Shown here: positions 1 to 64,000 of the stretch, piece after piece
How positions within the stretch are numbered: the first letter of the stretch is position 1
Layout of the letters: each line of letters opens with the position of its first letter
Assembly (NCBI GenBank): GCA_029717555.1
Contig: JAMDHS010000041.1
Span: 1 to 64,000 of the forward strand
From: Peribolospora baueri
Taxonomy: Eukaryota
Reading direction: 5' to 3'
Length of the DNA: 64,000 bases
The notes under the pieces: generated by a model
Databases searched by the model: none
What the model saw: the letters and a program-made list of their open reading frames with translations, nothing else
What the model was told of the DNA's origin: nothing
Position numbers and translations under genes: made by a program

Positions 1-3
1 AAG

Positions 4-41
<38 letters not shown>

Positions 42-125
42 GAAACGAAACGAAACGAAACGAAAAGCGAAAAAACGAAAAAACGAAAACAAAAAAAACA
101 AAAAACAAAAACAAACAAAAACAAA
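1..125. repeat. Poly-A / (CGAAA)n / A-rich low-complexity tract
   Basis: About 40 nt of nearly pure A, then several CGAAA units and AAAAC-type repeats. Reads as a T-rich tract on the minus strand, downstream of the RGS gene. Confidence 0.85.
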
Positions 126-1336
126 GGATGGGGGCCCCATTCCGTCCATTCCATTCCATCATGCCATGCGCGCGAGACCTGCATCTCGTCGTCATCGTCC
201 ATCCACTCCACTCCGCGCGCTCTGCTCTCCCCGCTCGTTCCGTTCTCGTTCCTGTTCCATGCACCCTCTTCTCTTTCCTTCCTTTCCTTTCCTTTCCTTT
301 TTCTGCGCGCCGCCGCACACGATCGACGAACCCCCCACTCCCCGCTCACACGTTCCTTTCCTTTCGAAGCAGGCAGGCACGTCTATTAGGATTATTAGAT
401 GGAAGGTCGGGGGCAACAACGGGGTAGGGTTGGGAGGCGGGGTAGGGAGAGGAGAGCCGGCCACCGCGGTCGACGGGGGGCACAAGACGAGACGCGACGA
501 AATGAGATGAGATGGAGAGGGAGAGGGAGAGGGGGAAAAAGGGTCGTAAAGCGACGTAAGAGCGTGGCGTAACAAGCGTCGGATCCGGTTCCGAGGCGTG
601 GAGCATGAAGGAGGGCCGTATCGCGAACGGAAAGGGGGGCATGTAGGCCATGGATAGACGGATGGATGAAGCGAACAAGGTGAGGAAAAGAGGGGCCGAC
701 GAACTAAAGGGGTGCATAGCGACAAGACGAGACAGCACGCGACCGGACGTGCGTCGAAGGCGTCCGGAGACGGAAGGAGGGAAGAAAAAAAAAGATAGCA
801 TAGGTTGAATGGGTAAAAGCGAACGAGCACCGATGGCGGTCAAAAAAAACGACGAAATAAGGGGACTGGACGAGTAACACGGGGCCGGACGAGACGGGAC
901 GAAAACACGAGGGGTACCTGGCAACAGAAGGGAAAGTTGGGGAAGAGAGGGGGCGAATCCGAAGCCTGCGGGAGGGGAAAGAGGATGGAGAACGGACACG
1001 AGCAAGGCGAACATACGTTGGAATGGCCTTGACGACGACATGGTGCGGCGAGAAAGAAGAAAGAGAAAAAAAGCAGAGGAGGCGAGATGCAAGCAGGGGG
1101 AAACCGATGGTCGCAGCCGAGTCCGCAAAGAGCGGGTTGCGGAAGAGCACGTCGTCACTCTGGAGACGAACGTCGATGGCGATGGCGATGGACGATGTCC
1201 ACCAGGCCGGACCGGAGAAGGAAAAGATCGACCGCGACGTCGGTCCGCAAGGCAAAGGCGACGAAGACGAGGAGAAGGAGGAGAGACGAGCGCGGAGAAG
1301 ACGAAGCGAGGAGCAAAGCGAACATCTCCGTGGTCT

Positions 1337-3647
1337 TCACTGTGCCGTACCCGGCGCGTCCTCGCGCCCTGCACCGCCTCCTCCGCCGCCGCCGCCCCCT
1401 GGCTTCTTCGATCTCTCTGAGCCGACGTTGAGCTTGTCCAACGTGTCTTTGCTGATCGGCGGCTGGAGGGACCCTGGTGTGGGGTCGGCCCGACCGGCCT
1501 CGAGAGCCTGGAAAAAACGGAGAAGAAAAGGAACGGGCGCAGGTCAGCGCGCCGATCGAGGACAGACACTAACTAACGAATAAAAGAAAGACGGACGAAC
1601 GGACGCTCACTTCGGCATACTCCTCCACGCTCCTCACCAGGCCGAGGAACCTGGCGTCCTTGATGAACCTCGGCACAGAGTCGGTGGCCATGAGCCGGAA
1701 GATGTGATCTTGGATGCGCTCGTACAACCGGACCATCGTTTGCAACTGGCTGGCGTGCAACGGCGCCTTGCCGTACCCTTGACGATGGGCATCGACGTCG
1801 CCGCCGGCGCCGGCCAGCAGCTTTTCCCTGTCGTCCATCGCGCCGGACTGGGCGTTCTGGGAGACATCCTGCTTGTTGGCGATGGACGCCTCGGCGAGCG
1901 TCTTGGTCATGTAGGTGACAAGCTCGGATCGGAGGTTGTGCTCGATGTTGAGCTCGCACGGCGAGGCGGGGGCAAGGTAGGTGTTGTAGATGAGGAAGGC
2001 CATGCCGATCAGGTCCTGCTGGTGCTTCTCCATCGCCGAGAATCCGGTCTCCTTCTCCCCCTCCCGATTGCCCTTGATCACCTTTTTGAGCGGAGCCACC
2101 TTGGGCTCGGGCCGGCTGACGGCGATGGCGGAGGAGGTGGTGTGGAAGCGCCGCTTAAAGTCCTGGACGTCGAGCCAAAAGGAAAGGTTCTCCTCGCAAA
2201 AGTTTTGCTTGAGGAACTCGCGGAACAGGCTCCGCAACGCGGGCTCCTCGAGGATCTGCTTGAGCCGGTTGGTGTTGGAGTCACGGGTACTGTAGACGCC
2301 AGCGGAGCTGTCGTAGTAGTCGTTTCGCATGTGATCCGCCTGCGACGTCCTTCGCTGGAGGCCGCGGTGGTGGATGCGGGTGCGGTCGGACATCTGGGAC
2401 CCGTTCTCCTCGTCGCTCCCCGCGCCGCGGTCGTCGCCGATGGACTTGCGTGGCGGGATGGCGACGACGGGAGAGGAACGTCCTCCTTGGGGGATAGACG
2501 GGAACGACGTGTCGGTCGGCTGTAGGTAGCCGTCCCAGCGAGCGACCCACCTGCCCTCGTCGGTCAAGCCGTAGATGGCCTTGTACACGCATCGGAACTC
2601 GCCCTGGTCCGAACCGGGCCTGCCGGGGATGGGCTCGCCGCGGACGACGATGGTGGCCTCCTCGTACTCGTCCTTTCGGGACCGGTCGTCGACGAGGCGG
2701 ATGAGTCCGAGGCGTTGGAAGTGGGCGGCGACCTCGGCGGCCTCGTCGCGACCGCAGATGGTGGTGAAGTCGCAAAGCCAGTCGAGGGCGGCGACGGCAG
2801 CAAAAGTATGTTTGATGATGGTCACCTTTCCCTTGCGCTTCTCCTGCACGTCCTGCATCTCCACGCCCATGGTTCGGTCAAAGTCGCCGTCGGTGGAAAA
2901 GCTGCCGGGCTTGTCCTCGCGCTGATAGGGATAGTTGGGGACACGGCCGACGAAACGACGGAAGATGACCTCGACGACGGCGCGGTTGACGAGCAGTTCG
3001 TCGTCGGATGTTCGTCGCTCGAGGTGGAGGAGCTTCATGCAAATGGGCTGGGACGCGAAGACCTTGAGGAGGTGTTCGCCGTTGATGCCGTTCTTGGTGA
3101 TGAAGCGCTCGAGGATGTGGAGGCCCTTGGGGGTGAGGACGTAGACGCCGCGGTCCTTGAAGACGCTGGACGTCAAGTCAGCGGCGTTCTCAATGAGCCG
3201 GGCGTCCATGAAATGTTGGCAGATGCCCTTGGCCATGTCGCGGTTCATGCTGAACGTGGTGGTGGTGGTGGTGGTGATGACGCGGCTCGGATCCCTGGGG
3301 TCGGGGCTCCGGTTGGACTGGGAGAACTTGAGGGCGGACAGGTTCTCTGCGGCCTCATCGGTGGTGAAGGAGTTGGGGTAACTTTTGAAATATTGTCGGT
3401 GGGTGGTGAGTTGGAGAGAGACGATGAGCGTAGCGAAGAGGTCGTGGGTGTCCTGGAGGAATGGGGAGGGGGGTGAGCGGAAGACAAGGGAAGGACCGGG
3501 CGGGTAGACTGGCAGGCTCACCTTGCAAAATGGTCGCCCCCGCCTTGTTGTCTTCATCATCCGACTGCTCGTCTGCTGCCTACCCCTGTCACTCGACGTG
3601 TTCTGGCTGCTGCCCAACGAGTCATTGGACGCCTGTGGGTTGTTCAT
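1337..3647 (-). CDS. flbA: Regulator of G-protein signalling, fungal FlbA/Sst2 type (two DEP domains + RGS domain); 2 exons
   Basis: 692-aa ORF with DEP motifs (YFKSYPNSFTTDEAAENL, FSMNRDMAKGICQHFMDARLIEN, AALDWLCDFTT) and an RGS box (LKQILEEPALRSLFREFLKQNFCEENLSFWLDV...IYNTYLAPASPCELNI...LMATDSVPRF). A GTGAGC..CAG intron at ~1610-1508 leads into a terminal exon ALEAGRADP...GTAQ* ending at 1337. Confidence 0.92.
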
Positions 3648-6042
3648 CTCGAGGGAAGGGGGGGCGACTACGAGGGGGCCGTCGGCGTCGACGTCGGCGT
3701 CGGTGGGACGAGGGGGACGGGGGGGGACCGGCGACGCGGGAGGGAGAGGAGGGTGAGGCGACGCAGGCGGCGGGGGGGGTGGGGGTGGGGGTGGGAGTGC
3801 GGTGGGTGGGCGAACGGAGGGCGATGAGGAGGAGGTGTGGATGGCGAGGAGGAGATGGAGATGGTGGTGGTGGTCGTGGTCGTGGTCGTAGTCGTAGTCG
3901 TTGGCGGTGAGCGGGCGACGGACGGACGGCGGCGACGGCGACGGCGGGGCGGCGAGGAGAGGGAGAGGGAGAAGTGGCGGCGGGCGGAATTGCGGCCGAG
4001 GGAAAAAGACTGGAAAGGGAGAAAAGCCACGCGACGTCGAGCGAGGTGGACAGACAGGCCAACAGCGGGACGCTTAGTCCGACCGTCCGACCGCCAGCCA
4101 GTCAGTCAGTCACCGCCCATCACAACCGCAGCGGCAAAACGGAATAAAGGAAGGGATGAATGAAATAAAGGGGAAAAAACAAAAACAAACGGAAACGACA
4201 AAAGAAAGGCAAAAATGACGAAAAAAAAAAAAGCACACACGCGCGCTCGAACGCCTGTTTCCGGTCGCTGTCCGTCCGACTGTCCGACCGGCCCGACCGG
4301 CCGACGGACTGCCTGGTCTTGAGACACCCTTGCCGACTCCTCACCACGCCGCCGCCTGCTTTCGATCCTCTTCTCCTCTCAGTGTATGTACAAACGCCAA
4401 GGGCAGGGACAAGAAAGGGCAAGGGCAAGGAGCGGGAGCGGGAACATCGACAGTCGGCCGTCGCGACCGCGGCTGTCATCCATGTGCATCCCGTCGCAGT
4501 CGCCGCACCGCCGCCGGGTCGCGCCGTCCGTCCGTCGTCCCACGCTTCACCGGGCGATGATGATGGATGGTTGGGTAAATGAATGGAAAGGAAACAAAAC
4601 AAGGGGAAAGAGGGGAGGGGAAGGGAGAGACGACACGAAACGAAACGAGACGAGACGGGCGGACCGGACGCCCCTACTGGCCTAGCCGTGCCTAGCATCT
4701 ATCTCGATCTCGACGGCTGCGCTTGCCCAAGGCAATATTTCAAAGACGCGGCTCGCGGCTCTCTTTCTTTCGCCCTCGCCTCGCCGTTCCCGGTGGCTGT
4801 GCATGCTCTCGTCTGAGCGGCGTCGTCGTCGTCATCGTCGTCGTCGTCGTTGTCGTTGTCGTCACACCGGTCAGACGGTCTGACTGGACCGTCCAGTCAA
4901 CAAAGGGAAGCTGCCACATTGGACGTATAGCTATCCATTACTTGCTGTGACTGTGGAAGCCCCATAGCATAGTTAGGGTGTCACTAACTGAGATAGACGG
5001 ACGGACACAGAGGCAGGCCAGACAAGACAGACCCGACAGCGAGCGTTGGCTAACTAGCTAGCCAAGCAAGGCACGTAACGCCCACACGGGCCTCGAGACA
5101 CGTTTGCACAGCGCCCGCGCCCGCGCCGATGCGTCCGCCTCCGCCTCCCGAGGGACGGGCGAACAATAGGGCCCGCTCTCGAGATGAATGGCAGTACACC
5201 TTTGGGATTGGGGGGATGACGGATGGAGGGAGGGGATGGGCGCGGATGGACGGATGAAGAACTGGGCTGGGCGGACGACCGATGACCGACGACCGACGAC
5301 CGACGACCGACGGACCGACCGACTGGCCCATCCATGCCATGACCCCTTCTCCTTCCTCCTCTTCGCAATGCCATACACGCATGGAAATCGGTGCATGGAC
5401 GGGGTTCTTGCCAAGTTAAGGACGTGCGAGCCCGACGACGACGACGGAAAAGTTAGATTGGACAGCGTTGGTAAAACAGCGCTACAGCATGAGCTCGTGG
5501 GCCTTCTTACAATTCGTGTCGAACCCGCTCTGCACAGCCATTCCAAGCCACCCCCTTCCTTCTTCTTCCACTTGCCCCATCCCCATCCCCACCCGGATGC
5601 CCCGTCGGCGTCAGATACTGTACTCGGGCGCGTTTCAAAGCGCAGCGTGGCCGCCACGCGGACCCGACCCTAAGCCGACCCTAAGCTAAGCTAAGCATGC
5701 ATATGTATGCCCGTCGTCGACGCCCACGTGCGCCCCGCGTCATGCCCGCTCGCTGCTCTCCGGGAACCGTCGCGGCGTCTGTCTCTCTCGCCTCGCCGAC
5801 GTCCCCGTTCTCTCTTTCTATCTCTTCCTCCTCCCCCGCTTCCTTCTTCGCTCGGACGGCATGGCAACGACACGAATGAAATGAAAAGAAACGAAAAGAA
5901 ACAACGACGTGCGGGGAGCGCCCGCCGTGGGCGGGGCGGACCATAGGCGACGACCACACTGCGTTGCGTCACTCGTCGCCCGCCGCTCTCGTAAGCACCG
6001 TCTGTCCGTCCGCCGGCAAGCGTCCACGCGCACGCCGCTCAC

Positions 6043-6143
6043 AGATAGAGATAGTAGGTGGGTAGGTAGGTAGGTAAATAGATAGATAAAGGTAGATAAA
6101 GGTAGATAAAGGTAGATAAATAGATATAGAGAGAGATAGATAA
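6043..6143. repeat. Compound microsatellite (GGTA)n/(GATA)n/(AGGTAGATAA)x3
   Basis: Directly visible tandem units in a long intergenic region. Confidence 0.85.
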
Positions 6144-8379
6144 GTAATACGGCTGCACACTTCCCCTCCTCGGCACTCTACAAACCGCATTCAAACCCGT
6201 CTACCCCGCGCGTGAAAGACAGACAGACGGCGTCAGCGGGAAAAAAGAAGAGAAGAAACCGACCCCGCTCGCTCGCTACTCTATCCATCCTGTCCCTTAT
6301 GACCCCACCGCACCGACGAGGCATGGATGGAGGAAGCGAAGTCGAATGGTGGAGACCGATGCCGGTCGTGCGGTACAACGGCCACGTAGATGGGCAGACG
6401 AGACGAAACGCGCCCCTAAAACGAGCGACGGTGGGACGAATATCGACACGACATGACCGCCGCGATGACCATGACCGGTAAGCGTCGGCATCGACAGCCA
6501 GCGACGGCGAGAGCGACAAGCGACTCGCAGTACACTTGGTCCAAGCTGGGCGAACCCCTACTTAACTCTGCCCCTCCTCTCGTCTCCCTCTCTCTCACCT
6601 CGGTGCCACCGCCGACAAGACCTGTCACGCCACCCTCGCGTGACATCTCCAACGTAGTTCAGCCGCTTAGGACATCCGTCCGTCGACGCCATTGCTCACT
6701 TCCTTCCTCCCTGTTTTTTCTCCAGGCTTCGAAATAGTTTTTTTTTTTCGCCCATCGGGTTGGGGGGAGAAACAAACAGTATACAGACAAAACATCTTCT
6801 TCCCTTCCTTTACCATTTCCTTTCGCAGCAGCACCTCGCCATCAGTGAGCCGCGCTCGACGCGACGCGACGCGACGTCCCCCTCCTTCCTCCTTCCTCCT
6901 TCCTTCTCCCTTCCCCCCGGGATCCCTTGACGCTGGTTCGATGACGTGTAACACTACAACAGCTGCGCACAGCGCCCGTTCGGAAATGCTCCTCGCGCGG
7001 ATCATACGGTGCGCCGCGACGTGACGGCCTTGGTTCGAGCTCGATGATGCGCCTGATGAATTCAGACGAGACGAAGGAATGGATCATATACCCGAGGTAA
7101 AAAAAGCTGACGGTGTAGAACCAGCCAGACAATTATACGTAGATTCGACGACTCGTCCCACCAATGCGCGACAAACTCAAAGTTGGCAGACCCTATCCTC
7201 TCGCGGCATATGACGCCGTCGTTCGCGAGCTCTTTGACGACAGGTCCTTCTAGCATACCACTGCGAACATGGCGAGCTCTCGTCCCTGCAGACTGTCTAG
7301 CTAGTCATGGGTGCATACAGCGCAGGTTAAGTCGTCGGGTCGTCGACTTTACGTCCATGCGAGCGGCGTCGTGGGAGGAGGGAGATGGGATGGGTAACCG
7401 AACCGGTCGAGTGGCTAGCCGTGGCGCACCGAGGAGCACATCTTCGTGGGCATGACGAAGCAAGGACAGACTAGACTATCTGACGAGGCCCTCGTCTTTT
7501 ATTCCAGACACTTGAAATGGGCGCACCCGTCGTCGATATGACCTCTCCTCCTTCCCTTCCGTCCGTCCGTCCGTCTGCCCATTCTAGCCCATCGCTCGTC
7601 AGGAATAATCCCGGTGCCCGATACGACGCTTCACCTGTCTCGTCGCGCGCAATTTGCCGGCGAACCCTTCGTTTTGTTTTCCACCTTGCTGGAGACGACC
7701 ACTGCCTACGCTCTGACGAGGAGGTGCGAAAAGGGTTTGCAGTCTCGTCGTCCGACGGGTACGGGCGGCGAACGTGGACGAGGAAGGGCCACGGAAGTTG
7801 AGCGTCACAACAGACCTCGCGCGGACGACGTTGGCGTGCACACAAGGTGATCCGATCGATTCTACATCCATCGCCATCGCCTCCGGTCTCCTTGTCGTGT
7901 CATGGATCGTACCGGCGATGGATTATGCATCGACCCAGTACATCCGTCCTCCCACGCTGCCACCGCTCCTGCCGACTTCCAACGCTTTCCGTACGGTGAG
8001 CCCTGGCGGGGCCAGCCGCGCCGTGAGAGTATCTATCACAAGTCTTTTTTTCTTCTTTTTTCTCCACCGCTTCGTACGCGGCTGATCGTTCGCCAGCTCA
8101 GGGGGCACACGACGCAAGCGAGAAGAAGAAGGCAGGGGGCCTGCTAGCCTATCTATCTCTATACCTTGATCGCATCGTCGCGCGCTTCATCACAAATGCC
8201 GGCTTAGAAAACTCTAAGGCGGATTCCCGTGCTTTGAACCTTATATTTCTTGGCGACCACCGTCGTGTCGCGTCGATGATGGGTCATGGGTAGGTATGTA
8301 CGTACACGCGCACAGCCATTGCAAAGTCCACGACGAACGACCACCACCTCCATTCCGGAGTTCCCCCGTTTCGTGTCCC

Positions 8380-9269
8380 TTAAGTACCCGGCTGCTTGGG
8401 CCTGGACGCCTCATATGCGTTCACACCACCAGCAATGCCGGCACCGACAGCTCCCGTGGCTCCAAACATGGTGGCGTACCCCGCATACCTCCCCCATTTG
8501 TTCACGTCGGGCTGAGTGGCCAGCCTCCCCGCCCTCGGGAGCATAAGGATGTCCGGGATCTCTTCGTGAAGGCTGCGTCGCGATGTCTCCAACGCGTTCA
8601 CGCCAATGCCGCGGCCCGCCAGGGCAACAGGGGCGCCCCCACCCACGCCGGTGTACGCTCCAATCCTCTTCCACTTGTGCGCGTCGGCCTCGGGCATGGG
8701 ACGAAGTCCCTGGGCCCTCGCGGCGGGGCGTTCCAAGGCGCGTGCCTCGACCTCGTTGTAGACGCTACGAGCTTCCGGGGAGTCGAAGAGCTGGACGTCG
8801 TACCGCTTCCCGTAGACGTCCTCGTACTCGTCGAAGGCTCGGCGCGACTTGTTCTTCGCATTGTTAACGGCACCGGCGGCCAAGAGGCCAGTCCCAGTAA
8901 ATCCGGCGACACCGGCAGCGAATCCGGCCGTGGTCCATCCCTTGTTGGCTATCACGCCCGTTTTGTGCGTATCCGATTGATCCGCCGCAGGCGCAGGCGC
9001 AGGCTCCGGGCGCACGTGGGACGGCGGGTTGAATTCACTGAAGGGCCGCGAGAAGTTCGGGACATCGCTTCGGAGTACCTGTCCCATGGCATGGCGCAAA
9101 GGGACGGAGCAAGGTCAGTGACTTGGGGGGACCCTTCAGAGCACGAGATGGTCCAAGAGCTGGCGCTTACCGTCTTGTAGTCGTTCGCATCCCTAGGCAT
9201 GTTGTACCCCATAGGGGCGGCGGTGGCTGACGCCGCCAGAAGAGAGAGTAGGAAGACGAAGGCCCTCAT
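8380..9269 (-). CDS. Secreted repeat-containing peptide precursor (Kex2-processed repeat protein-like); 2 exons
   Basis: Signal peptide MRAFVFLLSLLAASATA-AP. A GTAAGC..CAG intron at ~9170-9079 joins it in frame to the 8380-9099 ORF. Three Gly/Ala-rich hydrophobic repeats ending VN[A/N]..SR are separated by acidic spacers with RR/KR sites. Confidence 0.8.
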
Positions 9270-10742
9270 GTTGAAGGAAAAGAGATAAAAGAAGTCGAAG
9301 TTGGTTTGAAGAGGGTGACGTAGACCAGCTACGAAAGGAGAAAGATAGCAGAGGAATCGGCTCCAGGCCAGCGTCGAAGGGAAAGGAGGTTGGGAGAAGG
9401 AGATGGTGGGGGGAGGGCGTAGAGCACAAAGAAGGAAAGACACCTCCGGCTTAAATACGTGTGTGTCGTGCGAGCTCGGGGCCGTGCGAGGGTCACACGA
9501 CGGTCCGGTCCGGCGCGAATGTCGTACGAGTCCAGTGTCGCGCAGTGAGTGGCGCCGCCAAGCCTCCGACGGAGGTCGGCGTCTGGGGAGACGCCACGCC
9601 GCCGGCCGCACCGACTGGCTCCTCATCCAGGCCTCCCCCACGGCCTGGACCGGCCCGCGGGGGATCATTGCATGCTCCCATCGGTAATCGGAAGATCGAG
9701 TGCTATCGGCCTGCTAAGCGCCGCCATCGCGCGCCGGTCAGTTCCGTCGGGGCGCTCTTCTTCCTTCCGCTTGGTGTCCGTTCGATCCGAGGGGACGCTC
9801 GGATGACCCTGGTGGCCACCACGGTCGTAAGATCGCGGCGTTCTCCTTCCGTCCCCCACTGTGCTCCCGCCTCTCCCTTTACTGCCCTTCCCGCCTATCA
9901 GAGCATCCTCGCAATCTCTTCGCGAATATGCTCGCTCTCGACGTAGCCAGTAAGGTGTCGTCCTGTTATCCTTTGCCCGGCTAGCCCACCGCACGCCCGA
10001 GTCCTTTGCAGGACGGACACCAACCTTCCCTCTAAGCTCCACTCACTCGAGGATACGAACCCAGACGTCACCCAGAGCCAACGTCGGCCCGCTCTAGGAC
10101 ATTATACGAATTTGACTCTCTGAGCTCCACATGAGCATATGACTTCGTCCTTTACGCGCAGCCAACGCCAGCCCGCCCAGCGGCATATTGCGAATGCTTA
10201 AAACGATTTATCCGGGTGGGCTTGCTGGCTGGCGATCGGTTTTGCCGGAATACTTTCGCCGACGTGGGCGGTTGCGCTCGGAGCCTACCTAGTATTCGAG
10301 GGGGACCGCGGTCGCGTGCACGCAATGTAGACCATTGCTGCGCCGCTACGGTACCCGTCGTGCGTCATGCCTACCCGTTCGGTCGACATACCTACCGCCA
10401 GTCATCGGCGACGGAAGGGGTCGTCTAAGACGCCGTCCGTCTCTACCGCAACGACCGCACTTCTAGCCCGCCATACAGGGACGGCGACTTGTCCACGGAG
10501 CCGCCTACGCGCCGCTCTTCCAGAACGTCAACTCACTTCCCAGTGCGTGGTCCCATCGCGAGTCGTCACCCGAAGGCTCGCAGCGCTGGACTTGGGGAAC
10601 CAGCCACAACGATGTCCATCTCTCTCCCAAGTGTACAACTGTAGGATGTGCACGCACCTCACAGCGAACAGATAATACACTCGCGCGACCGCCGTTCATG
10701 ACACATGTGGAAGACATGTGACACATGGAAGACATGGACGAT

Positions 10743-12856
10743 CTAACGCCACACCCTCTCCTCTAACTTCCTCCTCTCTACCGCCCACCTCCTCACATCC
10801 TCCGTCCCGCGTCCCGCGCCCTCCTCGGTCACGTACGCGGAAACGTACCGGGCGGGAACAACCTCGAAGTAAAAGTTGCGCACGCGGACCACGTCGCTCG
10901 ACAGTCGGTTCCGGTCCGCGTTCGCGTCCGAAACGGGGGACGCGCGTTCGGACGCTGTTATGATGGAGGTGAGAGTGGACTCGGGCAAGTTTGCTCGCCA
11001 GGAAGGGAAGAGTTCGTCTGGCGCCTTCTCTTCCAGCTCCACCGCCTCCTCACCCTCCTCTCCTCCAACGTCACCACTGCGGCCTCCCCAGATCTTGTCC
11101 TTCCGGCTCACAACGATCGACCTCCCCCGTCGCCCGAGCGACGCCAGCAGCTCCGAACCTGCCCAAGCGGCCGCGAGCGAGCCCACCTTGTTGACCACGT
11201 CCCCTGAGGGCAAGATCCGGTCAGCGCCGAGTAGAACCACAGTGTCGTACTGTGTGCGCCATCGCTCGCCAAACGGCGAGGTCAGGATGGCGGCACAGAT
11301 GGCGGCATCGGTGACGAGCGACAAGCTGACCTGACGTCCGTCGCTCCGCGGGTCGGCGTTCCCCTCCCCTCGTTCAGAAGGCAAGCGACACCCTCGCACC
11401 ACCTTGCCCAAAGCATCCATGAGACGCACGCCTTCGTTCAGCGGCCTGCTCTCCGAAACCGTGATGTGAACCCGTGCGGGCAGAGGCGACTCGGAGAGCG
11501 GGTCCCACGAGGCGGAGGGGGGGAGCATGAGGCGGATGAGCCGGGAAAGGACCGCCAGAGTGGCCGAAGAGAAGGAGGTGGTAAAGATGTGCACGCCATC
11601 TGTTTCCCGACGAGAAGGAGGACTCGAAGTCGTCCCCTCCCGCGCTCGCGTCTCATCAAGAATCACTCGGATGGCGTGCTCGGCCATCCTCTCCCCTTTC
11701 ACGTTCCCTTCCTCTCTCACTTCTCGCACGGCTTCCTTGACTCGCTCGACCGCTTCCTCGGCCGTCGACGGCCCTCCATGTTCTGAAAGAGCTACGGTAA
11801 GTCCGGCTTTATCGAGGGCCGAAGAGAGCACATAAGACAGAGAGGCGGCCATCGAGGGTCGTGCAGCGACGACATGGTGCGCAACGCCCAAGAGCGTCTC
11901 CTTGAGATCAACGACACTAGCGCTGTTGTTGGCATGTGCCTCCGAGTCGCTCTCAATATGGGCCCCCTGCTCACCGGCTCTACGATCGCCCTCCTGTCGA
12001 GCGCGAAGCCATTCCTCTGCCGCCAGGACGAGTGTGGTAAGTGCGTTGTCGGCCATCTGCTGTGCCCCGCTCTCGTGGTCGTGCTTGATGTCCTCCAGCG
12101 CCCGGCTCACTCTTGAAGGAAGCCAGACGCCACGGAACCCTGTACGGTAAAACGGGATCTGCCCGGTCGACATACAGAGCAAAGAACGACGAGAAAGCAT
12201 GTAGAGGTCAAGTCACGCTCTCCTGTTCCGTCAGGCGAGCGAAAAGATGGGTGTGAATGAGAAGGAGACAGAGATGATGCACCTTGAGTACCGAAGGAAC
12301 CGCACGTGCCGACACTGGCACCACTTCCAAGCCGCGCTCACGCACGGCGCGAGTAAAGTCCTGCATATCTTCGGAGTTAACACTGAGCAGAGCAGGAACA
12401 ACCGTCCCGCTCGGTCCTCCGTGCAGAGGGCGGCCGAGGCGCACAAGATTTAGATGAGGAAGGGAAGTCGATCGACCGCCAGCCTGGTCTGACACCAGTC
12501 GGTTGAGCGTACGCTCGGCCGCTGCAAGAGCACTTTTTCCCTCGTCATCGTCCAAAATGCCTTGCTCTTCTGGTACTGCATCGTCCATCAAAGGACCGGG
12601 AGGAGTGACACCGGCGACGCACCGGAAAAGATAGATCGTGTCTGCGTCGTCCGCGTCGCCATCGTGAGACTGCGACCGGCGAGTAGGCGCTGCCCGCTCC
12701 AGAAAGAAAAGGTATGATGATCGCTGGCGCTGTGTTTGGGAGTACATGATGAGGATAGAGTCACCGCATTCTTCTGTTCGTCCTGGGTAAAACCCTAATG
12801 GAATCCGATGACTAACATACGCATTCCAAGCATCTGCGAACAAATATGTCGTTCAT
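10743..12856 (-). CDS. IF-2B (eIF2B alpha/beta/delta, NagB/RpiA-fold) family protein with N-terminal extension
   Basis: Motifs DHESGA..A, ARPSMAA, TTSFSSA, VSESRPLNEG, VTDAA, VLLGADRI...GDVVNKVGS, VRNFYFEVVP..YVTEEG. The upstream ORF 12208-12843 joins via a GTGCAT..CAG intron (~12282-12159). The start at ~12856 is uncertain. Confidence 0.8.
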
Positions 12857-12990
12857 CTCCGCCGAGTCCGATCTCCATCCGTTACCCCGATAAGCGGAGA
12901 GTTAGGGTTAATCGCCGCCGCAGCGATCCTCTCGCGCCTTACCTACCGCCTTCCACCCTCCTTTCCCTTGGTCGCCACCACCATTCGGAA

Positions 12991-14554
12991 ATGGAGGACG
13001 CCGCGCAGCTAGCCCAGGAGTTCACTCTGAGTGAGCAGGCGATTAACATTTCCCAGTCTTGCTGCGTTTCAGTAACCGAGCGCGCTCCTTCACGCCCGCT
13101 AACTCGCCGTGATCTCGCGCGTCTGTGCATTCTTTACTGCGAAACAAAGGCTTGGATAACCTGCCCGGAGAGGTTCAGCACATCATCAAGGAGATTGAGT
13201 CAAAAGAACAAAGATCGTCAGGTTTGTGCGCGTTTTATGGGAAAGTAGCTGTTGAGGGTCCACTGGGAAACTTTTGTCAGAACTAGGGGCCGTCCGCACA
13301 TACCCTTCACCCATCCTTTTTTTTTTCCTCATGCCGCAGACATCGTCGCTCGGATAGAACAGCGCAAAGCCAACCTCGCCAAGCACATCCGCACCCATGG
13401 CGCACTTGTTGAGAACCCCAAGTCGGAGCAGCTTTCGAGCAAGCTGAAAGCGGATTATGACAAGGTGTTGAAGATCGCTGACGAAAAGGAGGCGCTCGCG
13501 ACGAGGTTATGGACTTTGGTGAGCGTACGGCTCGGATCGTTTGAGGTCGATTGTTTGGGACGCAGGTCGCCATTACGCTCATTCGATGCTGATATACTTG
13601 GACCTTTCCCAGGTTTATCGGCATCACGCTCGCCTGTGCGATGAGATGGAAAAACTCGACCCCACCATGTTGGCGCAAGCGCCTGCGTCAGGCTTCCTCA
13701 CCCCGCAACCGTCGTTGGCAGGCGTTACTGCCGCGGACCTAGCGACGCCGACCTCGACTGAAAATGGGTCGCTGAGTGAGCTTTTTTCCATACGCTGGCT
13801 GGCTCTCCTTCCCGAGGCGCCCTGCGCTCTAGCTGACTCGCGGCGGCTCTTTCCATTTGCTTCGGACCCCTCCCCGGCTCTAGAGCGCAAACACGGCTCC
13901 ATGATATCCACTCCCTTCTCTCTTTCCAGCCCTGCCTCGGGTACAACCACACCATCCGCATCTCGGCCAGGGGGCCGGACGGGACCGCAAAAAGGGTCCT
14001 CCCTTCTTGCCACTTCCACACCCATCACTGCGTTTGGCAGTTTGGCGGAAGATGGGTCCACACCTCCGTCAACGCCGAGTAGCGTGCCTTCTCGTGCGAG
14101 AAAAGGCGCAAGGGCGGGAACGGGCGCGAGGAAGAAGGAGGACGAGCAGGACGCGGGTGTGGAGACGGGCGAGCCGACCGGTGCTGAAGACGACGAGGAA
14201 CAGGACAAGACGCTGTACTGCACTTGCCAGAGGGTGTCCTTCGGAGAGGTGAGTTGGTCAGGCGAGGCGTTAGAAAGACGGTGGACGTTTGGAATATTTC
14301 GCTGACATTCGCCGTCGTTCCGTTGTATTCAGATGATTGGGTGTGACGGAGAGGATTGCCGATACGAATGGGTGAGTCGTCTCCTTCACTTCGAGGTGCA
14401 TTCCGATTTCTTTGTCGAGCTCATCCCCCTTGCTCCGGTTCTACCCCTCTTGCGCCTCCAGTTCCACCTGGGCTGTGTGGGCCTCACGAAGCCGCTCCCG
14501 CAAACGTGGTATTGCGACGAGTGCAAGGCCAAGCAGAAGCGTCGAAAGCGCTGA
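12991..14554 (+). CDS. ING-family PHD-finger chromatin reader (Yng2/Pho23-like), multi-exon
   Basis: N-terminal ING domain (MEDAAQLAQEF..LDNLPGEVQHIIKEI, IADEKEALA..L) and a C-terminal PHD (LYCTCQRVSFGE/MIGCDGEDCRYEW/FHLGCVGL..PLPQTWYCDEC) split by GT-AG introns. Confidence 0.92.
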
Positions 14555-15095
14555 CCTCCGCGCTGGCGGAGATGGCCCCTACTGGGATTGGTAATCGGTA
14601 ATCGCTGGACGGCGAGACTCTCTTGGCGCGTTGGACGTTTGGTAGCTATCGCCTTGCTTCTCTTTATGTATTTGTATGCGGACGATGTGTGTTACGGTAC
14701 AGTCTGAAATGAGTCCAGTACCTCATCGCTGCGCGGTCCGTGGGCGTCGACCCAAGCGCCAGTCTGACGGCGTGTCCCTCTTTGTCCTTTGTCGGCCATA
14801 AGCGGCTCGAGAGTGGCAGATGATCCTCGCCCCGAGTTTGATCGGCTGCTGCGGTTCGGCGATCCTTCCATTGCGCTCTGGCTTGGCTTGGCTTGGCGAG
14901 CGTTCGGCATACAACTGGGCTCATATCGCCAATCGGTCGGCGCATCCCATCCCACCTCGGTCTTTATTCTTCTACGTCCTGCCTACTTCTCTTACTCCGC
15001 TTCCGTTCGCTCACGCTTCCATTACCCCGCCTCAACCACGTATCGCACCCCCACAACACATCCACTGGACGCCACCGCCGCGGTGATCGCTCAAG

Positions 15096-16232
15096 ATGGG
15101 CAAGTCGCAGAGCAAGCTGACACCTGAGCAGTTGTCGGACCTACAGAAGAACACGTACTGTGAGCGATGGCCGTCCATGCACGTCTTCTGCTAGCAGCGG
15201 CGATGGTGGCCTCTCTTCCTGAACCGTGTCCGGTGTGGCTGACGCTTTTCTTTTGGTATGACGCTCTTAGTTGATAAGAAGGAGCTGCAGCAGTGGTGAG
15301 TGTGCTGACGTCGCCTCGTGATAGCGCTGGTGTCTGCTGACAACTCTTCAACCGTCTTCCGCCTTTCTTTCCCATTCCGTGTCAAATGCAGGTACAAGGG
15401 TTTTCTGAAAGACTGCCCCTCCGGCGTACTTGACAAGGCCGAGTTCTCGCGCATCTACAAACAGTTCTTCCCCTTCGGAGACCCTTCCCAGTTCGCCGAC
15501 TACGTGTTCAACGTGTTCGACGAGAACAAGAACGGCACAATCGACTTCAAGGAGTTCATCTGTGCTTTGAGCGTCACCAGTCGAGGGAGGTTGGATGAGA
15601 AGCTGAAATGTGAGCTTCCTGAGAGGCGAGGTTGTGCGAAGAGACCGAGTTAGTGGACGGCGTCTCAAAGCGAGTTTCGCTCACATTCACTATCTTTTCA
15701 TTTTTTCCCACTCTGCCTCCATCCCGACCGTCAGGGGCGTTCCAACTCTACGATATCGACGGCGACGGCTTCATCACGTACGACGAGATGCTGCAGATCG
15801 TCCGGTCCATCTATAAGATGACCGGTCAGATGGTCAAGCTGCCGGAGGATGAAGATACGCCGGAGAAGGTGGGCTGGGCTCTCAGTCGGATGTTGCGCAT
15901 CTTGGAGCTATCTTCTTTCCTGCCGCGCGTCTTGTGCGCATGCTCACACGTCGCCCGGCGTGCTCCTGGTCCTCTCCTCTCTGCACTTGCACTGACAGCG
16001 AGTCGATAAGATTTTCCGCATGATGGATCGGGACAAGGACGCACGGCGTGAGTAGATAGGCTGTGGCGCAGCTCATTTCTTAAAGGACTGAACTGGCTGT
16101 TCGACTGGCTAACCCTTTTCTTCTCGATGGCCCTATTCGCTCGCTCCAGTCACGTTCGACGAGTTCGAGGAAGGCTCGAAACAAGACCCTACGATCGTGC
16201 AAGCCCTGTCCTTGTATGACGGCCTCGTATGA
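15096..16232 (+). CDS. FRQ1: Frequenin / neuronal calcium sensor-1 (EF-hand, N-myristoylated), multi-exon
   Basis: [41 protein letters not shown]...[24 protein letters not shown]...[19 protein letters not shown]...EDTPEK/RVDKIF...ALSLYDGLV*. Confidence 0.96.
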
Positions 16233-17503
16233 AAGCGTCGCGGACTCTACTTCTCTACGCACCATCACCCCCCTCCCCACTTCGTCCGGTCTTAAGCGAT
16301 TCTCATGTTCGATCTGCGGAATCGTGACGGCGTCAGCCTTCCCTGTTAACTCTGGCACGTGAGCCTATCCTTCCCGGCCGCCAGTACATCTTTACCCTGT
16401 CCATCTCTTTCTCGGCTGTAATGGTCTCTTTTCTCGTGTGCCTTGGTCTAGCATCCTCCGCGTCCCCCTTTCTTTTTCCCTTCCCTCCTCTCCTTCTCCC
16501 GCCTTCTCTCTTTTCCCGGCAAACTGTACCACATTAGCTTGCTTGAGGTTCTCCAGCTCGGGTTTTATGAAGAACAAGAAGACTGTGTCTGTATCCACAG
16601 TTTCCGCGTTCTCTTTCGATTTCGTTCGTCCGGGGAGCAGGAGTGGCTCGTGGACTGCTGATGGCGCGACTGTCGTTCGCGCCGCTGCTCATCGTCCAGG
16701 ATAAGGAGTGAGTGATGTCGTACACTGGTCAGCCCCTGACAGCTCTGGAACGCATGGGCGATGTGACCTTCCTTGCCACCATATATCGTCCATGCCAGGT
16801 GAACGGGCGGCTGGCCCGCCATCGTCGTCAGCATGATCGGTTGGGATCGGTGGGAACGACCAGGCCAGCCAGCTGTCCTCCTTGGACGCTTGGCTGCGCA
16901 CCAAGGTTGCCGAGGCCTCCGCGGCGCTCTGACCGGACGGCAGACTACTGCTGAACCGTCTGTCGTACTCGGGAAGTGGTAGTGATCAAAAAGGTCGACA
17001 TGCAGGCCCCCACACTCGCCCCCTCCGGCTGGCGGACACGGGCCCAGCGTCGATCGTTTCGGCCGAGAAGACGTGATCGGCGATCGGGATGAGCTCAACG
17101 TCCCGGCTCCGCGGTGCAGGTTTCTTTCTCCCCACGCGAACGCGACACCTGTCTGTCTGAGATCGACAGCAACCATGACGGCCGGTGCGGTGATTGTGAG
17201 CACGCAAGCTAGATCCGAGCCGTATAGCTGTCGGTGAGATAGATAGAGCGCGGGCTCTCGGCCGCGGCGGAGGTAGTAAGGCCGCAACGGATGGCATCGA
17301 ACGTCCCCGCGGCCGGACCATGATGCTGATCGATGACGGACACCTCTCCAAGACGGGAGGTGTGGACGGGATAAAAAGGGGGGATGTCGGTCCTTTTGCC
17401 ACTATCATCGGTTCGCCATCACCTCCCCTCTCGATCGCAGCGCTACAGCCACAGCTACTTCCGCGTCCGCGCATCTCGCTATCTATCCTCGCACGCCTCA
17501 ATA

Positions 17504-18829
17504 ATGGCCCCCGTCGCCACCCAAGTCGCTCAGCCGCTGCCGGCCCTAGTGCCGGCGCCGTCCAAGACCGTCGTCGTCGCCGCCCCGGATCCCTCGTCGC
17601 TGCCGTTCGTGGAGGCCAAGCTGAACTACCTTGACCACAGCGTGACGGAGCCGTTCAACAATCTCTACCCGTCAGAGGGAGAAGCAAAGACCAACGTCGC
17701 GCCGGACACGCGTGTCCGTAGCATCCATAACCTCCGTGCGCTCAGTTCGGCGGAGAGGCGAACGAAGGGATACGTCACTGATTATGCCGGCTTCGAGGTC
17801 GTCGAGGGCTTTGGCGGTGTTGAAGACGTGGAGCGGGGATGGGAGGAGCAAAAGTGGGAGGATGAGGAGTGGATCAAGGAGAGGTACTACGACGACACGG
17901 CCCTGTGAGTCGTGGCGGTCTCAGCTTTAGTATCTTTTCGGCCACTCATCACTCACTCACTCACTCATCCTCCGTCTTTCGTTATCGCCGTTCGCCGCAT
18001 GTTCAGCCTCCTGAAGAAGCGTTTCGGCGCGTCGTCTACCTTTATCTTCGACCACACCGTCCGTAAGCGACCGGCGTCGGACGGATCGTCGCCGCCGGAG
18101 TCGCCGAGCAATAGGCATCCGGTCGATCAGACGCACGTGGACCAGACGGTGCGTGTCCCAAGTCGTCGTCGATCTTTCGTATGGGTTCGCTTTTCTCTCT
18201 CTCTGTTCGGCTCACTCATGATATGATATGATACGCCTTCTTGTCGACGGCACACAGGCCTGGGCGGGTCTCGAGCGTGTGCGCATCCACTTGGGCGAGG
18301 AGCTGGCGTCGCGCGTCAAGAAGGCGCGCGAGGACGGCACGGCAGCGTCTGGGACGGGCGTGCGGGCGCTGATCGTCAACGTGTGGAGACCTCTGCGCGG
18401 GCCGGTGGTGGACCACCCGCTGGCGGTAGCGGATTATCGGACGGTCGATGACGGCGATCTGGTCACCTCCAAGTTGATCTATCCGCACAGGTGAGATGTC
18501 GCGTTGACGCCATTCGCTGGACGAGGTGGAGGAGGGAGAGCTGCTGACCGACCGACCTATTCGACGTCGGACTCGCTTCGCTTCGCCTCGCTTCGCATTT
18601 TTTTCGTCGTGGCAGGACGGGAGAGACGCTTCTGATCCGCTTCAACCCCAAACACGAGTGGTACTACCTATCGAAGCAGGCGACAAATGAAGCGTTGCTG
18701 CTCAAGTGCTACGACTCGGCGAACGATGTCAAGACGCCTCATACGGCCTTTGCTCTTCCTGACACGCCGGCGGATGCGGAGCCGAGGTGGAGCATCGAAG
18801 TGAGGGCTTTGGTGATTCTCCACCAGTGA
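17504..18829 (+). CDS. AsaB/CmcJ-like hydroxylase/desaturase family protein, multi-exon
   Basis: Family motifs FDHTVR, HVDQT, VNVWRPL.GPV.DHPLAVAD, HEWYYLS.Q...E.LLLKCYDS, TPHTAF and PRWSIEVRAL across four introns. Confidence 0.85.
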
Positions 18830-20310
18830 CGCACACGACGGTCGGCAACGGCGACGGCGACGGCGCTTGCCATCTCGCTGAGTGAACCTGGCCTCGTAGA
18901 ATCTTTCCGTCCATTTTTGTTTCTTTTGCCTTTGGCTTCACTGCTCTTCCCCTCGGCGTGCGTGCCTCGTCTCTTTCTCGATCTATATCTTCTCTCGGCT
19001 CGTCGCTGTCCTTACATCCTGGTAGTCGTTAACGAATGCAGGGGAACCCGCAACCCGTCGTAAGAACTAGGTTCCAGGAACGTCGTGCGGTGTGGTGTGG
19101 TCTGATCTGATCCGAAGGAGGCGCGCAAGTCATGCGCTGGGACATGCTTGCACGCCGTTTCCCGCGCATATCCCCCCCTCCGTGTCCCGACTATGCGCAG
19201 AGTACCTACACCAACCTACGTATGGAATGGAAGGTGGATGGACGGACGGACTGGTTCCGTGGTATGCCCCGGCAACGGGGGCCTGCCTGCGTGTGTGATG
19301 GATGCCCACTGCCCACAGACCATGGACTCGCGCGGCTGGGCTGGGCGGGACGCGTCGGGGGGTTATTATTATTCTCGCTGTCGCCGTCGCCGCCGTCGAC
19401 CCGATGATGTGCTGCTGCGGCGGCGACGAGCGCGGTGGCGGGCGTGGTGCCAAATTTTGGCGGCCACTCGGCCGTGTTTCTTCTTTCTACTCGTGTTATT
19501 TTATTTTATTTTATTTCTCTTTTCCCGCTTGTCTCGCTTTCATTCCTTCCTTCCCCTCCCTTTCTAGCCTCTTCAAGGCCTAGCCCAAGTCGAGTCGCTC
19601 ACGCGCGCCCGACTTTGACTGCGCACGAGGACGTTCACTAATCTATCGGCCGTCCGCCCTTTTCTTAAAGAACATTTTCCTTCTTTTCTTTTTTTGTCGC
19701 AATGTCAAGCACAGAGGCAGATGTTCCATCTCGGCAGCGTCAGTTGACTGACTGCAGCACGGATCGGCGCCGGCCAGATCGCCCTCGCCGTCGCCGTCGC
19801 CCTCTTTCCCCCTCAGCCCGCCCCGGCTTGCTGCGAATCGACGGTGCCTGCTGCCGCCTGCCTGCCTGCCTAGGCGCCTGCCTGGCTCGCCCTGCCCCTC
19901 CGCCTGCCGGCGAGGCTCGTCGCTATCATCCATCATCATCCATCCGTCGCCAAGCATATACACTCTCCTTTCCACTTCTCCACCATCACCTCCTCGCCCG
20001 AGCAAACCCCCTCCCTCCCCCGCCCTTCACGCTCTTTGCCTTCCCATACACGCTCTTTGCCCCCCACACGCCCTTGCTCTCTGCCATCCGCCTACACCGA
20101 CTATCCTACCCGCCAGCCAGGAAAGCAAGACCCATCCTCGCTCCCACCCACACTCGTCCTCCTCGGTGCCCGCCTTCTTTCGCGAACCAGAGCTAGACGC
20201 TCCCCTTCGCACCGACTTCCAACCCTCTTCGCGCCCCTCCACGGCCTCTCCCCCTCCCTTCCTCCCCGCCTGCCGCCCCCCAGTCGCGCCGTCCGCCCTC
20301 GCCCGCCGTC

Positions 20311-21723
20311 ATGCGCGCATTCGACGTGCTCACCGCCGCCGGCTCGGCGCTCGCCTTCTCCCTCGCCGTCGGCCTGCCCGCTTTCACCGGCCAGGCCTGC
20401 GCAACGTCGTCCGCGTCCGGCTGGAAGTCCCTCACCCCCATCCCCGGCTCCGATATCGTCCAGTGGCAGATCCTCTCCCCGGACGCCAAGGGCAAGGGCA
20501 AGAACGCGACGCTCACCACTTATGTCAACGCCAACTATACCAGGGAGAACATCAAGAGGGTCATCATTAACGTCCACGGAAAGGGTCGTGACGCGTTCAA
20601 CTATTGGAACCATACCAACGTCGCCCTCTCTATGGCCGCCCAGCAGACCAACAATTGGGTCGACCCCAACGCCGTACTCATCATCGCTCCTGATTTCTTG
20701 AACGGCCAGGACAAGGGTGCGTTCCCCTGGAACGCCACCGCTCCTAAGCACCAGCAGGCGTACACCCAGACGCTCATTTACAAGGGAAACTTGTGGGCCG
20801 ACGGCGATGTCAACGAGTACCCGTACACTTCCAGGGGCGTGTCCAGCTTCCAGGTGTATGACGAGTTCATCAAGCAGTTCAGCGACCCGACGCAGTGGCC
20901 CAACGTCAACACCATCGTCCTCGCCGGTCACTCTATGGGCGGCCAGTTCGTACAACGGTACGCCATGATCGGCGACGCCGCCATGAGTCCCAACACCAAG
21001 GCCTCCCTCCGTTTCATCGTCGCCAACGCCGGCTCGTACCTCTACCCGGATGAGAAGCGGCCGTTGGACGTGAGCAACTGCTCGGACTACAACCTCTACA
21101 AGTACGGCTTCAATAACTACAGCATCATCTACGGCGCCGACAAAGCCACCGACCCTCAGAACCTCTTCCAGAGGTACATCACCCGCAACATGCACTACAT
21201 GTACGGTCTCCTCGACTTTGGCCCCGGTGACCTGCGTTGTGGAGCCATGGTCCAGGGCCACTACCACCTTGAGCGTGGCGAGTACTTTATGCAGTTCCTC
21301 AACGCCCTCCCCGGCGGCTTCCCTAAGAACTCTACCATCGACTACGTCCCCAACGCGAGCCACGACGACTTTGAGATGTTCAGCAGCCAGTACGGATTGC
21401 AGAGGATGTTCTACGACAACTACGAGGGCGACGGCCAGATTCAAGAGTCCAACGCGCCCGCCGGTGTCGACAACGGCATTAACAATGGCACGGCCAACTG
21501 GTATAGCGGCGCCGGCGGCGCTCCCACCGCCACGCTCGCCCCCAGCACGGCGTCCAAGCTGGCCAAGAACGAGGCCGTGAGCTCGTCTCGCGCCGCCGCT
21601 TCCGCTTCCTCCTTGGCCAAGCACAAGAAGTCCAAGAACGGTGCAGTGTCCGGCAAGACCGGTGCCGCTGTGGCTGCCGTCGTGGGACTCGTTGGCGCCG
21701 GTATCGCCGTCGTCGTCGCCTGA
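20311..21723 (+). CDS. Secreted alpha/beta-hydrolase with C-terminal hydrophobic anchor (GPI or TM), intronless
   Basis: 470-aa ORF with a signal peptide, VIINVHG, nucleophile elbow AGHSMGGQ, FIVANAGSYLY, C-terminal His (VPNASHD), a Ser/Ala linker and a hydrophobic tail. Strong C-ending codon bias. Confidence 0.88.
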   Translation: MRAFDVLTAAGSALAFSLAVGLPAFTGQACATSSASGWKSLTPIPGSDIVQWQILSPDAKGKGKNATLTTYVNANYTRENIKRVIINVHGKGRDAFNYWNHTNVALSMAAQQTNNWVDPNAVLIIAPDFLNGQDKGAFPWNATAPKHQQAYTQTLIYKGNLWADGDVNEYPYTSRGVSSFQVYDEFIKQFSDPTQWPNVNTIVLAGHSMGGQFVQRYAMIGDAAMSPNTKASLRFIVANAGSYLYPDEKRPLDVSNCSDYNLYKYGFNNYSIIYGADKATDPQNLFQRYITRNMHYMYGLLDFGPGDLRCGAMVQGHYHLERGEYFMQFLNALPGGFPKNSTIDYVPNASHDDFEMFSSQYGLQRMFYDNYEGDGQIQESNAPAGVDNGINNGTANWYSGAGGAPTATLAPSTASKLAKNEAVSSSRAAASASSLAKHKKSKNGAVSGKTGAAVAAVVGLVGAGIAVVVA

Positions 21724-22018
21724 GCTGGCACTCGTCCTCTCCGTTCATCGTCGGTCTGGTGCGGTGACAACAACTGTTGCTGTTTCCCATCTCCTTCTGC
21801 ATGTTTCCTACCCCGGTCCCCACTTCACCCCTCCCTACTGGCTCCTCGGGCGCTCGCTTGGACGTTCAGGCTCGCTTACGTACTCGTATTAGGATCTGCT
21901 TTTTCGCCCCGCTTATTTTTTTCGTTATTTCCTTCCTCTCGCTCACTGCCCGACATATATCTTAGGGCCTTTGTCTTCTTTCCTCCTTCTCCTCGGCCCT
22001 CACCCTGTTCGTTTGCTT

Positions 22019-22062
22019 CCCCCCCCCCCCCCCCCCCCCCCTCTTTCCCCCCCCCCCCCCCC
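22019..22062. repeat. Poly-C tracts
   Basis: Two long C homopolymers separated by TCTTT, downstream of the hydrolase. Confidence 0.85.
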
Positions 22063-23494
22063 AAACCCCAACACCAACCTGCCTGGGCTTCTCGCCTTCC
22101 TCTTCATTCTTTTCTTACTGTCTCAACGAGTCGTCTGCTCTCCTTCCCTTCGCTTATCATACTTTGTTCATTCTGTCCATCCATCGTCGCTCTGATTGAT
22201 GAATGGAAGCCGCGATGGTGGGGTCCGTCTCTGGGAGGTCGTCGTTCGCTGGCTTGTGAGGGAGGCGTGACGTGATTGTGATTGGACGCGGTGTGGAACG
22301 AGGAGTGGAGGACGTGGCCATCATCGACGTCCCTCGTTCCCTCGTGCTATCTGAACACCCTACGGCAGCGCGTGCTCGGCGTTCAAAGCCCCTTCGTATG
22401 TCGAGTCGTAGCTCTTCACGACAGAGACCGTGCTACTCATATCATGCTCGAATGGTCAGAGGATGGATGTGGCGGAGGGGAGAACCATCGCCCCGAGTCC
22501 AGCCCGGCATGGAATCACGTCGCCGTCGCCGTCGCCGTAGCCGTCATCGCCTCCCTCTCCTCCCTCGCCCTCCTAGCCCGCTCAAGCGCCTCCCTCTCCT
22601 CCCTCCTCCTCCCCTTCTCCTCCTCCCCGCTCTTCCAACGCCCCACCAACGCACTCATCCCCCGCACCGTCGTCGTCAGTCGCGCGTGTTGTCCTCGTAG
22701 CTCTGCTTGTAGCGTTAGAAGACGCGACAGCGGCGCTCGCGCTTCCCCTCCGTCCTCGTCGTCATCGTTCGATTGTGGCTGTGGCTGGCGGGTGAGCTTG
22801 CTGAGTGTCTGAACGCGAAGCGAAGCGAATGAAATAAAAGGAAACAAAACGAACGGCGTCAGGATCCTGTGCCCGTGCCCATTCTCGACCGCCGCGGATA
22901 CTCATGATACTGCTGGATCGGCAGGTACGGATCTCTCTCTCCCTCCGTCACCGTCGCCGTCGTCGTCGCGTGAGCGCCCGCCATGCTTCGCCCCGGCACA
23001 GTCGAGTTTTCGTCGCTCGAGCACGCCCGTCGTCTGCCTGCTTGCCTGGCTTCTGCTTGCCTCGTCGGTGCGCGATATAGTCGTTGAACGCGACTTGGGC
23101 GGGGCGGCGGCTGCGATCGGTCGGTCGGTCGGTCGGGTGGCTGACTAAGCGAGCAGGAAGTTGGCTTGAGCGAGCAAATGCGCTGCTGTCCATGACATGA
23201 CGCCGCCGACGACGACGACGACGAGGAGGAGCATGAAGCCGAGCTCGCAACGTGCAACTCCCTGACTAACCCATTAACCCATTTTTCCCCCCGCGGGTCC
23301 TGACGCACATGCTGTCCGAGATTGGAAAGCGATGTCCTGCCCGCTTAGCAATTCAACCAGGCAGTCAACGGACCCGGACGTCTCGCAGATGGACGGCCGG
23401 CCGTCCTCACCCCTTTCCTAAGCGTCGACTTCGATTTTTGCTTTTTACACACAGCGCCCACTTTTCCCTACAGACAGTCTCGCACCTCCATACC

Positions 23495-24534
23495 ATGCAA
23501 TCGATACGGGAGACGGCCTGTAGGGCGCTGTCGGCACGTCTGCGCCTCGGTTTCGGTCGTCCCCCGTTTGCTCTCGCGCCCTCTCTTCTTTCTCGGCCTC
23601 CCCTTTCATCCTATCGCCCGCTCGATCCGCTCGCTCGTGGCCTGCTCTCCACCTCGGCGTTGACTTTGCCATCGGTGGGGCTGCAGCCACGGCCCCTGAG
23701 TTACAACGTGCTCAGGCACGGTCTGACCTCGACCACCGCCCACTGTGCTGGCGCTGGCGGACGGAGAAGCCTGAGCGTCACCTGCCGAGCGGAGCGCGCC
23801 AGCCAGGCATTCCGACACGATGAACATGGGCTGCCGCATACAGACGATTTGGGACACCACCATCGGCCGAGTAAAACGCCGGTAAGCTCCGAGTCGCTTT
23901 GAAGTTCTTTTTTCTGCCCTAGGAGAGACCCGCCCGTGCCCGTTAGTCGGCTCCTTCCTCATCCCGAACGGGCGCGCGAGCCGCTTCCCTTCCGCTCGCC
24001 ACTCCATGAGCGCAGTACATCAAGCCCCGCCACATCGTCAAGTCGATCCCCACCGAGCTCTACCCCCTCTTCGCCTGTCTGCTCTTCGCCCTCCTAGCCG
24101 CCGTCTTTGGCGTCGCCCGACACCTTTGGATCGACGACCTTCGTCTGCGCAGCCACATCGGCGGCGCCCAACCTTCCAAGCCTCCTTTCATCGACATTCC
24201 TAACATCAACCCGCTCAAGTTTGAGCCTCCGCCCGAGCTCAAGCTCGCCGGCGTCACCTCGTCCGAGCTGGGAGACACGCCGATCAAGAGAGCCATCCTG
24301 ACCCTTCACCCGGACGAGCTTCGCCAGGCCATCTCCCCGGAAGAGGCGATGAGGCTCAAGGAACTCCTCCTTGAGGAGGAAGACAAGGCGAGGAGGGAGG
24401 GTAAGCACGACGAGGCTCGTGCCGCCGGTATGGCCGCCGGCGTCGCCGAGGACATCGTTCACGGACGCCCCGCCAGCACCAGGCAGCCTTTTGCTGTGCC
24501 GCCCGGCGGCAGACTCATGCCGATCGGCACTTGA
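23495..24534 (+). CDS. Mitochondrial NDUFA4/B12D-like single-pass protein with long presequence; 2 exons
   Basis: Arg/Ser/Leu-rich presequence-like exon 1 (MQSIRETACRALSARLRL...). A GTAAGC..CAG intron at 23882-24015 leads to YIKPRHIVKSIPTELYPLFACLLFALLAAVFGVARHLWIDDLRLRSH, matching the P.ELYPL-TM-R.L..D.RL pattern of NDUFA4/B12D, which continues to ...MPIGT*. Confidence 0.65.
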
Positions 24535-25383
24535 CGACGAAGGAAACGCGTCCGCGCTTGTTGCTACTCCTGTTGCTCTCTCGTCTGTCTCTCACTCCTT
24601 GGGCTCCCAAGGAGTCGCTTGCTCAAGTCGAGATTATTCTCGTCCATCCGTCGCCGTTGTGAGAAAAAGAAAAAGTCCCCAAGACGTCGAGCCCGCGACC
24701 GACGGTGACTGGGACATGACGCAAGCTTGGACGACGTCCGAAGTCGAGAAAAAAAAGTCATGTATGTACCGGCTTGAGGGGGAGGGACACGATACTACTG
24801 CTCGCCAGGTCGAGTCTCGTCGACTGTGTGAGTTTTGGTTTGCCCTAGAACACGTGATATCAACGAGAGCGTCGTGCGAGGGGGCCATTCATTCAGAGTC
24901 GTTGCGGTTGCGGTTGAGGTTGTATGGTGGCTTTTTTTCGTAGGGAGCCGCGTGAAAGCGAAGGAGACGGCGTCCTTTGGAACGGGGGGGCGAGCCGGCT
25001 CTGACATGACCACCGTCGACGCGAAGAGCAAGACGATTGGCGACGAAACGTTTGCCGAACGAGCACATGTCTGACATGACGCATACGGCAACACTGAGAT
25101 TCGACGTCGAGACCGATGAAAAGCCAAGAGACGGAAACCCAAAGAAGAGGAGATGGCACCTGGCGGATACACGATCCACGCCGGATGCGACGGCGACCAT
25201 AGCATTAACATGACAGACAGCGCACGACATGACAACTTTTGTCCGCCGCCGTCGCACGGACACTCTGAACGCCGAAGGCTCGAATGGCTGGCAGGGATGG
25301 GACGGAATGGACGGAAGACAAGGAGAGATGACGTAGGACGACGGAAGGGAACAAAACATGAGAACGTGTGCGGCGTCGGCGCT

Positions 25384-28311
25384 TCATCCCATCCTCGTTT
25401 TGACTGCGTTGGAAAGGTGAAGGAGAGTGAAATGGACACAGGAAACAGTGTGTGAGCGGGTAAGGAGTCGAAGAAGAAAGAGCGGACGCAGTCTTCTCCA
25501 CCACCCATCGGCAAAAAACGAGACATAGAATCAAGGTGGAAGGTTGCTCACTGATGCCGGCCCTGATCAGTTTTTGGATCTGTGCTCGGGGACGATGAAG
25601 ATGGGCACATACGACACTCAGGACACGGCCTGTCAATGCCCAATTTGGGCTTAGACAATAGGACGACGGGAGGGCGCACCTTTTCCCTGATCATCGGATT
25701 CTTCATGTGGTCTTGCAAAGATGCCGGGTTCTCCTGTGCTTGTTGGAGGACTGGCGAGCAGCAAAGCGAGCGAACCAGAAAGGTAACATGAGACAATCAG
25801 ATCCGGTGACGTGGGCAGACGTAAGACATTAGACGTGGAAGTAAGGAGACTCACTGTTGTTCATGATGGGGTCTACATGGACGCAGTTCGAGAGATGAAA
25901 GACGATACAGACGGGCGCAAAGATACAGAGCGGTCAGACCATCCCTCCTCCACTCAAAGGAACCATCCTGACTCGTCCGCACTCACCCTGCATGATAGAC
26001 GCCACCTCGGGGTCTCTCATGGCCCTTTCCAACGTTTGCTGATCCGTCTCGTTGGCTCTCTCAGCATATAGGGTCTGCATGGCCTTGTTGATGATGCCCT
26101 CGATTTCTCGCGCGTTCTTGCCATCCGTGTCGTAGTCGGATGCCTGAGGTTCAACGAAGAAGAGGATAGGAGAACACAATGCCGGAACGGAGCGTCAGCC
26201 CTTCCTTCCTTCTCAGTGCCTCAACATCAGTACTAAGGAGAGTCCGCCTGCCGTCTACATCCGAAGACTGACTTTCTGAGCAGCCTCCAAGGCCTTAGTG
26301 AAGTCTCTCATGCCGTTAAGCACGTGTGCCTTGCGAATGTACCCCTTGACGAACTTGGGGTCCACCTCGATGGCCTTCTCCGCATCCTTGAGCGCCTCGG
26401 GTAGAGCGACTAGCTTGTTGTACGCGGCGGCCCTATTCGTGTAGCCACGGGGATCAGACGGGTTGCGCTTGATAGCCTCGGAATACGATTTCACCGATGC
26501 GGCGAAATCGCCAGCCTTGAATTGCGCGTTACCCTCCTCCCTTGCCTTCTCCGCCAGCTCCGGGTTGATGTACGCCTGCTTCTCCTTCTCTGCCTTTGCC
26601 TTCTCCGCCTCGCGCAGCTTGTGGAGAATGTCCGGAGTGCGGTGCTCGGTGAGAGACTTCTGAAAGTACTTGATCGCATTGTCCAAGTCATCTTTCTTCA
26701 AGTATGACGAGCCGATCCGGCCAAGGGCTCTGCGGAAAAAAAATTAGGAGAGATCAAACGTCATTGAGCGTGAATGATAAAGGATGACGAGTGAAAAGAA
26801 AGACTCACTTGGCGATCAACTTGAAGTCTGCCCGTTGTTCTCTGCCTTCCTCGACCGCCTTCTCACACAGCTCGATGCTTTTGTCGTAGTCACCCTTCTC
26901 GAAATAGCACGCTGCAGGCGATAAAAAAAAAGATTGCTCAGTACAACAATCAAACGGACAGAGTCTCCAACGCCAGAGGCCAACACGGAACGGTCACACA
27001 CCGGCCATGTTGGTCAAGTACGTGATGTCCTTGTGCAACTCCCAAGCTTTCTCGTAATGCTGAATCGCCTCATCAAACTGCCGCTTCATGTACAACCCGT
27101 TGGCGATCTTCTTCTCCTCCTCCGCCTTCTTCTCCATCTCTGCGTTAGGGTCCTCCTCTGCGGGCTCGTCTGTCTGCAACTTATCTTCCTTCGACGGCGG
27201 CGGCGTGGGCTTGGACGAAGACGGCGTCGGCTCCGAGGGAGGGGGCGACGTGGGTTTGGGAGCGTCGTCGCGTCGGAGATGGGGTGGGAGCTGGCGGAAC
27301 GACAGGCAGGAGGAGACATGGTTTGACGTCGTGCTCAACGGACGACAGAAATCGCCTTAAAACACCGCACCGACTCACCTCCTCGCTCCCCGCCGGCCGC
27401 TCAAACGCCTCCAAATCGATGCCCATCGCAACGCCCATGACCTGAATCATACGCGGGTCCTGGAACGCCATTTGGGCGTTCTGCGGGTTGGCCTGCACGT
27501 CCTTGAGCTTCTGGACAAAGCTCGGGTCGGCGAGGAGAGGGGCGGTTTTCGGGTTCGAGGCGAGCTTGGAAAGGAGGTTGGGATCGCTGAAGAGCTTTCC
27601 GATCGAGCCGGCTGGGCCTTCGGACTCTGAGGGAAAAAGTCGAACGGGAGGACGCGGGGAGACGTGAGCGTGTCATCACGCGCAGATACGATTGGAAGTA
27701 TATGCGCTCACCCATAGCATTCCTAACGTCGTTCAAGCCCCTCTGTAGCTGAGCATTGCTCGACTCCAGCTTCAAGCCCTCCTCGTACGCCTGTGCTGCC
27801 TCTTCCAACCGACGGGCGCCGTGGAGGGCAGCGCCTTTTCGGCCATAGCCTTTGGCCCATGTGGGGTTGTGCTTGATGGTCTGCACGTCCGGAAGTGCGG
27901 AGAGAGTACCGCTGGTTAAGAACCGACGCTCATAACCACAAAAAGAGCACTATGGCCCTGGATAGAGTAGGGATCCAAGACAAAGTAAGAGCGAATCGCC
28001 TCCCACTCACCTCATCAGCGTCCTCCAATGCCTTGGCCCAGTCCCTCTTGCCAGCATAGGCGCCGGATCGGTTGGAATAAAGGACATGGCTGTCGGGCTG
28101 CTGTTGGATTGCTTGGGTAAAGAGATCGATGGCCTTGTCATAGTCCTTGGCCTGGAAGGCTGCGTTGCCCTGTGCTTTGAGCGTGTCGGCCTTTCGTGGG
28201 AGGGCGGGGGTAAGGGAAGCTCCTGGCGTTGTCAGCAGATCTGTCCCCACTCCTCCACCGCTCCCCGACGACCGGTGGCGAGGAGCACAAGCGAGCACTC
28301 ACGTCCGCCAT
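25384..28311 (-). CDS. STI1: STI1/HOP Hsp70-Hsp90 organising co-chaperone (TPR1-DP1-TPR2A-TPR2B-DP2), multi-exon
   Basis: [19 protein letters not shown]...[99 protein letters not shown]. Confidence 0.96.
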
Positions 28312-28436
28312 GTTCTACGAGATTCTGGTAAGAGACGAGACGAGATTTAAGCGAGGAGAGGATGGAGGAGAGAAAACCAGTGGAAACGATCAAGCCGCCG
28401 TCCCTGCTTTTTGACTTAGCTTGCGCTCTGTCGCTC

Positions 28437-28451
28437 CATCTGGAAGGTTCG
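28437..28451. promoter_or_regulatory. Putative heat-shock element upstream of STI1
   Basis: cATCtgGAAggTTCg is a three-unit nTTCnnGAAnnTTCn with one mismatch, ~130 bp upstream of the STI1 ATG in the short divergent STI1/AFG1 intergenic region. Confidence 0.55.
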
Positions 28452-28630
28452 GGGCGATCGCCGCGTAGTATACGCGTGTTTATGCGAGTACATAATATGC
28501 CCCGATCACTTGCAGTCCCCAGCTGATCTCAGCGGGCGAGGTACCGGCTTGTGCGAGGCTGGCCGTGTCCGGACACTCACGCAGGCCGACCGTCGTCCCT
28601 TCTCACGGCACTGCGCTCCATAGACCAAAG

Positions 28631-31600
28631 ATGCTCGCAAGGCGGGCTGGTCATCTTTCCTCGTGGACATATAGACGCCCCTCTCTGGCTCTTCCTTCCC
28701 GTCCCACCACGTCTGGGCGAAGCGCTGTCCCTGCAAGTACACTTCCAACCTCGCATGCTTCGACGTCCGCGAAAGCACACGTTGGAACGGCCTCGGAGGC
28801 CTCCTCGCGGGCTCTTCAGGTCACCGATCCACTCCTGATGTACCGGGCCATGGTTGCTTCGGGGCAGCTCGCGTCCGACCAAGAACAGCTACGAGCGGTG
28901 ATCGCCGTGAGTTCGTCCGATGATGCGGACCCTCGGCGTGGCGTACTCTCACCCGCGCATCTCGTTCGATTCGTCGGACTCGATGCAGCTACGGAACCTC
29001 CACAAAACCTTGTTAGACTATCGACCCCCGCCTCATCTCCTCTCGATTCTCTCCACGCACTCTTCCTCGGTGTCGCATAATCGAAGTGAGGCTGCTTCTG
29101 ACCACGGCCACCCGATCGAACGAGGGAAGGAGAACGCGTTGGTTCGGTGGTTGAGCGAGGAGGAGAGCATTCGAGAGCTCGACACCCCCAAGGTTATCAA
29201 CGCGGCTCTTTTACGCATACGTCGTGGGCCTCGCGTCTCCTGGCTGACCCTACCATTTCTTTCACACCATTCTTTCTCAACTCAATACAGGGTATGATGC
29301 TGATAGGCCCCCCTGGCACAGGAAAGTCCCTCCTCCTCAATCTCTTCTACCATTCCTTACCCACGCCGCACAAGGTCCGCAGACATTACCATCACCTCCT
29401 GCTCGAAATTTATCGAGACATATGGAGCGAAGCTGAGCGGAGGCGGCTGAGCGTTAGAGGAGGTGCGGATGTTGACGATGAGGTTTGGAATCAAGGAAAG
29501 GGGAGCGGGTTAGAGGAAAGGGGCGGAGGCGATGCAAAGGCTCGAGCGAGCGGCCTGGAGCGCTTCAAGTCTCTTTTCCGCTTTGGCCCTTCCAGCCGCG
29601 AACGCCCCCTACAAGCCGATCCCACTCTGTCGTCTGCCTACAACCCGGAAGTGACGCTCCCACTCCACGCGGCCTCGCGTTTGTTCCTCCGCCACGGATG
29701 GCTACTCGTCTTTGACGAGGTGCAGCTCGTGGACATTGCTAGTGCCAACTTGATTCGGAGGGTGTTGGAGGCGTATTGGAAGTTGGGCGGAGTGGTCGTG
29801 GGTTCCTCAAATCGGCTTCCGGAAGGTCGGTAGACAGCGTCATGGAGATCAGCAGTAGGTATGCGGGAAGAGGAGGTTCCCTTCCCGATGGCCATCTGTA
29901 TGTGCTGAACCTCGTCTCCTTCGATTGTACGCCCCTACGCCTTGTCACCCTAACGACGCATCAAAAGACCTCTACGCCTCCAATGTGCAGCGCAACCTGC
30001 TGCTCTCCTTCTTGACCACGCTCCAAGTGCGTTTCGTATCTTTTCCGCCCCTTGTCCAAATACGCTACCGGAGCTGACCTCTCGGGCTTGAACGACGGTC
30101 GCGTGCCTGCAGGAGCGCTGCCCAGTGCACGAAATGCGAACAACCCACGACTGGCGACGCGTGTCAACCGAACTATCCAACGAAGGCGTGTCCGCCCGGT
30201 CATCGTCTTCTGATTCCGGGTTTCGCAATCTTGATCGAAGATACTTCCTCGTGGGAGAGGAGGCCGGCTTCGAGAAAGCCGTCTCGGCGTTCATGGCAGG
30301 TCGAAGCGGCAAGCCTGCTAGTGTAGAAGTCTACGGCAGACGGGTCCATGTGCCCATTGCCGTGCCCTGCGTGCCGACCTCCGATTCTGCCCAGGGAGGA
30401 GGTGAGCTCTCCCCTCCTCTGTCAAGCCTAGCCAGATTTCGCTTTCAGGAACTCTGCGATGCCCCCCTCGGCGCCGCCGACTACCTCACTATAGCAAGCA
30501 CATACGAGACGATCGCAGTGGACGGCGTTCCTCAGATGAGGCTGAAGGATAAGAACGTGGCCAGACGGTGGATCACCTTCTTGGACGCCGCTTACGAGGC
30601 TGGCAGGTTAGCGATCGTCCTCGAGCTCCTGTGAGCACGCTGGCGCGACACTGACGCTCTCCATCCATTTCCATCCGTTCCTCTCGTTCATCTCAGCCGT
30701 TTGATCATCCTCGCAGCGACGTGTCCGGATGACCTGTTTTTCCCAGACGCCCGTCCCGCGTCGTCTTCCGCCATCCGCGCCCGAACGCCCGAGGCGTCAC
30801 GCTCCGCCACGACTGCAGGCGCAGCCTCATCCTTTGACGACGTTGTCGAGTCCGCTAGGGGCGCTGCCTCTCCGTTCACCCAAGATGCGATCGCCGCTGA
30901 AGAGGCGATGGCCGAGTGGGCAGGTCGGACGTCGGTGCGGTCGGATGAAGACGAGCGGCGGCGGAGGGGTGCGGAAGATGAGCTGACGAACGAGCAGCTC
31001 ATGAACGCCGAGACGTTCGGTGAAGTCTCTCACGACGTCGAGGAGCGTTTCAGGCCGAACGTGTCCTCGTACCAGGAAGGCGTGACGGGTGGAGAACGGA
31101 GGGGCGTGGATGATGACGAGACGGTCTCGGAGCGTGGGGGGCCAAGGCGAGAAGGAGGGGGCTTTGGTAGCGACTGGCGGGATTTGGCCTTCTTCACCGG
31201 TAAGCGAAATCACCTCCGATCCGCTCGAGCCAGACTCGGCCGCCTTGATGAGGCTGACGCCATGCGAGCGCCTGACCGCGTCGACACCACATCTATTTTC
31301 CCGCGCGTTCTACGTCGGTCCCAGGGGAAGACGAGCGGTTCGCGTACGCTCGTGCCGTTTCGCGTCTCCACGAGATGTCCTCGCCGCGCTGGGAGGCTCG
31401 AAGGAGGTGGCAGCCTTTTGCAGAAGGCGAGATGAGGTGGTGGGATGGTGGAGTCGCCGTCGGCGGCCCCAGCTCGACGGCGGCAGCCGCTGTGGACGCG
31501 GAGAGAGGGGCAGGTGTCAAACGGCAGCCTTGGAAGATGACCGACCAATTCGCGCCCGAAAACCGGCCGAGGCTCTCACCAGACCACATCTGGGGCGTGC

Positions 31601-31710
31601 GCGAGGACTGGGGCAAAAGAGCTGGACGGTGGGGTAAGGGGGCCAAAGCGTATGCAGATGGCGACGGCGGCGATGACCAAGGCAGTTCGTCCCGGCGTCG
31701 ACCGGATTAA
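28631..31710 (+). CDS. AFG1: AFG1/LACE1/ZapE-like mitochondrial ATPase, multi-exon
   Basis: Presequence-like N-terminus, PK/GMMLIGPPGTGKSLLLNLFY (Walker A), LLVFDEVQLVD (Walker B), SSNRLPE/DLY, ARFRFQELCDAPLGAADY, ARRWITFLDAAYE, FTG/EDERFAYARAVSRLHEM. Confidence 0.9.
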
Positions 31711-32078
31711 GCATTTGGTTTTGGGCAGCTCGCAAAGCGCCGTCCGGGTTCGTTCAGTCGGCCAAGCAAACTTCTTGGACGGTCCAGATGGCTTTGGAGG
31801 GGTAGATAGGAGGACGCTGGTGGTGGGTACCAACAAGTGGCCTTCTTGTCGCTCCAGGAAGCAAGTGCATTTAGACAAGCCATTTTGGTGTTCGCGATAT
31901 AAAACTACGTACGTAGCAATTCCTAGTGCGTTGTCCCCAGAGACGAGGCGATGAATGAAAGGGGCGGGGGCGGATACCGAGTCATCGACATTCCCACAAA
32001 GACGCAATTGCTCCTTCCCAGACGTCTTTCATCCTCGTCTACCCAAACCCAGTTCTCCGACTTTATTTCTTCTTTGTC

Positions 32079-33966
32079 TCATTCCCACACGCTCTTCTCC
32101 GCCCAAATCTTCTCGCACGTCTCCAAGTCGTGGCCGGGGATGATCCTACCTTTCGTCCTCTTCTCGAGGCGCTGCAACTTTTGGTTCGACGTGAACCAGC
32201 TTTGTGAGAAAGGGAAGGGAGGGGGGGCATAAAAGGTCAGCAGGGGCCTTTGTTGGGTAGGTAAGCGGGGTAGAGACGAGGCGCTCACGCCGCATGGTCA
32301 CGCGAGAGCCAGCCTTGGGGAATTCCGGGCTTGTAGTTCTCCTAAGGGCGGGGCAGGGGCAAGGTCACGTCATCAGCGGGAAGCGGCCCAACGAGAATCT
32401 TGGAAAGCAGTCGATTACGATCGATCGGTGGAGTCGAAAAGAGGACGCGGGACTCACGGCGACGTGCAAATGGTCGCTGACGAACACGAACGTCCCGTCC
32501 TTGGGCAGGTTGATCTGCATGCCGACCAAGCCGGCGGTGTGACCGGGCAAGTGGTGGAGGGTGATGCCCTGGGCAAAGTCAAGCTGATCCTCGGTGAACG
32601 TCTTCCACTTGAGACGGGTGAGAGAGAGGTAATGGGGGAGGTAGACGCCTGTGTCGGCGCCGCTGTAGGGGAAAGGGAAACGAAGACGAGGGCGCGGTTC
32701 GGTCAGCTGAACCCGCAAGGCGAGACGGTACGCCGAGGAGCGGGAGATGATAAATACGCACGTCGCAACCGACCAAAACGCCATCTTGAGCTCCTCGTCT
32801 GGCGCGATCGCAGCGGAAGGGGGTGGGGACAGAACGCGCAAGTCAGATCAGATTGCGCGCCTCGATCGGGACAGTGGCCGGCGTTGACGACGACAATGGG
32901 ACGCCGGCCGCTCGAACCGAGGCGTTCAGACTCCAGGGGACTACCCACCGTGGACCCAGATGGGCACTCCGGTATCCATGAACATATCCAAACCGCCGGC
33001 GTGGTCGAGGTGGAGGTGTCCGATGATCACGGCCTTGATGTCCTTGATGTCGTAACCGGCTTTGCGGATCGCCGCGTCGAGCTCGTGTTCGGGCTCGTAT
33101 CGGTTCCGCTGGAGAGGGGTTAGGAGCGGTTTTGTGGTAGAGCGGTATGGGACGGTCAGAGGGAAGGTTGGGCACTCAAGAGGGGGGTGCATGCTTGTGA
33201 CAAGGGGCGTGTCGTGCCACTTACCGCGAAGATATCATTGATAGGAGCGCCCCAAATCTGCCACGACAGGAAGGGCGGGGGGGAAGAAGCCAACGCACGT
33301 TTTTAGTCTTCGTCGGTCGTCGTCGGCGGGAACTAAGCAAATTACTGTACCCACCTGAGGATAGTCCTTGCCCGAGCCCGTCTCCCAGAGGATCAGACCT
33401 TCGTGGGGGTGATCGCTGGGTCGGCGAAAACGGGTCAGGTCACAAGCGATCGGCAGTGCGCAACGTTGAAACGGACATTCTCACATGAGAACGGAATACA
33501 TGGCCAGGTCCCGTCGCTCCCGCTTGGGGCCCTCGGGGTTGGACTGGGTGGAGGTGTTGCCTCCCCTCACTTTGAGGCGCCGAGGCGGAGGAGATGGCGA
33601 AAAAAAAACCATCACAGTCAGCCGTCAGTCGTGTGCCTTTCTCGCCTTGTCCTGATCCTTCCCCTTCGGCGCGCTCCCGCTCCCACGGTCCAAACCGTTC
33701 CACCGCCTCTCTCGACTGGCCCCGCACACCCAACCCCGCACCCCGCCTCGCGCGCTCTTCCACGCAGAGACACGAAAAAAAAAGAAAAAAAAAAAAGGGG
33801 AGGAGGGGCCCCAGCCCAACTCACGAAACCAGCCGGCGTCCGCCTCGAGGTAGCCCAAGTTGAGGATGTGCATCTTCGTCCCCGGCGGGCAGGCGTTGAG
33901 CACGGAGGGCAGCACGGCCCCGGCGGGGAGTTGGGAGGGGAGGTTGAGCGATTCGTTGGTCGCCAT
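32079..33966 (-). CDS. Metallo-beta-lactamase-fold lactonase/lactamase (AttM/AiiA-like), many short exons
   Basis: TKMHILNLGYLEADAGWF, ILWETG, DIKAVIIGHLHLDHAGGL (HxHxDH), HE/ELKMAFWSVAT, HLPGHTAGL, FVFVSD, PQGWLSRD, IIPGHD. Confidence 0.9.
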
Positions 33967-34992
33967 CGTTCGTTGTGCTTGTTTGCTTTGGGTCGCTTGC
34001 TTCGATCTGGATCTGGAGCTGTTCTGAGATGATCGCGCTGTTCCTGTTACTCTCCGTCTAGCGGCGAGGAAGGGAATGGGGAAGAGACAAGGAGCGGGTT
34101 GGCGGAAAAGATGGGAGCGGGGGGATGACTGAAACCGGCGGCTCGCGCGGGGGCATGGAGATACATATGCCCCTCATGCTCGCGACCCCGCTCGACGCTC
34201 GACGACACGGAGGCGGGCGCGGAAGGCGGGGCGCCAGGTGTGGCCGATGGCGGTGCGGGGACGTGCCAAGTGTCGGAAGAAGCGCGGGGCCAAGAAATTG
34301 CGTCGGTGGGTCAAGAAGGCGGAGGAGGCCGGCATCAACACTGGAACACTCGCGGGTCTCTGTTCCCGGGCTTCCGTTCCCAATAGACACGTACCCGTTA
34401 GCACTGCGACGACATTCGGCGCGGGCTCTTTTCTTTTCTTTTTTCTCCTCTCGACGGCGTCGGTCGTGCACAGATATGACGCCGAGAACCGGAGCGCCTT
34501 GGGCCCCTTCCGGCTTTTTGAGCGCCGGTGTGGAGAAGGGCGAAGGATGTTGTGGGCGGGGAAGGTAAGAAAGCAGAACGAACGGAAGACGGGAACGAAC
34601 TGATGCGGTGATCGGGACTGCGTTCGATCGCAGAGGCCGCCGTCTCAGTTAATTAAAATTATAGTTAGCGATAATAAAACTTTTGTCTTATTAGTGTGCG
34701 TCGGATGCGTGTAGGCATCATGTCATGTCGTCCCCTCTCAGACGCTCGGCCATCCACATCCACATCCACCCCTCCCCCTCCTCTCTACTACTCTCCACTC
34801 GTCGGCCCTCCTCCCACATCGCCATCCGCTCACAACACCCTCGAGACACGCGTTGGTCGATCGATCACCTGCCTGCGCCCTACACACTCGGTAACTGCGC
34901 CTTACAACCTACATTCCGCCTGTAGAATACAACAAACAAGTCCGCAAAATCGAAAGGCGGCGTCGGAAGACCCAGGCTTTGAGTGGGTGGTG

Positions 34993-35040
34993 TGCATGTG
35001 TGCATGTGTGTGTGTGTGTGCGTGTGCGTGTGCGTGCGCG
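34993..35040. repeat. (TG)n/(TGCGTG)n microsatellite
   Basis: Visible dinucleotide and hexanucleotide repeat. Confidence 0.8.
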
Positions 35041-35208
35041 GGTGGATGTAGACGATGGTATCGACCCGCGAGAGGGGCGGGGGGGAGGGAAACGCAAGAC
35101 AGAGCAAGGTGGTAGGTATACTGCTTGCGACTCGTAATCGGACGCAGCCTTTCTCCCTTCATCGCACCCGTCCCCATTCATGCACCCGCTCCCCGTCCGT
35201 CATGAATC

Positions 35209-36054
35209 CTACCGTACCCCGCCGAAGCCGTCGCCACCATCGTCGTCAACGCCACTGTCCGCGTCGACGGGCCAGAAGTTGGGATCGACGTTGTACAACG
35301 TCGACCGGCTCGAGCCCCTGGGCAGCGTGCTGTGTCTCGACCCGCCGCCCGGGTGGAGCGTGGATGATGATGGCGACAATCGGGGTCGGGGTCGGGGTCC
35401 CGGTCCGGGTCCAAGTCGATCGCCGGCACTGGAGCCGGGGTAGGAAGAGGACGGAGACAAGGTCGACCCGTCGACCAGCGTGGTCGTCGAGCCGATGTTG
35501 TCCAAGCAGGGGTACGTGCTACCCGGGCGCGCTCCTTGTCGTCGATTCGACGAAGGTCGAGCCAAGTTCGGGGCGAAATCCGTGTCTCTCGACCTTGGCG
35601 CTGTCCCGGAACGGGCGTATCCGTATCGCTCGTCCTCCTCCTCCCCTTCTGTCTCGGTCGTGAAGCTTTGAGGAAAGCGGACGTTGTCGTGCGCCGGGGC
35701 CGGCGCCCTCGCAGCCGCGTCCCATGCCCCGCCTCGGACGGTCATGGCGCCCGCCGCGCCGGGGAGGATCTGCTTGGCGAGTCGACGCCTGCGGAGGTTG
35801 CCTCGGAAAAACACGAAGCCGGCGATGAGGCACGCACAGACAAAGATGCCGACGGGGACGACGATGGCCGCGAGGACGGTGTCTGACATTGTCGCCGCGC
35901 CTTGTTTTCCTTGTGCCGTTTGGGAGGGGGAGGAGGACGTGCCTGGTGCATCAGGATGTGCGAATGAAAAGGTGGACGGCTGAAGAAGGAAGAGGAGGAG
36001 GAGGGTGAGAGATGCGCATACGCGTCCGTGCGCCGTTCGCGCGGTGATGGACAT
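35209..36054 (-). CDS. Hypothetical type-I single-pass membrane protein
   Basis: Signal-like segment (LTLLLLFLLQPSTFSFA), short Ser/Thr ectodomain, TM (VLAAIVVPVGIFVCACLIAGFVFF) followed by a basic stop-transfer RGNLRRRR, then a disordered tail. No family recognised. Confidence 0.6.
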   Translation of the reverse strand: MSITARTAHGRVCASLTLLLLFLLQPSTFSFAHPDAPGTSSSPSQTAQGKQGAATMSDTVLAAIVVPVGIFVCACLIAGFVFFRGNLRRRRLAKQILPGAAGAMTVRGGAWDAAARAPAPAHDNVRFPQSFTTETEGEEEDERYGYARSGTAPRSRDTDFAPNLARPSSNRRQGARPGSTYPCLDNIGSTTTLVDGSTLSPSSSYPGSSAGDRLGPGPGPRPRPRLSPSSSTLHPGGGSRHSTLPRGSSRSTLYNVDPNFWPVDADSGVDDDGGDGFGGVR

Positions 36055-38082
36055 GGTGGCTCGTCCGCGTTGGATGGCTGGCACCGACCCGGGAGCGAAG
36101 AAGAGGCGCGTCGACGAAGGTGATGGGTATCTTGAACGTGTTCTGTGCTGTGTGACGGCGAGATTGCCAGTGTGGGGGAGAGGGCAAGGAGGGAAAGAGA
36201 AAGGCGGGGGAAGGGAGGATGGAAAGGAAAATGGTGGTGAGAGAGCAAGACACGTCCTGCCTGTCCGAGCGAGGCGTCCGACGACCACGGGTTGTGTGAG
36301 CAGCGAGCGAGATACGCGAGCGAGGATCTGACTAGTCTAGTCGGTCATTGAGCGAAATTGGCGAGCCAGGGGCGGCGGTCAGTTCATCGGTCCATCAGTC
36401 AGTCCAACCGCTGAGGCTGGTCACCGGCAGACGTCTCGGAAACGATAGACGAGGCTGGTCAGTGCCGGCGGGTGCGATCAGGGCAGGCGCAAGACGGCGA
36501 GTGGTTATTTATGTAACTGCCTAGCTCTCCGTCTGGCGCCTCCACCTACTAGTCCGAGCGGGGTGGAAGAGAAGGGCCGTCGACGGTGTGTGTCTGAGTG
36601 AGCCGTCGTGGAATAGAGCAGCCGACTTGCACTGACGAAGCGCCCTTTCTCAAATTCGACCGGCGTTGGTGGCCGCGGTTTATGCGCCGCTGACGCCGAC
36701 GAGCATCATCCCGCCGTTCCTTCCGCGCCGTCGCTAATACGGACGACATGAAAACGCCGCCCAACCTTTCGAACGCCCGTTTATCTACCCGCTCTTCTGC
36801 AGATGTTCGTGCGCTAGCTTCCTGGCACCCGTCTCGGGTAGACAGAAACAGAACGCAGAACGCAGACGGCAGCGCACGTGAGCCAGACTACGCATGCCGA
36901 TCCTCGTTCACCCGCTCGTTCAGACGCCTCGCACGTGCGACCAACCCGTCTTCTGCTCTGTGTGTCCCTTGGCGTCGTGTGCGCCTTGCTGGGGCCGGCG
37001 TAGCCATGCATGCCGTCCTGCGACAGAATGCAAGCTCCGTGTTCCGCCACCGTCCTGTCCTTTCGTGTCGCCCATGTCTCTCAGGACTCGAATCTACGGG
37101 AGCGCGGACGGCTTACTCCTTCCTCTGCGGCGTACGTCTTTGGACCCGCCAAGACGCCCGCCTGGGCTCGTCGGGAGACATGCCATGTTTCCCAGTGAGC
37201 GCCGACATGTCGGTGAGCCCTTCGTTCCTTCAGTCATTCTCGTTCCGATGGCGTCTCCTGCGTCGCAGATAGGATCCCCGCCCGTGGTGCTTTCGTCCTT
37301 CTTCCGAAGCTGCGGCGCAATCACGTGCAGCCAAGACTAAGTTTGCCCAGCGCTGGAGGGCGTCGGAGGATAGATAGGGGGAGCGGTATGTCACGGTAAC
37401 CGACGGTATGTGCCAGGGTGACGAACTCGGGGGACCCTTTTTCCATGCCTGCACAATCTTGACTGCAGGGAGCGCCCGACGGTGCGCGACAAGGCGTAGG
37501 ATACGTATATACGTATTGGCCGTACTCGTCCCAGCATAAACTGACGTTGTTCATTCTTCCGTGCCATGTCGATCTTGGTCTTGGCTTGGCGCGTGCGCAA
37601 GGAAGAGGCGCGGCGGCGGCTTGGCTCGCAAGTGGGATGCCAAGACGACTACGGACGCGACCATCGTCCACGAGGAATGAATGATAGTTAGTAGCGGCGA
37701 TTGCTTGGCTTACTTACCTTTTGTCGCTCAGACTAGCTTGTGTGCTCGTACGACCGCAAGCCGCGCAGGCAAAGGTGGCGCCCGGTATCATCTCGACTCG
37801 GCCACGTCGCCAACTTCGCCTTGGCATGGTGGAGTGGCGGCTGGCGAGCTAAGGGAGGAAGAGACGGCGCCCTTCTCCCCCTTTACAAGTCATCCTTCTT
37901 CCCTTTTTTCACCCTCCATTCACCCTTGCCCTCTCCTCCCATCATCCCTGGATCTCCTGCCTGGTCTTTCTGACGCTCATAACACCCACCACGCTCTTTC
38001 TCTCCCAGGCCCTCCTTTGCACGCACTCAGTCGCTCGGTTTCCCTCACACTCTTTCAACCCATCTTCCCCCTCCCCCCCGCG

Positions 38083-40079
38083 ATGAAGCTCTCCCCCCTC
38101 CTCTTACCTATCGCGCTGGCCGCCTTGGCGCCCCACGCGGATGCCAAGTCGGGCCACTACGCTACGCCCGCCATGGGCCGGTATCACGTCGGCCCCGATT
38201 CGACGTACGAGCCGCGCGGCATCCGCTCCCACCGCTCCCTTCACGCTCACGACCGCCTCGTATCGCGCAACCCGAGCGTTAACCCCTTCGAGCAGGCCGA
38301 CGAACGTGAGCTTATCGAGGAGATGCAGAAGCGCGAGGCGATGGAGTTGGAGGAGAGGAGCAAGAATTGGTCGCTCAAGCAAACCATCGCTGGAAAGGAC
38401 TTTTGGAACCACTGGGTGAGGATCCCTTGGCGACCGTGAACCGTTGCGTGGATGACCTGTCATGGTGAAGAGCGTGTCTCCATGTGGCCGGCACGGAGGA
38501 AGCGAACGGTCTCGCGAGGAGCTCAAGGGCCACGAGTGCCTGATAGCTGACCCTGCAATCCACGCACTCACCTCCTCCCTTTGGTAGTACTACGGAACAG
38601 ACAAGGGCGCCAACGGCGGTCTCGCACAGTGAGTGTCGCTCCCACCGCACCGCCGCACCCGTGCAGATCCAGGCCGCAGGAGCCGGAGGACCCGAGTGAC
38701 CGACTGATAAACCGACCGCTCACCTTCCACGACGTCCAGTTATCTCGGCAAGGACGAGGCCTTCGCTCACAATCTGCTCGTCAACAACAACGATGGCTCG
38801 GTGACCATCCGCGTCGACACGACCCCCACTGTCAGCCAGTATCGCCGGGCCACGAACATGTTCTCCACGTTCAAGTTCTACATGGGTAACATGGTGAACC
38901 TCGTCTCGTCGCGCTCTTCGTCGTCCGTTCCTCCACTCCTTGCTCACTTGCCCTACTATCCCTTTCATGTGTCCAGGTCATTTTCGATGCCACGCACATG
39001 CCCAGTGAGTTACTAAACACTTCCCGGACGACCTTTTTTTCCGCAACTTTTTCTGACCTCATGCCCATCATCGTCTCCTCGCCGTCGGCTGGACAGCCGG
39101 TTGTGGCTCCTGGCCGGCACTTTGGACGGTCGGCTCTGGCACCTGGCCGCAGGGAGGCGAAATCGACATCATCGAAGGCGTAAACGAGTTTAAGCAGAAG
39201 TGAGTCGACGAGGTGGCCGGTTTTTTTATCGTCTTCGAGCGACTGCGTCACGACGGACATGGCTCGCTGACGTGCATGGACGTCGTCGATCTGTCATCTC
39301 GAACAGTGCCATCAGCATTCACACCAAGGTGAGGAGAGCGGCGATGCTGTGCGAGCGCCGTCCATCGCCGCAAACTTTCCTTTGACATCATCTCATCTTA
39401 TCCCTTCTTCAAAGTCCGGATGCTGGATCCCTTCGAGCGGCGACTACACCGCCAAGTTCATGGATTCCGACCCTTCTTCACGCAACAACTGCGCCGCCAA
39501 GGAGACCAACGACGAGGGTTGCGGGTGAGTGGGTGGAGGGCAGAAGAGCCGTTTTGAGCACGGAGGAAACGCGGTTGCGTTGGGACGTGATGGACTCGGC
39601 TGACGTCGTCGACCCTGCCTTACCTCGCTCGCTCCGCCCTGTCTGTCCCTCTCGCCATCAGTATGCGCGACCCGCAACCGGACTCGTACGGCTCCGCGTT
39701 CAACAAGCAAGGCGGCGGAGTGTACGCGTTGGTTTGGCGCACGACGTCGATCAAGGTCTACTTCTTCCCCCGCGACAAGATCCCCGCGGACATCAGCAAG
39801 GGCCACCCTAATCCGAACAGCTGGGGCAAGCCTCGGATGAGCTTCTCGTCGCAAAAGTGCAACTTTCACAACTTTTTCACGCCTCAGCAGCTTGTCCTTT
39901 CCAACAACATTGCCGGCACTTGGGTCGACGGCGTCTGGGACAGCGCGGCGTCGTACGCTGGGCAGGAGAAGAGCTGCAGCGCTCTCACCTCGCACACTGT
40001 CAAGGAGCACGTCCTCGCCGAGGGCGCCTCCTTCTCCAACGCCTACTGGCGCATCAACTCGATCAAGATCTACGAGTGA
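38083..40079 (+). CDS. Glycoside hydrolase family 16 (fungal endo-1,3(4)-beta-glucanase-like), multi-exon
   Basis: Signal peptide [16 protein letters not shown], then [18 protein letters not shown]...[14 protein letters not shown] (EIDIIE catalytic motif), [25 protein letters not shown]....PNP.SWGKP and [14 protein letters not shown]. Confidence 0.92.
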
Positions 40080-41949
40080 TGGCACAAAGCGAACCTCGTC
40101 GTTTCGCCTCGCTTCCTCTGTCGCTCGCCTTCGCCTTCGCCTTCGCCGCGCCCCGCCCAGTCTTTTCTACATGACTTTTTTTTTTCTTCGTTTCTTGTTT
40201 AGCTGGGCATGTTAGGCTGTCGCATGCTGGCTCATGTCATGTCATGTCATGTCATGTCTTTCGGCCCCGCCATCCTCCATTCATCGGGCCTCATCGTCAT
40301 GGATTTTATTTTCGTTTCTCCCCCGGACCGAAATCAACCTTGCGGTCTTTCTCCGTCCGTCCGCCCAGACAACCCCAGAGGCTTTCTTGGACGAGCTCCC
40401 CTCCCTTCCCCCTTCTTAGATTGCGCGCTTCAAGCGCACTCGTGATACCCCTTACCCGTTGTCGTTGTCGTCGCGTCATGCGCACATTGCGCATTTGATA
40501 ATCGACCACCTTGCCTTTCTTTCCCTCCTTCTTTCCTTGACCCACCGACGCCATCCAAACTGATACGTGCACTCGCTTACTGTGGACAAGCGAAGACGGG
40601 CAAATCAAATATCCATCCCCTCGATTCGATCCCGCTGTCACACGCCAGCTCGACATCCGCTTGATCCCACTTTTTCTTTCTTTTTTTCACACACGAGCGA
40701 GGACGCTTGGGCTAAGGATAAGGATATGCCAGGCCGTTCTCTTCTCTGTCGTCAGTCGTTCTTCAAGCGAGCGGCGTTTCATGTCCACTTGCACTATGGC
40801 GGGCAGGTAGACGCGATGCGATGCGGTGTGAAAGCGGTGTCCGTCGACAGTCGGTAGTAAGCGTAGAATGTTCCGACGAACCGGCGTTCTCATGTTCAGA
40901 TACCGTCCGTTTCGTTCGTTCGTTCGCCTAGCACGCTCTGCTTCGGATTGCCGCTGCCTTGCCTGCTTCTGATCCCCTGCCTGTTCGACCGGACGCCCGG
41001 GTCGGCTGGACAGACGTCTGAGCGAGCCCGACGTAAACCGGCCTGACTGACTTGCTCCTCGTCTCCGCTTTCGACGCCTCCCCGCATCTTTCGCGCACCG
41101 CAACCGCACGCACGCTGCTCAGCTGCCGCGGCGCTTCTCCACTCGCATGTCTTCTTTTTTTCCTTCCTCTCGTGATGTGCGACGCGCTGGTGGACGAGCG
41201 AGCGAGCGGCGGCAGCTGGCGGCTGGGGAAGCAAGGCGGGGTGGCCGTACTAAGGTGTGCGTTTCCGTGCGGGGAACAAGGAACAAGGGGACAGAGTGGG
41301 AGGGGGAAACGGTCGCGTGGTCGGTCGTGGCACATGTGATGCAAGTCGCTGGCTGATTGATTACCTGTTCTTTTGTACGACCCTCGCCCCGGGCAGACAG
41401 ACGACGGACAGCTTTGCCGGCGACTTGACCTCACCAGCCCATCCATCCAGTCAAGTGACGGATGGATGGGCCGGTCCGAGCGGGGCGGAGCAGCTGATCA
41501 CGGCCGTGTCCACATGCTCGACTCGGAATCAGTTCCTCGCCGTCCAGCAGTTCGTCCGCCTACGGAGACGGACACCCCTATTTCCTATCGTCCTCCACGG
41601 TCAAGGCCGTCCGTCTGGGTCCAGGTAGAGAGACAGACAGACAGACGGACAGACAGACAGACGACACAGCTATATATGTCGCTGTCGCCCGCTGTACTAT
41701 AGATCGATCCTCCTCGGCACTCCTCCGTCATCCATCGTCCGTCGAGTCCTTATCAGTCGCTCGTCCGATTCGCATCTCCTCTCGCTCGTATTACCCCTGC
41801 CGTTATCTCTGCTCGCTCCCCAGCCTCCACTCCGCATCGTATCCTATCCACCCTCGCATAGCACTCATCTCTACGCCCGCCCTCGTCGTCCACTAGCGCA
41901 CCAGCACCGCGTCAAGGTTGCCTACCACCCCGTCACGCCTCGCAATACA

Positions 41950-44524
41950 ATGCCCTGCCTCTCCTCCACGCTCGTCCCCGCTCCCGACTCGGCGCGCGTC
42001 AACCCGGCCTTCGATGACGCTCCTTGCCACCCCTGCGCCCTGCCCTCGCCCAACGGCCTCGAGAGCTTCTGGATGGAGACGGGCGGAGAGATGCCCGGTG
42101 GTCATGATGGCGGCCGTGTCAAACTGGAGGGAGACGCCGGTGAGGCGGATGTGGTCATCATCGGGTGAGCACCGGCGTTTGGGCCACGCCAACTTGGATG
42201 ACCGCCTTTCTCTGAGTCGTCTTCCCGTCGTCTCTCCGCTGGCTCCAACAGTTCCGGCATCACCGGCGTATCTGCCGCGTACCATCTAGTGCGAAAGCTC
42301 GCCGAGACAGAGGTCCCCCTCGACCGATACACAAAGAGCAAGCCGAGAATCGTCGTATTGGAGGCCAGAGGTTTCTGTACGTCTTTTCTTTTCTTTCTTT
42401 TCGATGCTCTCCCTCTTGGCTGAAACCGCCTTCCCCTTTCCTGCAACTTCGTCAAGGCATGGGCGCTACGGGCCGCAACGGCGGACATCTCACCCCGCTC
42501 TCTTCTCTCTCCTGGCTGGACGTCCTCCACAAGCCCCACCTCCTGCGTCACGAATGGCCTTCCACTTCCGCTAACGCAGACGACCATGTCCATCCGTCTC
42601 CCGTCGTCGTCGATGAACACGCCCTCCGCGTAGCCCAAGCCAAGCGCGTCTTCGCCCTCGAGCGCCGCACCGAGTCTACTCTGCGCCGTCTGGCCGAGTC
42701 AGACGGTGAGCAAGGAGCGTCCGTAGACCTGGTGAGCGGTGGGAACTTGCACCTATGTCAGAGGGAGGAGGAGGAAGTGGCGTATGCGAACAGCAGAGAA
42801 GCCGCCAAGAGAGACGGGTTGGAAGATGGAGAGGGGGGGAAGGTGGAGTTTTGGGATCGGAACAAGGTGAACGAGGTGCGTCGAGCGAACACGGCCGTTC
42901 GTAGGCTTTTCTTGTCCGCTCTCGGTCTGTCTCCAAGCTGTTGACGCTCTTGTTCGTCGGGTGTCGCATCACCCAACCAAAGGCCCTCTCCAACCCGACT
43001 CCCCTCCTCCGCTCCGCGTACCGCATCCCAGGCTCGAACGTCCACCCTCCCAAACTCGTCCGGCTCCTCTGGCAAGAGGCTTGCACTCAAGCCTCCAAGG
43101 CCGGTATCGCTCTCGAGCTCTTCATCCACTCCCCCGTGCTAGACGTCTCCTCCTCCTCCTCCGCAGCGCCATTCCCACGGCTGGGAGACAAGAACGCCCA
43201 GGAAGATCGATGGAAAGTTCGCACTCCCGACGGTCGTCTCCATACTCGATATGTGTTGCACGCCACCAATGCCTACCTCTCACACCTTGCCCCGCATCTC
43301 TCCGGACCCCGCGGCGTCGTTCCCACGCGCGGACAGTGCATCGCCGCTCTCCCGCGAGCGAAGCGGAGCGCAGATGGCGCTTGCGAGGAAAAGGAGGAGG
43401 GAGAGCAGCAGGACGGAGGACATCCCTGGAAGGGATGGAGGGGAGGGTGTGGAGCGAATGAGGGCTTCGAATACCTCTTCGTTCGTACAAGGCCTTCCCC
43501 TTCCTCTTCTTCTTCCTCCGCGCCTCTCATCCTCGGCGGCCTTCGCGAGGTGGCACACTGCCCAAACCCGCGCCCATACGAATGGGGCATCTCAGACGAC
43601 TCCACCCTCCGCACCGTCATATCCCGCGCCCTTCGCAAATGGCTCGTCGATCGCTTCCCGGATAGCTTTGTTGGGTTGGACGACGCTTCAGAGAGGGAAG
43701 GCTCGTTGGCCGGATGTGCTAGAGTGGTGAAGGAGTGGACTGGCGTCATGGGCTTTACGAAGGATCGTGATCCTCTTGTGAGTCGCGCGATTCTTCGTCC
43801 CGAATGGCTCCCATCTAGTGTCGTCTCCTAACCGTACCGTTCCCATACGTTTTCCTTTCACTCGATCACAGGTCGGACCGCTTCCCTCTTCTGCCAGAGA
43901 CGCAAGTGCACCTTTGAAGGGACAGTATGTAGCTGCAGGATACTCTGGACACGGAATGACGAGGGCTTTCTCCTGGTGCGTTTGTAATGCTTTCCTTTCT
44001 AAGAGGCCTAATCCTTGTCCTGGTCCGGTCGTCGGCTTCTTTTTCGCGTTTTCACGGTCGCGGATCCGAGTGGGGCAGCACGATCCTCGCTGCACTGGAG
44101 GACTGACTTACTATTGCTGTTGTTTTTATTCCCGCGCTCTCCTTTCATTTCCAGCGCCGAAGCAGTCGCAGAGATGATCCTAGCTGACATGTCCGGCAAA
44201 GCTTTCCAGGTCCCGGACTGGTTCCCCACGTCCTACCTCACTTATCATCCCCGCTCCTCCGTATTTTCCCCTTCCCTACTTCGTTCCTCCCACTCCGAGG
44301 AGGAGACCGTGGACGATGAGGTGGAGGAAGAAGGGAGGACTGTGCACCTCCGTCTCGCCTTGCGAGCCAACAGCGACGCGTCCACCGCTTCCGCCGATTC
44401 TCAAGCCACCATGGTCGAGAAGGGCTTGCGTTCCACTGTCAAGCTCGACGAATTGTCTCAGGGGATCGACGAAGGCGTCGGATCTGGCGGGACGCAGCTG
44501 AGGCTCAAATTGAAGAGGGGCTGA
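41950..44524 (+). CDS. FAD-dependent oxidoreductase (DAO family), paralogue 1, multi-exon
   Basis: LPSPN..ESFW, DVVIIG/SGITGVSAAYHL, VLEARGF/C.GATGRNGGH, VHPPKLV, VLHATNAY, VPTRGQ, WTGVMGFTKDRDPL/VGP, AAGYSGHGMTRAFS/AEAVA. Start codon uncertain. Confidence 0.9.
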
Positions 44525-45026
44525 GCGGGACCGTTGGCCGTTGGTGTTTCACTGGATATTGGACTAGCAGAACGATGCGGCCGCCCGGGCTGGACATCGT
44601 CATGATGCACCTCCCAAAGCGATCGTCCTCTTCTTTCTCGCTTGCTCCCCCCTCTGGCTGATGTATATTACGATTTCGATGAACAAACGGAATGGAATGG
44701 ACGGTGGCGTCAATACGATAACCACTCTAGGTTTGAGCTCTTGTCTACTTTTCTGTTGCAATGGTAACGGGGTGACGGGGAAGGAGCGAGAGTCGCTCAA
44801 GTTCGAGTGGGAAAGGAAGCGAGAGTCGATCAAGTTCGAGCGGGAAAGGAGAAGAGAGAGAAAAAGAGAAGGGACGTCGACGGGAAAGAGACAGCAGGGA
44901 AGCAGACCAAAGAAAAACCTATACAATCCATACTCAAGCAGCACCTACGCGAAAGCGAGCCGACCTCCCTCACCACTACCTCTCCCCTTTGCTGGGCCAG
45001 CACTCCCACCGTCTGGCCGGTCACCT

Positions 45027-46061
45027 TCACCTTGTCGCCGCCTTCACGACATCATCCCCTGCCACTTTCCCATGAGCTTCCGGGTTCCAGGCCCACCTCC
45101 TCGACCTTCCTCTACGCGCATCCTGCAAAGCCGAAGACGCCGTCTGGCCCTTGTCTGCTCCGCTCCTGCCCTCGACACCACCACTGGGAACGACGGCGCT
45201 CCTCTGCTGCCTCTGGCTTTGGCGTTGCCAGAAGAACAGCGAGCTGGAGCGCGGAATGCTCGGGGTGCAAGTAGACGATGCAGTAGACGAGGCTGCTGCG
45301 CTAGCCGTCATGGCAGGGGAAGGCGGAGGAGTGAAGGAGAACGGAGGAGGAGAGATGGGCGAGGGGGCCCGATGGAGAGAGGCCGGAGGAACAGGGCGAG
45401 GGAAAGACTTGGGAGTTGGTGCCCCAGGGAGAGCATTCAAAGTCAACCAATCCTGGTCCAAGTCAATCGCCATCGCCGAATCATTCGAGGCGGAGCCTTG
45501 TCGCGACTTGGAGAGGACGGTCGAGCGGGTCGAGCGACGGAGAGCACCGGAGCGCTCAAGGGTACAGTCGCTTCGGTGGTGGCTGACCGCCTTGGAAATG
45601 CCCACCGTGCTCCGGGATGTGCCTCGGTCGATGGCGTCGTCATACGGACCCCAGGCCTCAGAGCAGACCTCAGAGCACCACTGGGTCCAGGTCCCGAAGA
45701 TCTCTTGCTCGTCCTCCTCGAGGGTGGAGACTAGTCCGCTGTCAGCCACGAACTGGTTCCCGTGGACCCAAGTTTGAACGTGGACCTTGCGCCTAGGGGT
45801 CTGTCGGACGAGCACCACCTCCCTGGCGCGCAAGGAGTGGTTGCGGGACCTACCGCTGCTCCGCGAGGAGGTGCTACGCTGGGTGGTGGTGCTACGCTGA
45901 GAGGCAACGCTGCGACGCGAAGCGGAGCTGCCACGACGTATGAGACTAGTGATAGAGGTTTGGAGAAGAGAGTCCCTACGGGCCTGCTCGAGGGCGTCTT
46001 CGACGATCTTTAGATGCGACCGAATGTTGATGTGGGACATGTCGAGGGTCGAGACGGGCAT
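45027..46061 (-). CDS. Hypothetical Ser/Arg-rich protein
   Basis: Single long ORF from MPVSTLDMSHINIRSHLKIVEDALEQARRDS. Contains a structured-looking segment (EVVLVRQT..VHVQTWVHG...EIFGTWTQWCSEVC) within low-complexity flanks. No family recognised. Confidence 0.55.
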   Translation of the reverse strand: MPVSTLDMSHINIRSHLKIVEDALEQARRDSLLQTSITSLIRRGSSASRRSVASQRSTTTQRSTSSRSSGRSRNHSLRAREVVLVRQTPRRKVHVQTWVHGNQFVADSGLVSTLEEDEQEIFGTWTQWCSEVCSEAWGPYDDAIDRGTSRSTVGISKAVSHHRSDCTLERSGALRRSTRSTVLSKSRQGSASNDSAMAIDLDQDWLTLNALPGAPTPKSFPRPVPPASLHRAPSPISPPPFSFTPPPSPAMTASAAASSTASSTCTPSIPRSSSLFFWQRQSQRQQRSAVVPSGGVEGRSGADKGQTASSALQDARRGRSRRWAWNPEAHGKVAGDDVVKAATR

Positions 46062-46750
46062 GTTTTGAGAACGGAAAGTCGGATCAATACGCGAGAAGAA
46101 AGGGAGTGAGCGAGCGAGGTTGCTTAGGTGTGAGAAAGATGGTGAGAGGGAAGAACGGAGATCAACAACGAGCCCGCCCGACAAGCCCGTCTTTTAAGCT
46201 GTCGGACGGCGAGCGCGGCCCCTGTTATTCGAGACAATCGTGAGAGGACCTTCTATCTTGAGGGTGCAATAACAAACTGACAGACGAGGTGTGTCCAGAA
46301 GCGTCAGTTAGTTGCCAAAACAAAGCGTAGCTCAGCGCGCGAGATGTGTCCGCTTCCATGTCGAATGTTGGAGCGATGTCGACTGTTCCGAATTGAGTAG
46401 CGCTCTTATACTGTCCTCGTTATCGGCTTCAGCGGTCGTTGAGTGAGCCTCTCGCAAAGTGGAGCGGTTCAGTAGAGTCTTGCGAGCTGTAGTCGTGATG
46501 AAAGCGTAAAGGAAGCCGTCGGATGCATTGTCGTCGCGATGATGGCCTTGCCGGTTCCGGCGGAGTGGCCCGTGCGCGATTCGCATTCGCCATCCTCCTC
46601 TCCGTATCTCCAGACCAGCATGTGCAAAACTGGTGAGACCCCGCCTTAGTTTTAGCCGCCCCCTTATTTGGGCAGCTTGGGACTTGGAATTGAACCAGCC
46701 GTTCCTACGCACTGCCTGAGCCGTCGCCTGGGAGCTACAGACACCCCCGC

Positions 46751-47830
46751 TTGTCCAGGACCGTCAAATTGGACCTTCCAAAGAGAAACGAGGTGAGGGC
46801 CAAGGTGACCTACACCGTAAACTGCGACAGAGAGACCCTTCTTTTAGCCACTGCGGACGGGATCCTGAGGACGCCTTTCCTTGTTTGCATACCGGGTGAA
46901 AAGCTGCTCCCGCCGACATTAATTTCCCCGATAATGACTGAATCCAATGTCGACACGGACGTCTCTGCTTCTCGCAGGTCGCGAAGGCGCCAGAGTCGTG
47001 AGTCGCCTTTGACAGCGCGCCCCATTCGGTCTGAATCTGCGGGTGAAGATGCCAAGCGACTTTGGCACCTTGCTTTACACTGCGGAACGTAGGGAGTGCA
47101 CGGTGACGCCTCTCGCCTCTGAGCCCGATGAAGGATGTACACGACGTCCAAGCGCGGGCGGAACGAAGAAGAAGAAGAAAATCAGCAGCGATGTCCCTAG
47201 CCAAAGAACACATATCACGCTGTGTCCCGTGACCTATCCTATCTTTGGCGTTGGTTCGCACCGCTGTGATCCTATACGACCCATCCTCCTCATCCAGCCT
47301 CCCGCCAGGCAAGGCCGTCTGTCCCGGGTGCGAACGAACGTGCAAAGCACGCCCCCAGTACCCGCCATGTGTACGACCGCCCCGTATCGGGGCGCAGGTG
47401 GAGCTCCTCTTCTCCGCCCACTTCAGCCTCATTTCCTTCCTCACCTCAGACACGCCTCCCAGAACGCTACTGGCCTTTGTTCAGGCACCCCAGGCTGTCT
47501 GTCCACCCTACCAGATTGCCTCATCACTCATTACTCCAGTGCACATCTCCAAGCCGCTCACGTACACAACGATGGGACAGAGACTCCTCCGGGACATGCC
47601 TGATGATCCCAGTCTCGGTCTCGTGCAATGTACGCCAGGTGAGGGCCTTGTCATGTGCCTTGCCAACTTCGGGGACAACTATGAGGACGCAATCATCGTC
47701 TCGCAGGCAGCAATCGACAGGGGCCTCTTCTTGTATACATCGAGGAGCATTCACATCTTGACAAAGAGCGAACCGTGCCCCGAGGTAGGAGGGAGAATGC
47801 GAATGTCCGAGCATCCATGGTGGAAGTGCT
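46751..47830 (+). pseudogene. Fragmented, highly divergent RNA polymerase second-largest (beta/Rpb2-like) subunit
   Basis: TLLLATADGILRTPFLV resembles the Rpb2 IFTDAGR..RPLFIV segment. LFSAHFSLISFLTSDTPPRTLLAFVQAPQAV...KPLTYT...PGEGLVMCLANFGDNYEDAIIVSQAAIDRGLF aligns colinearly with Rpb2 ILGV.[26 protein letters not shown]...KPL.TT...PAGQNAIVAI..Y.GYNQEDS.IMNQSSIDRGLF. Truncated and split across frames. Confidence 0.75.
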
Positions 47831-47990
47831 ATCCGCGGAGGAAAGGGCGAAGGTTTGTTCTTGAGAGAACAGTGGAGGGCGACCAAGGCCCCGTCATGCA
47901 CGAGTCTCGTGAGTCTAATGGGCCTGGGTTGTGTCGCATTGGTAGACATGGCGGCCAACAACACGGCGTTGTGGTGCCACTACATATGCA

Positions 47991-49075
47991 ATGCAGACAT
48001 TCGCAGAACTCGTCCTTAGTAATAAAGGTATTGAAACTCCGAGACCTGTGGAAGATAAGGATCACCTCATACCTGTAGAGGGTACTTATGGAGCCCCTGG
48101 GAAGTTCAGTCGCATTACCGACATTTACAAAGGGAAGGGAATGGTCGCCAAAATTCAAGGCACCGTAGTGATCTACCTGCCCAGTCATAATCACTGGGCT
48201 CCCCTTTGCTCTCCAGAGGCCCAGGTAACAGTCTGCTCCGTTGTAGAGGCAGACAATGCTACGGTGAACTGCCTGACTGCGATGCGCCTCAACTCTTCGT
48301 TAATAGAGAGCTTTGCAATCCCGGTAGAAGTCATTCCACCTAGCGTGTGCATCTCAAATACGAGGCTAAGAGTCTCGCTCGACGGAGACAGTGGCCTTAC
48401 AGCGAGGCAATGTCCGCCTCTCATTCACGCACCTACAGTGCTGTCACCCGAGGGAAAGGCGAGGGTAGAGTCCGTGTCTGTCATGCCGGTAAGAGCATCT
48501 AGCGTCCTCCCCCGGTGGAATGCGAAGACTAGCCCAGGTGTAGTCCTCCACTTTCTCAGCCGCTTGTTCCTGAGCGAATTCAGCTCGATACCGTACTGTG
48601 GGCGGTATGTAACTGCATACTAGACCCCGCGTCTCAGGCCCTGGTAATTCTCTACGGGCCAGGGGGTACAGGCAAGAGCACACTCATTAGATGCCTTCAA
48701 ATGGCTCTGGCGGGGGGTTCGTGTACTCTTCCCTCTAATGCGTTCACGAGAGCGTCGAAGACCCTAGGCAATGACGTCGCTCAAGCATTACCGTCTACAA
48801 GACTGGCCGTGTCTGGAGACGTGGAGCTTGGGGGCAATATCAACCTAGGGCTCATCAAGGCAGTTACTGGCAGGGACTCGGTGCCTATACCTCCATCGTC
48901 AGCTGCGATCAGTAGCACAGTGGTAATAGGCAGTAACTCGCTTCCCTTTAGGGTTGCAGTCAGGGACTGGTCTTCAGAGGTTATCGTAAGGCGGGCTGTA
49001 GTTGTACACATGAATGTGAACACTACGGCCCTCCCGCGCGTAGTGATGCCTGACAGGCCAGAGCATTGGCTAGAC
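47991..49075 (+). pseudogene. D5-like superfamily-3 helicase fragment, copy A (frameshift ~48570)
   Basis: After correcting a 1-nt deletion: FLSRLF....QLDTVLWAVCNCILDPASQALVILYGPGGTGKST (Walker A), RLAVSGD (Walker B position), IKAVTGRD (D5 K.LTGGD-like), VVIGSN (motif C), IVRRAVVVHM (Arg finger). Confidence 0.8.
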
Positions 49076-49985
49076 TAAGGTATATGAAGCATTGGCTAGA
49101 TATGAAAAGAGCCGGCGTTCACGTCCATGTGCACATCTATGGCTCGCCTCACGATTGCCTCTGATGACCAGTCTTCAACTACAATGCTGGAGGGAAGTGA
49201 GTTGCTACCTATCACCACCGAGCTACTGATTGTAGCGGATGATGGAGGTATTGGCACTGAGTCCCTGCCGGTAACTGCCTTGATAAGTCCCAGGTTCACA
49301 TTGACCCCCAAGTTCCACGTCTCCGGACACGGCTAGTCTTGTAGATGTTAATGCCTGAGCTACATCAACACCTAGGGCCTTCGGCGCTCTTGTAAACGCG
49401 TCAGAAGGGAGGGTGCACGAGCACCCCGCCAGAGCTGCCTGCAGGCGTCTGATAAGAGTGCTCTTACCTGTACCTCCTGGCCCGTAGAGGATGACCATAC
49501 GAACCTGAGATGCAGGGTCTAGTAGACAGTTGCCTACTGCCCATAGTACAGTGTCGAGCTGAGTCCTATCGGGGAACAGACGGCTGAGAAAGTGAGGACT
49601 ACACCTGGGCTAGTCCTTAAGTTCCACCGAGGGAGGATGCTAGATACTCTTACCGGCATGACAGACACGGACTCTACCCTCGCCTTTCCCTCGGGTGACA
49701 GCACTGTAGGTGCGTGAATGAGAGGCGGACATTGCCTCGCTGTAAGGCCACTGTCTCCGTCGAGCGAGACTCTTAGCCTCGTATTTGAGATGCACACGCT
49801 AGGTGGAATGACTTCTACCGGGATTGCAAAGCTCTCTATTAACGAAGAGTTGAGGCGCATCGCAGTCAGGCAGTTCACCGTAGCATTGTCTGCCTCTACA
49901 ACGGAGCAGACTGTTACCTGGGCCTCTGGAGAGCAAAGGGGAGCCCAGTGATTATGACTGGGCAGGTAGATCACTACGGTGCCTT
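48157..49985. repeat. Perfect 339-bp inverted repeat (48157-48495 vs 49647-49985) inside ~1-kb imperfect inverted arms
   Basis: Base-by-base comparison by eye shows no mismatch over the tract. The ORF track gives identical antisense peptides (48191-48424 and 49718-49951). Confidence 0.9.
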
Positions 49986-50118
49986 AGACCTTGGCTACCA
50001 TTCCCTTCCCTTTATAGATGCTGATACGGCTGAACTTCCCAGGGACTCCATAAGTGCCCTCCACAGGTGTAAGGTGGGCCTCATCCTCTACGAGTCTTGG
50101 GGTCTCACAGACACTGGG
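49107..50118 (-). pseudogene. D5-like superfamily-3 helicase fragment, copy B (inverted; stop at ~49985, frameshifts ~49595 and ~49303)
   Basis: MVILYGPGGTGKSTLIRRLQAAL...RLAVSGDVELG/NVNLGLIKAVTGRDS...VVIGSNSLP...AIVRRAIDVHM. Homologous to copy A in opposite orientation. Confidence 0.8.
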
Positions 50119-51132
50119 TGCCTTACCCTCGGGTGACAACACGGGTGGTCAACAAGACCCTGAGCTCCGTTGGCGCCGTCGGTCTCGGCGCGGTGGCCGA
50201 TGTGCTGGCCGCGGAGGAGCATATAGCGTCGGCGTCGCAGCGGCGGCGGTGGGATGTGTGGGCGCTTCGAAGAGCAAGACCAGAACGGCCGCTTGACGGT
50301 TTTTGGAGATGCTTCGTCAGGGGGGGGGACGGGGGGGGAAGAATTTCAGCAAGCGACTCCTACCCTGACTTCTCCCTTCAACTACCGCTCCACTCACTCG
50401 TTCCACCTCGATTTCGCCCGAAAGGCGGCGAGCCGTCGTATGTATCCTTGGCTCTCCGGAGTGAGCATCGACAACGCCTCGGCGGGGATGGCGGAGGGAA
50501 CTGCGTCCATGACGCTTTCCGGATCGAATGGCTGCGTCGTGAGCGCACAGCCGCGTGGTAGTGGCGACCTGCGACCGAGGTGGTAAGAGAAGGAGAGGAG
50601 ACCGAACGACGATGGCAAGCAGCCGACCGAGTCCCGACTCGTGTGTTCCTTACTCATCGCGTGAGCACATCACGTGGACGGCCATTTAACCGCTCTGCGC
50701 GCACGGGCCACCTCGAATGCATTGGTGCCGTGATTTCGACGGAAGTTGTTGGCCGCCATGCATTCGGACGGGCTGTGGACGACAGAGAACTGAAAGGTTG
50801 AGGTCAGGACGGCGAAGCGGTGACTCCGCTGGTTCCGAGGCGCGCCGGACGAGGCGGATATGGCAGGGTACGGCGTTCCCTGTCGTCAGCGCCCTTCAAA
50901 TACCGGCCCCGGTTCCTTTCCCATATAACATCTTTCTTGCTGGCAAGTAGACGGCCTGGACGACGGCTTTGAACCCATCCTAGAGGAAGCACGACGTGAG
51001 AGGCCTCTGTATCTTCTCGTGCCCTGACTTCCACCTCACTCTTCGAGACACAGGCCTCACTATTCTTTGACTGCTGGTCTGGCCGGCGACAGTGCGACTC
51101 GACATCACTTTTACAAGCCAAATTAAGACGTC

Positions 51133-53665
51133 ATGGATTGCACGGCAAAGGATCCCACCCCAAACGTTCCTTCCTCTGACTCAATGCACGTCAACCCCGC
51201 CTTCTTTACCGTGCCCTCTGACAAGCCATGTCCGCTGCCAAGGAAGAATGGCACGGAGAGTTACTGGCAGAGGACAAGCCCTGGAACCGAGTGCGGGATT
51301 GGCAGCGAGGACGCTCGTCACATCAAATGGCAGGGTCAAACAGTTGCGGAGATGGACGTCGATGTGGTTATTATTGGGTGCGTCGCGAGGCTCAATCGGT
51401 GACCGTTGGGAGAGGCAACGTGCGAAGCTATGCTGATCTTTCGTCTCTATGCGTGCTTCATCTTTCTTTTGATATTTTCTCATACGTCTGCTCGCACGCC
51501 ATCGATACGATCACAGCTCAGGCATCACTGGAACTTCAGCAGCCTACCACCTCTCTCGCAAGCTTTGTGCCACTGACAACGATGCTGCCAATGGACAAGG
51601 GCATATCAAGATCGGACGACAGCTCAACGTCGCTGTAGTCGAGGCAAGGGACTTCTGTGCGCTTTGTTGTTTCTCACCTCATCGGTTGCGCTTTGATGCT
51701 TTAGTGCAGCCGCCTATTTCCTATTCCTCGGCCTTAACAGAAACCTGACTATCGGTTTTTCTAACCTCAGGCTCTGGAGCGACAGGCCGGAATGGGGGCC
51801 ACATGACCCCCCTCTCGGCGTTGGCTTGGAACGACGTGATCTCCAAACCTCACTTGCTGGAACCCTTTGACGGTAGTCCAGCTCCCTCCCGTCCATCTTT
51901 GGCACATGCAGACATGCAGACACGGCAAAGTGGAAGAGCCGGGCCAGCGGACAATGCTAGTATGGCTGAAGCCAAGAGGATTTTTGCTCTGGAGCGGAGG
52001 ACCGAAGCGGTATTGTTGGCTCTGGCACAAAGTGATGGCCAACAAGGCCAGAGCGTAGATCTGACGCGTGGAGGCAATCTGCATCTTGTCCAGACCGATG
52101 AGGAGGAGGCAGAGTGGAAGAGCAGCTGGCAGGCTGCCAAGGAAGCTGGCTTGGAGGAAGGAGAGGGAGGCGGTATTGAATTGTGGGATAGGGAGAAGAC
52201 GGTTGAGGTGAACCTTTCCGCCTTCCATTGTGGAGGAATCAGCTGACCAAAATAGGCCGGGTCGTCGTTCCCATCGCACAGGCACTTTCCACTCGCTCTC
52301 CACATTTCCTTTCCGCCTTTCGCATCCCTGGTAACAATCTCCACCCTCTCAAACTCGTCCGCCTGCTTTGGTCCCGCGCTCTTGCGCTGACCACGTCCTC
52401 TGCAGGATCATCGACTCCGGCAGTTTCTCTCAAACTCTACATTCACACGCCGGTAACAGCAATCGAAGCGGTAGAGAAAGGTGATACGGTCCACAGCGAC
52501 CTCGACCGCCCGTGGCTCATCCGCACCGGTAGAGGACCGATATTTAAGACAAGCTATATCATCCATGCGACCAATGGCTATGTCAGTCACCTCGTACCCC
52601 ATCTCGCGGGCCCGCATGGTGTCATTCCGACGAGGGCACAAGTCCTCGCCGTCCGACCTGCGGTCTTGGCCGAAAGCAAGACGGAGTCGCGAGGAGTCTG
52701 GAAGGGCTGGAAGGGAGGGTTATATGTCAATCATGATTACGAGGTCAGGGTCGACCGCCACCGGTCCTTCTTCCACCTTGGGCTCTGTCAAGCATGATTG
52801 AACAATGTGGCTCGCCACCTCCTTTTGTCCAATGTTCTTCACACTTCCAGTACCTCTTCCCCCGCTCGCCTTCAGGTTCAGCATCTGTCACCACTGGCAT
52901 TCCGCCCATTATCTTCGGCGGCATGCGTGAAAGCGCATCACCTTCCTATGAATGGAATGTCACCGATGATTCGACTCTGAACCCTATCGTGGCCATCCGA
53001 CTTCGTACTTGGCTGGCGGATAGATGGCCAGAACAGTTTGGACGCCTCGGGCGGGGTACTGACAGCGCCAACGACGAGGAGGATGGTAGGGCTGTCAAAC
53101 TAGAGGAAGAAGCCGTGGAAATGGAGTGGACCGGGATTATGGGCTTCACGCAAGGACGGGATCCCATCGTGAGTAGGTTTGCAACGCCGTTACAGTTGTT
53201 TTAATCCAGTACTGTCTCGGAATCGATGTTCATTAGTAACCGACTTTGTGTTTTATATCTTCACAGGTCGGACCTCTGCCTCCCCCCACAGGGCAGAGCC
53301 CTCACTCGCTTGCTGGCCAATATGTGGCGGTAGGCTACAGCGGCCACGGCATGACTCGGGCATTCTCTTGGTAAATGGGTTTGCTTGCAGCGCTCAGGCA
53401 CCTATAGCAGAACCGAGTGACAACTTGCCTGACCTATTCTCATCTGGTCATTCGAACTACAAAACCACCTGTTCAGCGCCGAGGCGGTTGTCGACATGGT
53501 CTTGGCCGACATACGCGCGGAGAACTGGGAGATACCAGAATGGTGAGGACATCGAGCTTTGCAAGCCGGTAAGGAACGTGATTTGCTGAGCGGCAAGTCT
53601 CTCGCCGTCTCTGACGCGCGTTCCGCCGCAGGTTCCCGACCTGCTATCTTTCGACAGCCTGTTGA
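51133..53665 (+). CDS. FAD-dependent oxidoreductase (DAO family), paralogue 2, multi-exon
   Basis: DVVIIG/SGITGTSAAYHL, EARDF/CSGATGRNGGH, LHPLKLV, IIHATNGY, IPTRAQ, WTGIMGFTQGRDPI/VGP, VGYSGHGMTRAFS/AEAVV...W/FPTCYLSTAC*. Most intron positions shared with paralogue 1. Confidence 0.9.
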
Positions 53666-54203
53666 GATGCAGCATGGCGGACACAGGCTCAGGTCGATGA
53701 GTCCCCTTGTTCACACTAGCAATGATCGCAGTGACGGTGTCTTTTTTTCCTCGCGGTAGTGTCTACAACGGTTCAGACAATGGAGAGAGCCCCTTCGCCC
53801 CTCTCACACGCTACCTGCGCCGTTCGGCCCTGCTCTCCCGTCTCCAGCCCTTCTCGCCTGCTCTTGAGCCTCGGCCTGTGGGGATCCCGCCGGATATTGA
53901 ATTATAGATTCGAGGTGTGCGAGGGCGGCCTGGTCGTTAAGGCGCGTATAACCCAGTCGAATAGAAAAGGCAAAGCAGCGCAAAGCGTCAGCATCGCTGC
54001 TGGGAATAAACATGAGCGATGGAACGCCGCCTTCCCGCGCAGTCTACTACTGTGAAACTCCTGTGTCTCCCTCCAGCCGTTCTATTATTGGCACATACAG
54101 GCGCTCCTCTCCTAGCCTTCAACTTTTTCAAGCTCTCTTCCTTCCCGGCGTCCTGATCCCCAGCTGAGAATCGCCCAACTGACCCGCTCGCCCACTCGCT
54201 CGC

Positions 54204-55271
54204 TCAATAGGGCCGAAACCTTGCATCCGGGTTGACGAAATCGCTCCTCACCCTTCCCACCTCGCTCAGCTCTTGCTCGTCACCGCCGAACGCCTCCCGC
54301 TCGTCTCCTTCGGCGTTCCATCGCGCGTCTTCATCTCCGTCACCTTCTTCAGCATCTTCCATTTGGTCTGAAAACACCCAGCCGTCGCCGTCCCGCGTTC
54401 CTCCCAAGCCCATCGCGAATGGGTTGTCCACGGGGCCGCCGAGGGAGGGATGCAATGAAGCGCAGTAGGAAAGCGCCTCAAACATGGCATCGACTGAGGA
54501 AGAGTGGAGAAAAGAAATCCGTGAAAAATGAACAGAAGGAAAATAACACAAAAAGGGCCGTCCCCTTTCCTTCTCGAGCTAAGAAAGGAAAGCTCACGTT
54601 GATCCTCCCGTTCCGGAATGAGTCGCACCTCCCGCATCGTGCTAGTGCTTCCCTCTTCGCCCTCTTCGCCCTCCACGGCTTCACCCTCTACGCCGCCGGT
54701 TTCATCCAGCTGACAATAGATGCACGGCTTTGCCTCACTCGACGGAGAGGAAACGGGCGGCGGGGAGCGTGAGATGGCGTGCAAGCTGATCAGAGGGTAA
54801 GGCAGTGAGAAGCCGCGAGAGAGTGCAGGTGACCAGAACGAGAGGGCGCTGAGATATCGTACGTCGTCGTCGGAGGTGAGTGGTGGCAACAAAAGAGAAT
54901 GGGCATGGGAGAAGAGGGAGGAAGAGGAAGCCGATTGAGCATGCGCATTCCCGCATGTGTGTGTCTCTTGGTCTCGCGAAGAGTAGCCGCGAGGTTAGCC
55001 GACCGGAGCAAGGTTTCAAAAGAACAGAACCTCACCCTTCGGTTAACCATAACTGCCCCGTCCCATCCGCCCACGCCACGCCTTCCGCGCCCTCGAGGCT
55101 GTCAAATGGCGGATCGACCTCGACCTTGACGCCGTCCACCTTGAGCCTGAGCACCGGCGGGTTGGCGTCAAACCTCTCCGGCGTGCTCTGTTGGAGCTCC
55201 GCGTACTGTTCTGGGGTGATAAACGGCGGAGGAGAGGACAAGGCCGTGATTTTCGGCGTTTCCGAGGACAT
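54204..55271 (-). CDS. LOT5: pICln/Lot5 (Voldacs domain) methylosome/snRNP assembly chaperone; 3 exons
   Basis: ELQQSTPERF...PPVL, GQLWLTE/ALSFWS...GFSLPYPLISLHAISR, PCIYCQLD, EVRLIP, MFEALSYCASLHP, acidic tail. Confidence 0.88.
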
Positions 55272-55766
55272 ATTGGGGACGCGGTGGGATGGATGACGGT
55301 GGGAGAGACAAAGTGATCCGAGAATTTTTAATAGTTGGAAAGCGAAGAACTGCCGCGGCGCGCATTTATCTCTTGCTCACGTGCCCGATAGTAGAAGGCC
55401 AATGATACAACAACAGCGAATGACGTTGAATTGACATGAAGCGTATTTTGAAAACAGGATACTCATCCAAATAGTGGAAGGACGTGAAGTTTAGTGGGCG
55501 AGCAGCCAGGTCTCAGAGGACAGTCGGAGTCGTTGGCTATGACCAAGAACGACGCGCGGTCCGGTCTGACGATGCTCGCGCACAGGCACTAATCGTAGGG
55601 GGCGACAGGGAGGTGCTTGCGAGAACATGCGAATGATGACGAGAGCTAAGACATAGGGAGACGAAACTGAGATGATGGCGGTGGTATCCATTGTACTAGA
55701 TCGGTCGTTGTGAAAGAGGAAGCCGCCGGAGAGGTAGAGCGCTGTGGGCTTGAGAACTAAATCTGC

Positions 55767-58700
55767 CTAGCCGCCACGAGACTGCTGGATGAAATTCTGC
55801 AGTAGCATTTACGAACAGGAGGTGTGCGAAGATCGTCAGTGACCGGCCATCAGATTCGCCATTCGTAGAACTGACAAGAGCGACCGTAACTCACTTGGAA
55901 GTACTTTTTGAAACTCTTGGCATCCAGAGCCTGCAGCGCCTGCGCAAACTCCTGGCCCAGGTTGGACGGACACTGAATGGAAGGGAAGTAGACGTTGGTC
56001 AAGTAGCCAATCGCCTCGTCACCCCGCTTTTGGTGGATAGTCTTCAGTAAGTTGCACACTTCGCCGAGAGCCTGAAGGATGCGTGGATAGGCCAAATGAG
56101 CACCCTCGTAAGCGCCGGGACGGACACAAGGCGCTAGCAAGTTGCACTCACCAACTGCGACTGAGCGTCCTTCAAGTCAAACTCGTCCTTTGCCGGAACT
56201 TCGAAGCACAGCCCCACGAGGTTCTCGTAAATGAAAGTCTCAAACCCGGGCAACGGCGTCGACTCGACGGTCCCATTTCCGTTGGGCACGGCTGAGCCGT
56301 TCGGACCGTCGCCGGGCTTGCCGCCCCATGCGATGACTAGACGATTGAGAACGTTAAATGCTTGACGACACGTGTGGACATCATTCGAACGTGCGTAGTG
56401 GATCACCGATTGAAGGATGGTTTGCAGTTGGGGTTGATTCCCTGCGTGTTGAAAACGCCTCGTCAGCTATGCCTTCTCATTCAGAATACTGGACGGAAAA
56501 AACGCACTTTCGGTAAGCAGCACGCCTTGAAGTCCCGCTCCTGAGAGTCCCACAAGCAAACCCAAGTATGCCTTTTGCAGCTCGGCACGCTCTACGGCAT
56601 CATCCGTACCAGAGATAGGCTGGTTGAGGAAGTAGATGACCCTTTCGATCAAGGGGAGGAAGATGTCATCGAGGACGGGGAAAATTTCGCCCTGCGAGCA
56701 GCATTCGATTCCGAGTCCGGTGAGTAAGAAGTTGCACCTTGAAGATGCCTCGAAGCACATGTATGCTCACCTTGTACTTGTGCAAGACGAGACCGAGGAA
56801 AGCCAAGAAATCCCTGATCTCCGCCGAGCTGACGTCCTGAAGCAAGTTGGTGATGAAGGTGGGGATGTACTGCAGGACCGTCCGTCCCGTGGTGGCGACG
56901 AACCTAGAAAAAGCGTACTGGGAAGCCTGTCGAACGACCTTGAAACCTCTCAACCGGCTGAGAGCTTCAAGGAGCGATTCCGTCACAACGCGGAACACGT
57001 CCATCCACACCGGTTGAGGGGTAGCAGCGTTGGGCGACACGTCCGGGAAGCCTTTGGCGACGTTACCGAGAGCCATGAGAAGGTGGTGTACTCGTAGGAC
57101 GGAGAGGAGGTTAGAGGCGTCGGAAAGATGCGCTGATACAGAAGACGATGTCTGTGCGAGAAGTGGATCGGTCACAGCCTGGCGGCAGATCGACACCACG
57201 GTCGAGATTCAAAGAAGGTTGAAAAAAGGAGCCAAAAGGTCGGAGGTGTGAGACTTCTGCCAAAAAAACCGTCGAGTTCGAACTTGAAAAGTACCTTGAG
57301 CAAAACGACCTGTTTTCCCACGTCGCCGCCCTGAGTACCGAATATGTGCACGAGCGTGCCGACCGTCTCGAACAGGTAGAGCTGACTGTCCAACATGCCG
57401 GGCGCGTCTGCCGCCTTCACGAGGGGATCCTCCTCCGGACTGGCCGTGGGTGGAAGAGAGGCCGGTATCTCAACCAGAAGGAGGTCCTGTGGCGACGCGT
57501 GTTCAAGCAGTGTCAGCAGAACCACAAGGCGTATGAGGACCCGAAATTCCACTGCAGACTCACCTGCATCCCACCAAGTATGCCCTCCACGTACTCTCCT
57601 TTGATCCGAGTCTTTGATTCACGAACGAACCGATAGAAGAGGTAGTACGCGCGTGACCGAACTCGACCATGCCTGTTGTGCAGCCCTCGGGCGTCAAGGA
57701 ACGCCGCGAGCGCATCCTGAATAGCCTCTGGGCGGTCGATGAAGAAATCCGAGTAGCGTGCCAGGCACTCGAACAGGCCGAGCGGTACGGAAGGGTGGGG
57801 AAAGTTGGAGATGCCTGAGCGAAGGGACTCGAGGATCATCTTGCCGAGAGGGCTGAGAGGGTAGGCTGTAAAGTCGATGTTGGAAGCTTTGGCCTTGCTT
57901 CGGGCAGTTTCGCCAGGAGGCAGCTCGACGTATGTCACGCCTGACGAGGTGTGCGGGCCTGACGCCGCGTTTTTGAGGCACTCTCCATAGATGAAGAGGA
58001 CATGGAAAGCCAGCTCCACTTGTCGCCAGTTGAGCGACTGTGGTGTCGTGGAGTAGGTCGAGAAAATACCGAGAATGAGCTGGGAGAGAGAAGCGGAGAA
58101 GAGGTCTGTGTCTATGGCACCGATGGAAGACAGGAGTGTTTGAAGGTTCTGAATGAAATGCGTCACAAGCGGATCGGCACTGAGGTGAGCAGAAATGCCG
58201 GCCCGCATGGTCGTCACGAACGAGCAACGACTCACCTTTCGCATCTCGGCGAACAAAGCTTCTTCTTGGTCCAAATCGCTGTCAGGCGCTCCGTCGACGG
58301 CACCGTCGTCATGCCAGTCAGACTCCTCATCATACTCCATCTTCTTCACGACCACCTCGAGAAGACGCGTAAGGAACTCGCGCTTGTCGGGCGTCATGTG
58401 GTTATTGGGGTCACGCCTCTTGGCTTTCTTGTACTGGAGGGAAGCAGATAGGAAGCCCGAACGTTAGGATGCATCCACCAGCGGGAATGCAAGACGATCG
58501 AGGTAGTGAAATGACGTACCAAGCCGAGAACACCGCCAATGGCGCCAAAGACAGAGGAGCTCGTGTCGTCGTACTCGTCCGCAAGTAAGCAAAGCAAGAG
58601 GGGAAGCATGGCTGTCAAAGAGTCATTGGCAGCCGCGAGGGTGGATGGGTCAACGCCGGGCTGATCGTTAAGGCCAAAAGACGAGCATATGGTCAGCGAG

Positions 58701-60070
58701 AAGGCGAGATCGCCAGCCCAGTCCGAAGCAGGGAAAAAAGGGGGAGGGGGGACACAAGGCCAAAATGAGCGGGCACCCGGCGCACCTCTTCGCAAATCTT
58801 CACAAGCTCAGTACCATCGGTGTTGGCGACCTTGGCGATCTTCTCCCTCCACTCCACCCGAGCCTCCTTCTCGTCCTCGTCCTCTCCCGCCTTCGCTTGG
58901 CTTGCGTTCTCCAAACCACGGAGAATGTCCGAGATTCCGAGTACGCGACGCAGTTCAACCTTGTCTGGCGCTTTCATTCCTTTCCCAATGATCTCGGTGA
59001 GCGCGTTCAGCGAGGCGAGGCGAAGCGGGAGAGCAGGGTGGTTGAGGAGGTTGTAGAGCAGCGGAAGGGTGGCGGGGGAAACGATGAGGGAAATATCGAT
59101 CCAGGAGGCGAAGTCGCTAATGACTTGAACCGCCATGACGAGCAAGTCCGTCCACACCTTGCTGTCAACGCCGGAGGACGCGTTGAGGCGTTCGTCGCCT
59201 TGGCGGACGATGTCCCAGAGCATGGAACCCACTCTGCCCACGTCGCGGTCCCTCACGGCGTCCCTAACCACGGCATCTCGCGCCAGACGTTCGCGGCTTC
59301 GGACGGCACGCAACGACACGTCGCTTCCGAGTTGTAAAGAAAGCTCGTGGAGGACGCGGAGGACGAGGTCAGTCGACCGCAAGTTGAGAGAGGGAGTGGA
59401 GGAGGAAGGGGAACCGGGTGGGTGAGTGGTGGTTAGAGTGACAAGATCAGCGAGAAAGGCGGGGTAGGTGGAAACGTAGGCGGAGAGGAAGAGGTGAACA
59501 AGGGTGTTTGCTAGTCGGTTTTTCAGGACTGAGGTAGCAGCGAGGGAGCACGATCAGCGAGCGACCAGGTCATCCGCGGCACGTCAGAAAAGAGGTCCCC
59601 ACTCACATACGTATCCGCCGTCACCCGAGCCGAGGACGTATTCGTCGTGAACGTACTGTATAATGCTTTGTTGTAGAAAGGACAGCGCCTGAGACGGGTC
59701 CGCCATTGCCTGAACTCTGCACAAGACACACAGAGAGAGACAGCGTCAGACAAGTCGAGAGCGAAGACGAGCGAGACCACAACAACAACCGTACCACTCA
59801 CTTGTTCTCCAGAAACTCGTCCACCAAGCCCAAACCGAACATCCTCTCATTGAATCCGTACTTCCTTCCGTTACCGTCGGGGCCCCTGCCGGCATTGTCG
59901 TCTGGGCCGGCCTCGGCCGACCAGAGTGCCCATCCGGCAGGCCAGGACTCTTGCGACTCGGCCTTTAGGTGATTGAGGTAGTCGAACGCCTGCTGTCGCA
60001 GAGCCGGGTCGGTGGAGCTCGTCGGCGGGGCAGAAGCGATCGAGACGGCTGCCGCCAACTGAGCTTCCAT
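55767..60070 (-). CDS. LOS1: Exportin-T (tRNA export receptor), multi-exon
   Basis: LRQQAFDYLNHLK, LKNRLANTLVHLF...YP, VRDAVRDRDV, WIDISLIV, KGMKAPDKVEL, LADEYDDTSSSVF, FLDARGLH....VRSRAYYLFYRFV, DSQLYLFETVG, HHLLMALGNVAKGFPD, FDLKDAQSQ; ends NFIQQSRGG*. Confidence 0.93.
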
Positions 60071-60918
60071 TGCGGTAGCGCAAGCGGCGCACCCTAGGAT
60101 AGAGGCTGAAGCTGGCTAGAGACGCTGTCACAGGACACTTCTTCGTCGGAGCGCGGCGCCGCGGACGTGTTTCTACTGTCGTGGAAAGTTGGGGAGTGGA
60201 GGAGACGCCGAAGAGCGAGCGACTGTCAATCAGTTTGAACGAGGACGAGACGGTCCAAACAAAATCGATCGGCCTCTTCTTTCTCCCTCCGTCCCATGTT
60301 CGGCCAGTCCCCGCTGCTGCGGGAGCGTGAGAGCCCTATGAGGCAATGTTCCCAGGGCCCATTGCGCTGACTAAGCATTACCGTCCGACGAGGTCGTGTG
60401 AGTGGACCGACGCTGCGCACGACTCCCGCCTAGGCAACGAAAGAGTTTTCTCACTAGCTAAAAGAGACAGCAAAAGCGACATGAGAAGGGCTCAAAGCAA
60501 CACGAAAGGAATGTAGCGAAGAGGAGGAAGAGGAGAGAGTGGGAGAGAGAGACCGCCTACGTGACCCCGCTATTGAAATGGATGGATCGCGATATGGGAA
60601 AGGGCAGGCATAGAGCGTACAGGGCGATCGATGGAAGTCGTCGGACTACAGGATGAAGGAGCGCAGAAAAGAAGACAAGATGGAGAACACATGGTGGCGA
60701 GACATAGTACATCATAGAGGGTGGTTGAGTGATCTGACACGGACTAGTTGAGGGGTGATTGAATGGAGAGGAATCAGAGGAGGGACGGAAAACTTGATCG
60801 AGAGGAAAAGAAAGTGGTGCCGAGGTGCCATCGATCAGTAATGGAAAGCGCAGGGTTAGAAAACGAACGAACGAGCGAACGAACGAAAGGACGTGGGAGA
60901 GTCCCGTCATCGTCGCCA

Positions 60919-63900
60919 CTAAAACAGAACGCCGCTCCTGAGCAATTCGGTGAACCACTCCGGCCCCTCCCCGTCCGCCTCGGCCTTCGCCTTGATCTTC
61001 GCCTCGTGCTTGGCCGTCTCGGCAGCGCACTTGGCGCACCAAGGTCTCCTCCACTTCGCTACACTGTTTCGGTTCACCAGAATTGGCTCGTCCATCCACG
61101 ACCGCGAAAGGAGCGTGGGCGAATCGACCCGCTTCCCTTTGCCGGCAACACCCTCCTCGCCGCCTTCTTCGAGAACGATACGGTTCCACAGGTCGTCAAA
61201 AGTGGTCTTGAACCCGGGGACTGTGTGATCAGCACCAGTCGGAGAGGTCTTCTCAGTGCCGAACGTCTGCCTCCACGCCTTCTTGCCTTCGCTTCCCCAC
61301 TGCCCATCGTAGATGTCCTGCATGACCACCTTTGCCCGCGATCGGCACTCCCATCCCATTTGCACCGCCCTTCCAGCGCCGCGCCGCGCATTTCGAGACG
61401 ACCACTCCGCCTGTTCCTTGACGTGTTCGGCTCCCTTTCTGGCTGAAGCAGTCGTGGAGAGCAGGAGGGCGGATAGGACGCGAGCGCTCGTGGCCAGAGC
61501 AGACGTGGTGGAGGAGAGGAGAGGCCAGAGTATGTTGCGCCACATGAGCTGAGCTTGCTCGTACAACTGCACGGCGGCATCCTTGGCAGAGGAGAATGTT
61601 GTGTTGACGGCAACGGCGGCGGCTTTGACGATGGGAGAGATGTAGAGATCCACGTATTTACGTCCGTCGTCAAAAATCTGGGTTGTATTCGGACCCTCAC
61701 TGACAGTGCGTGACGTAGAAGGTTCGACGGCCTCTTGCAAACTGTCGTCACCCTCTCTGTCCGACGAACGGGAATCCGACAGGCTGACTTCGTCTTTTAC
61801 CGCCACCGGCGTCGACTCGGACGAGGTCACATCATCGCCGCTGCGAGTCTTGCCCGCAGTATCAGCAGGAGGCCAAGCAAAATCGAAAGTACCGCTCGCG
61901 CCGTCCATCTCCTTCGACTTGTCTTTAGTCAGCTCGCAGATATTCGGCCTCCGGTCCATGGTCGACTTCGCACAGAAGCGCGAGATCGCTTGGCCGAACG
62001 CGGTAGACAGTTTGTCTTCCGAGGCGCTGTCTCCCTTAGGCCAGGCGGGATGGAGGCCAAACATGTGAGAAGTCCCCACGTCTGTAGCTGCGGGGTCCTT
62101 AAACATGCCACCAATGAGGGCAATGATGAGTGCGGCGGCGCCGAAAGCAGCCACGATGGACGTCGCTGTCCACAAAGTTAAGGGTTTGCGGTCTACGAAG
62201 CTACTGGTGAAGCGGTTGTTCTTGCTACTCGAGGAACTGCTGCCGCGTCTGGCGCTGGTGCCGCTCACAGCAGAAAATTTGGACTGAATCATCTCGCAGG
62301 CAGCGAGATGACCGGCGTCACTGGGCGGGCGCGAAGGGTCCACGAGGTTAGTGCCGACCGTGTGCAAGCCAGCCGCCCATGACGAGACTTTGGCGGCCGC
62401 GGATAAGGCGGTGGATGAGGACAGCTGCCGGCTCGGCGCCTTGGCCTTGGCTTCTGTCTCGTTGTCGTCATCGGCGTTACGGAGGGACGCGCCAGGCTTG
62501 GGCAAGACCTCGCCGACGTTAACAAGTTCCTTGACAATCCCAGCCACAGCAGCGACCTCCTCGTCTCGCATGGCGCAGAAATGACCGACGGCCCAGACCC
62601 GCCCGGGAACAGGAACAATCTCGACGAGATTCCCCGGGTGGACAAAGGCACAAGAGTCCTTGACCCTTCTCCACTCGCGTGCCGCCATTTGAAGCTCTAG
62701 AGCCAATTCGAGGGCTTCAACTTCGCGCTGGTCCGAACGAGAGTCCGAGCTGGTGTCGAAGCTGCTTAGACTGATGTCTTCGGCGTCAGAAGGCAATGGC
62801 GAAGACAGGGAAGAGAGCGTAGGGCTTGGCGAGCCGCCGGACAAAACTAGACGGCGTAGGCTGCTTCCCGTCTCGGCGGCGTTGTCCGCGTTACCAGCCG
62901 CAAAAGATTGTGAGGAATTCGGCGACGGCTCGCCCCCGTCGAGGTTGTTGGGAAGAGCGGGAAGGACGATGGGGAGAAGACGGAGGTCAATCATGTGGCC
63001 CCTTCCTGCTTCAAGACCATGAATCGAATGGAGCATGGCGTGTAGCTGGTTCTCCAAGGCGTCCGCCCACTCGTTCTTCTCCATCCAGCAGATGGCCAGG
63101 ACGCCGTACTCCCTCGTGTCCAGGCGCGGAACGAGAGACTCCAACAAGGTCCGTGGAGACAGGAGCTTGCTACGCACGCACTCTCCGAGCTGGGCGGCAC
63201 CGGGAGCAGAAAGCGGTATGGTGGCGTCTAAAGCGTGGAGGGTGAGCGACGGCGTGATGGACTCCTTCGAGCCCTTATGCTCTTTGCCTCCAAGCAACGT
63301 GAAGGGTTGGACAAGCCCCAAGAGCCGCCCACCGAGCCCATTGTCGGACTGTCCTTCGGAATTGTGACGAGAGCCGGCGTTCGCGGCCCCGGCGCCGAAA
63401 CCATATCGCTCGAGGCGGGCATCGGAATAGAGGTCGCAGGCACGCCAGTCTTTCACCTTGTTCGATTCGTCGGGGGAGCAGCTGGTGCAATACTCCCGAG
63501 CAAGGACTTCGTCCGCATCAACAGCACGGTCAACCCCTTTTTGACCGAGGACCAACGTAATAAGCATGCTTGTGACCTTGTCCTTTAGCGAAGGAAACGG
63601 CATGGAGCCAAGATGAATGATCCTCAAGGAAGCGGGAAGATTCGCGTGCGCATGCACCCTCGAAGCAGCCTGCCGCAGGAATCAGGGAGGATGTGGAAAA
63701 AAAATGCATACGGAAACATTAGAGTTAGTGATCGCCAGATTCGGCACGAAACGCACACTGACTCTGTCAACCTTGCTGTCTTTGCCGAAAAGAGCGGCCG
63801 TTCGACGGTCGACGCTGACGGTGAGATGCGAGGTGCCTTCACTGGATTCCTCGCCCCCAATGGTGGACGTCGCCTTGGATTTGCCAGCGATGGACTGCTT

Positions 63901-64000
63901 GCAGGAAGAGAGGTGGCTCGGAAGGCCACATCTGCTGCCGAGCGGTGTCGCGTCGTCACTTCCGGCGGCACGAATCGTGTTTGCCGAGCTTTCCACACCG
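60919..64000 (-). CDS. Large hypothetical single-pass membrane protein (5' end beyond window)
   Basis: 912-aa ORF with one hydrophobic segment (LWTATSIVAAFGAAALIIALIGGMF). Probably spliced (GTGCGT..CAG, ~63756-63670) to an upstream exon that stays open to the window edge. Confidence 0.7.

Follow-up and report, generated by a model that had tools for sequence, protein, structure and literature searches.

A probable relic of small linear virus-like DNA elements, with an RNA polymerase beta-like fragment, in a smut-type fungus

A 64,000-nt stretch of the Peribolospora baueri assembly (contig JAMDHS010000041.1, positions 1 to 64,000; hereafter the window) contains an open reading frame in which the acidic pair of a second-largest RNA polymerase subunit stands among rewritten motifs, raising the question of whether the genome carries a polymerase gene of viral type or something else. 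Our analysis indicates that the polymerase-like sequence belongs to a 2.8-kb block (Table 1) that is very probably a non-functional endogenous relic of small linear dsDNA virus-like elements, fragments of which were joined and inserted in a repeat. In the mechanism we propose, a single copy of a dispersed repeat would have received, through end joining at a 4-nt microhomology, three truncated fragments from such elements (one beta-like and two diverged helicases), linked one to the next. Drift would have followed the insertion, with the catalytic apparatus gone and no start codon.

Table 1. Features of the insert and its surroundings, in window coordinates.
Feature	Position	Strand	Basis or extent
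Dispersed multi-copy host repeat, left part	44755..47347		Read depth, many small variant contigs
Putative inserted patchwork of element-derived gene fragments, 2792 bp	47348..50139		Contig joints, boundary sequence
Rpb2/beta-like RNA polymerase fragment	47392..47844	+	Family HMM, tblastn; profile positions 381-529 of 807
SF3 (D5-like) helicase, copy A	47982..49075	+	Residues ~58-441 of relatives of 469-538 aa
Spacer between helicase arms, 95 nt	49022..49116		I3 arms 48830-49021 / 49117-49308
SF3 helicase, copy B, inverted	49114..50007	-	Inverted repeats I1-I4, tblastn, translations
Same dispersed repeat, right part	50140..50720		Depth 2-5x; joints 47347->50140, 47351->50236

The insert, its helicase copies and the host repeat

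The insert is bounded by the same four nucleotides, CACG, at 47348-47351 and 50140-50143, and its GC content is 0.547 versus 0.589 for the whole window. Two contigs from public runs, X3 and X4 (depth 306 and 256), pass directly from the left to the right part of the repeat with these four letters shared, and a third, X2, makes the more distant joint through seven intervening letters equal to 50144-50150; other copies of the flanking repeat therefore exist without the block. Summed contig depth over the left part reached 5-10x the single-copy level in four runs. No second copy of the repeat lies inside the window, and the left part gave no Pfam match at E<=0.001 and no match to the polymerase family HMM. 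The preliminary description had additionally read 46751-46960 as polymerase ('DGILRTPFLV' at 46856-46885), a reading we abandon: the piece sits in the dispersed repeat, at 5-10x read depth, and gave no family-HMM match with filters off at E<=10. An Atlas look-up of the repeat open reading frame returned a best score of 0.86, which serves as a lead only.

Genes of the host lie on both sides of the insert. A host RGS protein is 60% identical to those of Violaceomyces, Pseudozyma and Ustilago, and the host is a Ustilaginomycotina basidiomycete, that is, a smut-type fungus. Atlas look-up of a host exon returned importin/exportin clusters, and scanning the window for Rfam families and tRNAs gave no match.

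The two helicase copies stand head to head, with blastn arms that span 995 nt at 86% identity. Helicase motifs are present (GPGGTGKST, the Walker A of copy A, together with SGDVE and GSNSLP), but the reading frame is intact in neither copy, and both end without the C-terminal ~30-100 residues. The N-terminal part of copy A is read in the frame 47946-48623 and its P-loop part in another, 48533-49078, a 1-nt frameshift falling between 48507 and 48550; copy B has the same frameshift at the equivalent place, plus another near 49310-49332. In tblastn, the helicases of three related contigs (L083, L085 and L086) matched copy A at E values of 1e-24, 7e-23 and 2e-11. Against PHROGs, the helicase matched phrog_1156, 'DNA primase', at E=1.9e-12, plus 13 other families, and against Pfam it reached 20 bits with DUF5906, under that model's cut-off; the helicase family profile found no match among solved structures in the PDB.

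Differences between the arms fall mainly at third codon positions (19/10/64 at positions 1/2/3; chi-square p=2e-12), and the copies therefore come from two different working genes; omega between the arms is 0.12. Repeat-induced point mutation was also considered as a cause of arm divergence. The arms differ by 112 transitions versus 29 transversions, but the transitions run in all four directions, and the CpA context is at 36% versus a 25% background; the codon-position result supersedes this analysis.

In a related organism, here called organism B, contigs cover 48580-49075 at 40/496 differences from the window and 49114-49952 at 58/839, compared with 65/2881 and 77/1810 differences in host flanks. 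The helicase part has diverged by 7-13% between the organisms, versus 2-4% for the flanks. In organism B the helicase palindrome is joined to the same repeat, and 46757-48579, with the polymerase piece, is missing (joint 46756->48580). We infer that the relic was already in place when the two organisms diverged and that it has drifted from then on; the polymerase piece could have arrived later than the helicase part, or a single event could have been followed by a deletion in organism B.

The relic might have been kept as something useful: transcription through its head-to-head helicases would yield a hairpin RNA, and RNA interference supplied by that hairpin could act on incoming elements of the same kind. 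Both organisms retain the inverted arrangement, homogenisation has brought 427 nt of the arms to 96%, and small RNAs derived from endogenous viral elements, known in other eukaryotes, offer a precedent. However, the inner arms are only about 80% alike, and helicase divergence exceeds that of the host flanks, as drift predicts; we therefore consider such a role unlikely.

Still less likely is that nothing was inserted in the chromosome and that the block is an assembly chimera or contaminant DNA fused to fungal sequence. In favor of this, some library types are known to produce artefactual palindromes, and the two runs that match best may be source data. Real DNA is indicated by Logan contigs from two runs, which span 47292-48186 and 48466-49676 at 0-1 differences, but the junction-confirming runs may come from the window's own source sample and are not independent of it. 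Against a chimera, arms only 86% alike with codon-structured differences are unlike an artefactual fold-back, organism B has the diverged palindrome on the same repeat, and the insert is covered at the same single-copy depth as its flanks (54-245 vs about 110, X1), with host genes on both sides.

The polymerase-like fragment and the short beta-like family

Given a real insertion of dead element DNA as the preferred reading, what was the polymerase piece? The open reading frame runs from stop to stop over 47233-48078 (+) and carries TSDTPPRTLLAFVQAPQAV at 47443-47499 (PPR..QAPQAVCPP) in the same frame, followed by NYED (47677-47688), IDRGLF (47713-47730) and WWK (47818-47826). The ED pair, which in Pol II lies near the active-site metal, is followed by IDRG, the start of Rpb2 domain 6, and the stretch aligns with residues 812-842 of S. 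pombe Rpb2; the fragment corresponds to the start of the hybrid-binding region. Compared directly with Rpb2, the frame scores poorly (Pfam Rpb2_6, E=0.02, 14 bits, under its cut-off; S. pombe Rpb2, E=0.14, in a phmmer search of the PDB). By contrast with these values, phmmer against 1.84 billion representatives returned 84 matches at E<=1e-3 and 35 at E<=1e-10, the best at 2e-30, and an HMM of 26 full-length relatives matched residues 54-204 of the frame at E=1.2e-48, its sole match in six frames of the 64 kb. The preliminary description was thus right that NYED, IDRGLF and the rewritten cellular segment at 47443-47730 (+) are real, the HMM match being far beyond chance.

These relatives, to which the fragment is 33-42% identical, form a separate family of short beta-like subunits of ~770-864 aa, in which the catalytic core is kept and the N-terminal half is much reduced. 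The consensus, D-R-P-P-R-P..Q..QAVC.P with NYEDS and WWK, equals the motif of the window, and GDK....HGQKG is invariant in the 26 aligned relatives. Pfam detects Rpb2_6 in 22/22 and Rpb2_7 in 14/22 of the members scanned. Compared with solved structures, the family profile matches archaeal Rpo2 at 5e-40 and RPC2/RPB2 at about 1e-34, its positions 223-787 aligning to Rpo2 445-1096 with the N-terminal half shortened. An AF2 model of one full-length relative, P0003 (pLDDT 79.4, pTM 0.76), retrieved second-largest subunits of Pol I/II/III, archaea and poxviruses in Foldseek at E values of about 5e-29 to 5e-27. Profile alignments and predicted fold together indicate that the short family is a true Rpb2 homologue.

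In tblastn with the 41 relatives of at least 700 aa, all 41 matched only 47308-48039, at 24-42% identity; no relative exceeds 43%, and the fragment is present in one copy only. A tree of 71 of 90 rows (rows with <80% of 147 columns filled were dropped) places the window in one of two major clades (SH-aLRT 99), unresolved within the clade, on an end branch of 0.98 versus a median of 0.51. The polymerase frame had no PHROGs match; tblastn gave no match among 50,697 phage records, and a single-sequence IMG/VR scan gave 6 pattern matches with 0 confirmed; word-indexed protein searches with the polymerase frame and the helicase, at 'longer' lengths, gave no match. An AF2 model of 47356-47895 with 37 relatives reached pLDDT 62.8 and pTM 0.39, with a best Foldseek match to the PDB of E=9, values obtained for a piece outside its protein context. 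This isolated model is uninformative and is not evidence against the Rpb2 fold, which the predicted structure of the full-length relative displays.

The preliminary description had concluded that the frame encodes a long-diverged functional viral-type enzyme resident in the genome. In favor of this, the frame is open from stop to stop, no stop codon interrupts the ~150 conserved residues, and the fragment keeps the ED pair and 7/7 invariant family columns of its stretch. This openness is genuine, but only from stop to stop: translation has no start codon ahead of the conserved part, which itself contains the first Met (47572), the first 115 nt of the frame are host repeat, and the fragment covers only about 18% of the protein length. 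Moreover, family profile positions 1-380 and 530-807 have no match anywhere in the 64-kb window by tblastn or HMM, and the GDK..HGQKG loop of the beta double-psi-barrel, the GG.R.GEME segment and the zinc clamp (the C-terminal clamp/anchor, Rpb2_7) are absent from all 64 kb. A tblastn search of the window with all open reading frames of at least 80 aa from the related contigs L081-L089 recovered only the beta-like and helicase pieces, and thus no full-length beta-like gene and no PolB, beta'-like or capping-enzyme-like gene, leaving the fragment with no beta'-like partner. As judged from its sequence, the fragment cannot be a working enzyme, because only ~150 of ~810 residues remain, with the catalytic loop and zinc clamp absent from the 64 kb; the whole block, besides, is inserted inside a repeat copy, and the segment is absent in organism B. 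A functional gene is therefore barely credible, although the fragment, with no stop and all invariant columns kept, may have been under some constraint. What survives of the earlier claim is that the sequence did not arise by decay of a host RPB2-type gene; its family resides on compact contigs with PolB, an SF3 helicase and a beta'-like gene. Weakest of all is a decayed duplicate or processed pseudogene of host RPB2/RPA2/RPC2: the weak direct matches are indeed to cellular Rpb2, but the short-family matches are 25-40 orders of magnitude stronger, the 'rewritten' motif is the family-specific PPR..Q..QAVC.P in place of the cellular one, and the piece is physically joined to a helicase known from the same kind of contigs, so that here the preliminary description, which had argued against a decayed RPB2 copy, holds.

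Source elements and known systems

The complete relatives of the fragment are metagenome contigs of ~20-25 kb. Three of these (L084-L086) are syntenic, with a helicase, PolB (Pfam, 1.6e-38), a beta-like gene and a beta'-like gene that is separate (L085, 16296-18095; Rpb1_2, 7e-9); helicase and beta-like gene lie on opposite strands with PolB between them, and on L083 some 8 kb separates them. Helicase and beta-like gene are thus adjacent in 0/4 related contigs, so the adjacency in the window reflects a patchwork. The preliminary description had anticipated such a ligation product, in which both genes are truncated, and correctly placed the loss of polymerase resemblance after ~47830: similarity ends near 47830-47895, and helicase similarity begins at 47982 by tblastn. 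Its picture of one frame running into helicase sequence is not confirmed: the two helicase parts of copy A are each read in a frame other than that of the polymerase.

L084, with twelve genes, has a 394-nt perfect inverted repeat symmetric about the contig centre, which implies termini of 916 nt. The PolB of the related contigs is nearest to archaeal PolB and Pol delta/alpha and is of the primer-dependent type. A capping enzyme is probable, based on KxDG and SAM motifs read by eye and a LEF-4 match at E=0.08; that match and P-loop noise were all that Pfam returned at E<=0.5 for 17 related-contig open reading frames, among which no capsid or packaging gene was recognised. The source could accordingly be either a virus or a plasmid. 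Profiles of two conserved related-contig open reading frames found no match in the PDB. As a side observation, one frame, ORF-B, contains a uracil-DNA-glycosylase-like motif, GQSPY, read by eye and without tool support.

We infer that the native elements would be linear, ~20-25 kb long, with the beta-like subunit and a ~600-650-aa beta'-like subunit forming a minimal two-subunit RNA polymerase, alongside the element's own primer-dependent-type PolB, SF3 helicase and probable capping enzyme. A gene complement of this kind suggests that the elements replicate and transcribe without relying on the nucleus. Relatives are labelled Aspergillus, Melampsora, chytrids and Closterium, and those labelled Aspergillus hancockii (KAF7585528.1), Melampsora americana (KAH9806640.1), Globomyces sp. 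JEL0801 (KAJ2993334.1) and Chytriomyces sp. MP71 (KAI8609734.1) are on small separate contigs of 12-24 kb, while P0005, P0007, P0010, P0011, P0014 and P0022-P0024 are encoded on contigs of 17-28 kb; living episomes may therefore occur in culturable fungi, and could be sought directly in cultures whose assemblies already include them.

The piece in the window is dead DNA, and its value lies in what it points to. Tentatively, we propose that the fragment is the footprint of undescribed linear, TIR-bearing dsDNA elements of ~20-28 kb with a two-subunit RNA polymerase, primer-dependent-type PolB, SF3 helicase and capping enzyme, occurring in Dikarya, chytrids and streptophyte algae; full-text literature searches found no published description of the element family. 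If true, the elements would amount to giant-virus relatives in miniature, or else fungi would harbour a second type of cytoplasmic element of independent origin. The relic shows that DNA of elements with their own transcription and replication machinery entered a basidiomycete lineage. According to the available text of one source, Ascomycota and Basidiomycota have no known dsDNA viruses (PMC13348850), and the accessible part of another raises the question of why Dikarya are not infected (PMC13533422). The second RNA polymerase subunit on the ~20-25-kb contigs is shorter by about one third than all of its cellular and giant-virus counterparts. Should the elements be real fungal episomes, they would bear on the origin of the yeast killer-plasmid transcription machinery and on the smallest genome that still has a multisubunit RNA polymerase.

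Among known systems, RPB2 of Nucleocytoviricota (pithovirus-like, ascovirus, mimivirid and poxvirus) shares the fold and catalytic motifs of the short family, and no viral structures match the family model more closely (E 3e-29 to 4e-26), with E-values alike for these viral and cellular subunits. In giant viruses and on the related contigs alike, PolB, a D5-type helicase and a capping enzyme (probable on the contigs) are encoded alongside the subunit. However, giant-virus RPB2 has about 1100-1400 residues versus 770-864 in the short family, sequence identity is 22-28%, and the source contigs measure 20-25 kb versus above 100 kb for giant viruses. The best 80 of 399 IMG/VR loci included no relative closer than the giant-virus subunits.

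Endogenous fundsalphavirus elements, described from early-diverging fungi and the moss Physcomitrella (Gong, Zhang, Han 2020, PMC7017919), resemble the relic, by published description, as fungal nuclear relics with PolB, a D5 helicase-primase, RPB2, RPB1 and a SAM methyltransferase. In the available text of that source, their gene order is unlike that of other giant viruses, their PolB is nearest to pithovirus, and they are reported in six non-Dikarya phyla only; the SNF2 helicase and RPB5 that it lists were found on none of the related contigs.

Yeast VLEs of the pGKL2 type (K2ORF6p/K2ORF7p), as presented in the accessible portions of Sykora 2018 (PMC6211774) and Heneghan 2026 (PMC13348850), are small, linear, TIR-bearing dsDNA elements, and like the related elements they are fungal and encode a DNA polymerase, a capping enzyme (probable in the related elements) and a reduced RNA polymerase of multisubunit type. 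Their polymerase is a beta-beta' fusion, the defining trait, plus a small subunit (PMC6211774), and they have a protein-primed PolB and an SF2 helicase (PMC6211774, PMC13348850), whereas the related contigs have separate beta-like and beta'-like genes, a primer-dependent-type PolB and an SF3 helicase.

Baculovirus and nudivirus LEF-8 is a beta-like subunit of similar length (~850-1050 aa) within a four-subunit viral RNA polymerase. Pfam LEF-8 was detected in 0/22 members of the short family at E<=0.01, and structural matches to LEF-8 (E about 1e-12 to 1e-11) are much weaker than those to giant-virus or cellular subunits. Finally, the helicases of the relatives differ from the D5-like SF3 primase-helicases of large DNA viruses and phages in their length of 469-538 residues, with no primase domain recognised, and the P-loop, Walker B and sensor region in the window match the C-terminal halves of the latter (phrog_1156 positions 540-668 of 855).

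Polymerase fragment and its protein family

All motif strings quoted in the preliminary description lie in a single frame of the window (table). Matches of this ORF to Pfam Rpb2_6 (E=0.02, under the cut-off) and S. pombe Rpb2 (E=0.14) could not by themselves be separated from chance. When 1.84 billion representative proteins were searched exhaustively with phmmer, 84 matched at E<=1e-3, 35 of them at <=1e-10 (best, 2e-30); the full-length ones measure 734-864 aa, with Rpb2_6 in 22 of 22 scanned and Rpb2_7 in 14 of 22. The consensus of 26 aligned full-length members (alignment A1, source of the family HMM) reads D-R-P-P-R-P-L..S.Q..QAVC.P ... NYEDS..VS....D.G.FS ... WWK, followed by GDKL.T.HGQKG ... 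GG.V..GEME ... C..C.RL..LC.C. Because this consensus carries the same motif, the segment first described as rewritten is the family's normal sequence, and the reading of the motifs as viral-type, not host decay, stands. The HMM matched the window once, at ORF residues 54-204 (47392-47844; E=1.2e-48; profile positions 381-529 of 807). GC content is 0.565 in the fragment and ranges in family members from 0.33 (metagenome contigs L081, L082) to 0.54 (L086); the family spans hosts or habitats of very different base composition.

Searched against structures, the A1 profile matched archaeal Rpo2 (5e-40) and RPC2/RPB2 (about 1e-34); profile positions 223-787 pair with archaeal Rpo2 445-1096, so the N-terminal half of the family is strongly shortened. 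Family protein P0003, modelled in AF2 with A1, gave a confident structure (pLDDT 79.4, pTM 0.76). At E about 5e-29 to 5e-27 this model matched the second-largest subunit of Pol I, II and III and its archaeal and poxvirus counterparts; among viral models, pithovirus-like, ascovirus, mimivirid and poxvirus RPB2 matched best (3e-29 to 4e-26), whereas the match to baculovirus LEF-8 was far weaker (about 1e-12). Modelled alone, out of its protein context, the window fragment reached a poor pLDDT of 62.8 and found no match in the structure search, a result that does not speak against an Rpb2 fold. Profiles and models together identify the short family as a true Rpb2 homologue. In an IMG/VR scan, the best 80 of 399 matched loci held nothing but giant-virus RPB2 of the ordinary kind (22-28% identity).

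With filters off, the A1 HMM found no match to profile positions 1-380 or 530-807 in any frame of the 64-kb window, and thus the catalytic loop, GG.R.GEME segment and zinc clamp are absent. All 41 relatives of at least 700 aa matched 47308-48039 only; 46751-46960, initially taken as the protein's first piece, had no match to the HMM. About 18% of the protein is left, and the frame has its first Met (47572) within the conserved part. What had been called a functional enzyme is a fossil fragment, too incomplete to work as a subunit.

Features of the window and of metagenome contig L084
Feature	Position	Strand	Remarks
Open frame in repeat	44568-45734	+	388 aa
Open frame in repeat	45027-46193	-	388 aa; overlaps opposite-strand frame
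Stop-to-stop frame holding polymerase motifs	47233-48078	+	
TSDTPPRTLLAFVQAPQAV	47443-47499	+	in frame 47233-48078
NYED	47677-47688	+	in frame 47233-48078
IDRGLF	47713-47730	+	in frame 47233-48078
Helicase copy A	47982-49075	+	matches residues ~58-441 of related contigs' helicases (L083 1e-24, L085 7e-23)
Helicase copy B	50007-49114	inverted	second copy
FAD-dependent oxidoreductase (DAO), N-terminal two thirds	51749-52794		Pfam
DAO, C-terminal-looking motifs	42905-44177		by-eye reading
L084 perfect inverted repeat, 394 nt	1-394 and 18891-19284		coordinates of examined L084 locus

Source elements and their distribution

Full-length members occur in JGI metagenomes on L083 (23.9 kb) and on the mutually syntenic contigs L084 (20.3 kb), L085 (23.7 kb) and L086 (24.6 kb). 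The syntenic gene order runs from a ~730-aa ORF, a probable capping enzyme from its sequence (KxDG and SAM-binding motifs by eye; sole profile match LEF-4, E=0.08), through two ORFs without assigned function, a minus-strand P-loop helicase of ~470 aa, PolB (Pfam 1.6e-38; closest to archaeal PolB and Pol delta/alpha), the beta-like gene and four further ORFs without assigned function, to a beta'-like gene of ~600-650 aa (Rpb1_2, 7e-9). The inverted-repeat arms of L084 are symmetric about the centre of the 20,328-bp contig, implying 916-nt terminal repeats, their outermost 522 nt extrapolated, and a complete 12-gene linear genome of 20,328 bp. L085 carries a diverged inverted copy of the end gene at each end (73-83%). 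Pfam and PDB profile searches of the related contigs recognised no capsid or packaging genes. A conserved ~525-700-aa ORF (L084 2741-4837, minus strand; homologues in L083, L085 and L086) shows by eye a uracil-DNA glycosylase-loop-like motif with Ser for Asp (GQSPY...AFSF), with no backing from Pfam or PDB; a basic tail of low complexity follows it.

Fungi represented in the family are Aspergillus hancockii (contig of 11.9 kb), Melampsora americana (14.4 kb), Globomyces sp. (24.1 kb) and Chytriomyces sp. (14.6 kb); members from Closterium sp. lie on 129-kb and 1.19-Mb contigs, and further members on contigs clustering at 17-28 kb. Four gene models (P0047, P0056, P0074 and P0081, from Closterium, Chytriomyces, Globomyces and Melampsora; 961-1489 aa) join PolB to the beta-like subunit. 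These are probably merged predictions, not true fusions, because on metagenome contigs the genes sit side by side in one direction, about 40-50 nt apart. A tree over 147 shared columns and 71 of 90 rows (those with <80% of columns filled left out) split into two clades (support 99 for either one). The window belongs to the clade that includes A. hancockii and L083, with no firm place inside it, on a long end branch of 0.98 (median 0.51).

In the literature covered, thin for subscription journals, 20-25-kb elements encoding a short two-subunit polymerase are nowhere described, and the term 'RNA polymerase' is absent from a 2026 preprint on polinton-like viruses. As far as their description goes, the fungal relics with PolB, D5, RPB2, RPB1 and SAM methyltransferase in six non-Dikarya phyla (Gong et al. 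2020, PMC7017919) may belong to this group or to a related one. The yeast VLE polymerase, according to Sykora et al. 2018 (PMC6211774), is a beta-beta' fusion, in contrast to the separate beta-like and beta'-like genes here. Heneghan et al. 2026 (PMC13348850) call dsDNA viruses of Ascomycota or Basidiomycota unknown, and Myers et al. 2026 (PMC13533422) raise the question why Dikarya escape infection. The value of the locus lies in its source family and host lineage.

Helicase arms, insertion and host

In the window, the polymerase piece, cut from mid-gene, is joined directly to a helicase that shares its strand and has lost its 5' end; behind this comes a reversed helicase from a second source. 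The two genes are never neighbours in L083-L086, being on opposite strands with PolB between in L084-L086 and 8 kb apart in L083; together with the truncations, this bears out the earlier suspicion of a ligation product. PHROG primase-helicase families match the P-loop part (1.9e-12). Both copies have lost the C-terminus and are frameshifted by 1 nt at matching places (48507-48550 in copy A), with one further frameshift in copy B. Differences between the arms in the P-loop part fall 19/10/64 at codon positions 1/2/3 (p=2e-12), with Nei-Gojobori omega 0.12 and dS 0.86, so that the copies diverged while working genes. This codon-structured divergence rules out in-place duplication; judged by their sequences, the arms are two separate source copies joined head to head. 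Overall they are 86% alike across 995 nt: 96% between 48122-48548 and 49594-50020 (identical over 48220-48420) and about 80% elsewhere, the near-identical outer stretch being best read as later gene conversion. Its inner end (48548) adjoins a deletion breakpoint in a related organism (48580), so that the two boundaries nearly coincide.

We mapped contigs of four public runs from one study (X1-X4; the window's organism and a relative, with a pair of runs each) to 43000-53500. Against single-copy depths of about 110/85/98/75, depth was 5-10x at 44755-47211 and 2-5x at 50020-50720, revealing a dispersed repeat. This repeat, about 3.2 kb (44755-47347 plus 50140-50720), occurs in both organisms; its 388-aa frames have no Pfam match, and the window holds no second copy. 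The repeat may be a transposon, a gene family or additional DNA derived from such elements. Contigs of X3 and X4 join 47347 to 50140, and one of X2 joins 47351 to 50236 via seven letters equal to 50144-50150; other repeat copies are therefore uninterrupted. Since CACG also stands at both edges (47348-47351 and 50140-50143), 47348-50139 is an insertion made by end joining. Polymerase similarity begins 10-45 nt from its left edge. Same-organism contigs, from runs that may represent the window's source sample, span 47292-48186 and 48466-49676 with 0-1 differences.

The relative has 48580-49075, the spacer and 49114-49952, continuing into sequence like 48187-47944; its helicase block is joined to the same repeat at 46602-46756, and it lacks 46757-48579 (single-copy depth). 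Divergence in the helicase parts of the relative is 7-13% (40/496, 58/839, 31/244), against 2-4% in host flanks (65/2881, 77/1810), so the relic was in place before the two organisms separated and changes faster than host genes do. The polymerase piece may have been either lost in the relative or gained later in the window lineage.

The window (GC 0.54-0.65) comes from a fungal nuclear genome and carries genes for an RGS/DEP protein, eIF2B, an intron-split exportin-T, an FAD oxidoreductase and a Voldacs-domain protein. The best identities of the RGS frame (834 aa) are 60-61%, to proteins of Violaceomyces, Pseudozyma, Ustilago, Meira and Tilletia, which places the host, on protein similarity, among Ustilaginomycotina basidiomycetes, its nearest sequenced relative in the searched collection being distant. 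DAO similarity flanks the repeat and insert on either side, and the two stretches may be paralogous genes or one split gene.

Follow-up and report, generated by a model that had tools for sequence, protein, structure and literature searches.

Two diverged and inactivated D5-type helicase copies joined tail to tail in a probable endogenous viral or virus-like element of Peribolospora baueri

How did two broken copies of one helicase gene come to lie tail to tail inside a host repeat of Peribolospora baueri, and did they diverge before or after they were inactivated? The window analysed here is a stretch of 64,000 nucleotides (assembly GCA_029717555.1, contig JAMDHS010000041.1, positions 1 to 64,000), and the features discussed are collected in Table 1. 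Local alignment of arm A with the reverse complement of arm B places the inverted repeat at 48032-49032 (plus strand) against 50107-49108 (minus strand). An independent repeat search of the window recovers it as four collinear inverted pairs, between 48032-49021 and 49117-50107. Both results bear out the preliminary description of two diverged helicase copies placed tail to tail, and the peptide pairs quoted there are reproduced in the arm translations. The longest identical run between the arms is 339 bases, bracketed by mismatches at 48156 and 48496, and it cannot be attributed to chance, since the flanks diverge by about 20%: of 123 aligned bases to the left, 26 are mismatched (79% identity), as are 103 of 534 to the right (81%). 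We observe that copy A reaches column 386 of the 502 columns of the family alignment and that copy B ends earlier, and both arms lack the final ~110 residues of the family as well as an intact reading frame. In gene coordinates the inner ends of the two arms lie only ~42 nt apart, and the stop codon of copy A falls exactly at the central junction.

Table 1. Features of the inserted block and its surroundings (positions in the window).
Feature	Position	Strand	Basis and remarks
Left host flank, multi-copy repeat	44784..47347		Summed depth 400-1,900 versus ~116 for single-copy sequence; many contigs and joints
Whole foreign block, 2,792 bp	47348..50139		Single-copy in organism A; interrupts the multi-copy host repeat
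Candidate decayed Rpb2 domain 6-like fragment	47401..47760	+	Supported core 47635-47733; upstream extension by eye only
Helicase copy A, ATG to TAA	47991..49078	+	Open reading frames; runs collinear with ten members of the family up to alignment column 386, starting at residue one
Identical tract, arm A	48157..48495	+	0 mismatches versus ~20% in both flanks; equals 49647-49985
Central junction between the two 3' ends, filler	49076..49107		Alignment ends and sequence
Helicase copy B	49096..50107	-	Homology 50107-49108; begins ~14 codons into the gene; C-terminal part missing
Identical tract partner, arm B	49647..49985	-	Alignment, depth
Arm B outer junction	50108..50139		Copied filler
Right host flank, same multi-copy repeat class	50140..50750		Depth 270-680 in bins 50180-50747

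From its motifs and protein matches, the gene is a D5-type SF3 helicase belonging to a family of ~450 aa, and the name helicase first given to it was correct. The Walker A motif GPGGTGKS is present in both arms and corresponds to the near-invariant family columns G203-T211, while GDVE, VVIGSN and RR align with the near-invariant columns D276, N296 and R314-R315; we take these three to be the Walker B-like motif, motif C and the arginine finger. The gene matches phrog_1156 in PHROG (1.9e-12). Its match to the Pfam family DUF5906 (PF19263) has E 8.1e-4 and, at 20.5 bits, does not reach the cut-off of 27.6. Among 30 feature matches in the Atlas, 22 fall in the top family set, which carries DUF5906 only (best 0.97), and the other two sets among those shown (7 matches and 1 match) carry DUF5906 too. 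An exhaustive protein search returned 232 proteins at E <= 1e-3, mostly of 430-460 aa, with a best match of 2.7e-28 and 39% identity. The named members are fungal (Blumeria hordei CCU82736.1 and Hirsutella minnesotensis HIM_11631), and the family further includes metagenome and run-assembly proteins (P0001-P0016 and P0159-P0194). With P0001 the window copies share 26-38% identity and are collinear from residue one through the core, including the family-specific N-terminal domain. The predicted structure of P0001 (pLDDT 84.6) has its best matches in MPXV E5, vaccinia D5 323-785, ASFV PrimPol and the SaPI5 primase-helicase; these matches extend along almost the entire model, at E 3e-8 or weaker and TM 0.4-0.57. 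The model thus suggests a D5-like fold with collar (D5N) and C-terminal domains for this family member, not for the window copies themselves, and the C-terminal ~110 residues of the family correspond to the D5 C-terminal part in the same comparison.

We also examined the genomic surroundings of relatives. A metagenome scan gave 90 relatives, of which 77 loci were kept, and the gene is full length only at one of them, L013. Searched by tblastn, the helicase of L013 matches copy A at 4.9e-46 and copy B at 2.7e-42. Its contig is gene-dense and AT-rich (26-35% GC) and carries the helicase beside Rpb1-like (7e-13), PolB (4e-34) and PIF1 (1e-41) genes, with no capsid gene seen in the examined half. 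The contig may be virus-like, and a linear plasmid-like element is also compatible. Across 13 family clusters the longest contigs measure 26-38 kb. When the L013 proteins were compared with the 64-kb window, the helicase alone matched and no further viral genes were detected. Of 33 matching stretches in IMG/VR, 12 were confirmed, and each of these matches the generic core only (residues ~167-356, 26-36% identity); the family itself was not found there. The searched collections yielded no close exogenous relative, the best match being 39% identical and in the helicase core. A word-index search against longer proteins matched neither the N-terminal half of copy A nor the Rpb2-like stretch, a result of little weight, and a limited literature collection contained nothing on the helicase family or on such an inverted pair.

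Next, we investigated how the two copies diverged, using the 211 codons outside the 339-bp tract. The dN/dS ratio between the arms is 0.110 (NG86), 0.100 (LWL85), 0.132 (YN00) or 0.141 (ML), with dS at ~0.75-1.0; synonymous difference alone is seen in 66 of these codons, and in 36 the residue changes. Differences at the three codon positions number 24, 17 and 84, placing 84 of 125 at the third (chi-square p = 7e-15), and the wrong reading frames, used as control, give ratios of 1.58 and 2.05. None of 5,000 neutral simulations produced as few amino-acid changes as the observed 36, against an expectation of 76.8. The count of stop codons is too weak a test of neutrality here, with 2.25 expected and the sole real stop lying outside the counted set. 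Because the differences are mostly synonymous, they show that the two copies go back to variants that were both working genes as they diverged, and that most of the divergence dates from that time.

The lesions that silenced the two copies are different. Copy A lacks one base between 48569 and 48570. In copy B one base is missing at 49594/49595, opposite A 48548; a T is added at 49304, and TAA stands at 49986-49984 where copy A has CAA (48156-48158). Two further indels, each of 3 nt, leave the frame intact: B has no counterpart of A 48113-48115, nor A of B 49498-49500. A 2-nt gap lies within the poorly aligned final 16 columns of the alignment. In runs X1 and X2 a read-derived contig of 1,211 nt agrees with 48466-49676 at every letter and without gaps; it takes in the centre, the frameshift sites 48569/70, 49304 and 49594/95, and the in-frame indel at 49498-49500. 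The two runs may come from the sample of the assembly itself, which limits their independence. The preliminary description had named the four lesions and proposed that the copies diverged under purifying selection before integration; dN/dS was to judge the divergence, and accurate reads the single-base indels. All four lesions were recovered in the arm alignment and translations, the ratio of 0.10-0.14 lies well below 1, as expected if divergence came first, and the three inner frameshifts stand unchanged in the contigs of both runs. Its placing of the indels in short homopolymers is right only in part: the deletion in A lies in a C run, that in B in a CC pair, and the insertion in B is a T after GGGGG. 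The disabling lesions arose independently in both arms, after the divergence as working genes. At 13 differing columns the family-majority residue is kept by A in 2, by B in 5 and by neither in 6, a pattern best read as decay that later affected both arms. As a helicase, the element has no function today.

Both copies sit within a block that is foreign to its surroundings, and the same host site also exists in copies free of it. The motif CACG stands at 47348-47351 and again at 50140-50143, bounding the block. A block-free joint from 47347 to 50140, which skips 2,792 letters and shares 4, is found in one contig each in X3 and X4 (depth 306 and 256), and X2 contains a joint from 47351 to 50236 with 7 letters between. 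Depth within the block is ~126, versus 400-1,900 in the flanks (X1). The host genes around it are eukaryotic (RGS+DEP, eIF-2B, exportin-T). A comparison of eIF-2B with PDB, made to place the host phylum, returned no match, and the host itself is described only as fungus-like. Pfam found no family and no transposon domain in the open reading frames of the flanks, and Rfam and tRNA scans of the 64-kb window found nothing. The central junction shows short direct repeats: AGCATTGGCTAGA occurs at 49062-49074 and again at 49088-49100, TATGAA at 49083-49088 and again at 49101-49106. Where arm B ends on its outer side, 50120-50142 repeats 49682-49704, a same-strand stretch within arm B, at 21 of 23 positions (0 of 300 shuffles reach this score), and the copied filler continues into the CAC of the host-side CACG.

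Upstream of copy A, the block contains a stretch resembling Rpb2, a candidate fragment with weak scores. Its match to Pfam PF00562 has E 0.02, and the 14.5 bits fall short of the 23.4 cut-off. In a phmmer search of PDB, 8 of 9 matches are Rpb2 or beta subunits with the common motif ...EDxII...RG.F (E 0.043-0.56). In the Atlas, 28 of 30 matches lie in Rpb2 domain-6 clusters (top 0.94), with a recognition value of 2106, below 2300. A putative GDK...HGQKG remnant at 47789-48016 was dropped, there being no PDB match for these 76 codons.

A second version of the pair is present in organism B (X3, X4), where a single-copy contig carries both arms with bounds that differ from those in the window. Its left arm is joined at 48580 to host position 46756. 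The outer part of its right arm aligns to the outer part of arm A (31 differences in 244) and extends beyond the end of the window's arm B; this right arm is B-like inside the tract and A-like outside it. Its centre also differs. Given these differences in bounds, right arm and centre, a single simple insertion may not be the whole history.

The block is probably an endogenous element of viral or virus-like kind. Over 2.8 kb it patches together an Rpb2-like fragment and two dead, tail-to-tail, 3'-truncated helicase copies. It would have been assembled and inserted by end joining, as the 4-bp CACG microhomology at the host junctions and the locally copied filler at both internal junctions suggest, and the inverted arms would recently have undergone gene conversion that left the 339-bp identical tract. 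The 3' cut points nearly coincide, which suggests that the tail-to-tail joint was guided by position rather than made from two random breaks. This is an extra assumption that counts against the endogenous-element reading, as independent fragments are not expected to end ~42 nt apart. Likely routes would be strand switching from one homologous template to another, or the symmetric central erosion of a longer palindrome. The preliminary description went further and held that two strains or paralogues had coexisted in one cell and were co-inserted. The presence of both arms in one 2,792-bp block absent from other copies of the host repeat agrees with this, yet co-insertion is plausible and consistent only, given the coincident cuts, the different bounds in organism B and the lack of a known close free-living relative; template strand switching, sequential capture beside a resident copy and symmetric palindrome erosion are all open routes. 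More specifically, and doubtfully, the block could be an integrated hetero-dimeric copy-back product, made by a replication switch between co-infecting strains ~20% diverged, of undescribed small dsDNA elements that infect higher fungi. Such source elements, with contigs reaching ~38 kb, would encode their own multisubunit RNA polymerase together with PolB and a D5 helicase that has no primase. Transcription of the inverted pair, if it occurs, would yield a hairpin RNA whose 339-bp stem is perfectly paired and which could supply RNA silencing directed at the cognate element.

Four rival explanations were weighed. Palindromes are a known artefact of long-read assembly, and X1 and X2 are perhaps not independent of the assembly, so a chimeric fold-back or wrongly joined haplotypes might be suspected. 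A fold-back would yield identical arms, not arms 80% alike, and in both runs the read-derived contig passes through the centre without a single difference. A 339-nt contig matches the tract exactly at about twice single-copy depth (245 versus 116 in X1, 220 versus 91 in X2), while the arms stand at single-copy depth (126 versus 116 in X1). The contig of organism B also has both arms around a centre, and an artefact is scarcely credible. If one copy had been duplicated once inserted and both had then decayed neutrally or by RIP, the dominance of transitions (107 of 129 mismatches) and a somewhat enriched CpA context (40 of 106 transitions against a background of 0.25; CG 25, CC 23, CT 18) would be accounted for. 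The transition excess is, however, expected from synonymous change at two-fold sites, the index (CpA+TpG)/(ApC+GpT) is 1.12 and not depleted, and the purely C-to-T spectrum named beforehand as contrary evidence is not seen. A RIP-mutated repeat was rejected on the third-position bias, the lack of a dominant dinucleotide context and this index. With 84 of 125 differences at third positions, dN/dS of 0.11 in frame versus 1.6-2.1 out of frame and no neutral simulation matching, post-insertion decay is extremely improbable.

The other two rivals concern how the pair formed. A second diverged variant, from a later infection or another insert, may have been joined to a dead resident insert through homology-guided repair, with the tract as its footprint. 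The near-identical cut position in both arms and the sharply bounded tract speak for this, as does the right arm of organism B, whose change from B-like to A-like is what segment exchange predicts. Other copies of the host repeat, however, lack all 2,792 bp of the block together and show a single 4-bp microhomology. Moreover, organism A has no further helicase copy at least 80% alike, as the arms are no deeper than single-copy sequence (run contigs being the basis for judging copy number and other insertions), and we regard sequential capture as unlikely. In-host fold-back duplication of one truncated copy, with both copies long kept as domesticated working genes and recently lost, would produce near-symmetric 3' ends without coincidence. 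It is compatible with the low dN/dS, through selection inside the host, and with a copy A that has an ATG and stops exactly at the junction. Arm B, in contrast, has no start and lacks the first ~14 codons, the conserved C-terminal ~110 residues are missing from both arms, and the pair lies in a repeat with filler at its junctions. A dS of ~0.8 would further need very long maintenance of two copies, followed by the loss of both, which makes this history improbable.

Under the endogenous-element reading, the locus points to a compact lineage of dsDNA elements when taken together with the genes of Blumeria and Hirsutella and with ~40 uncharacterised relatives, whose contigs reach ~38 kb. This lineage would have met fungi more than once and would encode its own polymerases and a D5-type helicase. 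In the portion of preprint 10.1101/2025.04.19.649669 consulted, no Baltimore class I virus is said to have been isolated from fungi, and dsDNA viral regions are given for only 153 fungal assemblies (0.89%). The locus alone alters no general view and has no evident present function; its worth is as a teaching case for paleovirology, in which one place would record selected divergence, capture by end joining, independent decay and recent gene conversion.

Finally, we compared the block with known systems. Poxvirus D5 and mpox E5, ASFV C962R (PrimPol) and the D5-like primase-helicases of phages and satellites share its SF3 motifs, PHROG 1156 and the match to the P0001 model. In contrast to these, the window's family has only ~450 aa, no primase domain and 10-15% identity to solved structures, and both window copies are truncated pseudogenes. 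Compared with the ~450-aa family itself, the copies have the collinear N-terminal domain and core but not the last ~110 residues, and they contain 53-54% G+C against the 26-35% of L013, the only relative with genomic context. Repeat-rich loci of mosquitoes contain patchwork viral insertions with rearranged or inverted fragments, sometimes of different variants and mostly from RNA viruses, while copy-back or snap-back defective viral genomes are inverted dimers that form by strand switching and are not integrated; the block resembles both in joining inverted fragments of different variants within repeats. Palindromes of sex chromosomes undergo gene conversion from arm to arm, and the window shares with genomic palindromes a sharply bounded tract of perfect identity between otherwise diverged inverted arms; unlike theirs, its arms began as two variants, and only 339 bp have been homogenised. 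Endogenous giant-virus regions of tens of kb to Mb are reported for Mycodnaviridae in zoosporic fungi (PMC13533422), and a 1.5-Mb endogenous dsDNA-virus region for Rhizophagus irregularis (PMC10640383). As far as the consulted parts of these two sources describe them, such regions resemble the block in that replication and transcription genes of DNA viruses are fossilised in a fungal-type genome, whereas the block is a patchwork of 2.8 kb whose relatives lie on contigs of at most ~38 kb.

We found in the window two dead copies of a D5-type helicase gene that represent diverged variants and carry independent lesions; they are joined by their 3' ends within a single foreign block that interrupts a host repeat, and have in common an identical tract of 339 bp. 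Four collinear inverted pairs, covering 48032-49021 and 49117-50107, were returned by a repeat search of the window, and locally aligning 47900-49090 with the reverse-complemented 49060-50250 joined them into arms A and B, confirming the tail-to-tail arrangement claimed in the preliminary description. The arms are 79% identical to the left of the tract (26 mismatches in 123 bases) and 81% to the right (103 in 534), and the 339 bases with 0 differences are bracketed by mismatches between the arms at 48156 and 48496. At 20% divergence, such a run excludes chance, and we infer a recent arm-to-arm gene conversion.

When examining the identity of the gene, we observe that the C-terminal piece of copy A matches PHROG 1156 (DNA primase, helicase part; 1.9e-12) and Pfam DUF5906 (8e-4, under the curated cut-off). 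Of 30 feature matches in the Atlas, 22 fall in the leading family set, which has DUF5906 only; the two additional sets listed, with 7 matches and 1 match, likewise carry DUF5906. An exhaustive search of 1.84 billion representatives found 232 proteins at E <= 1e-3, with 53 at <= 1e-10 and none at <= 1e-30 (best 2.7e-28, 39% identity); most of the top relatives are 430-460 aa long and are matched over residues about 170-345. Ten relatives align with copy A, beginning at its ATG (47991) and continuing across an N-terminal domain specific to the family and then the helicase core. Copy A ends at alignment column 386 of 502, with about 110 conserved C-terminal residues absent, and copy B ends about 14 codons before it.

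The independent disabling lesions of the preliminary description, namely the frameshifts and CAA>TAA, were all recovered in the alignment of the arms. Since arm B is collinear with the protein family through ...LFPDRTQLDTVLW..., the deletion there belongs to arm A; since arm A is unbroken from the N-terminal domain into ...HFLSRLF, the other deletion belongs to arm B, as does the extra T, because Walker A and motif C lie in a single frame in arm A. Immediately adjoining the identical tract, arm B has TAA versus CAA in arm A. At 13 differing columns the family majority residue is kept by A in 2, by B in 5 and by neither in 6, and in one of them arm A has lost an invariant glycine. Decay after divergence is thus visible in both arms.

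Coordinates of the features of the helicase pair, of the metagenome contig L013 and of the organism B contig
Feature	Position	Strand or arm	Evidence or remark
Arm A	48032-49032	+	local alignment
Arm B	50107-49108	-	local alignment
Identical tract	48157-48495; 49647-49985	A; B	
1-base deletion	between 48569 and 48570	A	gap list of A/B alignment
1-base deletion	49594/95	B	partner of A 48548; gap list of A/B alignment
Extra T	49304	B	gap list of A/B alignment
Two 3-nt indels		A versus B	reading frame preserved; gap list of alignment
2-nt gap	final 16 alignment columns	A versus B	uncertain there
Decayed Rpb2 domain-6-like fragment (…GDNYEDAIIVSQAAIDRGLF…)	47401-47760, core 47635-47733	+	left end of foreign block
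Rpb1-like gene	L013 115-2103		PF00623, 7e-13; PDB check
Family B DNA polymerase (PolB)	L013 7216-9408	-	4e-34; PDB check
D5-type helicase	L013 9998-11335		full-length family member
PIF1 helicase	L013 13520-14905		1e-41; PDB check
Organism B contig, first piece	window 46602-46756		
Organism B contig, second piece	window 48580-49075		40 differences in 496
Organism B contig, between second and third pieces			82 letters not collinear with window centre
Organism B contig, third piece	window 49114-49952		58 differences in 839
Organism B contig, fourth piece	48187-47944	opposite strand	31 differences in 244

Two explanations of the pair, neutral decay after a duplication and an assembly artefact, are contradicted. 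Four sequencing runs were examined as contigs built from reads: X1 and X2, of one organism (0.93 of sampled words shared with the window), which are possibly the window's own assembly sample and not an independent isolate, and X3 and X4, from the same study but a second organism (0.09 shared). In X1 and X2 a 1,211-nt contig spans the centre and agrees with 48466-49676 at every letter and without gaps; it confirms the three inner frameshifts as well as an in-frame 3-nt indel at 49498-49500. The tract is matched by a contig of exactly 339 nt at a depth of 245 (X1) and 220 (X2), about twice that of the single-copy flank 51884-53000 (116 and 91), and the arms have about once that depth (126 and 98), so that the genome has two copies of the tract and one of each arm; no additional helicase copy at >=80% likeness was found in the read contigs of this organism. 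Homopolymer errors of long reads and fold-back chimeras are excluded by these contigs.

Neutral decay was addressed by codon-aligning arm A with the reverse complement of B, omitting the extra base of B, skipping codons with gaps or stops and excluding the tract. Across the remaining 211 codons, 66 differ synonymously only and 36 have a changed residue, and differences at codon positions 1/2/3 number 24/17/84 (chi-square, p = 7e-15). With dN about 0.10 and dS 0.75-1.0, dN/dS is 0.110 (NG86), 0.100 (LWL85), 0.132 (YN00) and 0.141 (ML), and 0.09-0.14 when the left (39 codons) and right (172 codons) flanks are taken separately; a wrong-frame control on the same columns gives 1.58 and 2.05. Neutral simulations keeping the observed number of changes and ts:tv expect 76.8 +/- 4.4 changed residues, with 36 or fewer in 0 of 5,000. 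Transitions make up 107 of 129 mismatches, with the four directions equally frequent rather than purely C-to-T; the C-bearing allele (n = 106) stands in CpA 40, CpG 25, CpC 23 and CpT 18 times (background frequencies 0.25, 0.18, 0.27 and 0.31), and the (CpA+TpG)/(ApC+GpT) index is 1.12. This is the spectrum expected of synonymous change at two-fold sites, with no RIP footprint. The low dN/dS, the codon-position bias and the simulation indicate that most divergence arose while both copies were under purifying selection. The proposal that divergence preceded inactivation is supported by this test. The co-insertion of two variants is plausible rather than demonstrated. Domestication of a fold-back pair is unlikely, as arm B has no start and the conserved C-terminal domain is absent from both arms.

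The window is eukaryotic and fungus-like, with genes for RGS+DEP, eIF-2B and exportin-T, and has 56-65% G+C versus 54% in the element region. Two overlapping ORFs of 470-507 aa on opposite strands at 20101-21724, with no Pfam family, are probably one real gene and a shadow frame in GC-rich DNA. Read contigs show 44784-47339 and 50180-50750 to be multi-copy; the flanking host repeat (44784-47347, 50140-50750) reaches a summed contig depth of 3-15 times single copy, its variants are connected by many joints, and no transposon protein domain was found in it. In the right flank of the block, 50313-50340 holds two runs of 8 G each, and run contigs show small indels close by (50327-50344). Repeat copies run directly from 47347 to 50140 in one contig each of X3 (depth 306) and X4 (depth 256), with 4 shared letters, so the foreign block is 47348-50139 (2,792 bp); another repeat copy in X2 joins 47351 to 50236. 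The Rpb2-like stretch in the block has weak, concordant scores (Pfam E 0.02; 8 of 9 PDB matches at the same motif; 28 of 30 Atlas matches agreeing, at low recognition) and breaks off long before the end of domain 6.

At the junctions, CACG at the block start is repeated just past the block end. At the outer junction of arm B, 50120-50142 repeats 49682-49704, ~440 nt away inside arm B, in direct orientation with 21 of 23 letters the same, and runs into host-side CAC (score reached by 0 of 300 shuffles); it looks like a templated insertion. The central filler 49076-49107 contains direct repeats of adjoining sequence (13 nt and 6 nt), with the 13-nt AGCATTGGCTAGA and TATGAA each occurring twice at the palindrome centre (49062-49106). 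Microhomology and locally copied filler are the usual signature of end joining, by which the block would have been captured. The tail-to-tail joint would be position-guided, since in a genome of tens of kb two breaks made at random would seldom lie as close to each other as about 42 nt. It could have formed when a strand switched from one homologous template to another during a mixed infection, when a resident copy was repaired with diverged DNA that had newly entered, or when two genomes joined end to end and the centre was then deleted symmetrically, as is typical of palindromes.

The pair is also present in the second organism, at about 92-93% identity, on a single-copy contig of 1,874 nt (X3) and 1,744 nt (X4), with outer bounds and a centre unlike the window's; in the host flank 50621-53000 identity is 97.6% (57 differences in 2,380). 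The right arm of this contig resembles arm A in its outer part and extends past the end of the window's arm B, which suggests arm-to-arm exchange or a third variant. Were the pairs orthologous, most of the observed dN would be explained by neutral divergence of about 7% since the split, and selection before insertion would have been even stronger than 0.1 suggests.

Named family members are fungal, namely CCU82736.1 of Blumeria hordei DH14 (460 aa, encoded on a 669-kb contig) and HIM_11631 of Hirsutella minnesotensis. A profile search gave 53 matches, the top 40 being family members, and 13 family clusters have longest contigs of 26-38 kb. The sole full-length relative viewed in genomic context lies on a 32-kb metagenome contig (L013), virus-like, AT-rich and densely coded, with 17 ORFs of >=120 aa in 16.1 kb and 26-35% G+C. 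A domain scan of 16 of the 17 (the omitted one overlaps another on the opposite strand) placed Rpb1-like, PolB and PIF1 genes around the helicase. Eleven other ORFs have no clear family, and no capsid gene was found in the examined half (1-16111); the contig may represent a compact element that encodes polymerases of its own. Its helicase points toward a contig end 4.8 kb off, which is compatible with the end-to-end-joining route and proves nothing. We call the source of the helicase copies a virus-like dsDNA element, possibly with a linear plasmid-like lifestyle; a literature search found no publication on it. Overall, the locus preserves, in a fungus-like genome, a small endogenous piece of a dsDNA element that is itself uncharacterised, and matters mainly as a hint on the DNA elements of fungi.

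Finally, a structural model of the family member P0001, built on the family alignment (pLDDT 84.6, pTM 0.85), has as its best PDB matches mpox E5, vaccinia D5 323-785, ASFV PrimPol and the SaPI5 primase-helicase (E from 3e-8), and in BFVD matches D5-like primase-helicases of phages, giant viruses, virophages and ichnoviruses. As modelled, the family is the helicase module of D5, with collar, AAA+ core and C-terminal domain, and has no primase.
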